A DNA stretch of 64,000 nucleotides from Convolutriloba macropyga. Lineage: Eukaryota. The translations under genes and the position numbers were made by a program. This document shows, piece after piece, positions 1 through 64,000 of the stretch. Each line of letters opens with the position of its first letter. Position 1 is the first letter of the stretch. Under the pieces are notes generated by a model. That model worked only from the letters and a program-made list of their open reading frames with translations. It searched no databases and was not told the DNA's origin. The stretch is taken from assembly GCF_964194025.1 (NCBI RefSeq), contig NC_134475.1, positions 44,144,001 through 44,208,000 on the forward strand. Direction: 5' to 3'.

Positions 1-85
1 GCGGGTCTGGCAGCGACGGGCGGGGCGCGAGCGGATCCGGCGGCGACGGGCGGGCATCTGCTCAAGCATCAGCATTTAGTCCTCA
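1..85 (+). promoter_or_regulatory. GC-rich 30-bp tandem repeat with GGGCGG boxes, then an Inr-like TTAGTC; candidate viral promoter or subterminal repeat
   Basis: gcgggtctggcagcgacgggcgggg (1-25) and gcggatccggcggcgacgggcgggc (31-55); TTAGTC at ~77, upstream of the ATG at 150. Confidence 0.35.
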
Positions 86-149
86 GGAATCCATATCAGA
101 AGGTTACAGCTTTTCTAGATTCAGACAACCGTTACAAGATATTAGTAAT

Positions 150-506
150 ATGGAAAACCATGAAATCGGAGGATCCCAGAATCCTCATCGTGTGGGGCCG
201 CAGAGGCAACTGACAACAGCTCCAACATATCAACGGAGTTTTGGATTTGATCCAAGCTACTCCCGAGCTAGATTGTTATTGGATGAAAACTTTTGGAGTC
301 CTCTGTTAGAGGCTATGTCGGACAGTTTACATGGCAGCATTAACGAGGATGAGCATGAGACCGACGCGCATGATGGTGAAGCTGATTCGAGCGGCGAGGC
401 TGGTGATGAGGAAATTAACGATTCAGTTTTTGAAGACGGCATTAGGCACTATCCATTTAATGCTGGAACTAGTGCTAGACGCGAAAGACTCAACGCTGAG
501 AGTTGA
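150..506 (+). CDS. Small acidic hypothetical protein (element-associated)
   Basis: 118-aa ATG-initiated ORF with a D/E-rich C-terminal half; AATAAA at ~562. Confidence 0.45.
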   Translation: MENHEIGGSQNPHRVGPQRQLTTAPTYQRSFGFDPSYSRARLLLDENFWSPLLEAMSDSLHGSINEDEHETDAHDGEADSSGEAGDEEINDSVFEDGIRHYPFNAGTSARRERLNAES

Positions 507-581
507 ACTCTTTTTTGTAAAACTATGTACCTATTATTAGTATTTGACGTGTTTGTTATTTAATAAACAACTTTTTACACC

Positions 582-1226
582 ATGTTAGATCATTTAACAG
601 AAATGAGTAACAGTAAAAAGCAGCGTGTGGAGCTGCCCTTAGGAGAAGTAACGACTGAGAAGAAATTTGAGTTAAAGTCAATACGCAGCGCCGAGCTTCA
701 GGGTGATACGTTTAATTGCAGTAAAGTTCCTCATAATCAGATCTTGTTCCTTGCTCAGTACTTTGTTGTAGTTCTGTTAATAATTTTTTGTCTCGTACAA
801 TTGGCTTTAAAGAACAGTTCACTCGAAAAGTCAATTTTGACCTGCGCCGAAAACACTACATACTTTACAATTTTGAGTACAACAATTGGATACATCCTTC
901 CGGCGCCTAGGCCCAATTCAGGAAATAATGTGACACAAACTGTGGAGGTGACAAACTTAGACGAGACTGATAACGCTATTGAAAATATTTCCTCACCCGA
1001 TTTCAAGTTCAACCCTGAAACCGAAAGTAGATCCCAATCAGTTTGGCGTTTTGTGTGCTGTATAACGCGAAGATCCAATTTGTTGTTCTTGAGTCAAATA
1101 GCTTTCGTACTGATAATGTCTGTAGTTTGCGTGCTGCAGTTATCTTTGAGAGAACCCAACTGTGAGGAAAAAACTGCCTATTTCACAATACTCATCACTT
1201 TCCTTCTACCTCCGATGCAAAATTAA
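582..1226 (+). CDS. Membrane protein made of two tandem copies of a Polinton-type 2-TM module
   Basis: ILFLAQYFVVVLLIIFCLVQLAL...YFTILSTTIGYILPAP is repeated as LLFLSQIAFVLIMSVVCVLQLSL...YFTILITFLLPP. Confidence 0.7.
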   Translation: MLDHLTEMSNSKKQRVELPLGEVTTEKKFELKSIRSAELQGDTFNCSKVPHNQILFLAQYFVVVLLIIFCLVQLALKNSSLEKSILTCAENTTYFTILSTTIGYILPAPRPNSGNNVTQTVEVTNLDETDNAIENISSPDFKFNPETESRSQSVWRFVCCITRRSNLLFLSQIAFVLIMSVVCVLQLSLREPNCEEKTAYFTILITFLLPPMQN

Positions 1227-1252
1227 CGGTGCTGTGTTGGATAAAAGTTGAC

Positions 1253-2144
1253 ATGAACAAAATTATTCCAACATCAGAGCGAATATTTATGTGTGTATGT
1301 GGATCATCTGAGTCGGGTAAAAGTTTTTTAATATACAAGATGTTCCGCGAACCGGTCGCAACAAGTGGTATTTTCCAGCCTCCTTTCTATCAAGTTTTTG
1401 TTTTTTACCGGTTTTGGCAGTCAGTTTATGATCAGATGGCTGCTGAGTGCTCCCCACACTTCAATTTTCACTGCATTTCATCACTGATTACAGAGGGTGT
1501 CGAACGTTCATCCAATGGTATTGACGATTGGTTGAACAAGTTTGTGGAAAACTTTGAACCAGTTACCGGTCAGAGCACACTACTACTGTTTGATGATTCA
1601 TGTGAAGAAGTTTTAGAGAGCAAGGCGTTTGAGAACCTTGCGACAGCCGGTCGTCACAAAAAACTCCATGTGATTTTCATTAAACACAATCTCTATCAAA
1701 AAGGAAAATATTCAGTGACTATTGACAAGAATACCACGCATATCATACTTACGCAGTCTCCCAGAATTGGCAGGCAACTGAAAATTTTGGGAACTGAAAT
1801 TGAATGTGCCCCTTCTAATTTCATCCACTTGCTACCAGTTATCGATGTCAAAACAACAATATGGTCATTTTCTGGTAGATTTAACAACGCAGTGTCCTGA
1901 CGAACTTCGTTTTTGCACCAACATAACAAGTCAGTGTATTGGCAGTCTCTCTACTGGGCAGTTGAATATCTCGATCAAAAACAACAAAGTGGTAAACGGA
2001 AGCCAATTGTCCTGTACAACGTTTTTTAGACCTGCAGTGAAGAGTGGCAGATTGTCAGTTGATTGCATCGATTCACCAGAACTAAGTGAAAAGCATTCAA
2101 TTCTTTTTTCTAATTTTTTGAAACGCTTGCAGAACGGCTATTGA
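1253..2144 (+). pseudogene. A32/FtsK-HerA-like DNA packaging ATPase, frameshifted near 1825
   Basis: Walker A GSSESGKS, Walker B LLLFDD and GRH motif lie in ORF 1229-1900. The expected C-terminus (YGHFLVDL..PDELRFCTNI) continues in the +1 frame (ORF 1800-2144). Confidence 0.88.
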
Positions 2145-2168
2145 TTTTCTGAAGGCTGTTGCAACTCA

Positions 2169-2759
2169 ATGTTTCCTGCTCAATCGCGAAGAACAACCGA
2201 CAAACCAACACAATTTATCCTGCTGCCCATATCTTCAATTGAATCCGAAGATAAAAATGTTGGTAATTTTTCAGCAAAAAGTAACTTAAAAAACACAATA
2301 TCCTCGCAAACAGAAATTAACAATGATGAGAATTCTTGTTCTAGTATTCCCGGCCCATCGGATAAAAGACCTCAGGGTGAAGAGCCAAAAAAAACTTTGA
2401 TTCAAGCTACAAACCCAGCTCCATATTCAAACACTAAAAGCAAGAAAAAGTCAACGGTGAACCTCCCACGGGAAAAAAGCCGTCGAAGAAAAATTCAAGT
2501 TCTGCTTTCCCTGCTGCAAGATTGCAGGAACTTGCGTATAAACTTGGCAAAAAAGTCTATTAGGCTTTCTTCTGGTCGTGCTGAAGTCTCCCTGGTAAAT
2601 TTGTTAAGAAAACTATCCAGTCCCAAGTCGGACTTTGACAAAAGTCTGAAGCCATTTGTCGAAGCTCTGCTACAAGACTACTCGAAAGAACAACTTTCAA
2701 ATCTTTTTCTAAACCCATCTGCGATAACATTTTTGAACACTAAAGACAGTTCGCTATAA
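2169..2759 (+). CDS. Basic hypothetical protein resembling the ORF that commonly precedes Maverick integrases
   Basis: 196 aa; C-terminal LVNLL...FVEAL...LFLNP pattern; its stop overlaps the integrase start (TAATG, 2757-2761). Confidence 0.6.
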   Translation: MFPAQSRRTTDKPTQFILLPISSIESEDKNVGNFSAKSNLKNTISSQTEINNDENSCSSIPGPSDKRPQGEEPKKTLIQATNPAPYSNTKSKKKSTVNLPREKSRRRKIQVLLSLLQDCRNLRINLAKKSIRLSSGRAEVSLVNLLRKLSSPKSDFDKSLKPFVEALLQDYSKEQLSNLFLNPSAITFLNTKDSSL

Positions 2760-3811
2760 TGAGTTCCCTGCTGACTGAAAACGAATATCGAAGGCTCAAA
2801 GGTATTTACACCTCGCTTGATTCAGTTGCCGCTTTTAGCGGGGTGAATGACTTAGTTAGAGAAAGCGGTTTATCAGTGAAACAAGTCAAAGAATTTCTTC
2901 AGTCATCGAAAACTTACACAAAGTTCCGTCCCAATCGAAAACGTTTCAAAAGATTGCGTGTTCACAGTTTGGGGATAAATCATGTCTGGTCGGTCGATTT
3001 GGCTCATATGGATAAACTTGCCGCCGAGAACGATGGTTACCAGTACCTGTTAGTTTGTGTTGACACTTTTTCTCGGTTTTTGCGGGTTCAGCCCATGAAG
3101 GACAAGCAATCTGAAACTGCTTTGGTAGCACTCAAAAAAATGCTTCCGAAAGCACGTGCTGATTACCCCTTAAAAATTTGGGTTGATCAGGGCAAAGAGT
3201 TTTGCGGTGCTTTTAAAAATTTTTGTCTGCAGAATGATATTGTTTTGTATAACACTTTCAATGATTCAAAAAGTGCCATTGCCGAACGATACATAAGAAC
3301 AATAAAGTCAAAGCTTTATAAATATTTCAATGAACGTGAGACAACCAGATATATTGGTCAGCTACAGAAACTCGTCAAAATGTTAAACTCCAGAAGCCAC
3401 CCAATTTTAGGCATGGCTCCAAAGAACGTGCAGCCGGAGCACACAGTTGATTTGTTGAAGAAGAATGTCCCAGACATGCTAAGAAAATGGAGGCCAAGAA
3501 AAACATCTAGAAAATTTAGCAAAAAAAAGCCAAAGTTCAAAAAAGGTCAAACTGTTCGAATATCGCGCATCAGCAAATCAGCTTTTGACAAAGGTTATAC
3601 TCAAAATTTCACCGATGAAATCTTCAAAGTTGCTTCTGTTTCTAGACCCCTTCGCAACGACAACAAAAAAGACACCCGCCCCATCACCTACAGCTTAGTG
3701 GATGGAGCGGGTGAAAAAATTATTGGCAGGTTTTATGAACCGGAACTGGTTGCCTACAGATATGAAGAAGATCGGCATAGAGCCAGGCATCAAACAACAT
3801 CCGTTTTCTGA
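2759..3811 (+). CDS. Retroviral-like (rve/c-integrase) DDE integrase of Polinton type
   Basis: WSVDL, LVCVDTFSRF, WVDQGKEF, AIAERYIRTIK, FDKGYTQNFTDEIF and GRFYEPEL motifs; intact 350-aa frame. Confidence 0.95.
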   Translation: MSSLLTENEYRRLKGIYTSLDSVAAFSGVNDLVRESGLSVKQVKEFLQSSKTYTKFRPNRKRFKRLRVHSLGINHVWSVDLAHMDKLAAENDGYQYLLVCVDTFSRFLRVQPMKDKQSETALVALKKMLPKARADYPLKIWVDQGKEFCGAFKNFCLQNDIVLYNTFNDSKSAIAERYIRTIKSKLYKYFNERETTRYIGQLQKLVKMLNSRSHPILGMAPKNVQPEHTVDLLKKNVPDMLRKWRPRKTSRKFSKKKPKFKKGQTVRISRISKSAFDKGYTQNFTDEIFKVASVSRPLRNDNKKDTRPITYSLVDGAGEKIIGRFYEPELVAYRYEEDRHRARHQTTSVF

Positions 3812-3896
3812 CAGGAAATCATTTTCACTTTTCTGTTCTTGTTGTTTAGTTGTGTGTGTTTTGACAAAAAATTCATTGAAGCATTTTTGTCAGGCG

Positions 3897-4412
3897 ATGG
3901 ACATTAATCATCACATTAATCGCATAAAAACTAACAAACAGGCAATTGGGTCCAGTTCGCGGCAGTATGGAAGCGGTATTGGCTCTGCCATAAGAGTTGG
4001 GTTGAAGAGTTTTGTCATTCCCTTGGCAAAACGTTATGGCATACCTTTAGCTAAGAATTTCATATCGTCAGCTGCTCCTGAGGTGTTGGACATTTTTGAG
4101 GGAAAGAAAAAACCCAAACAGGCATTCAAAAAGGCGATAAAAATTACTGTTAGAAAGCAATTGGGTTCGGGGAGGAGTAAACGTGTACAATTCAGGCAGC
4201 GTAATATCAAAGCTAAAAGCAGAAAAAAGAGGAGAAAAAAATCTAGACAGATGGGTAGGCCTTACAAGAGGAAAATCAAACGCAAGAGAAGAACACCACG
4301 TTATAGTACAAAAAGTACAAGAAAACCACAATCCAAGAAAGCGTCTAGAAAATCAGTCGGACGAACTCGGAGAGACTTTTTCTCATCAATTGTCGACTCC
4401 GCCTCAAAGTAA
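3897..4412 (+). CDS. Basic virion core / membrane-lytic-type protein (adenovirus pVII/pX-like role inferred)
   Basis: Likely start ATG at 3897; QYGSGIG, an amphipathic segment, QLGSG, then a very K/R-rich tail; lies directly upstream of the capsid gene. Confidence 0.75.
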   Translation: MDINHHINRIKTNKQAIGSSSRQYGSGIGSAIRVGLKSFVIPLAKRYGIPLAKNFISSAAPEVLDIFEGKKKPKQAFKKAIKITVRKQLGSGRSKRVQFRQRNIKAKSRKKRRKKSRQMGRPYKRKIKRKRRTPRYSTKSTRKPQSKKASRKSVGRTRRDFFSSIVDSASK

Positions 4413-4443
4413 AATTCACTCAGAACGTAAACTAATTGCGATA

Positions 4444-5787
4444 ATGTCCAATTTGTTCACCGATCCCCCAATATCATCAACTCATTCAGATTTGGAAGTT
4501 TTTTCAACCAGTCATGTATTAGTAGATTTTCAACGCTCCTTTGATGAACAGATCTTTCCACCGACAGATAGCAATGCTCCAGTCCTCGGGTTTGAGTTCC
4601 AGGGTGCGCGTACTGAACTGGGAGGCACAGTCATTGACACTAGGAACATTTATATGAGCTTAGAGTTGTCGCTGGAGAAAATAACTTCCGGTAAAGATAC
4701 AGCTGCAACTATAAGGCCCTATTTTATAAACAACATCGCTCACAGTCTCTGGCAGAACGTCGAAGTATTTGTTGCTGGTACCCAAGTTACCAATGCTAAC
4801 AACTTGTATCCTTTCAAAAGTATTGTTGAAGCTGATTTGTCTTTCGAACCCTCCGCAAAAACAGGAATTCTGGCTTGTCAGGGTTACTCTTACGAACCCG
4901 ACCCCACAGTTTTCAACAAAAAAGAAGAAGACCTACCCATAAAAAGTGGTTTCAATAATCGGCGGGATATTGTCGATGCAAGTAGGCCCTGGAAACATTG
5001 GTTCACTCTCAATGACAGTTTTTTGGCTGGAATTGACAAATACATCCTTCCAGGTTTCCCATTACGAATACGACTGACACGCTCAACAGATCCATTCCTT
5101 CTTCTGCAGCCAGAAGGAGCAGTTGACGCAAAGAACTATACAATTAAGGTTCTTTCTGCCTCGCTTTTTGTTCACATGCTCGAGTTACGAACTGAAACCT
5201 TTTTATCAATTGAACGAGCCCTGAGCAAGAAAGCAGCGCAATACGATTGGCGAGAGGATGTTATGGTTTCATTTGTGATTACTTCTGGAACAAGCATTTA
5301 TTTCCGGGACAACATTTTCAATCGAGCTCCTGTAAGTCATCTTATAATGCTGATGGTTCCAGAGAAAAGTTTTACCGGCAGCTACCATACAAACCCTTTT
5401 CATTTCTCTGATTTTGCTTTGGACACCATTTCAGTTACTCGTGAAGGTCAAACGGTTGGCAACACCCCTTTAGAAGTCAGAACAAGTAATGCAAGGGTTT
5501 ATCCGAACACTCTCCGGTCATTAAACATGACTCATTCAGGCAATGGTATAATTTTGGACGAGTTTGATGATCACTTCACCCCTGTTTTCCGACTGACAGC
5601 AGACCTTAGTATTGATGATAACACAATCAGACCAGAGCTGACCGGTGCCAGACTGGCCATTGAATTAAAATTTCAAAAAGCAGTACCTAACCCAATTCGT
5701 CTGATCCTGTTTGGAGTGCGTCGCTCTGTTGCATTTGCTGATTGCAATAGAGAGGTAGTGAAGAACTCTTCTATATACAATGGTTGA
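4444..5787 (+). CDS. Major capsid protein (double jelly-roll, Polinton/adintovirus hexon-like)
   Basis: 447 aa from ATG 4444; SDLEVFS, INNIAHSLWQNVEV, YPFKS, IDKYILPG, LRIRLTR and GSYHTNPFHF motifs match Maverick capsid proteins. Confidence 0.88.
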   Translation: MSNLFTDPPISSTHSDLEVFSTSHVLVDFQRSFDEQIFPPTDSNAPVLGFEFQGARTELGGTVIDTRNIYMSLELSLEKITSGKDTAATIRPYFINNIAHSLWQNVEVFVAGTQVTNANNLYPFKSIVEADLSFEPSAKTGILACQGYSYEPDPTVFNKKEEDLPIKSGFNNRRDIVDASRPWKHWFTLNDSFLAGIDKYILPGFPLRIRLTRSTDPFLLLQPEGAVDAKNYTIKVLSASLFVHMLELRTETFLSIERALSKKAAQYDWREDVMVSFVITSGTSIYFRDNIFNRAPVSHLIMLMVPEKSFTGSYHTNPFHFSDFALDTISVTREGQTVGNTPLEVRTSNARVYPNTLRSLNMTHSGNGIILDEFDDHFTPVFRLTADLSIDDNTIRPELTGARLAIELKFQKAVPNPIRLILFGVRRSVAFADCNREVVKNSSIYNG

Positions 5788-6256
5788 CAACTTCACTCTG
5801 AGTCGTCTCATTTCAAAGGATCCCGAACTGTCCTATCGATTTCTGGGCTGTTTCGCTGCCGACAATTTTCCCTATGATTTGTCCGACGAGACTTTTTTCA
5901 TTCTGAACACAGCTCCAAGAAACTCACCTGGTGAACATTGGTTGATGGTCACCAAGAAACAACAAACTATATATTTTTATGATAGTTTTGGAAGAAAAGC
6001 TGAACTTGAATTCGCTGATATCATAAACAAAATCCGAAAGTCGAAATGCCGTGTATTTTTGCAAATCTATCCATCTCGGGGCTTTGAACAACCGCTAACG
6101 AGTTCAGCATGTTCGCTCTACTGTCTATTTGTTGCTCATTTTTTATTCAAAAATAATCATAATTTCCCTCGTTGGGCTACAGAGGAAGACATATTACAGT
6201 TTGCTGCATCTAATTTTAATATCAAACATCGGTTATTGAAATTAATACATTCATAA
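5780..6256 (+). CDS. Adenain-like cysteine maturation protease
   Basis: FLGCFAAD, LNT..PGEHW (His), YFYDSFG (Asp) and Q...SSACSLYC (Gln/Cys); 8-nt overlap with the capsid gene. Confidence 0.93.
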   Translation: MVDNFTLSRLISKDPELSYRFLGCFAADNFPYDLSDETFFILNTAPRNSPGEHWLMVTKKQQTIYFYDSFGRKAELEFADIINKIRKSKCRVFLQIYPSRGFEQPLTSSACSLYCLFVAHFLFKNNHNFPRWATEEDILQFAASNFNIKHRLLKLIHS

Positions 6257-6379
6257 ATTATTAAAAACTTGTTTTGTTGCTAAGAGTAGATCGTAGCATT
6301 AAACGTCTCAAACGTACGCATATACATAAATATGTGGGCATCTTAAATATGATGTAACATATATTTTTGTATATGTACA

Positions 6380-6420
6380 TATAAATATATATATATATAT
6401 ATATTAATATTTATGTATAA

Positions 6421-6456
<36 letters not shown>

Positions 6457-6459
6457 GTG
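6380..6459. repeat. (TA)n and (TG)n microsatellites
   Basis: Directly visible. Confidence 0.95.
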
Positions 6460-6517
6460 CACTTGGATTACTATCGAATTTCAAAAACGCATAGCACTCC
6501 GTCTTTGTCAATCTTTG

Positions 6518-7561
6518 ATGCATAAAATATCATGGTATGAACAAAAAACAGAACAGCAGCTCGCAGTCGGTAGCATATTTCGACAATTGCTTGATCTTTG
6601 CCAGACGTTAAGGTCATTAACATTAGGCAACAACGGAGCCATTCCAGCAAATGATGCCGAGGCCATAGTCCGCCAGCTGCGTCGTCTAGCGGACGAGATT
6701 GAGGAAACGGGGGCTGTGGCCGATAGAACAGTTCAGGATGTCCGCCTTGCTCACCTGCAGCGAACTGCACCCTCGCATAGCGTTCAGCCATTGATCGTCC
6801 GAGCGGCTCATGAGACGAACAGATCAACTGTGAGCCCTTCTCTGCCGTCCTTTATCTCCCAAGATCAATCAGACAATCTTGGCCTTGAAAGTCCTAGCGA
6901 GGCCAAATTTTCAGTGAGAACGGCCGACCCTCTGATAATTGATACTGCGAACACTTTGGACGTAGGCCAAAGCACTCCGAGCCGATCTCCTCAGCAAGTG
7001 GAATTAGTTTCCAATGCAAGCCGCCAGCCTCCTCGTCAATTACAAAGAGTAAATCAGTTGTTGTATTTTTGGCAAACACTAAAAGACATCTTTCCTGTAA
7101 ACAGGTTTTGTGACTTTTTTTAGCTGGACGTAATACGTACCAAACTGAATAGGACAGTTCGTCGGAGGATCAATGTTAGAATTGTTGAGACAGGAGAACG
7201 GCTGAACGATCCTCACCCGAATTTACACGACCTGACCGCTATTTAGTTAGCCCAGGCGTTTCAGACCATAAACTTCAGAGGAAATGTCGGAGCTTTCCGG
7301 AATACAAAGAAGATCGGTGTACTGGTCGAAGCGCTTAGGGCCAAGTGTTCGACAACTACAGAGTTTCGGGAGCTCACACAAGTTCATCTGACAGGTTTTG
7401 CTTGCAGGCGGCGGATACAGCAGATGAGCCGGACGCTCAGAGTTCTACTGGAGTATCCACTACTTTTGACAATTGAGTATGAGTGGACTCCAGGGACAAT
7501 CTGGGACAATATTCCGCTCATTGAGCTGGTCTGCCAAAAAACTCGCAATTCTTGCAGATGA
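6518..7561 (+). pseudogene. Orphan two-exon ORF (6518-7048, 7124-7561) with an internal TAG at 7244
   Basis: A 75-nt GTAAAT...TTTTTTAG phase-0 intron removes the stop at 7121-7123. The same frame then continues ~145 codons to TGA at 7559 with one in-frame TAG. Confidence 0.5.
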
Positions 7562-7593
7562 ACGAGCTTCCAGATAGTTTATAACTGTTTAGA

Positions 7594-7787
7594 GCCGCCT
7601 ATGGCGGAAGAAGAGCCACTGTGCTCAACTATATACACAGCATTTTAGAAACGGTTTAACATTGTAATTTATTTATGCCTCGAGAAGAGGAAGGAGAGCC
7701 ATGAGCTCATATTTTGTAACATGTGATATGTAATTGTCTTTTCATAATATAAAAGCCTCGTAAGGAGGAAGAAGAGCCAATGTGCTC
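7594..7787. repeat. Three regularly spaced 32-33-nt double-hairpin repeats with unique AT-rich spacers
   Basis: Units at 7594-7626, 7677-7708 and 7755-7787; spacers of 50 and 46 nt. Confidence 0.85.
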
Positions 7788-7898
7788 TATTTTTTCTTAT
7801 AAACGTTTTTCAAATTTCTCAATATTTTTTAGACCGATTTCAACAAGTAATCTCTGCAGCATCGGTTCGCGATTAGTAATTTATTTTTCAGAGTTGTT

Positions 7899-8480
7899 AT
7901 GATAAACATTTTAATCATCGGAGCGTCCAACATTAACCCCAATTTCGAAATTTGTAAATGCCCAGTTTTTTGCCAAAATTCTTACCATATCCACTGCCAA
8001 TCACAAGGAGTTAATCTTAAAATTTCCAGTGCTCCGGGGGCACGATTCAACCACACAATAAAAAATCCATCTAACTTAATTGCGGAAGCTTTGTCCCCTA
8101 ATTTTTATCCTGATTTCATTATAATCTATTCTGATATTGCCCTTAATTCTTTTGAGCAACATAATAATTACGAAGGATGCAGTGTGACTTTTTGTAAGAA
8201 TGAATTGTTAAGATTAACTTATATTTACAAGACCGTTAAATTTTTAGTTCACCTCAGTCAACCCCGTTCGACGACTCCAAACAATTTTAATTGGGATTTT
8301 AATTGGCAAATTTACCACAAGGCCAAATTCATACCGAACCTCCATCAAAAATTCATTAAAAACTCCCTATCCCAAAATAAACCCTCAAAAAAATTCCATA
8401 ATGTATTATTTCTCCATCTTACCCCCGAGGCAGTTGCCAAAAATTTACAAAACCTTATCAACACTGCAGTCAGGATTTAA
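7899..8480 (+). CDS. SGNH/GDSL hydrolase-fold protein (esterase/lipase-like)
   Basis: Block I ILIIGASN, block II SAPGARF, block III PDFIIIYSDIALNS and a block V-like LFLHLT, in canonical order over 193 aa. Confidence 0.65.
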   Translation: MINILIIGASNINPNFEICKCPVFCQNSYHIHCQSQGVNLKISSAPGARFNHTIKNPSNLIAEALSPNFYPDFIIIYSDIALNSFEQHNNYEGCSVTFCKNELLRLTYIYKTVKFLVHLSQPRSTTPNNFNWDFNWQIYHKAKFIPNLHQKFIKNSLSQNKPSKKFHNVLFLHLTPEAVAKNLQNLINTAVRI

Positions 8481-8577
8481 TTGGTAAGTTGCATTCATTA
8501 ATAGAGCACAGTCATCTAGTTGTTTATTCAGTCATTTCCATATAAGGTTTGGAATATGTACTCTGATTCTTATTCAT

Positions 8578-8650
8578 GGGAATATGGGCGCCGATTCGTG
8601 CTTGACTCTGATTGGCTGACGAGTCAGTGCCTATCGGCGCCCATATTTCT
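8578..8650 (+). ncRNA. Candidate pre-miRNA-like long hairpin
   Basis: Perfect 15-bp inverted repeat aatatgggcgccgat/atcggcgcccatatt plus an inner TGACTC/GAGTCA stem; extra G-U pairs form only on the + strand. Confidence 0.4.
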
Positions 8651-8786
8651 TCTGGCACTTGTCAAGATCAATCCCAAACCGATGCGGCAAACATTTAGCA
8701 TTTTGCAACAGTAACATCCGCAACTGTAACTCCAACAGTAACATCCGCCAACTATCACTTTTGCGAAATTCCTTGTCAGCAATGAG

Positions 8787-9165
8787 GTGAAAGAAGTCGA
8801 GGAAGCCCAGGCGCAGATGGTAGAAGCGCAGAAAAAAACTGACATCCTGTGCGTTCAACCTGTGGCACCTATACTTACAGTTAAATGTGGTTATCAGGAG
8901 AAAGTTGAAGTTAACTCCAAAATTCGTAGAAGTAAAACTGCCAGATCCTTTGGAACATTTGATGGGAATCGTACCTAGTCTAGAAAAATACCTTTATTTA
9001 GAGTCTAGAAGAATAGCCAGAGTCGATGTACTGAGAAAAGTACGAGCAAATTTTTTTACTAGCCCAAAAATTGATTCGAGTGAAGAATTGGTTAAAACAG
9101 CTATGTCTTTGACAATGGAAATGAGCAGCCTTAACCCATCCTTCAAAGCAAGACTAAATGAATAG
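8787..9165 (+). CDS. Possible frameshifted or spliced hypothetical protein
   Basis: Two overlapping short ORFs in different frames; AATAAA at 9171. Confidence 0.25.
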
Positions 9166-9311
9166 GTGCCAATAAACATATCTACCATTAACGGTAATAG
9201 TCTTTATCTGCAACTTATCCCTTCAATTGTTTTTCATGAGTGGTGATCACAGATTCGAAGTTATCCGTGCTGCATACTTGCTTTTCCAAGACCACCTGGA
9301 AATGCTCAAAC

Positions 9312-9636
9312 AAACATATCCGACTAAACTTCGGAAGAATTGCTCTCCACTAGTGGGAGCTCTAATCAATTGCAACCTGGTTCAGTGGGGGGGGGGAGGA
9401 GCCTAAATGGGACTAAGAAGTTCAATAGCGGGCTTCAAATAGCCACATTAGAGGTTAACATATACCACTATTAAGATTTAAAGCGAAAAATGGCACCAAA
9501 TTCGTCGCACTTTAAGATCACGCAAAACAAAAAGTCGAGGGCGTAAAATTCACTCGAAAAGTGAAAACGGTCAAGCCAAAATTTTACATAAAAGCAAAGA
9601 CACGTTTACAATAATTGCTTCTCTACGAGAGCAATT
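9312..9636 (-). mobile_element. Helentron-associated non-autonomous element (HINE/DINE-like), family 1
   Basis: CCGA..TCGG stem-loop followed by AATTGCTCTC at one end; AATTGCT..GAGAGCAATT foldback at the other; poly-G core. Confidence 0.7.
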
Positions 9637-11055
9637 AAAACCATTTCTTTTTATGCGATTGTCTGGCGGATCGCATGCATTGACAGACCAAGAAGATTCT
9701 CATTTTTATCAAAAACTTGAAGATCGGAAGCGTACGTTGCTCTGAATGATTGCTTAAATTTATGCGACTGCTATGCACAGAGAAAAGTCCTCAATTTGAA
9801 AAATTATTTCAGGCTGTCTCACCAAATCAAGGCCATCAAAACTTATATGCTCTTTCAGCACAGACTGAACTTCATGCAGAGAGTAACGTTTAATCCGTGC
9901 AGTTGAATTGAAAAAAAGTAATGGCTTTTTCTATATAACGATGCCTAAGAACCAATGACGACAGATTGAACAGAATCTTCCAATTATTTCAACAATGGAT
10001 TCAGTAAGCAGAGTCACCCTTTTGCAACGTATATATTCTCTATCCTCTGGACTCACATTATTGTGGCAACTACAATGTGATAAAATTTTGTCCTATTTTC
10101 TATTCAATTTTCTATAAATGCTCCACTCAACATATTTAAGAAATTTTCCTACATCATTAAATGGAGTTCAAAAAAATTTGTGGGAGTCTGGAAGTCTCTA
10201 AAACGACGCAAGTGTGACGCAGTCTTAAACTTCGTTGATATTATTAATACCTTTGAAACATGGCATTTAACCAGAACATTCTTTATTTACATAGAAACAA
10301 ACCTCGCCTAATTGTTTGTTTTAAATCAAAGAGAGAAATTGTAGATTGAACATAGACTGATTAACGATAAATAAAGAATTAATTAGAGCATTAATTAAAC
10401 TTTAATTGACAAATCTTTTTATACTTAAAGCTAGAAGATACTGCTCTTGAAGTTGAAGAACTCTCCGTCTAAAAGTCAGCCATCCTCTAGAATATTCACC
10501 ACACAATAACATTTCTGTATACAAAAGAATATCAACTTCGTGCAATAGTATAAAACTCTCGGTATTGGACAGATCCCCAAGAATATTTGCATGCGTGAGC
10601 AATGTTCTGGTTTAAGTCTCTCTTATCCGGAAAAGAACTAATCAAAAAGCTACTTGACTAGTTTACTTTTGAATTTCCGAGGATTTGTAATGGATTATAG
10701 CTGGGTAAAGCTTGGAAGATTTATATGGCTGTTCGGCCTGTTTGTTTCGACACACAGTTTAGTGGGCATTACTTTTACTCCACAATGCTATTTTCACAGA
10801 GAATTAAATAAAAATAAATAATTTGTCAAGTGGGGGAATAAAAACACGAGGGGCTAAAACAGAATACATCCCTAGATCTTTGTTTCGCTACTTTTCAGCT
10901 CACGATTGTAGTTTCATACAATAACACACGCGTAATTTTGTACATACACTGTTCAATACTCAACTTACCCATTCCCTGACTATCTTTATGGTGAACCTTT
11001 CCTCCAAACAAAAATCTGGACAGAAAACAATATATTAAATCTAAACAATAAGATT

Positions 11056-14000
11056 TCATAAATCACTACATGAGAAAATTCTTTCCAACGTTGTAGCTCT
11101 AAATATCTTTTTGAGTTGCTGTTCACTTTCTGGGAAGTTTGTCAGCAGGAACGCATCAAAGATCGATTTGAGCAAATCTGCGCCACCATGGTCAGATAGA
11201 TTCACAAGCAGAATATCTATCGTGTAAATACTGAGCATTGATGACACATTTAACGACTGCTGCTCGCTTAGCAGAAATTTTATCAGCGCGTTCGAAACAA
11301 GAGAATATACGTTGCTTTTGTGCTTACAGACACCAAGAATAACAGATAATGTTCGCTCTACAATTTCAGAACAGCTCAAATTCAACTGTAAGAAATTGAC
11401 TAATGGTTCTATGATTCTATCAAGGTTCACGTCTAGTTTGTGAGAAAGCTCTTCTATCAACTTCAAATGACACATAGCCTCTTCTGAATAGCTTTGTAAA
11501 CCCACAGAACCACAGAAAAACTTGCGGCACTTTTCTAATTCTGAACAAGATGTCAAATTAGTATTACCCGAATTCGAATTTGAGGTCGTACCGGTAGCTT
11601 CCGTTTCCAACAGTCCTAAACAGTTCATTAAATGTTTGTTTTTCTTCGGGTTTTCAACTAGGAAACTTGCGTAGTTTTTGACAGCCCGTCTGGCGAGAAT
11701 ATGATCGTACTCAAAGTACCTGTCTATCAATTCATAAATATCGTTCTTCAATTTCCGGTTGAACTCATTAGTCAAAGATGTGAATGAAATCACTGTTCCA
11801 AGAATAGTTTGCATGATCTCCGGGAATCTCTTGTGTGAAAAAGCCGAAGGCGCCAATCTCAATAAGATTCGAACCGCTGCTTTAAATAAATCCGCAATTC
11901 CGTCTCGTTTAAAACCGGTCCAACTACTTCTAAATTTTCCCTTCAGCAAAACGGCCAATAAATCAAGTTGGCGATTCGCAAAAACAGGATGTGTTGATGC
12001 GAATTTCAGAATTAAATTTGAGGTCAAATGCTGCGTATCGAAATCAAAATTTGTCAATGATTCCAAAGGCAATATCAAATTATACGCAGTAAGATCAGCT
12101 TGAAAAGAATTTTGATACTTTTCTGTTTTCATAACTGCAAATTTTTCAGCAAACGCGGACAAAGGAACAGCTGTGTTTAGGTAAATCAGAATTTGAATAC
12201 TTTTTCTTATTCGCTCAGTTTTGAAACTATCACACAGTTCGATTAGATCGCCAACGATTTCATCAATATTTGAACTTTTCTGCAACTTCAACAATAGTAC
12301 AATTCGAGATTGAAGCAAATCTAAGTAATTTTTGTCCGTTTTCATAACTTCGGCGCATTCTTGGTAGACCAGTATTAACAGTTTCGAAGTCGCTTCCATG
12401 TCCAGACACAATACCTGCTCCGAAATCTTGTTTAGCAAACGCGTTTCTCGGCCTTGGAACAGTTTAGGTTGCATTTGAACAGCAGTTATGAAATCCAGAA
12501 CTACTGTAGGATTTATTGTTGTCTCCGTTTTATCCAAATTTTGTAGCAATGACTCTACAGTCAATTGCACTGATTCCCACGAAACGCTATGAATCAAGTT
12601 TGCGATCAAAAAGCAATGATATGAAGAAAAGTTATGCTTCCCAGAAAAAAGAATATTCCAGAGATAATCAGAATGCTTACGAGTAGTTTCCGGGTCACTG
12701 ATTAAAACCAGATCCAAAAGTTTCCCAGTACAAGAAAATGTTTTCTGGGACATATATCCAATTTTGCCAGATGCCTGGTCAAGTAAAGATTTGGAGCTTA
12801 AACTCAATTTTTCTTCTGGCTCTGGTGACTTTGGTTGCATGTTCACCTCTTCATTTTCAACATGAATGTTCAACAGTTTATACGATCGATGAAATTTAGT
12901 ATTGGACAACGCCTTACGCAACTGGTCTGTAAATTTGTTTAACTGCCGGAACCCCAGATTTTTCCCAATGTTCATAACGAAAGCGGTAAACTCGTGAACG
13001 CTTACATTATCGACCAAACTAGCGACAACTTCTTGAACTTTGATTACCTCGCATAAAGCATTACTAACATCTGAATAGTCCGTTATTTGAGCGCTCAGTT
13101 TTGGTAAAGTAAGGCTTTGACCAGGGTGCTTTACTATAATTTGAGTAATCAACATTGCCAAGCTGTCGGAATCTTTGCAATCTTTCAAGTTAAGAGGATC
13201 GTCGATGACTTCGCCCAAAACATCAACATCAATTTCATCGATTTCCTGGACAATATCGTCTGCAGTTTGGCTCCTCGACTTAACAGAAGTTGTTATAACA
13301 GACGTATAAGCGCACTCTAATTTAGGCCCAAAATTGGTAATTAAATCTTGCTCCAAAGCCTCTATATGATCTTCTAAATCTCTAAGCGCGTCTTTAATTC
13401 CATTCAGTGAATATCCTTCAATTCGGGTCAGAATCGTATCACTTAAGCTTGTGCTTAACCCGGCAAAGGTTAAACTTTTCACTAAATTCGAAATATCGAT
13501 CATTTGGTAGACCCATTTCGAAAATAATGTTTTACAACGCAGGGCACAGCTCATGAGTAGACTATCCGGTAATATACTTTTGACAACATCAAATGATAGT
13601 TCTTTCAGTGGAAACGTTTCTAAGGAATCTTCGCAATCAACGCTCATCAGAAACATGGAAAACAGGCACGTTACGACGCTGGATGGAGCGGATAACTTTG
13701 TGCCTTTTATGGTCATAACATCACTTGTACTCGAAATTGGTTCCCCCTTTGTATCATTTGAAAATATTGCAAATATAATCCTGCAACAAGAAGGGAAAAC
13801 TGCGCTCAAATCATTACAGTACTTCAGACTCCTTTCAAATATTGAACGTCTGCATACAAAGATATCCGCAAATAATATTATCGAGCTTGCATCATCAACA
13901 TTCTGCATAGCAATTTGCCGCACGGCAAAACTGAGCGCCGAAGCAACCAATTTAAGATCAAATTCCTTTTTCATAGTTTTCAGTGCCATTGTCAAAAGAT

Positions 14001-16527
14001 TCTCACCGATTCCAAGCATAACGTTCAAGGCTTTCGACACACTTTCAAACAAGTGCTCGTGCTTGACCTGATCTCCTATCACACTCTTTAACAGTTGCAA
14101 GGTTAGATTACTTGCAGCTTCTTTCCTGAACAGGTCATCCGAGGACGTCAGAGCTGCTAAAAGGTAGGCAAATACTTTGGACGAATAGACATTTTCTGAG
14201 ATTGCACTTTCTAAATGTTGAGTCACCATCTCTACCTTCTCAATATGCGACTCACTAGACGTTGACAAAGTCGATTCCATCAACAAGAACTCACATAAAC
14301 ATTGCGGCGGGAGGGCACCAACATCCGACGACATTATAATTTGGGACAACCAGGATGAACCACTACCTGCAGGTCCAGATGCCAGGGTTCGATTCCGGTT
14401 GAGAACATCAAGCAAATAATCATTTGTCCGACTGCTACATAGAGCATTGCCAACTTTCAGAGAGTTACAAATCATTTTCAAATGGGAAAGAAATTCTGGA
14501 CTTGGCAACCGAGTAGGACCCTTGGGATCCATGTATGTCAACTGGGATATCAGAAGACTGGAATCCGCTGTGATAGTTTTTCTAGCTAAATGACACTCAA
14601 ATGATATTATCTCATTTCGCTCCTGCTCAGCAATTCGCATTTCATATCTTCTCAGTTCTTCCCTATTTACATTTGATGCGCTAGGTGGGTAGTTGAAGTC
14701 GGAAGTCAGACACATTTCCATCAACATTTTCAACATAGGTAGTTTTTCCCAACCGATATTTGCAACTGTATCTACATTACTTCCGCTTAGAATAAGCAAT
14801 ACGGTCCACGCTTTCCAGAGTAAACTGGACACAGCCAGTTTTGGTTCCTCATAACTCGGGGGCAATGAAATGCTCGCAGGTTTGCTGTACACAACTAGCT
14901 TAAACAGTTGGTCGGTGAATTCCTGTGCGTGAATTATCGTTATCGAATTAAGCGGTGACCGCGTGACTAATCCCTCGATAAAATTCATGGAGTTTGAAGA
15001 GTTCAAAGGATAGTCTGGATCCAGGCCCATATTGATGATATTAAGCAGACACGATTCCAGAACACCGGATTCAATCAACATTCGATGACATGTACTTTGG
15101 TCCGGTGGATATGGATCTTGCTTTAGATACGTATCCAACGGTTCAAACAGCAGCATTTTATGCATTAACTGATTATATTGCTCGGGTGAAAAGTAGAGCG
15201 AATGCGCTTTGACCCATTCAACGAAATGCGCAATTATCTGAGCAACTGTTTTCTGTGTTTCCTCAACCACGTCCAAGTTCAAACTGTTTCGCTCGTGCTC
15301 TTTCTTCGCTTTCGCTGTTGCAAAAACCTCCCGGCTGTTCATAGGCAGACAAATGAACAGCGCATATGTAGCAAGGTCCGCAATGCTTATCAAGTATTTG
15401 GATAGTTGTAAATTTTCTGCTTGCATTTTGGCTTGCACTTCTGGTTGTATGTCTAAAAGTTGCGCGCAGAATTGGTCAAACTTAATTTCGAGTCTCTGGC
15501 TTTTAACAATATCGCGCAGAAAAGTCCTAACGGCTTTTGAGTAATCGTCTTTTTGGTACAAGACCAACTGAAAAGCAAAGGCCAAGTGCGTTGTGACCAA
15601 TATACTGTTTGACTGAAACATTTGCGATATAACATACATGTTATTTGGATTCCTGGCACCTCCTGAAAACTCATTGAAGACAATATTTCGCAACAGAACT
15701 TTGTTGATCTCGACATTTTTGTCACTCATTTCTTTAATACTCAGCATCAACGCTGTTCCAACGTTTTTATTTTTCGGTTTGATTCTTATCAACATCGATA
15801 CAATCTCGGTGTTTTCAGCAGAGTCAACTTTCAGAGCGTTTTCACTTGAACAATTCAAACAAACCGCATTTAGTAAATCTTGCGAAGGTCGGTACAGTTT
15901 TGTATTGTGAAGCCAAGCCTCCAATTTTGAGCATGCAAAATGTCGTATCCCCGGTAATCCACAAGTTACAGCTAAAAGCTGGATGGCATTCTTCTGTTGC
16001 AAATCGATCTGATTGGTCGAAAGCGAGCAACCACTACCCGCTTTCCCTCGAGCGAAAATCTCGTTCACCGAATCGATAACCAGTTTGCACAGAAGGTCTT
16101 TGTTATCGGGGTATCGGTCGATGTATTTAGCATCAACAGAGTTTGGTGATATTAGGAATGGAATCGGCGACCCTATAGGCGAAACTTTTGATTCTTCTTT
16201 CAAACTATTAGTTGAATTCCCGCCACTAACAAACAGTCTAGGTCTTTGCACAGTCGAGGAGCTGAGAGACTCAGCAAGGCCTGGTACAATTTGAGTATTG
16301 AAGGAAGTAATCAGATTAAACACGAAATCTTTGGTAAGAGCCGAGTTAAGATCTGCCCAAATACGTTCCTGAGTAAAATCATCAATGAAAAGTTTGATGA
16401 ATTGAATAGGCCAATCAGCGTTCGAGGATTTGAGGCAGGATAAGAGAATGTTGCAACACAGCGCTACTGCAACGTTGTTTGGTCGTTGTTTAGTTGTGGT
16501 TCCTCCTGCGTTCCAACTCGAGTCGCG
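11056..16527 (-). CDS. INTS1: Integrator complex subunit 1, coding exon 2 (5472 nt)
   Basis: WPIQFIKLFIDD..ERIWAD, KLEAWLHNTKLYRPSQDLL, ARNPNNM, LLWKAWTVLLIL, PMLKMLMEM, FECHLA, DPKGPTRLP, LPPQCLCEFLL, TGKLLD and HPVFANRQL motifs; TTTCAG acceptor at 16528, phase 0. Confidence 0.93.
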   Translation of the reverse strand, partial: RDSSWNAGGTTTKQRPNNVAVALCCNILLSCLKSSNADWPIQFIKLFIDDFTQERIWADLNSALTKDFVFNLITSFNTQIVPGLAESLSSSTVQRPRLFVSGGNSTNSLKEESKVSPIGSPIPFLISPNSVDAKYIDRYPDNKDLLCKLVIDSVNEIFARGKAGSGCSLSTNQIDLQQKNAIQLLAVTCGLPGIRHFACSKLEAWLHNTKLYRPSQDLLNAVCLNCSSENALKVDSAENTEIVSMLIRIKPKNKNVGTALMLSIKEMSDKNVEINKVLLRNIVFNEFSGGARNPNNMYVISQMFQSNSILVTTHLAFAFQLVLYQKDDYSKAVRTFLRDIVKSQRLEIKFDQFCAQLLDIQPEVQAKMQAENLQLSKYLISIADLATYALFICLPMNSREVFATAKAKKEHERNSLNLDVVEETQKTVAQIIAHFVEWVKAHSLYFSPEQYNQLMHKMLLFEPLDTYLKQDPYPPDQSTCHRMLIESGVLESCLLNIINMGLDPDYPLNSSNSMNFIEGLVTRSPLNSITIIHAQEFTDQLFKLVVYSKPASISLPPSYEEPKLAVSSLLWKAWTVLLILSGSNVDTVANIGWEKLPMLKMLMEMCLTSDFNYPPSASNVNREELRRYEMRIAEQERNEIISFECHLARKTITADSSLLISQLTYMDPKGPTRLPSPEFLSHLKMICNSLKVGNALCSSRTNDYLLDVLNRNRTLASGPAGSGSSWLSQIIMSSDVGALPPQCLCEFLLMESTLSTSSESHIEKVEMVTQHLESAISENVYSSKVFAYLLAALTSSDDLFRKEAASNLTLQLLKSVIGDQVKHEHLFESVSKALNVMLGIGENLLTMALKTMKKEFDLKLVASALSFAVRQIAMQNVDDASSIILFADIFVCRRSIFERSLKYCNDLSAVFPSCCRIIFAIFSNDTKGEPISSTSDVMTIKGTKLSAPSSVVTCLFSMFLMSVDCEDSLETFPLKELSFDVVKSILPDSLLMSCALRCKTLFSKWVYQMIDISNLVKSLTFAGLSTSLSDTILTRIEGYSLNGIKDALRDLEDHIEALEQDLITNFGPKLECAYTSVITTSVKSRSQTADDIVQEIDEIDVDVLGEVIDDPLNLKDCKDSDSLAMLITQIIVKHPGQSLTLPKLSAQITDYSDVSNALCEVIKVQEVVASLVDNVSVHEFTAFVMNIGKNLGFRQLNKFTDQLRKALSNTKFHRSYKLLNIHVENEEVNMQPKSPEPEEKLSLSSKSLLDQASGKIGYMSQKTFSCTGKLLDLVLISDPETTRKHSDYLWNILFSGKHNFSSYHCFLIANLIHSVSWESVQLTVESLLQNLDKTETTINPTVVLDFITAVQMQPKLFQGRETRLLNKISEQVLCLDMEATSKLLILVYQECAEVMKTDKNYLDLLQSRIVLLLKLQKSSNIDEIVGDLIELCDSFKTERIRKSIQILIYLNTAVPLSAFAEKFAVMKTEKYQNSFQADLTAYNLILPLESLTNFDFDTQHLTSNLILKFASTHPVFANRQLDLLAVLLKGKFRSSWTGFKRDGIADLFKAAVRILLRLAPSAFSHKRFPEIMQTILGTVISFTSLTNEFNRKLKNDIYELIDRYFEYDHILARRAVKNYASFLVENPKKNKHLMNCLGLLETEATGTTSNSNSGNTNLTSCSELEKCRKFFCGSVGLQSYSEEAMCHLKLIEELSHKLDVNLDRIIEPLVNFLQLNLSCSEIVERTLSVILGVCKHKSNVYSLVSNALIKFLLSEQQSLNVSSMLSIYTIDILLVNLSDHGGADLLKSIFDAFLLTNFPESEQQLKKIFRATTLERIFSCSDL

Positions 16528-17940
16528 CTGAAATGAAAACAAGTTAATAAAATTATATCACTACCTTGAGCCACAACGCTATAAGGCTCACTACCTCCAT
16601 TCAACCAGAAATAGGACTCGCGTTCAAAAAAATGAAACGATTTAATAAACTTTCTCATATTCGCATTGAAAACATATTTTATACTTTTTAAAATTTTAAA
16701 ATTATAAACGCAGGCTAACAAAAAATATACGACATTGTTCACGTAATGGAAAAAATTTGATGTGAGATAAATGCAATCGTTGGAGGTCGAGTTCAATGTG
16801 AATTGAAGTAAAATAGGTAATAGATAATTACATTAAAGCCACAGCCGCTCTTAGTGTTTTACTTGCTTACACTGAGAGGAGACAGAATAGATCAATAACA
16901 TTCATAATCAACCTGACAATAAAATGGTTCCAGAATGAGTCAGATCAATGAAGCAAATGTTCAATTGAGTACCAGCAACATGAGTACAGTTTAAGGATAG
17001 ATGGAGTTCAAAAAAAGACAAAATAGAGAAGTGAAATGAAGACAAGACAGACAACGTGTAACAATACAACACCTTGATGCTGCTCGCACTTTTCTAGCAA
17101 ACATAAAACCTCATCAGCTTAACTTAACATGCATCATGTTGATGAAAGCATAGTCAACAACTTTCCTAAATAGCTCGCAACAGAATTAAGTATCGTAAAT
17201 ATTGATGAACTTAGCTGGCAGATCACAAGAAAATAGCTACGATAGCTTCATAAAGCTGTAGTCTCAAAAATCAATGAAAGAGAATATAGATCTCAGAAAA
17301 AGTAAACTAAAAAATGATACAGATTTGATTCTTGTGCTTAAACACTGCCCCCAAATAGCCTTAAAATAGATTGAAACATCCTGGTTTGATCCTAACTCCT
17401 GGAATCAGTCATTATAGGAGTTGGGGAAGTCATTTTGATAGACTGAGGAAACTCATTTGTGACCAACTATTTAATCACACGGATGAACAACAATCTGATC
17501 TTAAATTTTCGCTATTAAATTATATGGATGGTCATCATATGTCACGGGGAGAAAAATTTTCGTACGTTTAATTGCTTTCAAACGAATTTCGTATCGACTA
17601 TACTTGTCCAATCTCGTTTTTTAAATGCGATATTTCTCTTGATCGATATTCCATTGACGCTTCTGACTATTCGTCCTTAAAAATCGGTCAAGCTCAGAGC
17701 ATTACATCGCCGAGTAGCTCTTTTAGAGATTTATTAATCTCTAGTGTACAGTTTACCAATGCTGCTGAGGAAAAAGTAATGGTGTGAAGGGCTTTTTGCC
17801 TTTTGGTAATTTGGATTCCGCTTAAACCCCCTCCAATTTGAGCCTCTCTCACACTTCACCCCCCCCCCCCCACACACACACACACACGGCTACGCCACCT
17901 AAGACCGACACCATCAAATCTCTCACAAGAAAAAAACTAG

Positions 17941-18466
17941 AACATACTCGGCAGATTGCCGGAAAATAGCCGCCGTTGATTCCAATAAGCATGATTGGGA
18001 TTGAACGAATAGAATATATTGAAAAAAAAATTTTTGTACAAAAATATTTTTTAAGTCCGATTTATTTTGATGGCATTTCGTAGTTGAACATACTTCTGTT
18101 TCTTAGAGAGAGGCTACAGGGGCTACTATCAACACCAATAAGCATTAAAGGTGGTACCTAAGACTTATAGGAACGACGTTCAAATAGCGGGCATCTAAAA
18201 TTGGGCTTTATGGGTTTATCCCGTTTCTATTTCTGACTTCAATTTTTTATACCGACTCTGTTCATTTTGAATTGCTTTGCTTAGCAACTGATGTTCAAAT
18301 TCACTTTTAGCAGAATGAGAGAAGAGAGAAACTAGCCTAGAGAAGTCAAAAAGATTTCACGCAAAATGTCGAAAAAGCGGCAAAATGGTAAAGCGAAAAA
18401 AAGTTTGACGAAGTAAAAAAAAACGAGCGCAATAATAGCCGGCTGAGAAGATGAGGGCGGCTATTA
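17941..18466 (-). mobile_element. HINE-like element, family 2 (in the INTS1 intron)
   Basis: CGGCAGATTGCCG stem-loop plus TAGCCGCC; other end TAATAGCCG..GGCGGCTATTA; near-identical to 32678-33219. Confidence 0.75.
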
Positions 18467-18481
18467 AACAGCTAATACATT

Positions 18482-19662
18482 AATCTTAAGCTAGCCTCAT
18501 TAAGCCAAAGCAAGCTACTGCTGATCACCCGTCTGAAAGAAATTTGCCCGATGTTAGTCGGTTATCTTTGTATTTTATAGTTTGTATAAATTTTCTACGC
18601 ATCTGGCTCGCGGGAGTTTAATTGGTCAAAAATGACCTCTAATGTAATTTTAAGATGAACTAAGAGTCTTAGCATGTCTGGATCAATCTTTTTAGTTTCC
18701 ACTAAAAATTTCCAGGAAACGACAAGATGTCATCGGAGAACAGCTTGATTTACTTCTGTCGGTTGAATTAAAGTTTAAAATGTGTCTTCATTGCTGCAAA
18801 GCTGAGCTAGCTTATCTTGCGATTGACTTAGTTTTTGTTTCGTGGTGTGATGTTTTTTCTAACTTTTCACATCCCAATCCTTCACAAAAGAACTTTCTTG
18901 GCCTTCACAAAAGAAAAATGAGCCTTTCTTGTAAATGGCTCATTTTCATGGCCCCTTGTAAATGCATTTAGTTGCATGACGTTGTTTGTTACAACTAATA
19001 TCAGCAAGTCTTAGCTTAATTGCATTATTTCTTTGCTGTAACTGCATTTTTTGGGTGGAACTGTACTCTATCTGGGGAACTTTTGTGTTAAGACGTGTTT
19101 GACTAATCCATCTTTTATATAGAGAAGCAAAAGTTGCATCAATGAAACTCTTTTGAAAAAACTGAATCTTTGTGAAATCGAATAGAAACTTTTAACCAAT
19201 TTTGGAAAGATATTGATTAAGTATTGTATTTTTTGCCCATTTTAACGCAAACTAACCATTAAAACATCTTTAATAGCCAAGAAGTTATAGCTGAGGCTGA
19301 CATTGATGTCATCGTGATTACCTTGCTCAAGTTACTTGCACTGTCTTTTTGTGAATATAAATTGTTAGCGGAAACGCTAATTGAATGTTAACAGAAGCTA
19401 CGCAAAAAGATGGATGCGGACAAACTACGACTTTTAAAATTTATGTAAAAACAATTAGAGGTCATGTTTGACCAACTTTAGCCGCGACGAGGTCGATGCG
19501 TAGGAAATTTTACAAACTATAGTAGTTGAAAGTACAAGCACGAGAAGTGTGCTGCACGACGCAAATATAACCGAGGAACGACGGGCGAATCCCTCTGAGA
19601 TGACGAGCAAGCAGTTGGCTACGGTAGTAGCTGGCTTTGACTTAGTGAGGTTAGCTTAAGAT
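18482..19662. repeat. Long imperfect inverted repeat (18482-18643 vs 19453-19662)
   Basis: aatcttaagctagcctcattaagccaaagc pairs with gctttgacttagtgaggttagcttaagatt; tatagtttgtataaattttctacgcatc pairs with gatgcgtaggaaattttacaaactata. Confidence 0.75.
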
Positions 19663-20032
19663 TATTGCATTAGGTGTTCTTATTCTTTCTTGGAGGAGCT
19701 TGGAGTGAGGGCCTTGGGCGGAGTGGCAGTGTGTGTGTGTTTTGGGGTGAAACGTGTGAAATTCGGGGGGGGGGGGGGTCTGAACTATCAGAATTCCTCT
19801 TCACACCATTAATTTATGCCTTCTCAGCAACTTCGCTGCGTTGTACACTAAGAGACTAGTTAAAGCTCTATGAAATCTACTCAGCGACTTAATGCCATCC
19901 GGCCTTCACCTTTTTATGCCGTTTTTGAGGACGAGTAGTTAAAAGCATCAGACGAAAATCGATCAAGCGAAAACATCGCATTAAAAAAGATTGGACAAGT
20001 ATAGTTGCTACAAACTTCGTTTGAGAGCAGTT
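19563..20032 (-). mobile_element. HINE-like element, family 1
   Basis: Ends TTGCTACAAACTTCGTTTGAGAGCAGTT; 19860-20032 resembles 51220-51389. Confidence 0.65.
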
Positions 20033-20217
20033 AAGCGTACGGAACGCTTGCTTCCCCTGATAGATTATGACCCTCTATATAATAAATCTTTCTACATCCC
20101 TTAAAAAGTATTTATAAATTGTAATGGCTAGTCCCAACACTCGTTGAGCTATACATTATCAATGAGAACCAGAAATTTCTTCACCCGGGAGGGGGGGGGG
20201 GGGTCAGTTGTACGTAC

Positions 20218-20706
20218 CAGCATGTCCAGTACATTTTTCATCAACTTCGGATGCGATTCTAGAACATTCGGTGATTGCATTCCTCGAAAGGCCATTAAAA
20301 CAGCGGAATACAGCGCTTCGCTTGGAGACACTCGATTGGTCGACACATACTTGATCGCCTCAGTCAACTTCAAAACCAACTGAACTTCATCGTGAGCGCC
20401 ATTAAGCTTAACAATTTGCATCGCCAGCTTTCCCGCCTCAGATTCTGAGAGTTTGGAAGCTTTCGAATCGCCACCGTCACTTCCCAATGAAGCAAAAGCT
20501 GCAGAGTGATCACGCTTTCTAATTGACCCATCATCGCCAGATCCCTGTTCGCCGCTTCGCTTGGATCCAGTTGCCGAAGACGATGAGCAACTCGAACTAG
20601 TGGAGGCCTGCTGGGTACTGCCGGCGCCAAGAGCAATGAATGAGCTGTTATTGTGTGGACCCGGAACCCCAATACGGTTTCGCCCTCGTTTGGACAAATG
20701 GCTCAT
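20218..20706 (-). CDS. INTS1: Integrator complex subunit 1, coding exon 1 (163 codons)
   Basis: MSHLSKRGR...FIALG N-terminal motif. The GTACGT donor at 20217 is phase 0 and joins NVLDML to RDSSWN, comparable to LLRRDAS in vertebrate INTS1 (recalled from memory). Confidence 0.85.
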
Positions 20707-21186
20707 ATACAATTTCTGAAATGTTCTTGCTCTAGTCAAGTGAACTCTTGTGAACTCTAAAACTCTTATGAACCTATAAGTCTTATTTTGATCAGACAGG
20801 TTTTGGTTGAAGCTTTGATTTTTACGGTGAGCACAAAACAACGGCTTGATATCCTAATTAACTTTGGCCGATTTATCGTCATTCCTTTCTTCTACAAAAG
20901 ATCCCACAATCCTCAACAATCTCATCTGACAAACTAATAATGTCTGAACAATAAACTAATTTAGTAGCTAATATCAAGAATTCACAAAATAGCTAGGGTA
21001 CTGCCAGTTTGATCAGATGTATTGCCCAGCATAATAATTCACGTCTCGGACGTTTTTTGAGTGCTCTCTTCATATACATTTTCCTCCTTTTCCGAGTGAT
21101 TTGATCCCGTCGGCTCTCCATCTAGCTTGACAGAATTGTTCTTTCTTTTTTCGTCCGCCTAAACAAATTTTGTCCTACAATTAAAA

Positions 21187-21506
21187 TACATAAACCGACT
21201 GACGTTGGACGGATGACTTGATTTGGAACGACATGCGGGGCAGTTTACTTTAGAGGGGGTGTAGCTTAGAAACGTTTAATGGGTAAGAACAACCATACAG
21301 GGGTTCGAACTACGTATCTCCATGTCCGTACCAGTCTGAAATTTTAACCCCTCAGTTACAATGACTTGCTTTTAATTTGATTTCGGAACTTGATTTCAGA
21401 ACGAGAGCAACTTATATCACTCAAAAAGCGCAAAAAAGGCCAACAAAAAATTTTGCATAAAAAAGACGTTTACAACAATTGCTTCAAACTTCGTTCGAGA
21501 GCAATT
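21187..21506 (-). mobile_element. HINE-like element, family 1
   Basis: ACCGACTGACGTTGG start; AATTGCTTCAAACTTCGTTCGAGAGCAATT end. Confidence 0.65.
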
Positions 21507-22669
21507 AAGAAGGCTAAATAGTGCTGTTCTGTCGCACAAGAGATCCTATCCAAACAATCCACAACCTTGCATCAAATTTCAGAACAACAAAAATAATACA
21601 AAAGTCAGGCGTTATAATGGCAGCGGTCAACATCGGGAGATAAAATGTTTACATCAAATTCCATTACTGTCTCACATTACGTAAAAAAACTTTAGTTTCC
21701 GACCAGTAGTTTAAGGAAAGAAACTTCCTCTTTACAATTGCATCAATCAAGATAATTTTCGAGAAACATTAAAAATACCTTTTGAAAGTCCCATCTGCAA
21801 AAAAGAGACCTGAAATTAAGTGAAAACTATTGAACAATTTCAGTAAATCGAATATTTACAAAACGTTGGGAGACACCTTCTTAAACAAGTAAACTAATTT
21901 CCTCAAAAGACAAAAATCTCAATAAAATACATTTTGGGTTTTAAAAACAAATCTCAAACAGATGCGATTTCAATTTTGATTTAAATCGTTCAAAACCAAT
22001 ACAATACATATAAGGAGACGGAAGCCATATTTGTTGATTTTTCAAACATAGCCGGCAGATTGCCGGAATAGCTGCGAAAGAATAGACCTGCGTGCCATAT
22101 AATAGAGATAGAAACCGATACAGATCAAAATTGAAAAAAAATCGACGCCGCTCAAAAAACAAGGCTAAAAAACATTCAGCGATAAATTAATAAAGCTTGT
22201 TAAAATTCATTCCGCAGAAGCCTCTTATTAGGGACCTTTACAGCACGTACGAGTTCCTTTGACCTGAAATAAATTCAAATTAAACTTAAGTTTTAAAGTG
22301 CAAAAGTCATTTTATTGAGTGAGGTAAGTCAAGTATGATCAAAATCTAATCACGCAAATAACCTAAAAACTTTCGCTAAAGCGAGTGAGAAATGACGTCA
22401 CGCGCGCAAATGCCGTTAGTGAGAGGAAGAAGTCATTCAGAAAATTTGACTTTTCAGCTTTGCTGTGTGAACAAATGTAAAACGAAAAAAGTGCTCAGAC
22501 GACGAAACAAAAAGAAAACCAAGAGCACCGCAATATAGCTACGCTCAGCTTACAGCTTCGCAGCTAGGAAAATTCAATTCTTTATCACTTAAAATACTTC
22601 CAAGTAAGCTGAAAGAATTCTTGAATGCACTAATAATGTCATTCTTTTCTAGCTAATAACAGTGGCTAA

Positions 22670-22745
22670 TAATATAAACCATGGCGTTCCTTGGGGAAGA
22701 GTTTTAGAACGCCTCGCTTTTATCTTATATGTCAATGACTTCAAC
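22670..22745 (+). pseudogene. Tiny LINE reverse transcriptase relic
   Basis: Translates as HGVPWGRVLERLAFILYVND, a decayed GVPQGSVLGPLLFxxYxND. Confidence 0.55.
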
Positions 22746-22812
22746 GAAAAAGTAAAATTTCAACAACACGCAGTTTTCTGATTATACAAGTTTTTATTGT
22801 AAGATAACCAGC

Positions 22813-22955
22813 CGTTTTTCGAATAGTTCCAGTACATTGTTCAACTCGATTTTCTCATTGTTTTCAGTTCGGGTACTATTTTTTTTTATTTCAGTACAGT
22901 TTTCAACACACGAGAAAACTGAGTTGAAAACTGTGCTGGAACTATTCGAAAAACG
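22813..22955. mobile_element. Palindromic MITE-like element
   Basis: cgtttttcgaatagttccag / ctggaactattcgaaaaacg 20-bp perfect inverted repeat, extending imperfectly inward. Confidence 0.65.
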
Positions 22956-24563
22956 TACGGTCATTTTATTTAAAAAAACGTATCTAATTTGCTTCTCCAG
23001 ACAAGATAAAAATTTCGCAAAAAAATTGATTGATCACAAGATAGTTTTGTGCAATCAATAATTTGAATGAGCATCATAAAGTTAGAGAAAATATTTTTTA
23101 GCAAGATTAGGCAACGGTAAAATTCATCTGGATGAAAAAGTTCATTCATTCGAATGGAGGTTTAATAAAAAAACGTTTTTACGTATGATAGCTTACAGAA
23201 CCTTTAAGTTTTGATTTTAAATATCAACAAACATAATAAATTTATATATATGAAGCTTTGAACCCCAGGGTTATAAAATTAATTTACCCGCTAAAATGTC
23301 AATTCAGTCCAGACTAAAGTTTTTCAGCTAACTACAACACAGGTATTTATTTAAGCGGGTTTCATATATAATGAGTTTACATTACGTGCCTGTCAGCATA
23401 TTAAAGACTAAGTTTCAGTTACATAAAAATTAAGAACTGCTCTAAAATTTGAAAGTAGCTTTACATTAGAAGACCTAATTCTTGGCATGATAGGCTCCTT
23501 GGACAAAAACCGCAAAAAAATTGAAAATAAATGATTCTTAGATGATATTAGTACGTATGGAAACATTCAGACCCATAGATTTAATTTTTTTCAATAGAAA
23601 AATTTTACGGCTAGCAAGCCGGTTTTTCAATAGTAAAACGGTGTATGACGTGTACTACTTTTGGATCCATTGTTTCAACCCTACGGTGCTTTATGCACCC
23701 CACTTACTTGTTTTGCTATATAGCACCTTATTCTGTAAAACAAATAGCACGTGCTCGACCGGAGGCGTGAGTTATATGCCCACTAAGGTGGGGGGTAGCT
23801 CTATCAGAACCCAACCACCATCCACATTATCACACCAATAGATAGATGGTCAATATTTAGAAAGCCCGGCGGCGGCAAGTCAACTCCTAAATACATTTAT
23901 AAACCGTGACAGTAGTAAAAATTAAAGCATCAAAAGCGAGAAAGATGAACATCAGAATTACGAACAAAATATATATGAGAATCAGAAATCACTATAAGAT
24001 GTGATTTTGAATCAATATTTCAAATAAATTTAAGACATCTAGGACAACAGCCGCCGTTCTTCTACAATGGTTCTTATGATGCTTCTACTGTAGGGTGCCG
24101 CCGCATGGAGCGTGCGCTACAGAGTCAGCGTATGGAGCTACGCAAGAGAGCGAAACTTATTTTTGTTCTTATGTAAGTGATCACGTCCAAATACGAAGCC
24201 TCTTATCGCTAATCATGGTAACCTATCTCTGTATGGCTTTCGATGCGGAAGGACCAGCTCCCGCTGAACTGGCGATGAACGGAGAAGATTATCACACCAG
24301 TAACAGAAAAACGAACGCACTAACATCCGACAAATTTCTCTCAAAAAAACAGAGGGGCATGGCATTGTTAGGGAGATTTGGAATCAAACTTTCAGAACCG
24401 TCAAACTTGAATTGTTCATTTCTCACCAACAGTTTCAAAGAATCGCAAACTTATCGTTGATCACTAGTAAGTCTCGAAAACAAGTGCTCAGCAACTTAAT
24501 TCTCCGGGCTTCACCAGTTCATCCCGTTTCTCAAGACAGAAAAGTATGCCACAAATTTAGCCT

Positions 24564-25170
24564 TCAGTCGAAAAAATTATCAGACAAAAATCAGATGTAC
24601 GAAAATTGCATCAGGCAACAGGACTACTGCATTTCAAACCCCGTTCCTCCACCCCAGCAGCTTCGGTGATCCTTACACTTTTAAAAGAGCCTACAAAAGG
24701 TCAGAGACAGCGACTTAGAGATTAAATGATCTCGAACACTTTGAGTCAATGCCATTTCTCATGGCCACTAAATAATCAGACCAGTGAAAAAAACATTCGA
24801 AAAAACTACTACAAAAACTTCCTCAATCTTTTTTCGAAAGCAATTCAAAAGAGCTGAAATATGCCAGCAAAGCAGTCAGAATTCCGTAAAATAGCAGCCG
24901 TTCACGCCACTAAGCAATGTTGGGATTGAAGTAGTTAGAGAAAAAAACAGACGACAGGCTAATTTTATCTAAATGTCAAGAGTGTCATTATTTGGTTCCC
25001 TAAATAAGGTGAATTCAGCCAGGCTCTAAAAAATAAGACAAAAACAAAACACGATCATTAGTTAGTTTCAGTCGAAAAAATTATCAGACAAAAATCGGAT
25101 GTACGAAAATTGCATCAGGCAGCAGGACTACTGCACTTCAAACCCCGTTCCTCCGCCCCAGCAGCTTCGG
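24564..25170 (+). repeat. ~105-bp direct repeat pair (~24564-24667, ~25068-25170)
   Basis: tcagtcgaaaaaattatcagacaaaaatc...ccccagcagcttcgg occurs twice with few substitutions. Confidence 0.85.
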
Positions 25171-27504
25171 AGATCTCGCAGTATACTTAAGGAGATCTGG
25201 CACCCTAATGCACTACGTAAAGTCTTTAAAAATCAAATCTTAGTGCCAGGACTTCACAAAAAAACTAATTAAAAAACTATAGCCAGACAAGTCCCGAAAT
25301 ACAGTCGCGAAAAACCAATGAAAACCTTAAAAGCCACCTAAGTGATCAGCACGTCAAATGATTATTACGAAACAAACAGACAAACATCATTTAAAAATGA
25401 AAAATTAGGAAAAAAATACTGAAGTTTCGCTAATACTTCGTGATGTCAATGTCACTAAAACGAAGTTGTAATTGTAATATTTACACATGAAGACAGGATC
25501 AAGTTCAAAAAAATGTTTCATTGGCTATTTTAGCAAGACATTCGAAAATCTCTAAGAAAATTTAAAAACTACAAAAAAGATGGCTAATTGTTTTCAATAA
25601 TTTTTTACTTATTTCTTCAAATTTCAAAACTTACTTTACCTTGCTAAAAGTTACAGAAAAACTAATTGACAGGCTAGCAAAAATCTGTTTGCACACATGA
25701 GACAAATAGAGGTAGGAACGGGAAAGTTTAAAAATGGATGAGCCAAAAAATGCAAATAACTTGCTGAAGCTCGTAGAAACCATGACATCAAAACCAAATC
25801 TATGCCTCGAAAAGCTTCATTGGACCTTCAAGATGGAAAAACTCTAAAACAACAGTGAAAAGTCGATAAACATATCATTTTTTCAAAATCATTTTGCGGT
25901 CGCTTCAACAAACTATCCAATAACTTATCTTCAACCCACAAAATTGGCCCCTTTAAGATAACATTGAAAACAATTTTAAAAAAACTGAAAAATATCCAAA
26001 AACTTTTAAATCTAGGTTTGCATCACCAACAAATGAGCCTCAAAAAAACGTATGAAAAGCATTTCTATTTTGCACAACAGTACTATGAACTACCTCTGTA
26101 GCAAAAAAGCCCCCTTCAGGAAAACTCAAATCACAGCCAAACCAGAAAATGTATAACTATCTTGTGTCCAAAAACTTCAAAAACTGATCTTAAATTAGGC
26201 ATTCCTCTTTACTTCAGTATACTAAGCAAGAAAATGATTACTTGCGTCAAGTGAGGGTCTCTAGAGATTACTTGCGTCTCTATTGGAACTTGATGCCCGT
26301 CGAGCTTTACCTGCTTATCCCGGTAGGCTAAAAAAGGACAAAACAACTCGCTCCACTAATAGTGAACAATGACGTCACGCACGCCAACCAGTCGAATGGG
26401 CACGGGTGAACGAATAAAAAGCAGTTTTGAAGTGATCGTGACATCACGTCATATGGTCGTAACAAAAACTTTGGCAAAATAAAAACATAGTCGGAATTCC
26501 GAAAGCGAATCGAAACGTCGAGACTTGCCGAAAAACCATAATACACGAAGAAAAACACCCATATAAATGAAGTACTTAATAAAAGTAATCACTGAGAGTA
26601 AAAAACCATAACTTTTGTTGAGAGACAATCTCATTTTTCTACCTCGCAAAAAATCTGGCTGACAAAAATAATTTATGCCTCAAACTTCATGTCAAGAGGA
26701 AGCTCAGCATTGAAATCATTGGAACAAATACAAAAATAAAAACTACAGTCATTCAGACACCACACGACAATCACAAAGGGAACTAAATCTTTAAAGCAAA
26801 AAGTAAACCACTAAAAATTCGGAGAAAACTCAATGTAATACTTTGAAACGGAAACTACTCTATAGTTCGAAATATACTATATATTTACATTGCAAAATAG
26901 AAAAAGTTTTCAAAAACTAACCAGCTAAAAAGGCTCACCGGTGTAATAGTTCTCCAAAAGGCCGTTGCCAAAAAATGAGATCTCCGTTGTACTCTATTAT
27001 TTGATCTAGAGGACAATAGGAAAGCATGAGGCACCTATTACACGAAAATGAACTGATTTTTAAAGAGTCCAAACAGCAAATAAAAAAAACATACAATCAA
27101 TAATTAATAATTTCTCGGTTCTGGCATCAAAGCATTTTAAAATTTTGACTGATATTTCTCTCCCTATTGGAGACAACTTCGATGAAAAGAATTTAAACTA
27201 TTGCAGAAATTAAACTTATCAGAAAAAGACGAACGACACAGACTAAAAAGGAAACAGATTGTGGACCCAAGACTACGCAATAATAAACCAATAAAAATAA
27301 TTAAGAGAACACCAAGACTAAGGAACACAAAGACTAATGTAATGAAAGGCCATTAATATTTAAAATGATAGCAAAAGTCCATTCAAAGATACAAAAGGAC
27401 AGAATTCTGAACACAGTAAAAATAAGTTAAAAATATGATCCTATTTTGCCCTTCAAACTCATTATTGGAGTCTCAAAACCCCTACTGTATTAACTGCTGT
27501 GGTT

Positions 27505-27824
27505 AACATATATCCGAACAACGTCGGAAGAACTGCTCTTGAAACACTAGTGCGATCTCTAATCAATCACAGCCTACTTCAGTCGGGGGGTACGCCTAGG
27601 GGACTAAGTAGTACACTAGGAGGCTTTAAATGACATCATTAGAGATGAACATATAACACCATTAAAAAAATATACCGCCGCCTAAAATTGTTGATCAGAG
27701 GAACTTAGATCACGCAAAAACTCAAGGGCGTAAAAGTCACTTGAAAAGTCAGAACGCTCAAGCAAAAATTTTGAGTAAAAGATAAGTTTACAATGATTGC
27801 TTAAAACTTCAATCGAGAGCAATT
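27505..27824 (-). mobile_element. HINE-like element, family 1
   Basis: Homologous throughout to 9312-9636, with the same termini. Confidence 0.7.
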
Positions 27825-28409
27825 AATAATATAGCTTTTATTGAAACAAATTTAAACTTTCTTCCAACAAGCAAAAACAAATGAGCCAAATTGACCAACA
27901 ACGGCTAAAAACGGTCAGCTATATGCATCATTATTCAAAGTCAAACAATCCTTCATTCAACGGAGCGCATGAAAAAAAATTTTCTTGCTCAGCAAAAAAT
28001 AGTTCACTTAGCAATTTCTCACTTTCGATCTTCGGTCAAAACGCCGTCTGAACAAATAGTAGTTCGTGTGAAAAAAAAATGCCGGAAGGATTCCGGAAGC
28101 AACTCGAAGCTTCGCAAAAAAACAGTTCAAAATGATCAAATAATCTGAACATAATAATTTGCCATTTTATGAAAAACACTTTTGTGGATTTTCAAATACT
28201 GAACTCCAAAAAAATCATTTAATAAAAACACGAGATTAAAAACCACAACGTGCGCAAAAAAGACTTTCTAATAAGTAAAACCAAAATACAAACAAAAATA
28301 AAAAAGTTGGACAACAGCAAAAATCGAATTAGCATGTGCACACTTTTATAGAAAAACCTCATGTTAAGAAATGTCAATCAGCGCAAGAATTATCAAGAGA
28401 AAGTTGCCA

Positions 28410-28793
28410 TATACAATAACGGAAGAATTGCTCTCGAACAACTAGTGTGAGCTCGCATCTATTGCAGCCTGTTTCAGTCAAGAGGGGACTATATTCACTA
28501 AGAGGGCTTCAAATGACGTCATTGGAAGTCATTATATACCAGTTAATAAAATTTGAAGTGAAATAGTGACACCAATTTTGCCGCACTTTTCATTTGACAT
28601 TTAGTAGTGAACTTCCGCCAATTGAATTTAACTGCTAAAAATTCTGAATGAGAGCGAAAATTTAATCACGCAAAAAAAACAAAGTCAAAAGCTCAAAAGT
28701 CACTCCAAAGTCAAAACGGTCCAGCACAAAATTTGCATAAAAACAGACCTACACGTTAACAATAATTGCTTCACACTACGTTCGAGAGCAATT
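28410..28793 (-). mobile_element. HINE-like element, family 1
   Basis: AATTGCTCTCGAAC ... GTTCGAGAGCAATT subterminal inverted repeats. Confidence 0.7.
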
Positions 28794-29580
28794 AAAAAGC
28801 CAAATTTAACAAAAAATTAAGAAATATGTTCCCATTTTGCACTTGAAACGAATTATTAGGCTAAAATCACTCTGGTATCAATTACAGAAGGTTACATATT
28901 AATGAAGCAAATCTAAATCACAAGCAAAAATTTAGGGAAAATGGACAAAAAACGGGAAAAAATGCTTGCCTATATGCGCCGTTCTCTCAAAAACACTTTT
29001 CAAAGGTTGAAAAAAACTGGCTAATCACAATGTGTCTTCGAATTTTAAACTTGAGAGCGGAAGCCCGTCCTCGATCGATAGATTTCAAAATTTAGTTATG
29101 CCAATTTTGCAAGAGTTGTCTTTTTCTGTACATCGAATTTTTTACTGAACAAAAAAAAACTGTGCCCATCTTTGTACTCTAATAATTAAGGGAGTACTTA
29201 ACAGCAAAAAATTATATGGAGCTAATTAATGTTGCAATAGAATAATTGCTTAAGTAAGATTTGTACTATTTTCAATCTCAGATATAAGCGTACAATTGTA
29301 AAAAAACTGCGGTATATCAAGAGCAGCAGCATATGACAGCTTTTGACATGTCTCCACTGCCATGTCTTTTTTGTTGTAAACACTTCGTGAGGATCAATTC
29401 AATGGGTTTTTTTTCAACTGCTTTCAAAAAGGGAAAGGGATCAGAACATGCCAAAGTTTCACAGAAGTTGAATTTCTACTTCGTAAAAATAGAAGTCTTT
29501 GCTTATCTTTAGCCATTTTTGACGTTCAATATAATATAAGTGTTACAAGCTTTGCAAATTATGACAGTGAAAGCTAGTAT

Positions 29581-29791
29581 TTAGCTGGTGTTTACCTCTC
29601 TCTGCTTGGCAACAATTGCTAAGTGTTTAGCAATGAAGAGTGATAGGATTGAGACAGAGATGAGGAGGAAACCGCTGAAGTGGAACAAGTTGAAATCCGG
29701 CAACTTCCCATAGACAATCAAGTCACCAATTGGCATGAATAGCACCTGAATCGTCACCAGAATTAACATGGATGCCTTCTCGTATTTCAGA
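29581..29791 (-). CDS. SLC35G/EamA (DMT) family transporter-like, last coding exon
   Basis: TTTCAG acceptor, phase 2; LKYEKASMLILVTIQVLF...FSGFLLISVSIL; stop at 29581. Confidence 0.7.
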
Positions 29792-31636
29792 CTGAAACAA
29801 ACGAGGAAAATTTGCTACTCTTCGTTTTCCTGAAAGTCAACAGCACAAAACTGGAGACGCTTTGTACTTAAATATAAGCAGCAAACTCACGTTGTATTTC
29901 TAACCTCAAAAAAATACGGATTCTTAGAAAAATATTTAAAATTGAATCAAAATATAATTTTTAACTCATCATTTGCAAAGTGTCTAGTATTCAAAAAGTT
30001 ATAGAACAATCTCAAAAAAATATCAATAAAAATAGGAGTAGATGACTAAACACTGCATTTTAAAACAGATAACAGATTCAACATAAAAGGTAGAGATAAC
30101 CAGAATTTTAGAAGCGCAATAGCGTCAATTATTTTAATTTTTTGGGCCAATTCTGCTTCGCCGTTTGTTACCCTCCATTAAAAATTGCGCTTTTAAGCAA
30201 AAGATTCTAATAAATTATTACAAACGTGAATGGTGTGGTGCGAAGGGAAACTCGAATTGGAATCTTATGCAAATAAAAACTACGAAATATATAAAACTGA
30301 ACTGCTAGTTCGTCCATTTGTTTCTATAAAGCCCGCAGATTGAATGGTAGAAGAATCCAAAAAAATGTGAAAGGTTTTGCCATCAAAGGTAGTTATGTTT
30401 TCACTCAGCCAAATTGACCGCAACTATTTACTTTTTCAAAACTAATTACCCGCAAAAAAGTAGTTTTCAAATGACTGAACAAGCCGAAAAATATACCCAG
30501 ATAATCCACAAATAGGCCTCTGATAGGTTTGCCAAAAAATTCTAATATCGTTCATCAAATGTGGAAAAATGCACTTTTTTTGCAAATGTCACCTCACAAA
30601 CACATCAACAGAAGCTCAATTGCTTCGAGAAAACCCGGTAAAAACGTGAAAAATATGGAAAATTTTTTTATAACTTGAATTTTGTCAGCTCGTCACATCA
30701 GCAAAGTACAATGTATTGTATGTTTATAAACTTTAACTTAAAAAAAAGACTTACAAACATAAAAAATTGATGAAAGCACAGCTATATTGGAAATTCACAC
30801 GAGGGAATTGTTGATACATCACCAAAAAATACTTCATATTATTTTTACCACGTAATCAGTAGGAACCAAACTTCTTTTAGTAAGCATTTAGTCATGTAGA
30901 CAGGGTAAAAAAATGTTTGCTGCTTGGAGGTAGAAAAGTAAGGCGAACAAAAATATCGCAAATTTCAAAAGTTTTCCATTTATGAACCTCCAAAACAGTT
31001 GAATTTAATTCTTGAAGTGATCACATCAAATGAAAAAAAAAACAAAAACTTGAAAATTATCATGATATCCTTTGCTAAAACATAACCCACAGATAGCCGG
31101 AAAATAGCCTCCATTGATTCCCATAACACCGATTGCAATTGAAAGAACAGAAAAAACAATAACAAAAACTGATGTTTGTAAAAAAATATTTTGAATTTGC
31201 GAACTATTTTCTATTGGATTTCGAAGTTATGTATACTCATTTAATAGAGGATGCATGGGGGTATTATCAATGCTAAAACGCATCAGAGATGTAAACTAAG
31301 AAATAAGAACAACAACCAAGTAGCGTGCATCTGTTCACTTTGGATAGCTTTGCGAGCAAGTGGTGTTTAAAACACTTTGAACACAATGAGCGAAGAATGA
31401 AACTAGACCATAGAAGTCAAAACTAAACGCAAAATGTCGAAAAAGCAGTGAACGATGATAAAGCTAAACAAATTTTTGTTCGACAAAGTAAAAAAAGCAT
31501 AGCAGGACAAGTCCTGAATTACAATCCAAAGAATTAAATGACAAACCTGAAAACTCATCAATTGACTAACAGAAAAATTGATACTAAAAACCGAAAACAA
31601 TTTTCACATTATTTGAAAGTTTTCAAAACAGAAATT

Positions 31637-32677
31637 GAATTGTGAACACTCTGGTTGTTAAAGTAACGGGAATCGATAAATAATATACAAAGTTGAAACC
31701 TGTAACGTTAATAACATCAGAAATTTATTTGAGTCATCAAAAAATATTCACGAAACCAAACTCAGCCTAAACACTTTCCTTGCTCCCTAAAAGAGAAAAG
31801 AACCTGAAAAAAGCTTCAAAATTCCAAACAAAAGAAATGATTAATTAAAAGTTGTCAAACTTCATGAAATCCAGATCGTCAAAATAATTTTTGTGTTGAT
31901 TAAAATGAACCCCTTAACTCATATTTGTGCCTTAAAATTGTTTCTTTGGCCAATAAAAACAATAACACTAGAAAAATGCCAATTTTCAAAACACGGGAAT
32001 AGTTAGTGAAGACAGCTTCTACTCTAGTGCTTAAGTTGGCATGAATAACAAAAACAATCCCAATATATTAGCATGAAAAGATATTTTGCATAGCAAAATA
32101 GCCCTATTAACTATAACTGATCTTTAAAACACGAATTTACAAAAATACTTAAAAAAAATGACAACCAATTTGAATTGTAAATACTCTGGTTGTTAAAGTA
32201 ACGAGAATCGATAATTAATTGACAGCGATGAAACTTGTAATGTTAATAACCTAAAAAAATTATCTGAGTCATCAAAAAACTATTCACACAAACAAATCTC
32301 AGTCTGAAAACTTTAGTTGGTCACTAAAAAAAGGAACCTGAGAAAATTTTCATAATTCCAAAAACAAGAAATAATCACTTAAAAGTTCACAATTTTCATG
32401 AAATCCAGATCGACAAAATAATTTTCGTGTTGATTAAAATCAACCCATTAACCCAGCTTTTATGCCTTAAAAACCTTTCTTTGGTCTATAAAAATGAAAA
32501 AACCCGAAAAATGCCACTTTTCAAAACAAGGAATAATTAGGGAAGACAGCTTTTACTCTAATGCTTAAGTTGGTATGAATAGTAAAAACAATCCCAATAC
32601 ATTTGCATTAAAAAGACATTTTGCTTAGCATAATAGCCATAAAAGCTATAACGAATCTTTAAGAAACGAATTTACAA
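31637..32677 (+). repeat. Diverged ~535-bp tandem duplication
   Basis: tgaattgt.aa.actctggttgttaaagtaacg at ~31637 and 32171; the two units are colinear. Confidence 0.85.
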
Positions 32678-33219
32678 AACATACCCGGCAGATTGCCGGA
32701 AATTAGCCGCCGTTGATTCCAATAAGCATGAATGGGATTGAAATAACAGAAGATATTGAAAAAAAAGATTTTTGTACAAAAACATTTTTTTAAGTCCGAT
32801 TTATTTTGATGGCATTTCGTAGTTGAACATACTTATGTTTCTTAGAGAGAGGCTACAGGGGCTACTATCAATAACAATAAGCATTCGAGAGAGGTAACTA
32901 ATACTTATAGGACCGACGTTCAAATAGCGGGCATCTAAAATTGGGCTTTATGGGTTTATCCCGTTTCTATTTCTGACTTCAATTTTTTATACTGACTCTG
33001 TTCATTTTGATTTGCTTTGCTGAGCAGCTGCTGTTTAAAAGGACTTTGAGCAGAATGAGAGAAGAGAGAAACTAGCCTAGAGAAGTCAAAAAGATTTCAC
33101 GCAAAATGTTGAAAAGGCGGCAAAATGAGGTAAAGCGAAACATTTTTTTATTCGACGAAGTAAAAAAAAAAAAATAGGAGCGCTATAATAGCCGGCTGAG
33201 AAGATGAGGGCGGCTATTA
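32678..33219 (-). mobile_element. HINE-like element, family 2
   Basis: Near-identical to 17941-18466; degenerate relatives near 22048, 24880 and 31080-31500. Confidence 0.75.
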
Positions 33220-34769
33220 AAAACATTAAAGAAAATTGACAACATCAAACGAAATATTGCTAATTTCAGTGATCAAAAACAACAAAAACTTTTGCCTTAG
33301 ATTTAGAGATTCCCAGCAACTTCAGTAAAATGACAAATCAACTCCGAAGTTGTCAAATTCAAAATTGCTTTGTTAAGCTATGACCGGCACCAATTTTTCT
33401 TTACTTTGAAAATACTTTTGAAATATAATACTAATGAGGACGACAATGTTATTGACTTGTGGTTCGACAGACAAATGCTAACTTTTGACTAAATTAAATT
33501 AGTCTCAAAGCGAAAAAGTTGAAGTCGTCACGGGAAACTATTAAAATTGAGGATCAAAATAAAAGCTATTCCTTAGTCCAAAAATTTTCTTCTAAGATAT
33601 AAATAGCAAAATTGCAGTAATCCAGCACATAAAAATCCATCATATGAATGTGCAGTTGATTAAAAAATTGGAAAATAAACGACATCTAAAGAATCAAACA
33701 CCCAAACAAATTAAGCCAAAGTTTTTGACATGATTAATACTGATTAAATCAAAATCAACTCATTTGCCAGCAAAAAAACTTTTTAACTATTTGCCCTCTA
33801 CCGAGAACCAATCTTGCAAAACGATTGGCCCCTTTTAGCGACCTCATAATCACTTGTTTTCGTATCATGCCATGCCATTGTTTTCATATCACGTCATCTA
33901 TGCCAATTCATTTGTCAAACTAATTTTCATCGATCACATTTCAAACGTGGAAATCAGACGTTTTTGGTCCAAACCCACTTAGTTTTATTGTTCCAACCTC
34001 AACTGGTTTTATCGTTCAGAGAACTTTTGCCCACCGCTATTTTACGTAGAAAGACTACTTTTATACGAAGACAATCTATGGCGCGTAGAATTATAAAACT
34101 AAAAAATATATCACATTACGTCTTTTTCGAGAGGTTATCCAGGTTTAAATTTTTGCGAATATTCGGCATTTTAGCGTAATTAGGTACAAATTTCGACAAA
34201 TTACAAATATTTGCCAAATTATTTTGATAAGAGCAACAAATTCGGGCTGCTAATAATCGCCCAACCCAATAGCGAGGATTATATTAGCTTCATCGGTGTT
34301 TATACAATAGAAAGTATTTGGATTACTTTGGGGAGCCATCTTTAAGATATCTTGATGTGTTTAACGCCAATTAGATGCAAAATTGAGGCAGTGAGTTCGA
34401 AGTAAAAGGAAGAAAGGAATGAATGGTTTCAAGGTATAAACATCGCTGAAATTGGTTTCAACGTGGAGAAGAGTAACCTTATTTCCAACAATTATCCGGC
34501 TTTTAGACACGTTTTTCACCCATTGCTCTTTTAAAACAGTTAGTGAAAATAGATAAAGTTTTCTTTCGACATTTATTTGTTTTAATGATTTTGACATTGG
34601 GATCACGTTAAATTTTGGCGAATGTTAGAGTCGTGTATTTTTTTCTTCGAATCTCTGAGGTCTGATCACTAAGTTTGATTAATGAGAGGACAATTGGGCT
34701 CTCTTAGTAGTCATAATTTCTGTAGCGCATTTTTAGTCAATAGTGTATTGTTTCTATGGCTCAGACACT

Positions 34770-37247
34770 CAGTACTTGTGCCTGAAATTCAAAGGATGTT
34801 AAGTTCTGTAACGGATCACTATACTGTCCAAATCGTGTTCTCTGACTACGTCGGAAAGACTGTACCACTGAAAAACAAAGTTTACAGGGATTGGACGGTT
34901 CTTGAAAACCACTTAATTTTAGAAAAAATGGTTTTAAAAATAAGAGACAAATTAGGCAGACTTATGTCGCACTTTTATGCTTTGGATTGTGATCTTGCAT
35001 TTGGAAAGTTCCAAGAGGCTATCATTGAGGAAGTTGACAATTATATTCCATTGAAAAAATCAAAACCTTCTAAGCAACCAAATTGGATTGACAACAGTAT
35101 AAAAAATTTAGCAGCAAAAAAACAGAGCTTATTCTAGACCTTTTTGAGATACAAAAATAATAAAAACAAGGAAAAGTTCAATAAAATCAGGAATAAGCTG
35201 AGAAAGAAAATAAAAGAATCTATTATCAGAAAATGTTGCACAAAAACGCAAAAAACAATAATTCCAGCAGCTTTTTTAATACAATGAAAACATTGAGTGG
35301 AAGTACACGAAAAGAACGAGAGGAGTTGTCAGAGAAACAGATTGAAGGTTTTAACATTTACTTCACAACTATCGGAACAATTTTATCGAATAAATTATTT
35401 GATCTTGGAAAAATTGGAAGACAAAAAAGAACTTTAAACAGCATGTTTTCGACCTCAACAAATGAAGCCGAAATATCACTAGTCATTAAAAAATTGAAAA
35501 ACAAATACAGCACTGATTGTGACGGTCTCAATAACTTTATACTTAAAAAAATAGAATATGCTATAGTTCCTACATTGACGTTTTTAGTCAATAAGTGTTT
35601 CGAAAAAGGAACCTTCCCAAAATGTTTGAAAAAAGCAGTAGTAATTCCAATACATAAGTGCGGGAATGCTTACGAAGCTCAGAACTACAGGCCAATTAGT
35701 TCTGAGCTTCGAAGCTTACGAAGCTCAGAACTACAGGCTCAGAACTACAGGCCAACCAACGGTTGGAAAAATACTAGAAAAAATACTATGTGATCGAATG
35801 ACCAGATTCCTCGAGAAATACGAATTGCTTAATAAAAATCAATTTGGATTCCGACAAAAAAGAGGGACTACTGATGCATTAGTTAGTTTCCTCGAGGGAA
35901 TCAGAGAAGACTGGGAAAATGGATTTAAAGAAGTGAAGGCTGTCTTCATAGATCTGAAGAAAGCATTTGATACAATTGACAAAAATTGCTCCTGGAAAAG
36001 CTAGAAAACATAGGAATGAGAGGACCTGTACATAAGTTATCTGAGTGACAGACAACAATGCGTCAAATCGGTTGAGTTTAGGTCGGAATTCTTACCAATA
36101 GAATATGGAGTGCCGCAGGGCTCGGTGCTAGGACCACCGCTCTTTCTAGTTTATATAAATGATATTCAAGAGTTCTGCGGTGACTCAACTGCAATTTTGT
36201 TTGCTGATGACGCTGTTTTGAAGCAAAATGCGTTTTCAAGTAAAGAAACATTTGAGAAGTCAATCGAAACTGTAGCCGACTATCTTTTGCGAAACAAACT
36301 GACACTCAATTTAGAAAAGACGCACCTTGTGAATTTGAACGCAAAACGAAAATCTTCTCAACAAGAGATAATTTTGCAGAATGATGTGATCAGTCAAAAA
36401 ACGTCTTTAAAATACTTAGGAGTACATATTGATGAAAAACTTAATTTTAATCGGCATATCCTCGAGTTATGTGCGAGAAACTGTCCAAATTTTCTGGATT
36501 GTTTTATAAGTTGAGACCAATTTTAACAACTGCACAGCTTCCTGTAACATATAAAGTGTACGTACAACCAATACTAAATTATGGTGTTTTAGTCTATGGA
36601 ACTAGTAGCAAGACAACACTTCAGCCTCTAGAAGCAAAAATAAAACAAATTGCCAGAATCATGTTTAAAAAGAGAAAAACGGAATCAACACTGCAAAATC
36701 GAGAAAAGTATAAAATGCATTCGATCAAAGATTTGCACATTTTTGAACTGTTTAAAAATTAACAGAGATACTTAGATTGGAATGCGAAATAAATAGTCTA
36801 AAATTTCTTATAACAAAGAAAGAAATAGAGTCAGTTGAGTTAAGAAGAACATCATCCCGTCAGTTAAAAAAGTACAAACGCGGTTAGTGGACTTAGCCCT
36901 AAACAATTAGGAGTAAGAATAAGAAAATTGTTGAACTTTATTTCAAAATTTAACCCCAATTTCATTTCAGAAGTACAAATCTTGAGTGAAAAAGAACTGA
37001 AACCTTATCAGTATAGTTTTAGAGACAATTACATTAGCAATAACCAACAAATAGTTTCGTTAATATATTGAGCTGATCATTTCAAATCTTTTGCATCTCA
37101 AGCATCTGACAATCTGTCTTTTAAAGTTTCTTAGTACTGCTACTGGCATCACTTGACGTGGACCATCGGACCTTTTGATGACCTATCAAGTAAGTGGCGG
37201 TTCTGTGCGGCCTAGTTTGTACAGCAATGCTAACTTATTTGAAAACA

Positions 37248-37290
<43 letters not shown>
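34770..37290 (+). mobile_element. 5'-truncated, frameshifted non-LTR retrotransposon (APE-RT LINE, CR1/L2-like) with (ATT)n tail
   Basis: TDH (end of APE domain), NYRPIS, QFGFR, FIDLKKAFDTID, PQGSVLGP, FADD and KYLGV motifs; ATT repeat at 37251-37290. Confidence 0.93.
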
Positions 37291-37292
<2 letters not shown>

Positions 37293-39380
37293 GTTCTGCC
37301 TATTGTTGTCGCTTTTTTCCTTTCTCATATTTTTCAATTTAACTGTTTTCGATTTGCAAGATTTGATGATCTCTTTGTGGTATTATCACGAAGTCTCATT
37401 GATGAAGGGATCATTTTACTTTTTCCCAAGGCGCTGACAAAAAACTGAGTATTTGAGGTCAACAACTTGAGCTTTTGACGACTTGGAAAATGCTTGCATT
37501 CAAAAAAAAATGATGGCCTTCTGCATTTTCTGTTTGGTCGTTTTTTTGACTTGATAGTTAGTTTCATTTTTAGCAGCTCCCTGCTGCTTTCTTTAAAAAG
37601 TTAAGGGGATTTGTTTAGTGAATCGTGTTTGCAAAATTTGGAGCGTGATAATCTCTTTTCATGTTATTTCTGGCACCTGGCCGCTCAATGCAATTAAGAA
37701 ATTATATAAAGTTTTCATTTTTTGATTTTAAGAGCCAGTTACTGATATTTATTGCAGTTACACGTTTTAACGTGAAGCTATGTGCTTTTAACTTTAACTC
37801 CATTAACTTTAATTTTTGTTGAGTCTCAGGAAATGTTCCTTTTGTTCTCTCCACGCTGGTTTTCCGCAAAATCATTGATCTCGATGATAAATAGAATGGA
37901 TGTTGTATAATAGAACAACTTATACGATTTGTATAGAATCTATCAAAATTGCATTTCTGAGAAATTGCGGTTCCCATATGTCCAATTTTGTTTCTGTTTC
38001 TTTTTTGCTTTTATTTCTGTTTAATATTTTTTTGGTAACTAACAAAAGCTGACTCACTAGCTTGTTCTTTTCGTTGCATTTTAAATGAGGACCTGTGATC
38101 ATTTGCATTTTCTGATCAAGGCAACACGCGTTAAGAAGTCAAAAAGTCCTGTTCGCTGAACTTTAACATTCTGCAGTTGAAATTGTGTTCCTGCCTTCAT
38201 TTGATACCGCCTGCATTATTGGTTTTTTGCCAACCGCTTGATAAATTTTTCGAGCGCACTTACTTGATAATCCCAAACAAAATTAAAGTTATTAACTGAA
38301 TTATCATAAAGCTTAAATGGTTTCTTGAATGAACTTAGTGTTTAAAGTCTCCTTTGAAAAAAGGAAAGATGTTGAACTCAGAATGTAAACCTTGTTTGAC
38401 AAAATTAGGTGTTCACTTGACCTTCGTTTTGTTTTTTTTCTGCTCAAGAAATTGTATTGTTTTCTTTTTTCGACTATATATGAAATGTTTTACTCAGTTC
38501 AAATTTTGTTCATTCCAGTAAAAAAATAAGCCAGACGTGAATCAACTCACTTAACTCACAAAGCAGAATCTACTCTTTATTATTTTGATTTTTTTCTATC
38601 TCTTTGATTTGGTAGATATTTAAGCCAAGAATGTAGTTGACCGGAGTCAGAACATCTTGCAGAACAGCAGATTACCGAGCCTCCCTGTTCTTTTAGATTA
38701 ATGTCCTCGTTCTTGCTATAAATTTGATCAGATTTTGATCAGATGCATTGTATGAAGACGGGTATACTGAGAAATTCTTAAATCTAACCTTAAATAATGC
38801 ATCTGAGCAAAAAAAAGTTTCAAACGCACGATGAATTTTTGTACTATTCACACTGAACGAATACATTGAAGCTTTTACTGAAATGGGAGGACATCGATCA
38901 ATATAAGATGACTACTCTTGAATATAACCATATTGTTTGTTCCATTTTTATAAGTTTCACAGTTGGTAGCAGCTTTGCGAAAGCTGAAAATTTCCAGGCA
39001 GTTTTTAGTTTGGTTTTCAAACAAAGTGATTAATTTATTAGATGTGCATATGAACGAATGCGTTCTTACGTTAATTAGATGAACAAAGTCTATTGATTCA
39101 GTACGTCATCGTTTACGATGGAAAGTATAGGGCTCGTTTGGTAAAGACCCCAGCTATCTTAATTGCATCATATTATAAGCATGGGAGTACACATTTCTCT
39201 CAGTCGCAAAACATTTTAAAATTACGGAGAAGCGCACTGGTTATCCTGTGAGCTTTTACCCTATTATATTCTCCTGCTGATAAGGGTGCTTTGTTTCAGC
39301 CGTTTATCAGGTTTAAAGTTTAAAAAATTTATCATGTGATTTAGAGCTGATAATGATTTAAAAGATCAACACACTCTTAC

Positions 39381-39581
39381 CAGAAGAAGAAGCACATTTG
39401 AAGAATACAAGATAATAATGCAATTGAGATTATTGCCACTTTCTTTTCAGGCTCGCAAATGAAGAACAGAACGTGTGCGTCTCCAGTCGCAACGAGGCCA
39501 ATCACTGCGAACACAATACAGCTGAAACACAACACAGAAGCCATGTAAAGTGGAAATAGCAGTGATGCTATGTGGGGCCGC
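39381..39581 (-). CDS. SLC35G/EamA-like transporter, internal exon
   Basis: Hydrophobic 67-codon exon; the TCTTCCCCCAG acceptor and GTAAGA donor are both phase 2 and compatible with the flanking exons. The acceptor position is less certain. Confidence 0.62.
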
Positions 39582-40079
39582 CTGGGGGAAGACACTGAGT
39601 GAGCCGAGCGCTGGTAGAGCAGGATATGTTAAAATGAACAGAAAAAGCTATAATAACAGTGTTAAAGATTAGTTCGAGGGCAACCCGACATCACACCATG
39701 GTCAACAAATGGAGAGCTATTCAGAATCAAATTGAAACCAGATACTTTGAAAGGGAAAAGACAATTCTGCTTTAGTTCTCATTCGGCTATACGCCCGATT
39801 GCACACCTTTTAGTTTTTTGTTTGATGAGAAAAATTTTGTAAGTATAAAGAGAAATCAGTACAAGCGCTCCAACAGTATACCCTCGTGAGCAGTTTGCAT
39901 TCAGTAACAAGGTTGCAAAACCAACTTTTAAATTCTGTCAGAGAAACCGTTGGGAGTATCAAAAAGCAACGTATATGCATTGGAAGAAATTACTTGTACT
40001 GTTTGAACTAAAAATGCCGTTTTTTTCGGCAGCCTAAAACTTTTCAACAAATTCTAGAAAGATAAGTGTAGTACCATTT

Positions 40080-42100
40080 GAAACAAACGGACACAGAAAA
40101 ATCATACAAACACACATACACTACACATTACACAAACAAACACCGACAAACAAACACAAAGCCCAACACCAAAAAAATTTTAATTTGTTTTGGGAACCAA
40201 TACTCAAGGTTCCTCAATGTTTACTTGTGTCTGTCTTCTTTGTTTTTTCCTAAAAAAATTAGGCGTGGACTTTCTCAGGCAATTGTATCGGTAACTGTAA
40301 TTTTGACACGAAACTTTGAAACAGTTCTTTTTGAAGTTTTGAACTTTGATTTTGATCAATTTTGATATTTCATGAACATAATGGGACATTTTTTTAAGAA
40401 AAATTTTTATCGAACAAACAGTTTTGAATTAGTTTTGGACTTAATTTTTTTGCAATTTGTAGCAAATAATAGGTATTTTATAATTTTGTCATGATTTTTG
40501 AGAGTTTTTGCATTCTATTTTTGTCCAACAATTAGAGGAATTGCCTCAGACTAATTCTTTCTTCTTCTTTCTCTTGTAAAATGCACATAGCACACACGTC
40601 ACAAACAGACATTTATACTCCCATTCAAGCGTGCACACAAATACACATCCCGAAAATGAAAAAAACATTAAATTTTCTTTTTGGCAAATGATATTCAATA
40701 TTCAAAATTTTCAGGCTTGGAACTGTAAGGAAATGCTGACGAATCTCCATTTAACCTGACTAAATTTACTACAAATTTATCATTTTCTATAATAAATTTC
40801 AACGCGATCTGTCACCCCGCATTATATTCCCCCGTTTTCAAAAAAATTTGAACAATTAGCGTTAAGACATTTTTGTGGATAATTTTACTGACTTAAAGGG
40901 CGTCATGATTTGGTGAGCCAGGATAGACGGAATGAGTATTATTTCTTCTCCACAAATGAGGCTACGATGTAACATAGGAAAACTAAAAAGTTTTCATAAT
41001 AACTGAAAAAGAAAAGAAAATTTCTTCTTCTTGCACAAAGGAAACTTTCGATTAACGTCTTGATGGTTTTTCCTGGAAAATTTGATGCCACCGTCACACA
41101 TAATAAAAACATTACAAAAACGCACACCCATACATACACAGAGAAGTGTGCACTTACACTCAAACAAATGCCGACCTCTCCACCAAACAAAAATTTTTTG
41201 GTATCTGATCTTTACACATAAATCGTCGCCGTTCATTTATGTCTTGTTTTCTGGAGAAACAGGTTTGGCCTTCTTGAGGCAACTGTATTAGTTATCGCAA
41301 AAACGACACGAAATCTGAAACCAAGTTTGTGAAAACTTTCCAAATGCCATGTCATCTTTTGATTTTTCATCAGCAGAATGGAACAAGAACTTTTTGAGAA
41401 TCTCGCAGTCGTGCCATCAGCCAGATTGAAAACACAGAATCGCCAGTCTCCGCATTGTGGTGTTGGACATATTTAAAGCCTTAATTTTTAGCAAATGATG
41501 AGTAATATTTCCAATTTTCAAAGATTCCGGACAGTTTTTGCACTCGGCCTCTATTTGTGTCTAACGCTTGAACAAACTATTTCTCTCACACTAATATTCT
41601 TTCTCTCTCTCTGTCTTACATACATACCACAAAATACACACACATACATACACTGACACAAGCGCAAAAACACAATCTCATACTATTCTCGACACAAAAG
41701 AAACATTTTATATAACTTCTTTTCCGCCTCTGATCTTTACTCTTGTTCGTCAGCGATGTTTTATGCCCTGATTGTTTCTTACGTGATAACTAGATTTGGA
41801 CTTTTTGGGCAATTGTATCGATTATCGTAAAATTGACTCAAAAGCTGAATTAACCTTTTTGAAGTTTTTCGAAAAATTTTGAGTTTTGACGCTTCATGAG
41901 CATAATCGGTCTATTCCTTTCTCTTAAAAACCTTGAGGTTATATTAATAGCTAGATTGATCAAACATAAATTTGGTTTTGAAAATATTTAGGAACTTTAG
42001 CGAAGTTTTGGAATTTTTCTAACTTTTTAATATTTCTGAAAATTTTTGCACTCTGCCTCTAGCTGTGTATAAAATGTAAAGGAACGATTAAAGCCGTTCT
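40080..42100. repeat. Old degenerate ~500-bp-period repeats with CA-rich tracts
   Basis: CA-rich blocks near 40100, 40590, 41120 and 41620; a recurring ggcaattgtatcg..cgtaa motif; 40710-40950 resembles 49530-49650. Confidence 0.5.
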
Positions 42101-42755
42101 TAAGGGCTCTTATTTAGTAGCATTGGGGGAACTTTCGTTATCAGTAAGATTTGCGTTTTGGCCTTTCGATCTATGTCAGTTCTTAAAGAAATAGGAAAAT
42201 TTAAAAATTTTGATAATAACTGAAAAAGAAAAAAAATTTTCTTCTTCTTGCAAAAAACATTTTCGATTATTCTGTGACAGTTTCAAAATTTTTGTTTTTT
42301 ACTGTACAAGAACTCAACGGCTGGAAAAGATCAGTTCGAAGAGCAGTTCCAAAACAAAAAAAAAACTTTCTCAATTTCAAAAAAATTATGAACATGTCAA
42401 TTAAATTTTTCAACCTGGACACCCATAAACTCCCTAACTCTCAAACTAATTTGTGTTTTATTATACTGGAGGAGATTCGTTCGATCTATCTTCTCTGACA
42501 TTATAAAGAACAGAAATCAAAACGATCGAAGATTTTTTTCAATAAAGAATAAGGATGTTCATAAGGATGTATATTTAATGAAACCGGTTTATTTTTATGT
42601 CTCCAAGCATTGAGAAACACTCAAATGATTAGTTCTGATTAAATGAGAGGAACGTTTTGCAATTTTTTGGAATTTAGAAAAAAAACAGTTTTCTGCTTTT
42701 AGATAGTTTAAATTTTCAAAGTTTATTTCTGATATTTTGAGAGCTCTGAACTACC

Positions 42756-42968
42756 TGTACGTTCGCGATAGCTGTTTACTATGTAAATAAAGGATTGAAT
42801 TAAATATTGAATTGAATGTCCTTTGAATCAAGAGAAATTAGTAGCTAAACAAAGCGAGTGAATTTTAAGCGGGAAAATTTGCGTGTGTTTACACAATTGA
42901 ACAAAATCAGCCTTAGCGAGTAACATCAAAAGTCATTACATGCGTTGAGTAATTTATATGTTTATACA
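42756..42968 (-). repeat. 3' LTR (213 bp)
   Basis: By eye, differs from the 5' LTR by one 4-nt indel and one substitution. Confidence 0.95.
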
Positions 42969-43263
42969 TTGCCGCCCCCGTTGATGTCTGGCATCAAAAA
43001 TAATATAAATGAAATATTACTTCAGATCATATGTCAGTTTTTGATAGCATCAACCGCTATTCAATCTTGTATCACAAAAAGAATCATATTTGGACCAAGT
43101 TTAGTCCTTGCGAAGTGAGGCTTGTAAGAATCCAACTTCCAGTTGTAAAATATTCCCGTGTCCGGGTGCACAGGTACCGAAAGTGTGCTCGTGGGAAGGA
43201 CGGCAGGCGGGATCGAGTTGGCTCCTTTCTGCAGGACCATTTTCCAGAGCTTTTGGATTGAGG

Positions 43264-46200
43264 TTAGCTTGTGTTGATTGGTATCTTTCTGAGTTTTACT
43301 ATGGGTCTGTTTGAGAATTTGCCATTTCCTGTTTTTATTTTGGCTACTCTGACCAAATTGTCATTTCCTGTATATGTTTCATGCACAATTCCCAGAGACC
43401 ATGATAAGGGAGGACTGTTGTCATCTGTGATGTACACTAAATCTCCTTTTGTCAGGTTTTGCTTTTCGGCCATGTTTTTTGACCTGGTCTGCAACTGGGA
43501 TAAATATTCAGTTGTCCATTTCTTCCAAAATTCTGCTATGAGTTTCTGCAAGTATTGAAAGCGCTTATTTGGATCTTCCTCATCTTTTGTTTTTGGGATT
43601 GGGGAAACAACCAAAGGCAATTGATGATTATGAAAGCCGGTTAATAGCATAGCAGGGTTTAAGGGATAACTGTCTTTTGCATCATCTGAGACAACTGTGA
43701 GCGGTCTCGAGTTAAGTACAGCTTCGACTTGGCATAGCATTGTATACACTTCATCCAAATAGAGGTTAGCTGTTATTCGATTTGACTCCTGCTTCCCATA
43801 GTCCACCAAAATGTGAAGCTTTGGCTGGAATTGTTGACCAGTTGATGCCTAAATCTAGAACAGCTTGAGGTAAACAATCAGTTCCGTATTTCTCTCTCAG
43901 TATCCTTTTGAGTTTTATGAGATCATTCAATGATCCTATAAAGTTTGTACCATTGTCTGAAAATATGCGTGCTGGGCATCCTCGTCGAGAAATGAACCGT
44001 CTGATAGCTTTCATGCATTCCTGTGTATTCAGTGCCTTAGTGACATCCAAATGAATGGCTTTTGTAACGAAGCATACGAAGACTACCAAATAACATTTGG
44101 CTTCAGTCTTGTCACATCTGTAAGGCATTGGACCGGCGAAGTCTATGCCCACGTTACTGAATGGTGGAGCAGGGTTGACTCGTTCTTGTGGTAGGTCGCC
44201 TAAGAGTTGAGAGAGGTTACGGCCATTAAACCGAAAACATGTGATGCAGTTTCCAACTATAGACCTTGTCAGCGTTTTCACTCGAATTATCCAGAACTTC
44301 TGACGCGTATGAACAACTGTTGCGTTTACGCCTGAATGTAACACTCGCTGATGACTGTCAAGTACGATTAACCTCGAAAGATGATTTTTGTAAGGCAAAA
44401 TTGATTGAAATTTGGCAGATTCATTCAAGCAATCTGCTGCTACTAGACGTCCACCAACCTTTAAAACTCTTTCCTCATCTATGAAGGGATAAAGTTGAAG
44501 GATTCTCGATTTTCGGCTTATGCTTTGGCTTTTCTGCAATTTGTCTATTTCATCAATATAGTTTTGCTTCTGCACATCTCTAACAAGCATATTTAATGCT
44601 TGTCGCTTGAATTCTTTTCTCTCGATAGGCTTTTTAAGCAAAATATAAGCAAACTTTAGAATGCTTTGCTACTCTTATTGCTTTGTCGAGACTTCCGTAA
44701 CGTTCAATAGGGAATAATTGGTCGATATGGTGATTCGACTGCTCTATGTTTTGATCATTGAGCGGGTCGTTTTCCTCCCCCACAGGTTCGGGAATAGTGC
44801 CCGAATCTATTGTTAATATTTGGCTCCGCACTACTTCCTTCTTTACTTCTGTTGATTGAAGAATTTCTGGTTGTTTTGGGATAGTCAGCTTTCTATCAGA
44901 GAGCCATTGTGGGCCTTCCGACCACATTCTAAGGGATGAAAGCTGTTTTGCTGGCACCGGGCGCGTAGTATGATCGGCCGGATTTTCTTCTGTCGGCACG
45001 TATCGCCATTTTTCTGGTTGAATTATTTGTTGGACTTTGGCCACACGGTTTGCTATGAATGTTGAGAATCTGCTAGGGGTAGAATTAATCCAAGCTAAGG
45101 CAACTGTTGAATCACTCCAAGCATATATTTCAGTTGTAAATCCATTTTGGTTTACCGTTGTCGGAACTGTTTGTATCATCTGCGCTCCTAGAACCATTGA
45201 GCACAGTTCAAGTCTCGGTATGCTGAGTGTTTTTCTGGGCGCTAATCTGGACTTGGAACATAGCAAGGTAGACTTGGTCTGAGATGCTCCCAGTGATCGG
45301 GCATATATAGCGGCTCCGTACGCTTTTTCAGAAGCATCGCAAAATAAGTGAAGTTGCATTTTTTCAATAGCGAAGTTGGCCACAAAGCGTGGTATACGTA
45401 GCTCAGATAGATGATGTAATCCAATCATCCAAGCTTTAAATTGGTCAGTTATGGTTGCCCCAACATCATCATCCCATCCAATTTCATGTTCCCAAGTCAT
45501 TTGGAAAAGAATTTTGCATTGAAGCGTTACTGGTGTTAGGAGACCGATAGGGTCAAATATTTTACCCATATTGCTAGATATTGCTCTTCTGGTGGTTATA
45601 TGTACATTTTCAGGATAGGGCAAGTTGCTGTTAACTGAATCTATCAACATTCTGTTGTTAGATGAAGTAAAAGTTGATTTTTTACCTTCTTTATTTTGAC
45701 CAGTTTTTTGATTCGGCTGCGGCTTTGGCGTTCTTTTGTCGAACATAGGTTTGTTGGACCTGGAATCTTTTTGATCGAAAAGTTTCGGGCATGGTTCAGT
45801 TTTCGAATGGTGTTGTTTTTCACTACCAAATTTTTCATTTTTTGCGAAAATTTTGTCCCCAAACGTGACCACTAATTTTTGTTTTTCGGTTTTTTGGTTT
45901 TCTGTGTTTGAGTAGTTATTTTCAGGTTCTGAAAGTTCGGATGACTTCGGGCAGCTATCAGTATCTGAGGCAACATCTCGGATATCACCAATGGGCGTTT
46001 TTTGCAGATTTTTGTCGACACCAGTTTTGACCGTTTTTTCGCCTTTTTGTGGGATTTTTGATGTTTTTTCTTGATTAAACCCTGTTAAAAATTGCATTGA
46101 ATTAATCGGGCAAACATGGGGAGTTGCATGATTAGAAGCGTGGGAGTCCAATAAATGGATTTCCTTTAGTTTTTTACAGTCAAGGTTGACCACTAATTGT

Positions 46201-49125
46201 GGAAAATCCGATTTTTGAAACTCGTCAAGTTCGACTGATGGACACTCAATAACTGTTTTTTCGTGTTCGGGCAGATTCATTGTAACAACGCTGCACTGAA
46301 TTTTGGGTCTATTGAAATAGAAAGTGTCGGTTTTGGGCTGCCAGTTGAGACCGAGTTTTGATGGTGTGGTCATGTTCACCGATGAAAAGATCTGTATTTT
46401 CTTGTAGATCCGGGAAAATGGCTTCCATAACCTCATGTGAGTTGCTTGCCCACTTGCGAATAGACATCCCAATGAGTTCTAGAGTAGTTGTAATGTTCTT
46501 GAACAGGCCAATGACTTGCTCTTTTGTGTCACCGCCACCAAGAAGGTCATCAACATAAAATGAGTTGAGTAATGAATTTTTGCAATGAATTGATGGAGCA
46601 TCTTTTGCTGTATCACGTAGTGCCCTGATAGCGTGGTATGAACTAGAAGAAACGCCGTATATGACTCGTGTCATACGGTACTTCTTTATTGGTTGCTTTT
46701 GACTACTTCGCCAATACATCTGATGAAAGTTACGGTCCTTTTCGTTTAGTTCGATTTGGCGGTACATTTTTGTGATATCACCTGATAAAGCAATGCGATG
46801 GAGACGAAATTGAATCAGTATCTCAAAAAGGTCGGGCTGCTGTTTTGGACCAACCAGGAGACAATCGTTGAGACTTCTTCCGTTCGTTGTTTTTGCTGAT
46901 GCGTTGAAAACTGCTCTGCATTTTGTAGTCGTAGAGCTTGATTTCCATACTGCGTGATGTGGCATCACAAAGTGTTTCTCGGGTGGCAGATTATGGTCGC
47001 TTTCAGGCACTGGTTCTAAATGTCCTGTCTCAATCATCTCTTGAAAGAATTCTGTGTATTGAGTTTGGGCATCTGCGTTTCGTGAAAGCTTGTTTTCGTT
47101 AACCAAAAATTGTCTGAGCGCTTTTCGAGATGATTCTCCAATGTCGGGCAACCATTCCTGACTGTCTGGATCAAAAATGGCTTCATGTTGGTCAATTGGT
47201 AGTCGAACTTGAGGCCTTCCATTTTGGCCATATGTTGTTGTCGTGTCATAGTGATTAATGCAAACCAATTCTTTGGGAGTGAACATGGCTGGAGGAAGTG
47301 CTGGAACATCTTCGATTTCCCAAAATTTGGCAAAGGACTTGATTTCGTTGTCAAGGAGGCATATTGCATTCGACTTTACATCAGGTTTGTTTGCTGATTC
47401 TAGGTTAGCTAATCCTGAAACTGTCCAGCCTAGCGTAGTTTCTGTGAGGCATAAGGAACCTTGTTTCAGTATTCGTCCTTTTATTATCTGTGTGTATGCA
47501 GAAATACCGAGTAGTATGTCTATTTCGCCTGGTTGCCAAAATTGATCATCAGCCAAATTATAATTGACCAAGTCTGCGTAGTCAGTCTCTGAAAGGGGCT
47601 GATTAGGATTTTCACTGGCTGTAATTGTCTTCAGCACTACGCAGTTGAGAGTAATATTTTCCCCTGTTTTGGGAATAATTTCAAGTTTGAGAGAACCGTC
47701 AACTGGCATTGAGTCTTTCTGATTGACCCCTATGATTCTTTCATTGGAAGGTTTTGGTTCTAATCCCAGTGTCTTGCAGGCTTTTACTGTAACTGCATTG
47801 ATATGAGCTCCTGTGTCTAACAATGCTCTTAGATTGTGTACTTGTTTGTTTCTACCAATTACTTGAACACGAGCAGTTGGTAAAATAGTCATTTGGGAAG
47901 ATTTTTGAGTCAAATTACAAGCATGTGTGCCTGGTGTAGCATTGAAAGCCTGATGTAAAAATGTATGATGCTTACCCTGGCATGTTTTGCATCTAGACTG
48001 TGACGAACATTGGTCACTTTCGTGATTGAATCTCAAGCAATTTTGACAGGACTTACTGGCGGCTATGGCAGACTGCTTATCTTTTGCTGAAAGGCCCTTG
48101 AATTTTGAGCAAGCCCACGGCGCATGGCATTCCTTGCATTGAGTCACGACACACGGATGTTTGAAGACTTGCTTCGATCGCTCATCCCGTCCAGTGACGT
48201 GCAGTTGTTTGGGGGGAATGGGATCGTTTAGCATTTCCATCGATCTTACCCTGTTGTCAAGAAAGGTCATCAGTTCGTCAAATTTGAGACATTCAGTGCC
48301 TTCATTTTTGAGTTCCCATGCTTTCTGAGAGTCGATATCCAATTTTGTGAAAAGAAGATAGTGCCACATGTCGTTATCAACTTGTCGGCCAAGTGAGTGA
48401 ATCGACTGAGTTACTTCATTGAAAGTACTGTGTAGCAGACGGAGTTGGTACTTGCTTTCTCCTCTCACAGGCTTGAAATCAACAGCCCTAGCTTGCAATG
48501 TGCGTAGAATTATGCGATCGTTTTTGTATCGCTGCTCGAGTAGATTTCTTGCAGTCTCGTAGTTACTGTCAGTTGATGATAGGCTTTTTATTAGTTTTTC
48601 AGGGGGACCTGATAAGCAACTTTTCAGATAAACAAGTCGCTGGCTGTTTGACAATTTCGTGTTGAGGTGCACGGCTGTATCGAATTGATCGATAAAGGCT
48701 ATCCAGTCAGTGAATTTGCCATCGAATTTGGGTAGCTGTATCTGTGGTAGCTTTGCAACATGCGGCTGGTGCTGTGTTGCATCTCCGAAAGACGTATTCA
48801 TAGTCACGTTTTCGTCCACCTTTTCCAGCTCAAATTTGTCTATGGCTTTTCCCATTTGAAATAGTTTCTTGCGGACTACTGTGTGCTTGCCTTGAACCAG
48901 ATCGAATTCTGTATCGTACTGATCGTCCTGCACTGTTTCCAAATAGGATTCGTCTAGTTGCTGTTGAATTTTGAAGCATTCAGTAGCTTCGGAGAGGGCC
49001 AATCTGAGCTCGTCTTCGTTAAATGGCTGGCTAAGTCTATCCCATTCATCAAAGATCTTGTTGAGCTGTCGTGAATTGGCACGCCTCCTTCTGGAACTTG
49101 TCTCTGTAGACGCTGCTTGGCTCAT
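43264..49125 (-). pseudogene. BEL/Pao gag-pol polyprotein broken by three frameshifts (~46340, ~44640, ~43780)
   Basis: LPQIQLPKFDG gag, three CCHC-type knuckles, LLDTGA protease, YVDD RT, FCDASEKAYGA RNase H, H..H/C..C and GIDFAGP, SDNGTNF, GGLWEA integrase motifs. Confidence 0.95.
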
Positions 49126-49146
49126 TTTGTCGGCGGACCAGAATAA

Positions 49147-49355
49147 TGTACGTTCGCGATAGCTGTTTACTATGTAAATAAAGGATTGAATTAAATATTG
49201 AATTGTCTTTTGAATCAAGAGAAATTAGTAGCTAAACAAAGCGAGTGAATTTTAAGCGGGAAAATTTGCGTGTGTTTACACAATTGAACAAAATCAGCCT
49301 TAGCGAGTAACATCAAAAGTCATTACATGCGTTGAGTAATTTATATGTTTATACA
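49147..49355 (-). repeat. 5' LTR (209 bp)
   Basis: Direct repeat of 42756-42968, followed by TSD CTACC. Confidence 0.95.
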
Positions 49356-49786
49356 CTACCTGATGCCTTCAATTTTCCAAAAAACCTTTTAGATGATTCA
49401 GAAAAAAAAGTTCGTGCAATAGTTTTTATCCTGCACAAAGCATAGACTTGTATAGAAAAGTTTTAAATAACATTTTGAGAAAAAATTCATTTTTTGAAAA
49501 ATTTTGGTCATAGAGTTGGAAATTTTTAATTTTTAGGCTTGAAACCGTATAGAAATGTTGACGAATCTCCATTTAACTTGGGGATAATTTTACTGACTTA
49601 ATAGGCGTCATGATTTGGTAAGCCAGGATAGACGGAATGAGTATTATTTCTTTTCCACATTGTCCAGGTCCTGCTAAATTTACTTATTACGAGATGTCAT
49701 TTGCAGTCATCATAAATTTTTTGGTGACAGGTACACTTTATCAGGAAGCCCGCTTGTAATTTATCATTGCTAGTAATTTATAATAC

Positions 49787-51389
49787 AAACATAACCGACT
49801 AACGTCGGTCGAATTGCTCTCAAACGACCGGCGGGCGGTTGTCAGCACCTAACCACTGTTTAGTGAGGTTAGCTTTCGCTTGATTGAAGAGGCGTCAGGC
49901 TAGGGTAATAGACGATATTATCACGCCACATAACAGCCGCTGAAGTGAAGAGAAAGAGAAGGAAAGAAACGCCAACCAACACACACACATAGAGAGAGAA
50001 AGAGAGAGCTAGAAATTTTTTCCATGAGATTCTAGCCTTGTTAGTAACTAAATCATATAAAAAACTGAAAGTGCAACATTCAGAAGAAAACTTTCCACAT
50101 TTCGCAGTGACGAAAATGTTCAAAGAACATTTTTTGCCTCTGGATTTTTGTCATGTAACCCATCTGCAAGACTTAAAAAGCTTCGTTGGCCAGTATTAAT
50201 CGTTAAACTCAAAAAAAGACTCAAAAACTGCAAATAAAATGACAAAAATTTAAAAAAAAAATGAAAAAATCAGAAGTTTTATTAAAAAATCGATAAAATT
50301 TGTGATATTAAAAAGTTCAAAACTATTCTATCGCAATAAAAATTGTTCAGTAACCTATTATCAAAGCCTATACGAGGTTTCTTGGGGCTGGAAGAACTTA
50401 GATAATGACAAATTTTGAAAAATTTGAAAAAAAAATCAAGTTTTATCCAACAATTGCTAAAAATCGTGATGATCAAATGTTGAAAAACATTCTATTACCA
50501 CTAGAAACTATGCAGCAACGTATTATCAAACCCTTCAGGAGGTTGTCTGAACCCTGAGGCTGAAAAATCTTGAATAATGAAAATATATGTCAAAAAATTT
50601 TAAAAATATAGCAATTTTCGTCAAAAAAACCTAAAATTCGTGATGTTGAAATCTTGAAAATGATTCCATTACTTCTAGAAACTACATAGTAACCTATTAT
50701 TAAACCCTCGAGGAAGTTCCTTGGCTCTTGAGGCTGGATAAACCTAAAAAACGACAAAAACTTTCAAAAACATTGAAAAAATTTTCAAAATTTATCAAAA
50801 AAATGCAAAAAAATCGCAGTGTTGAAATGTTGAAACCATTCTATTACAACTAGAAACTATTCAATAACCTATTATCAAAAAATGATCAAATAGAAAATAT
50901 CAAATCCTAGAGTGGATTCCTTGACACCTAGGGCTGAAAAACTTAAAAAACTGACAAAAATTTTAAAATCTTGAAAAAAATTGTGAAAATTAGTATAAAT
51001 TTGTGTTTTTAGCTAGCGGTTGTTCGTCAGTAGCTAGCCACGGGTGGGGGGGAGGGTGCACGGGGGTGTCGATGGGGGTGGCGACAGTCGGGTGGGGGGG
51101 GGGGTGGGGGGCAATAGTGGGGGGGTCAGCAGTTGGGGGGGTGGGGGGGTCTTCAATCTCTAAGAACCGCTGTTCACACCATAAGTATAAGACTCCAAAA
51201 CTGTTTGAGCTGAAACAGAGCTAAAAGTCTCTAAGAGCACTTAATGCCCGCTGGGCGCTACCTGTTTATCCCGTTTTTTAGGACGAAAAGTCAAAAGCGT
51301 CAGACGAAAAATTGGTCAAGCGAAAAATCGCATAAAAAAAAGACCGACAGGACTAATATAATTGCTACAAACTTCGTTTGAGAGCAATT
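49787..51389 (-). mobile_element. Long HINE-like family 1 element with internal ~170-bp tandem repeats and G-rich tract
   Basis: CCGACTAACGTCGG stem-loop plus AATTGCTCTCAAACG; end CGTTTGAGAGCAATT; aacctattat-like anchors at ~50352, 50517, 50691 and 50866. Confidence 0.72.
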
Positions 51390-51780
51390 AAAAACTTCAG
51401 GAAAATTGACTTGTAAACGACTGGCCGTGCAATAGCCGTAGAAAAACTACATGGATTTTACTAGTGCCATTTTGCTTCTATCCCACTGTTCTCAGCTTCT
51501 GACGAAGAAAAATGATCAAACTTTACGATTCCTATTTTTTGTGAAATTCGCAGTTTTTAGAGCAGAGGGTAAATTGAAATTATTGGTAAGCTAATTAATT
51601 GCCTCAACCCTTCAAAAAAAGTGGATTTAAAACACCTCCGGGTGCAATAATTGTCAGCTTTCTATATTTTTCTCCGAGATATCTATAGTAGACCCTGAAA
51701 ATTTTGCTTCAAAAATATTAGAAAAAGCAATTGGTCCACGGACCGTTGGGTTTTAGGGGTGAAATTGGAAAAAAACCGAA

Positions 51781-54700
51781 AATTTGGAGGCCACTGACAG
51801 CTGTTCATCTGTTTCATATCCACTACCCTTTAATATGACCGCAAAATGTTTTTCCTCGGAGCTTTGAAAATGAGCAAAATTGGAAAATTGATGAGGAAAC
51901 GACCAGCGCCAATTAGTGTTTCCCTCATATTAATAAAAATGAGAGCAATCCGTTATTGCAAAAAAAATGACATTCGATAGAGGCCACCTGGCATGGGAGT
52001 TTGCGAATCGGCAACTTGAGCTTTAACAAGCTTTATTAGGCTCACTACATGCGTATGGAGACTAGAAAATCAGATTAAGGAAATATTTTCTTCGTAAAAA
52101 GTTTCCAAAAGATTCCAAAATTTTGGAAAATATTTGAACGAATCTTGTCTTTAGATGAAAGCAACTTCAATGCTAAAACAATAAAAAGCATTCAAAGTCC
52201 TGAAAAAAACTGGCGCTCAACTACTGTCTTGAAATATAGCAATATAGCTTTGTTAAAACGTTCTGTTTCGCAAACTTATCAGGTCGTTCAACAATCAAAA
52301 AAATTTCATTCCACAGCTTTAGGTTAAAAATTTAAGAGGGAGGAGAAGCTAAGACATTTTTAGTTTAAACATTTAAATTACTTTAAACTTTTCAAATTTG
52401 GAGGCCACTGACAGCTGTTCATCTGTTTTATATCCACTACCCGTTAATATGACCGCAAAATGTTTTCCCTCGGAACTTTGAAAATGAGCAAAATCGGAAA
52501 ATTGATGACGAGACGACCAGCGCCAATTAGTGTTTCGCTCTTATTAAAAAATTGAGAGCAATCCTTTATTGCAACAAAATGACATTCGATAGAGGCCTCC
52601 TGGCATGGGAGTTTGCGAATCGGCAACTTAAGCTTTAGCTGTATTAGGCTCACTACATGCGTATATATGGAGACTAAAAATTCAGATTAAGGAAATATTT
52701 TCGTCGTAAAAAGTTTCCAAAAGGTTCCAAAATTTTGGAAAATAATTGAACGAAACTTGTCTTTAGATGAAAACAATTTTAATGCTAAAACAATAAAAAC
52801 CACTCAAGTCCTGAAAAAAACCGGCGCTCAACTACTGTCTTGAAATATAGCAATATAGCTTTGTTAAAACGTTCTGTTTCGCAAACTTATCAGGTCGTTC
52901 AACAATCAAAAAAATTTCATTCCGCAGCTTTAGGTTAAAAATTTAAGAGGGAGGAGAAGCTAAGACATTTTTAGTTTAAACATTTAAATTACTTTAAACT
53001 TTTCAAATTTGGAGGCCACTGACAGCTGTTCATCTGTTTTATATCCACTACCCGTTAATATGACCGCAAAATGTTTTCCCTCGGAACTTTGAAAATGAGC
53101 AAAATCGGAAAATTGATGACGAGACGACCAGCGCCAATTAAAGTTTCGCTCTTATTAAAAAAGTGAGCGCAATCCTTTATTGCAACAAAATGACATTCGA
53201 TAGAGGCCACCTGGCATGGGAGTTTGCGAATCGGCAACTTGAGCTTTAACAAGCTTTATTAGGCTCACTACATGCGTATGGAGACTAGAAAATCAGATTA
53301 GGGAAATATTTTCTGCGTAAAAAGTTTCCCATAGGTTCTAAAATTTTGGAAAATATTTGAACGAATCTTGTCTTTAGATGAAAGCAAATTCAATGCTAAA
53401 ACAATAAAAAGCATTCAAAGTCCTGAAAAAAACTGGCGCTCAACTACTGTCTTGAAATATAGCAATATAGCTTTGTTAAATTAGGCTCACTACATGCGTA
53501 TATATGGAGACTAAAAATTCAGATTAAGGAAATATTTTCGTCGTAAAAAGTTTCCAAAAGGTTCCAAAATTTTGGAAAATAATTGAACGAAACTTGTCTT
53601 TAGATGAAAACAATTTTAATGCTAAAACAATAAAAACCACTCAAGTCCTGAAAAAAACCGGCGCTCAACTACTGTCTTGAAATATAGCAATATAGCTTTG
53701 TTAAAACGTTCTGTTTCGCAAACTTATCAGGTCGTTCAACAATCAAAAAAATTTCATTCCGCAGCTTTAGGTTAAAAATTTAAGAGGGAGGAGAAGCTAA
53801 GACATTTTTAGTTTAAACATTTAAATTACTTTAAACTTTTCAAATTTGGAGGCCACTGACAGCTGTTCATCTGTTTTATATCCACTACCCGTTAATATGA
53901 CCGCAAAATGTTTTCCCTCGGAACTTTTAAAATGAGCAAAATCGGAAAATTGATGACGAGACGACCAGCGCCAATTAAAGTTTCGCTCTTATTAAAAAAG
54001 TGAGCGCAATCCTTTATTGCAACAAAATGACATTCGATAGAGGCCACCTGGCATGGGAGTTTGCGAATCGGCAACTTGAGCTTTAACAAGCTTTATTAGG
54101 CTCACTACATGCGTATGGAGACTAGAAAATCAGATTAGGGAAATATTTTCTTCGTAAAAAGTTTCCCATAGGTTCTAAAATTTTGGAAAATATTTGAACG
54201 AATCTTGTCTTTAGATGAAAGCAAATTCAATGCTAAAACAATAAAAAGCATTCAAAGTCCTGAAAAAAACTGGCGCTCAACTACTGTCTTGAAATATAGC
54301 AATATAGCTTTGTTAAAACGTTCTGTTTCGCAAACTTATCAGGTCGTTCAACAATCAAAAAAATTTCATTCCGCAGCTTTAGGTTAAAAATTTAAGAGGG
54401 AGGAGAAACTAAGACATTTTTAGTTTAAACATTTAAATTACTTTAAACTTTTCAAATTTGGAGGCCACTGACAGCTGTTCATCTGTTTTATATCCACTAC
54501 CCGTTAATATGACCGCAAAATGTTTTCCCTCGGAACTTTGAAAATGAGCAAAATCGGAAAATTGATGACGAGACGACCAGCGCCAATTAGTGTTTCGCTC
54601 TTATTAAAAAAGTGAGAGCAATCCTTTATTGCAACAAAATGACATTCGATAGAGGCCTCCTGGCATGGGAGTTTGCGAATCGGCAACTTAAGCTTTAACA

Positions 54701-57700
54701 TGCTGTATTAGGCTCACTACATGCGTATATATGGAGACTAAAAATTCAGATTAAGGAAATATTCTCGTCGTAAAAAGTTTCCAAAAGGTTCCAAAATTTT
54801 GGAAAATAATTGAACGAAACTTGTCTTTAGATGAAAACAATTTTAATGCTAAAACAATAAAAACCACTCAAGTCCTGAAAAAAACCGGCGCTCAACTACT
54901 GTCTTGAAATATAGCAATATAGCTTTGTTGAAACGTTCTGTTTCGCAAACTTATCAGGTCGTTCAACAATCAAAAAAATTTCATTCCGCAGCTTTAGGTT
55001 AAAAATTTAAGAGGGAGGAGAAACTAAGACATTTTTAGTTTAAACATTTAAAATACTTTAAACTTTTCAAATTTGGAGGCCACTGACAGCTGTTCATCGG
55101 TTTTATATCCACTACCCGTTAATATGACCGCAAAATGTTTTCCCTCGGAACTTTGAAAATGAGCAAAATCGGAAAATTGATGACGAGACGACCAGCGCCA
55201 ATTAGTGTTTCGCTCTTATTAAAAAATTGAGAGCAATCCTTTATTGCAACAAAATGACATTCGATAGAGGCCTCCTGGCATGGGAGTTTGCGAATCGGCA
55301 ACTTAAGCTTTAGCTGTATTAGGCTCACTACATGCGTATATATGGAGACTAAAAATTCAGATTAAGGAAATATTTTCGTCGTAAAAAGTTTCCAAAAGGT
55401 TCCAAAATTTTGGAAAATAATTGAACGAAACTTGTCTTTAGATGAAAACAATTTTAATGCTAAAACAATAAAAACCACTCAAGTCCTGAAAAAAACCGGC
55501 GCTCAACTACTGTCTTGAAATATAGCAATATAGCTTTGTTAAAACGTTCTGTTTCGCAAACTTATCAGGTCGTTCAACAATCAAAAAAATTTCATTCCGC
55601 AGCTTTAGGTTAAAAATTTAAGAGGGAGGAGAAGCTAAGACATTTTTAGTTTAAACATTTAAATTACTTTAAACTTTTCAAATTTGGAGGCCACTGACAG
55701 CTGTTCATCTGTTTTATATCCACTACCCGTTAATATGACCGCAAAATGTTTTCCCTCGGAACTTTGAAAATGAGCAAAATCGGAAAATTGATGACGAGAC
55801 GACCAGCGCCAATTAAAGTTTCGCTCTTATTAAAAAAGTGAGCGCAATCCTTTATTGCAACAAAATGACATTCGATAGAGGCCACCTGGCATGGGAGTTT
55901 GCGAATCGGCAACTTGAGCTTTAACAAGCTTTATTAGGCTCACTACATGCGTATGGAGACTAGAAAATCAGATTAGGGAAATATTTTCTGCGTAAAAAGT
56001 TTCCCATAGGTTCTAAAATTTTGGAAAATATTTGAACGAATCTTGTCTTTAGATGAAAGCAAATTCAATGCTAAAACAATAAAAAGCATTCAAAGTCCTG
56101 AAAAAAACTGGCGCTCAACTACTGTCTTGAAATATAGCAATATAGCTTTGTTAAATTAGGCTCACTACATGCGTATATATGGAGACTAAAAATTCAGATT
56201 AAGGAAATATTTTCGTCGTAAAAAGTTTCCAAAAGGTTCCAAAATTTTGGAAAATAATTGAACGAAACTTGTCTTTAGATGAAAACAATTTTAATGCTAA
56301 AACAATAAAAACCACTCAAGTCCTGAAAAAAACCGGCGCTCAACTACTGTCTTGAAATATAGCAATATAGCTTTGTTAAAACGTTCTGTTTCGCAAACTT
56401 ATCAGGTCGTTCAACAATCAAAAAAATTTCATTCCGCAGCTTTAGGTTAAAAATTTAAGAGGGAGGAGAAGCTAAGACATTTTTAGTTTAAACATTTAAA
56501 TTACTTTAAACTTTTCAAATTTGGAGGCCACTGACAGCTGTTCATCTGTTTTATATCCACTACCCGTTAATATGACCGCAAAATGTTTTCCCTCGGAACT
56601 TTTAAAATGAGCAAAATCGGAAAATTGATGACGAGACGACCAGCGCCAATTAAAGTTTCGCTCTTATTAAAAAAGTGAGCGCAATCCTTTATTGCAACAA
56701 AATGACATTCGATAGAGGCCACCTGGCATGGGAGTTTGCGAATCGGCAACTTGAGCTTTAACAAGCTTTATTAGGCTCACTACATGCGTATGGAGACTAG
56801 AAAATCAGATTAGGGAAATATTTTCTTCGTAAAAAGTTTCCCATAGGTTCTAAAATTTTGGAAAATATTTGAACGAATCTTGTCTTTAGATGAAAGCAAA
56901 TTCAATGCTAAAACAATAAAAAGCATTCAAAGTCCTGAAAAAAACTGGCGCTCAACTACTGTCTTGAAATATAGCAATATAGCTTTGTTAAAACGTTCTG
57001 TTTCGCAAACTTATCAGGTCGTTCAACAATCAAAAAAATTTCATTCCGCAGCTTTAGGTTAAAAATTTAAGAGGGAGGAGAAACTAAGACATTTTTAGTT
57101 TAAACATTTAAATTACTTTAAACTTTTCAAATTTGGAGGCCACTGACAGCTGTTCATCTGTTTTATATCCACTACCCGTTAATATGACCGCAAAATGTTT
57201 TCCCTCGGAACTTTGAAAATGAGCAAAATCGGAAAATTGATGACGAGACGACCAGCGCCAATTAGTGTTTCGCTCTTATTAAAAAAGTGAGAGCAATCCT
57301 TTATTGCAACAAAATGACATTCGATAGAGGCCTCCTGGCATGGGAGTTTGCGAATCGGCAACTTAAGCTTTAACATGCTGTATTAGGCTCACTACATGCG
57401 TATATATGGAGACTAAAAATTCAGATTAAGGAAATATTCTCGTCGTAAAAAGTTTCCAAAAGGTTCCAAAATTTTGGAAAATAATTGAACGAAACTTGTC
57501 TTTAGATGAAAACAATTTTAATGCTAAAACAATAAAAACCACTCAAGTCCTGAAAAAAACCGGCGCTCAACTACTGTCTTGAAATATAGCAATATAGCTT
57601 TGTTGAAACGTTCTGTTTCGCAAACTTATCAGGTCGTTCAACAATCAAAAAAATTTCATTCCGCAGCTTTAGGTTAAAAATTTAAGAGGGAGGAGAAACT

Positions 57701-58286
57701 AAGACATTTTTAGTTTAAACATTTAAAATACTTTAAACTTTTCAAATTTGGAGGCCACTGACAGCTGTTCATCGGTTTTATATCCACTACCCGTTAATAT
57801 GACCGCAAAATGTTTTCCCTCGGAACTTTGAAAATGAGCAAAATCGGAAAATTGATGACGAGACGACCAGCGCCAATTAGTGTTTCGCTCTTATTAATAA
57901 AAGTGAGAGCAATCCTTTATTGCAACAAAATGACATTCGATAGAGGCCTCCTGCCATGGGAGTTTGCAAATCGGCAACTTAAGCTTTAACATGCTGTATT
58001 AGGCTCACTACATGCGTATATGGCGACTAGAAATTCAGATTAAGGAAATATTTTTCTTCGTAAAATTTTCCAAAAGGTTCCAAAATTTAGGAAAATAATT
58101 GAACGAACCTTGTCCTTAGATGAAAATAATTTTAATGCTAAAATAATACAAACACTCAAAGTCCTGAAAAAAGTGGTGCTCAACTACTGTCTTGAAATAT
58201 AGCAATATAGCGTTGTTAAAAATTTAAAAGGGAGGAGAAACAAAGACATTTTTAGTACAAACTTTTAAATTACTTTAAACTTTTCA
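51781..58286. repeat. Tandem satellite, ~612-bp unit, about 10 units, with a 2675-bp higher-order repeat
   Basis: aaatttggaggccactgacagc at ~51781, 52394, 53005, 53842, 54454, 55069, 55680, 56517, 57129 and 57744. Confidence 0.97.
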
Positions 58287-58379
58287 AGACAAAAATTTTA
58301 CTCATGAAGACATTAGTTGGGGGGGGGGGGGGGGGTGGATGGGGGATAGAAGGTATAGATTTTGTGTAAACCAACTTAC

Positions 58380-58655
58380 AAAGCTGCCTGGACCATGGCT
58401 GTAGTCGCCCAGTGTATCTGACCAGAGGTAGACAATATCCTCATAATAGTTCCTCCACATGCAAACATCAACAGCGCCACAGTTATCACAGCACACCCCA
58501 TGTAGAAACGCAAATTGGCCTCGAAATCCGATTGGGCTGCAGTTGTTGACTTGGACGGAAAGCCCAAAACTGGAGGTTGGATGACCAGAATGGCCCCTAC
58601 CATTGCACCAAATGCGCACAGTATTTGGAAAAGGGAAGGCTTCTCTCCTAAAACG
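58380..58655 (-). CDS. SLC35G/EamA-like transporter, upstream internal exon
   Basis: VLGEKPSLFQILCAFGAMVGAILVIQPPVLGF resembles the LxEK...GVILIVRPPFLF region of SLC35G proteins; TTTTAG acceptor and GTAAGT donor (phase 2). Confidence 0.72.
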
Positions 58656-60479
58656 CTAAAATTATATATCTACTTTAACCAAATATGCTCGCCAGTGAAA
58701 AATTTTTTTCTTTACATGCACCTTTTTGCTCACCCAACAGAGTAGCATTGTGATAATTTGTCAACACAATGAGAAGGGACAAGCATTCATCTTGTCTCAT
58801 CCAAGGAGTGTGCAGATCAAGGTAAACTGATGAAAGCGGAAGAAAGAATATAATGGACGGATAAATCGAGATTTTCACTGCCGATTAACTGTTCAAACTG
58901 AAATCTAAACTTTACCAAAATCAGACAAAAACAACATATAAGAAGGACAGACTGTAACAAAACCCTTCAACGAAAGCGTAAATTTAACTTATCAACTTAT
59001 CCAATAACTCATCAAATAGGTCAATAAGACAAGTTCAAACACTACGCCGCAAAACGTGGATCTATTCTGTTCCCCCCACCCAGCTTAGTGCGCTTATAAC
59101 TTTTACGCTCCCCAGTCACACGTGCTAGTTTCTTAACATAGTAACGTGCTATATAAGAACATAAAATTTGTAACGGGGGGGGGTGGGGGGGGGTTGTAAA
59201 AACACTGTCGGCAGATTTATCAAATTTGAACTAAATTCCCTTTTTTGTCACTCTTTTTCACCTCGTTTATAACTAATGGGCCGCAAAACTCCCCGACAAA
59301 ATCAAGCCAATATGCTAGTTTCATTGTTTGTTTTGCGGCGTATAGACAGAAGAAAGAACACGCAAATTAGAGGAAAAAATTTTCGAGCTGTAGTTTGTTG
59401 CGCTATAATTCTTCATCACCGAAATTTTTCTCAAAGTTTCAGTCCGGATTGCCTCGCACATATTAAGAAATTCAATGAGTAAAAACGGAAAAATCAAAAC
59501 CATTTAAAAATACCGCGACCGCACTAACATGAGGTCGGTAATTCAAAAATGGTGCTCAGAATTACAGAACAAAGACAAATTAATACAACCGACTACTGTC
59601 AGTCGAATCGCTTTGAAACTGCAAGCGGGGTCGATTTTGCCTCGCTTTGGCCGGGAAAGGCTAACGTTAATAAAGGGCTAAAATATGGTATAAGACGTTA
59701 TTACAGATCACAATAAAGATTAAAATGAAACCAAATTGGGCGGTTTTAGAAGAATTGCCACAAATTTAATTAGAGGCTTACATTCTGAATGTTAGCAATT
59801 AAAATCATACAAGAAATCAAGCAAAGCATGAAACTCAAAAAGTTACATTCAGACACACTAAAAATTCAAGAAGATTTTTTGTCGACAAATTTTCTAATTA
59901 TAGTTCTCTCAAAAACCTTATCAACTAATGCCTGACCAATTTATCTCAAACGACTGGACGGGCATGTGGGCTGGTTTACAGCTCCAACAGTTGCTTCTCG
60001 AACCACTAATTAAAGTTTTCTCAGCAGCTTCGCCAAATCTCATATTTAGAGACTAGTAACGCTCTCAGAGGAGTGCGTAACGACTTAATGACGTTGGTCA
60101 ATACCAATTCATTCCCTTTCTCAAGACAGCAATTCCTAATTGAAACGCTTTTTAATTTCTGTAGTAAAAAACTGAAAAACGTTAACCAGATAGAAATTCA
60201 AATAAAAAGACAACCAGGAGTGAACGAGCCATTACTCAGTATTCTTCACAAATGGTTTTCCTATTTATTAAGCGAGATTTCCTAGCACTAGTGAAGTGAC
60301 ATTAATTTGTATTACCCTCGTTTTAGAGGAGTTTTGGGTAAATAAACAAAACGAGCGAATTTTTCCACAGCGATAAAAGTCGACGAATTTGGACCTCATT
60401 TTCGTTGACTTCTCCAATTTTCTGAAACAATAATAATGTTCACTCCATTGACTAAATATCTCGGCTATTTTAACTCTAT

Positions 60480-62060
60480 GCTAATCTTTCAATTCACTGC
60501 CTGTACTATTAGTCACAGAAAAAGTAATTACATCACCCCCACTCAACTTCTTAACAACAACTTTTTATTATTTTAAGAAGAAAGATTTAAGAACACGTTT
60601 CTTAATTTGCAATCATCTTGTTCATTTCGTAAATAAATCTTTTAAAGATGGTAAATTTCCAAGTATTCTAAAACCAGCTAAAATTGTACTTCTGCACAAG
60701 GCAGGGGCGAAAGACGAGGTAAATAACTACCAACCAATTTCGCTTCTCATTGTATGGAGTAAAGTTCTTCAACGCGTTATGTATAATCGAACTTATACTT
60801 GCTTCGAAACTTTCGATTTGTTCCATCCTAATCAATTTGGTTTTCGAAAAAAACATAGCACTATTGACGCCATTGCAAAACTAACAGAAACAGATCGTGA
60901 GAGCTGCAATTGTAAGGTAGCCACATTTTTTATTGACTTAAGAAAGGCTTTTGACACGATAGACCACGAAATCGTATTACAAAAGCATGAACTATATGGT
61001 ATAATATGAGTTTGCCTAAGAGGGATTTGTGATTATTTATCGGAAAGACAGCAATTTTTTTTCAGTCAATAATTCCAGTTGCAACTCCAGCTGGCTGAAG
61101 TTAAACTGTGGAGTTCCACAAGGCTCGATTCCTGGCCCGCTACTTTTTTGATATACATAAATAAACCTTCAAGACGTGTGCCAAGTCTTCAGAAGTTTTC
61201 TCATCGCAGATGATACCAACTTAACAGCAGACAAAAGTGATTTTGAATCAATGCAAAACTATTCGGTCATTGTAGAGAAATGGCTCGACGCTATCAAAAC
61301 TTGTGAAATGAATATTAAAATAGGAAACAGTCCCTCTGATGTCAATAGGTTTCCGTATTTAAATTAAATTCTGTTAATATAAATGAGTCTGAAAGCTGCA
61401 AGTCTCTCAAAGTGCGTTTGGACAAAAAATAAAAATCACAGAGCACATTGAGGAAGTGAAAAAAAGTTAGCAATGCAGTGCGGATTAGTGTCAAAAATAA
61501 GGCATTATGTACCAAGAAGGGTCTTACTCCAGTTTTATTAATCAAATATCAAACCAGTCATCCAATATGGTGTGCTGATATATGGATGTGTAAGCATTCC
61601 CGCCTTGAAACCTTTAGTTCTATTGCAAAAAAAGTTGACAGACTCATTCTGTTCCAGAAATACAGAAATGAAACTCAATTTTTTTGAGAACTGCAAAGTC
61701 TTAACTGCTCACAAAATACATATTTACGAACTTCTTAAATTTGAAACAAAATCAGTGTATAAAATGCACACAGATACATATCTTAATGAGTTATTTTCTT
61801 TTGAATTCCGATCAAACAATTTAACAAGATCATTGCAATGGTTTTTGAAAATACCAAAGTGTAAACGAAAGTTCGAAAGGAATTCAATGAGATACAGAGG
61901 TGCCAATTTACTTAATCTTTTTTTATTGAAAACAATGTGTTACTATCAAACTATAATGAGTTTTCTAGTTGTTCGTTTGTCACTCCGGTGCACAAGATTA
62001 GAGATAACTACATTTATCGAGTTATAAGTTAACAAAAACAATCTTCTAATTGCTACTTTG
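60480..62060 (+). mobile_element. Heavily decayed LINE (RT region)
   Basis: NQFGFRKKHST, FIDLRKAFDTIDH, GVPQGS and IADDT remnants with many stops and frameshifts. Confidence 0.88.
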
Positions 62061-62447
62061 TGTACACCTTTCGCGGATTTTTTTTTTTAAATTATTCAAA
62101 AGACATTACTGAATGATTCCATTTGCTGTCGCAGGGGCTTCCTAAATGGGTAAAAAGTTGTCAAAAATAGAAAATTCCAAACAAATTGAGAATTTCATCT
62201 ATTTTTCTGCTTAGATTTTTTTCTTTTTTTTTGAAGTGATATCCAATTGCAAAAGAATTGAGGGCAGTGCTCAGTGATCCAGTCGGATCCGTAAACTGTC
62301 CTCTCTGAGTGCATAATGGTTTTATGTGTAATGCAATGATAACTTGACGCTTTCTGATCTTGAACTCTAAAAGTAGGAAATTTTGTCACGTGTTATATTC
62401 TGATGTTCAGAGGAATTATTTATACTCAGAGGAATTAACTCTCTCTT

Positions 62448-62789
62448 NNNNNNNNNNNNNNNNNNNNNNNNNNNNNNNNNNNNNNNNNNNNNNNNNNNNN
62501 NNNNNNNNNNNNNNNNNNNNNNNNNNNNNNNNNNNNNNNNNNNNNNNNNNNNNNNNNNNNNNNNNNNNNNNNNNNNNNNNNNNNNNNNNNNNNNNNNNNN
62601 NNNNNNNNNNNNNNNNNNNNNNNNNNNNNNNNNNNNNNNNNNNNNNNNNNNNNNNNNNNNNNNNNNNNNNNNNNNNNNNNNNNNNNNNNNNNNNNNNNNN
62701 NNNNNNNNNNNNNNNNNNNNNNNNNNNNNNNNNNNNNNNNNNNNNNNNNNNNNNNNNNNNNNNNNNNNNNNNNNNNNNNNNNNNNNNNN
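62448..62789. other. Assembly gap (N run)
   Basis: Direct. Confidence 1.
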
Positions 62790-63119
62790 TCACTCAAAAT
62801 TGCAAAAGAAAAAAAATGACAGGACAACACAGCCCCTTGTGATTTTTAGTTGAACAATAAAGTTTACTTTGAAAAACTGCACCAAAACTATCATCATCCA
62901 ATGAATAAAAAAATTATTTAAAGTTATTTCCACAGAATAATCAGTATACTTGAAACTGAAAAACCAACTCCGTAGTCTTTCAACTTGCATTTTGAGACAT
63001 GGTTCATGCAGACATTCTCATACTTTTTCCCCGCACTATGTTTCAGTTCAAAGAAGTTAGTACAAAACGATTGAATATGCTGTTTAACCTTTAAATTAAT
63101 TTAGGCAGTTCATATCGTG

Positions 63120-63250
63120 TCCGGACAAAACAGTCCCTGACAAAACAGTCCCTGACAAAACAGTCGCAGACAAAACAGTCCCAAATTGCAAAATATTCCC
63201 AGACAAAATAGTCCGATAAAAGCAGAAAAAATAGCCCCAGACAAAATAGA
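63120..63250. repeat. Short tandem GACAAAACAGTCCC-like repeats, probably a DNA-transposon subterminal array
   Basis: Four close ~15-bp copies plus degenerate ones. Confidence 0.7.
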
Positions 63251-64000
63251 TGTTTGAGTTTTAAAAACTTGTTTCACACCCAAACTACTAATTGAATTAC
63301 ATAATGCCATGTCTCACAACAGCGCTCAAAAGATCTGCCAAGAAAAAGACTACGAGAAAAAAACAAATAAGCAAAATTTAAAAAAATTAATGACGAAAAC
63401 TCAATATCTAAATGTAAAAGGAGCTAGTAAACAACGTCAAAATGCATTCAGATAAAAGCTTAACTGCACAAATTTTCTTTTACCTTAAGTATTCAGCAGA
63501 TGGGACTTTTCGTTAAGAAGACCAGGTAACAAGTAAAAAGGAAAAATAATGATGCTAAATTCAAACATCTATCAACATTTTTTAAAACAAATAATTTCAA
63601 ACGTCTTAAAATCACTAGCTTTAACAAAACAATTCTCCATATGTTTGTTATGAAACAATTACGAAACTGATAAGACCGGTCTTTGCTTAGACTAAGCCAT
63701 AGAAACGTACTAAAGATACAGAAAATCTCAAGAAAATACAAATAATCTGCGGAAACAAATCGATGAGGCCATTAAAAGTATTAGCTACATCTAAATTTTG
63801 CTTTTTTATTTAAATTGTGATCTATACTGATCGAGCTAAAATTATACTGAACGATTAAATAAGTTCACTTGGGCCACATTTGAAAACAATTGGGCTCAGT
63901 GATTACGCGAACGTGGTAAAAAAATGAAAAAAAAACAGACATTGACAACTCACAAAACATTTATGAAAACGCATATTTTCCTCGAAACAAAACATCAGTT

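Follow-up and report, generated by a model that had tools for sequence, protein, structure and literature searches.

The window, a stretch of 64,000 nucleotides from the acoel Convolutriloba macropyga, begins inside a Polinton, the right part of which occupies positions 1–8653. The genes of the element in this part encode an A32-like ATPase (a weak Pox_A32 match), an rve integrase, a 534-aa ORF in the capsid position with relatives at the MCP position of other Polinton loci, and a Peptidase_C5 protease; two further genes are a 236-aa orphan ORF and, in terminal position, an ORF of 193 aa. The protein-primed polymerase (DNA_pol_B_2) lies directly upstream of the window, at 4409–6487 of locus L003, in which L003:1–18072 corresponds to window positions −9418 to 8653 and covers 18 kb of the element. 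It was called in two pieces of 229 and 404 aa, which could reflect one break or an intron. With polymerase, integrase, ATPase, protease and capsid all predicted, the carrier is by its gene set a Polinton/Maverick. The right end of the element is placed at 8653, because beyond this position seven copies no longer agree in their flanks. A subterminal palindrome of 67 nt (8580–8647) with perfect 15-bp arms and a DNA fold z-score of −6.1 is situated 6 nt inside this end; both arms are exact in most sibling copies, and one arm only in two of them (L006 and L008). The 9.4 kb that precede the window contain no inverted copy of the right terminus, and classical terminal inverted repeats (TIRs) were not seen there. 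Beyond the Polinton the INTS1 gene (11056–16542, minus strand) starts ~2.4 kb from the end of the element, as a single 1828-aa open frame that agrees at 100% identity with integrator subunit 1 of Convolutriloba macropyga. Further downstream a Pao/BEL-type LTR retrotransposon (43264–49218, minus strand) contains DUF1759 (gag-like), protease, RT, Peptidase_A17, integrase and DUF5641 in four overlapping ORFs.

The last two genes of the Polinton are both on the plus strand. The 236-aa ORF (6413–7123) belongs to no family, in agreement with its earlier description as an orphan, and no Pfam family was assigned to it. Its frame stays open for a further ~145 codons to 7561 except for two in-frame stops, the ORF's own included, and the extension (7124–7561) shows the highest variability among sibling copies, with 25 of 438 sites variable. 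The ORF may be a decayed longer gene, and if the tail to 7561 is coding the true intergenic region may be confined to 7562–7898 (337 nt). A (TA)n-rich palindromic tract at 6357–6434 lies just before the start of this ORF and overlaps it. The terminal ORF (7899–8480) encodes 193 aa and is likewise an orphan. It had been labelled as an SGNH protein in a first-pass annotation of the window, and this label was not borne out: the protein has no Pfam match and no PDB sequence match, and its AlphaFold model is unusable (pLDDT 33).

The intergenic region between these two genes, the last of the Polinton, contains an array of three similar units that span 111–305 nt upstream of the terminal-gene ATG, on the same strand as all the element genes. 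From the end of the array it is 104 nt to an acceptor-like site and 111 nt to the ATG. The 193-aa gene separates the array from the right terminus of the element (8653), which is 866–1059 nt away. The units are located where the first-pass annotation had placed them, with starts 83 and 78 nt apart. Apart from the two flanking ORFs, the element has a standard Polinton gene set. Unit 1 (7594–7627, plus strand; AGCCGCCTATGGCGGAAGAAGAGCCACTGTGCTC, with a leading A at 7593) is 62% GC and scores 52.2 bits against R1, a covariance model built from the three units. It is composed of a 5-bp stem CCGCC/GGCGG closed by a 3-nt loop, the linker AAGAA, and a 4-bp stem GAGC/GCTC with a 6-nt loop. Unit 2 (7677–7709, plus strand; GCCTCGAGAAGAGGAAGGAGAGCCATGAGCTC; 58% GC; 47.9 bits) has CCTC/GAGG as stem 1 (4 bp, 5-nt loop), the linker AAGGA, and GAGC/GCTC as stem 2 (4 bp, 5-nt loop). 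Unit 3 (7755–7787, plus strand; GCCTCGTAAGGAGGAAGAAGAGCCAATGTGCTC, then TATTTTTT; 55% GC; 55.1 bits) again begins with a 4-bp CCTC/GAGG stem and a 5-nt loop, and continues through the linker AAGAA into a 4–5-bp stem, (A)GAGC/GCTC(T), with a 6-nt loop. Reading along the same plus strand, spacer 1 (7628–7676, 49 nt, 22% GC) carries GTAAT at 7664 and TATTTAT at 7670–7676. Spacer 2 (7710–7754, 45 nt, 18% GC) starts with TATTTT, carries a GTAAT at 7730 and closes with TATAAAAG (7748–7755). Finally, an AT-rich tail (7788–7898) joins unit 3 to the terminal gene and contains TATAAA at 7798, GTAAT at 7847 and 7876, and TTTTTCAG ending at 7891.

The array is confirmed as a real, non-random repeated signal on one strand of a Polinton intergenic region. 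Allowing up to one mismatch, a 12-nt core pattern has three matches on both strands of the 64 kb, all of which are the units; 0.33 would be expected by chance, and three matches were reached in 0/100 shuffles. Similarly, GAGC-N3-7-GCTC occurs four times in the 64-kb window, always within 7426–7787. The GC content is 55–62% in the units as against 18–34% in the spacers and flanks. Pairwise identity between units is 79–85%, while the spacers and flanks align with one another no better than shuffled sequence (p 0.35–0.83), which argues against a plain decaying tandem duplication. The first-pass annotation had come to the same view, and had rightly described the spacers (49 and 45 nt by the boundaries used here) as unrelated and AT-rich. 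Conservation peaks in a 13-nt block, which takes in the end of stem 1, the linker, the 5′ arm of stem 2 and part of the loop that follows. Since this block crosses the boundaries of stem, linker and loop, it is sequence that is conserved here and not pairing alone. Four of six positions in the stem 2 loops are common to the units, so that the earlier picture of a constant GAGC/GCTC stem with differing loops is correct for the stem; the loops are not free. The remaining GAGC-N-GCTC palindrome, GAGCCGGACGCTC (7426–7438, plus strand), is situated 187 nt upstream of that of unit 1 and is invariant in nine copies of the element. It has no match to R1, and is possibly the relic of a fourth unit.

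Protein clusters in the ENA assembly ERZ25071359 suggest ~20 sibling copies of this Polinton. Eight were fetched and, together with the window, give nine copies that are ~98% identical. The three units and identical spacers are present in all nine, with scattered single substitutions only: 2/100 sites are variable in the units, 4/94 in the spacers (each in one copy) and 4/111 in the tail. The comparison of unit number and spacer content between copies, which the first-pass annotation had proposed, revealed no difference beyond these substitutions. In their share of variable sites the units do not differ from neighbouring non-coding DNA (2/100 versus 8/237, p 0.73), and as the copies are ~98% identical the invariance of the units proves nothing about selection. 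One of the two substitutions within units breaks a pair; the other changes A-T to G-T, which is pairable in plus-strand RNA. R1 matched nothing other than the units, whether in the window, the 9.4 kb that precede it, loci L010–L013 or the sibling loci and their flanks, and by the same model the motif is found nowhere else in the sampled ~18 kb of the element. In the DNA sampled, the units are thus not a dispersed host repeat, a possibility that had been raised at the outset. A second partial block (integrase, capsid, protease) is present directly upstream of the full block in one sibling locus (L004:1–8400), which points to tandem or nested Polinton copies.

Relatives outside this family are remote. 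Among MCP relatives the identity jumps from 98% to 55%, with no intermediates in the collections searched, and those of the 193-aa ORF consist of its own cluster and four remote matches, one of them on a 520-bp contig without context. No homologue of the array was detected in the public collections scanned. Loci with a two-core pattern were retrieved from IMG/VR and JGI metagenomes and rejected: among the matches listed they reach at most 24.5 bits with R1, against 48–55 for the units, and they resemble chance matches or repeats in coding sequence, the two-core pattern being too loose. The motif is absent from all four related Polinton loci (L010–L013), three of which also lack the terminal gene. 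One of these loci contains a 24-nt direct repeat (L011:12900–12956, ERZ25074608; 92% identical, 33-nt period) after the post-protease ORF, the sequence of which is unrelated to the array units.

The L010 locus belongs to a second Polinton family in this genome, with an MCP that is 55% identical, and has a two-exon homologue of the terminal gene, the only clear homologue of the 193-aa ORF. Upstream of this homologue, in a place equivalent to that of the array, two tandem long hairpins with compensatory differences are found (L010:8285–8450; z −5.0 and −3.1). They are known from one copy, have no Rfam match, and show no common sequence or architecture with the array units. Simple factor sites they cannot be. 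They give a hint that foldable repeats before the terminal gene may be a recurrent theme.

When folded alone each unit forms two hairpins (−10.4 to −13.1 kcal/mol), which bears out the stem1-AAG(A/G)A-stem2 plan of the first-pass annotation. The z-scores of these folds are modest (−1.5 to −2.3, on either strand), and the fold of the whole region, in which units 2 and 3 are partly re-paired, does not differ significantly from shuffles (z −1.15). The core pairs are Watson–Crick in all three units (8/8). Seven of the eight are invariant and one is compensated, being G-C in unit 1 and T-A in units 2 and 3; stem 1 of unit 1 has one extra, fifth pair. The earlier statement that stem 1 varies but stays paired therefore stands as regards pairing, and the variation amounts to the compensated pair and the extra pair in unit 1. 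A covariation shuffle control on the three-unit alignment was not significant (184/500). In simulations in which the differences were placed at random, all eight pairs survived five or seven differences with P 0.087 and 0.034, respectively, and the double-sided change had P = 0.016. All 12 between-unit differences leave the pairs unbroken. These simulations (P 0.016–0.09) moderately favour the paired positions, while the seven pairs that never vary are uninformative on pairing either way. The compensated evidence amounts to a single pair, and the units may be either hairpins in RNA or single-stranded DNA or sites in double-stranded DNA. The Rfam search that had been recommended gave no match, either at the E-value threshold on 7200–8200, where the best matches by E-value were far under threshold, or at the gathering threshold on the whole window, and a tRNA scan found none. 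The stems of 4–5 bp are also far from the ~20 bp or more by which a miRNA-type hairpin cluster was defined.

The AT-rich DNA around the units carries several short motifs in a repeated order. TATA-like boxes abut unit 2 (TATTTAT) and unit 3 (TATAAAAG), and TATAAA follows unit 3 after 10 nt. Unit 1 has no directly adjacent TATA-like box; the nearest, TTTATAA, is 9 nt before it. The repeat between units 2 and 3, recorded by a repeat finder as family D2, extends into the TATA-like boxes. A donor-like GTAAT is found 21–60 nt after each unit, and four of the 13 GTAAT in the 18-kb element (7664, 7730, 7847 and 7876) fall within 337 nt, a clustering in 7562–7898 that has P 0.002–0.004 in shuffles. 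The same GTAAT is the donor of one clear intron in the L010 homologue of the terminal gene. The acceptor-like TTTTTCAG ends at 7891, 7 nt before the terminal ATG. TTT(Y)CAG precedes the ATG by 5–28 nt in 6 of 17 element genes, compared with 3.1% of random 40-nt windows, which suggests that genes of the element may receive a spliced or trans-spliced leader. Acoels trans-splice spliced leaders, which in S. roscoffensis affects 30% of genes (PMC9911081). Directly after units 2 and 3 there is a TATTTT; the distances of these two copies to the acceptor-like site are 98 and 176 nt. This hexamer conforms to the nematode Ur motif TAYYTT (PMC7668243); it occurs four times in the 337 nt and is common in AT-rich DNA.

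The explanation that we prefer, tentatively, is that the units are tandem promoter/leader modules for the terminal 193-aa gene and function chiefly as double-stranded DNA. A module would comprise a TATA-like stretch rich in AT, then a GC-rich core of 34 bp, and the donor-like GTAAT 21–60 nt downstream. The core would present two short dyads with half-sites about one helical turn apart and a purine-rich linker between them, on which a sequence-specific and probably dimeric factor of the host or the element would dock. Transcription would start in or just after the core. Whichever module a transcript came from, splicing would remove the remainder of the region up to the acceptor at 7891, shortly before the ATG, with a GTAAT as donor in cis or with a spliced leader added in trans. 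The hairpin potential would be a by-product of the dyad symmetry. Factor binding, start sites and splicing are in this model predicted from short motifs of a kind easily found in AT-rich DNA, whereas the anatomy of the array, its position, the enrichment of its motif and its invariance between copies are directly observed. The model is consistent with the location of the units on the same strand as the terminal gene, in the only non-coding region upstream of it, and with their nature as GC-rich islands in AT-rich DNA that are abutted by TATA-like boxes in the case of units 2 and 3. The 13-nt conserved block fits sequence-specific recognition better than pure pairing, and both acceptor-like and donor-like sites are available in a host lineage that trans-splices. 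Units and spacers are moreover kept in nine copies, and the module is specific to the terminal gene. Against promoter/leader modules stand the lack of a directly adjacent TATA-like box at unit 1, the L010 long hairpins at the equivalent place, and the finding that units of sibling copies are no more conserved than adjacent non-coding DNA (p 0.73). The compensated pair and the 12 of 12 pair-sparing differences are, in addition, what a hairpin predicts and what a protein site does not need.

The main rival, which we hold to be somewhat less likely, is that the units act instead as folded nucleic acid. The hairpins could form in a plus-strand transcript, in an intercistronic region or outron, where they would mark the upstream 3′ end or help leader addition at 7891 in a Ur-like manner; alternatively they could form in single-stranded DNA during protein-primed replication. 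Such folding would account for the eight Watson–Crick core pairs with one compensated and a fifth in unit 1, for the avoidance of pair-breaking differences (P 0.087 and 0.034, with 0.016 for the double-sided change), and for the one sibling substitution (A-T to G-T) that would still pair in plus-strand RNA. The TATTTT after units 2 and 3 matches the TAYYTT of the Ur motif (PMC7668243), the host lineage trans-splices and acceptor-like sites precede many element genes, and the two strong L010 hairpins have compensatory differences and an equivalent place. Other observations speak against folding. The stems are 4–5 bp long and fold with z −1.5 to −2.3 (−1.15 for the whole region), seven of the eight pairs never vary and the shuffle control reached 184/500, the peak of conservation runs across the linker rather than following the pairing, and the second of the sibling substitutions disrupts a pair. 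TATTTT turns up often in AT-rich DNA and stands ~100 nt from the acceptor, not ~50; the L010 hairpins are unlike the units in sequence and architecture and come from one copy, and there is no Rfam match. The narrower proposal that the units are true double-hairpin signals used in cis, as RNA or single-stranded DNA, for the processing of a multi-gene transcript or as a mark for the packaging ATPase, appears unlikely to us. A lack of any function, with the units as a relic of local GC-rich duplications or of a decayed gene that is unchanged in a young family, is improbable. It is in keeping with nine ~98% identical copies in which the units are no more conserved than their neighbours, and with the resemblance of 7124–7561 to decayed coding sequence and the presence there of a fourth palindrome like stem 2. 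Uniform decay of an 80-bp duplication would not, however, leave units 79–85% identical with unalignable DNA between them; the differences also avoid the paired positions and the linker, and an ordered layout of TATA-like box, unit and GTAAT recurs.

Two further explanations rank lowest. A packaging or other DNA-level signal, recognized by element proteins such as the A32/IVa2-like ATPase, is quite improbable, even though genes for an A32-like ATPase, a protease of the adenovirus type and a capsid-like protein are present in the Polinton. The units are bipartite, in the same orientation and near one end only, with none in the other ~17 kb sampled, and recall the A-repeats of adenovirus, which have a conserved bipartite motif around a free centre and are bound by IVa2 and L4-22K (PMC5033970). 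The adenovirus domain, however, lies 220–400 nt from the end and is sensitive to distance (PMC5033970), whereas the array is 866–1059 nt from the end and behind a whole gene. Its units are also GC-rich and spaced by 78–83 bp rather than 21 bp, and no virions of the element are known. The first-pass annotation had suggested, as a possibility, a repeat-spacer small-RNA cassette. Such a cassette would resemble CRISPR or a small-RNA cluster, with the spacers carrying the information and the hairpins directing processing. This we consider barely credible. The array shares with such a cassette its outward form only, namely hairpin-capable repeats alternating with unique spacers of similar length. 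The proposal is largely refuted by the invariance of the spacers among nine copies, since unit number and spacers are identical in copies that were inserted independently. In addition, there are three units only and these are 79–85% alike rather than identical, their stems are far too short for substrates of the Drosha/Dicer type, Rfam and tRNA searches gave no match, and no recognizable processing gene is adjacent, the flanking ORFs being without a Pfam family.

Several other candidates were considered and rejected. A mimic of the spliced-leader RNA was sought with the S. roscoffensis leader (PMC9911081), which has no match in the C. macropyga loci examined. As coding repeats the units would give acidic peptides in two frames that run into stops, and the differences between units are non-synonymous. 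A Pol III small RNA bounded by a TATA box and a T run would be ~10–15 nt. A rule by which a hairpin follows every gene is not seen in the element, and the array is too distant from the right end for TIRs or subterminal transposase sites. Bacterial-type intrinsic terminators are fitted by stem 2 of unit 3 only, with two sites in 3 kb against 2.3 expected, and the host is an animal.

Comparison with better known systems gives partial likenesses in each case. The SV40 early promoter contains three 21-bp GC-rich tandem repeats upstream of its TATA box. The array is similar in having a few GC-rich units of the same orientation beside AT-rich TATA-like DNA, a few hundred bp before a gene, but its units are 34 bp long, ~80 bp apart, separated by unrelated AT-rich spacers and made of two mini-palindromes each. 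There is no sequence likeness to the SV40 repeats. Baculovirus hr regions serve as enhancers and putative origins, with a ~30-bp palindrome per unit and several loci per genome, and a dimeric factor is presumed to bind their units. They resemble the array in their imperfect dyad units, a period of ~70–80 bp and their location in AT-rich intergenic DNA; in contrast, the array has two 13–14-bp dyads per unit and a single locus. The adenovirus A-repeats are AT-rich (TTTG-N8-CG), 21 bp apart and located 220–400 bp from the end, before the first gene (PMC5033970). Same-orientation bipartite repeats near one end are common to both systems, and adenoviruses have a packaging ATPase and a protease with relatives in Polintons. 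The array differs in its motifs, its 55–62% GC, its 78–83 bp spacing and its position 866–1059 nt from the end behind a gene. Finally, the Ur element of nematode operons also combines a short stem-loop with a following hexamer of the TAYYTT type, between genes of the same strand and upstream of an acceptor, in a lineage that trans-splices. The host here is no nematode, though, the acceptor is ~100 nt or more away compared with ~50, and the motif is short for AT-rich DNA, two further copies of TATTTT being present elsewhere in the array region. We know of no SL2-type leader in acoels.

Almost nothing is known of the transcription and cis signals of animal Polintons/Mavericks, and no paper describing such signals was found in the literature searched. 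The array is real and has not been described before; as far as present evidence goes, it is a cis element of an ordinary kind, and what is unusual is its carrier. To judge from its sequence the array is probably a gene-control signal; a new kind of RNA cassette is unsupported. If the units were true double-hairpin signals they would be the first example from an animal Polinton of a structured signal that acts in cis, and the long hairpins of L010 would be an analogous solution. If they are ordinary promoter elements, they would be useful for annotation and unsurprising. For C. macropyga a chromosome-level genome has been published and directional poly(A) RNA-seq is public (BioProject PRJEB75559; PMC13650328), and the repeated module and the acceptor-like sites provide concrete places to inspect in existing data. 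A young family with at least nine copies in a sequenced host is thus convenient for distinguishing whether Polinton genes have a promoter of their own, share a leader or make use of host trans-splicing.
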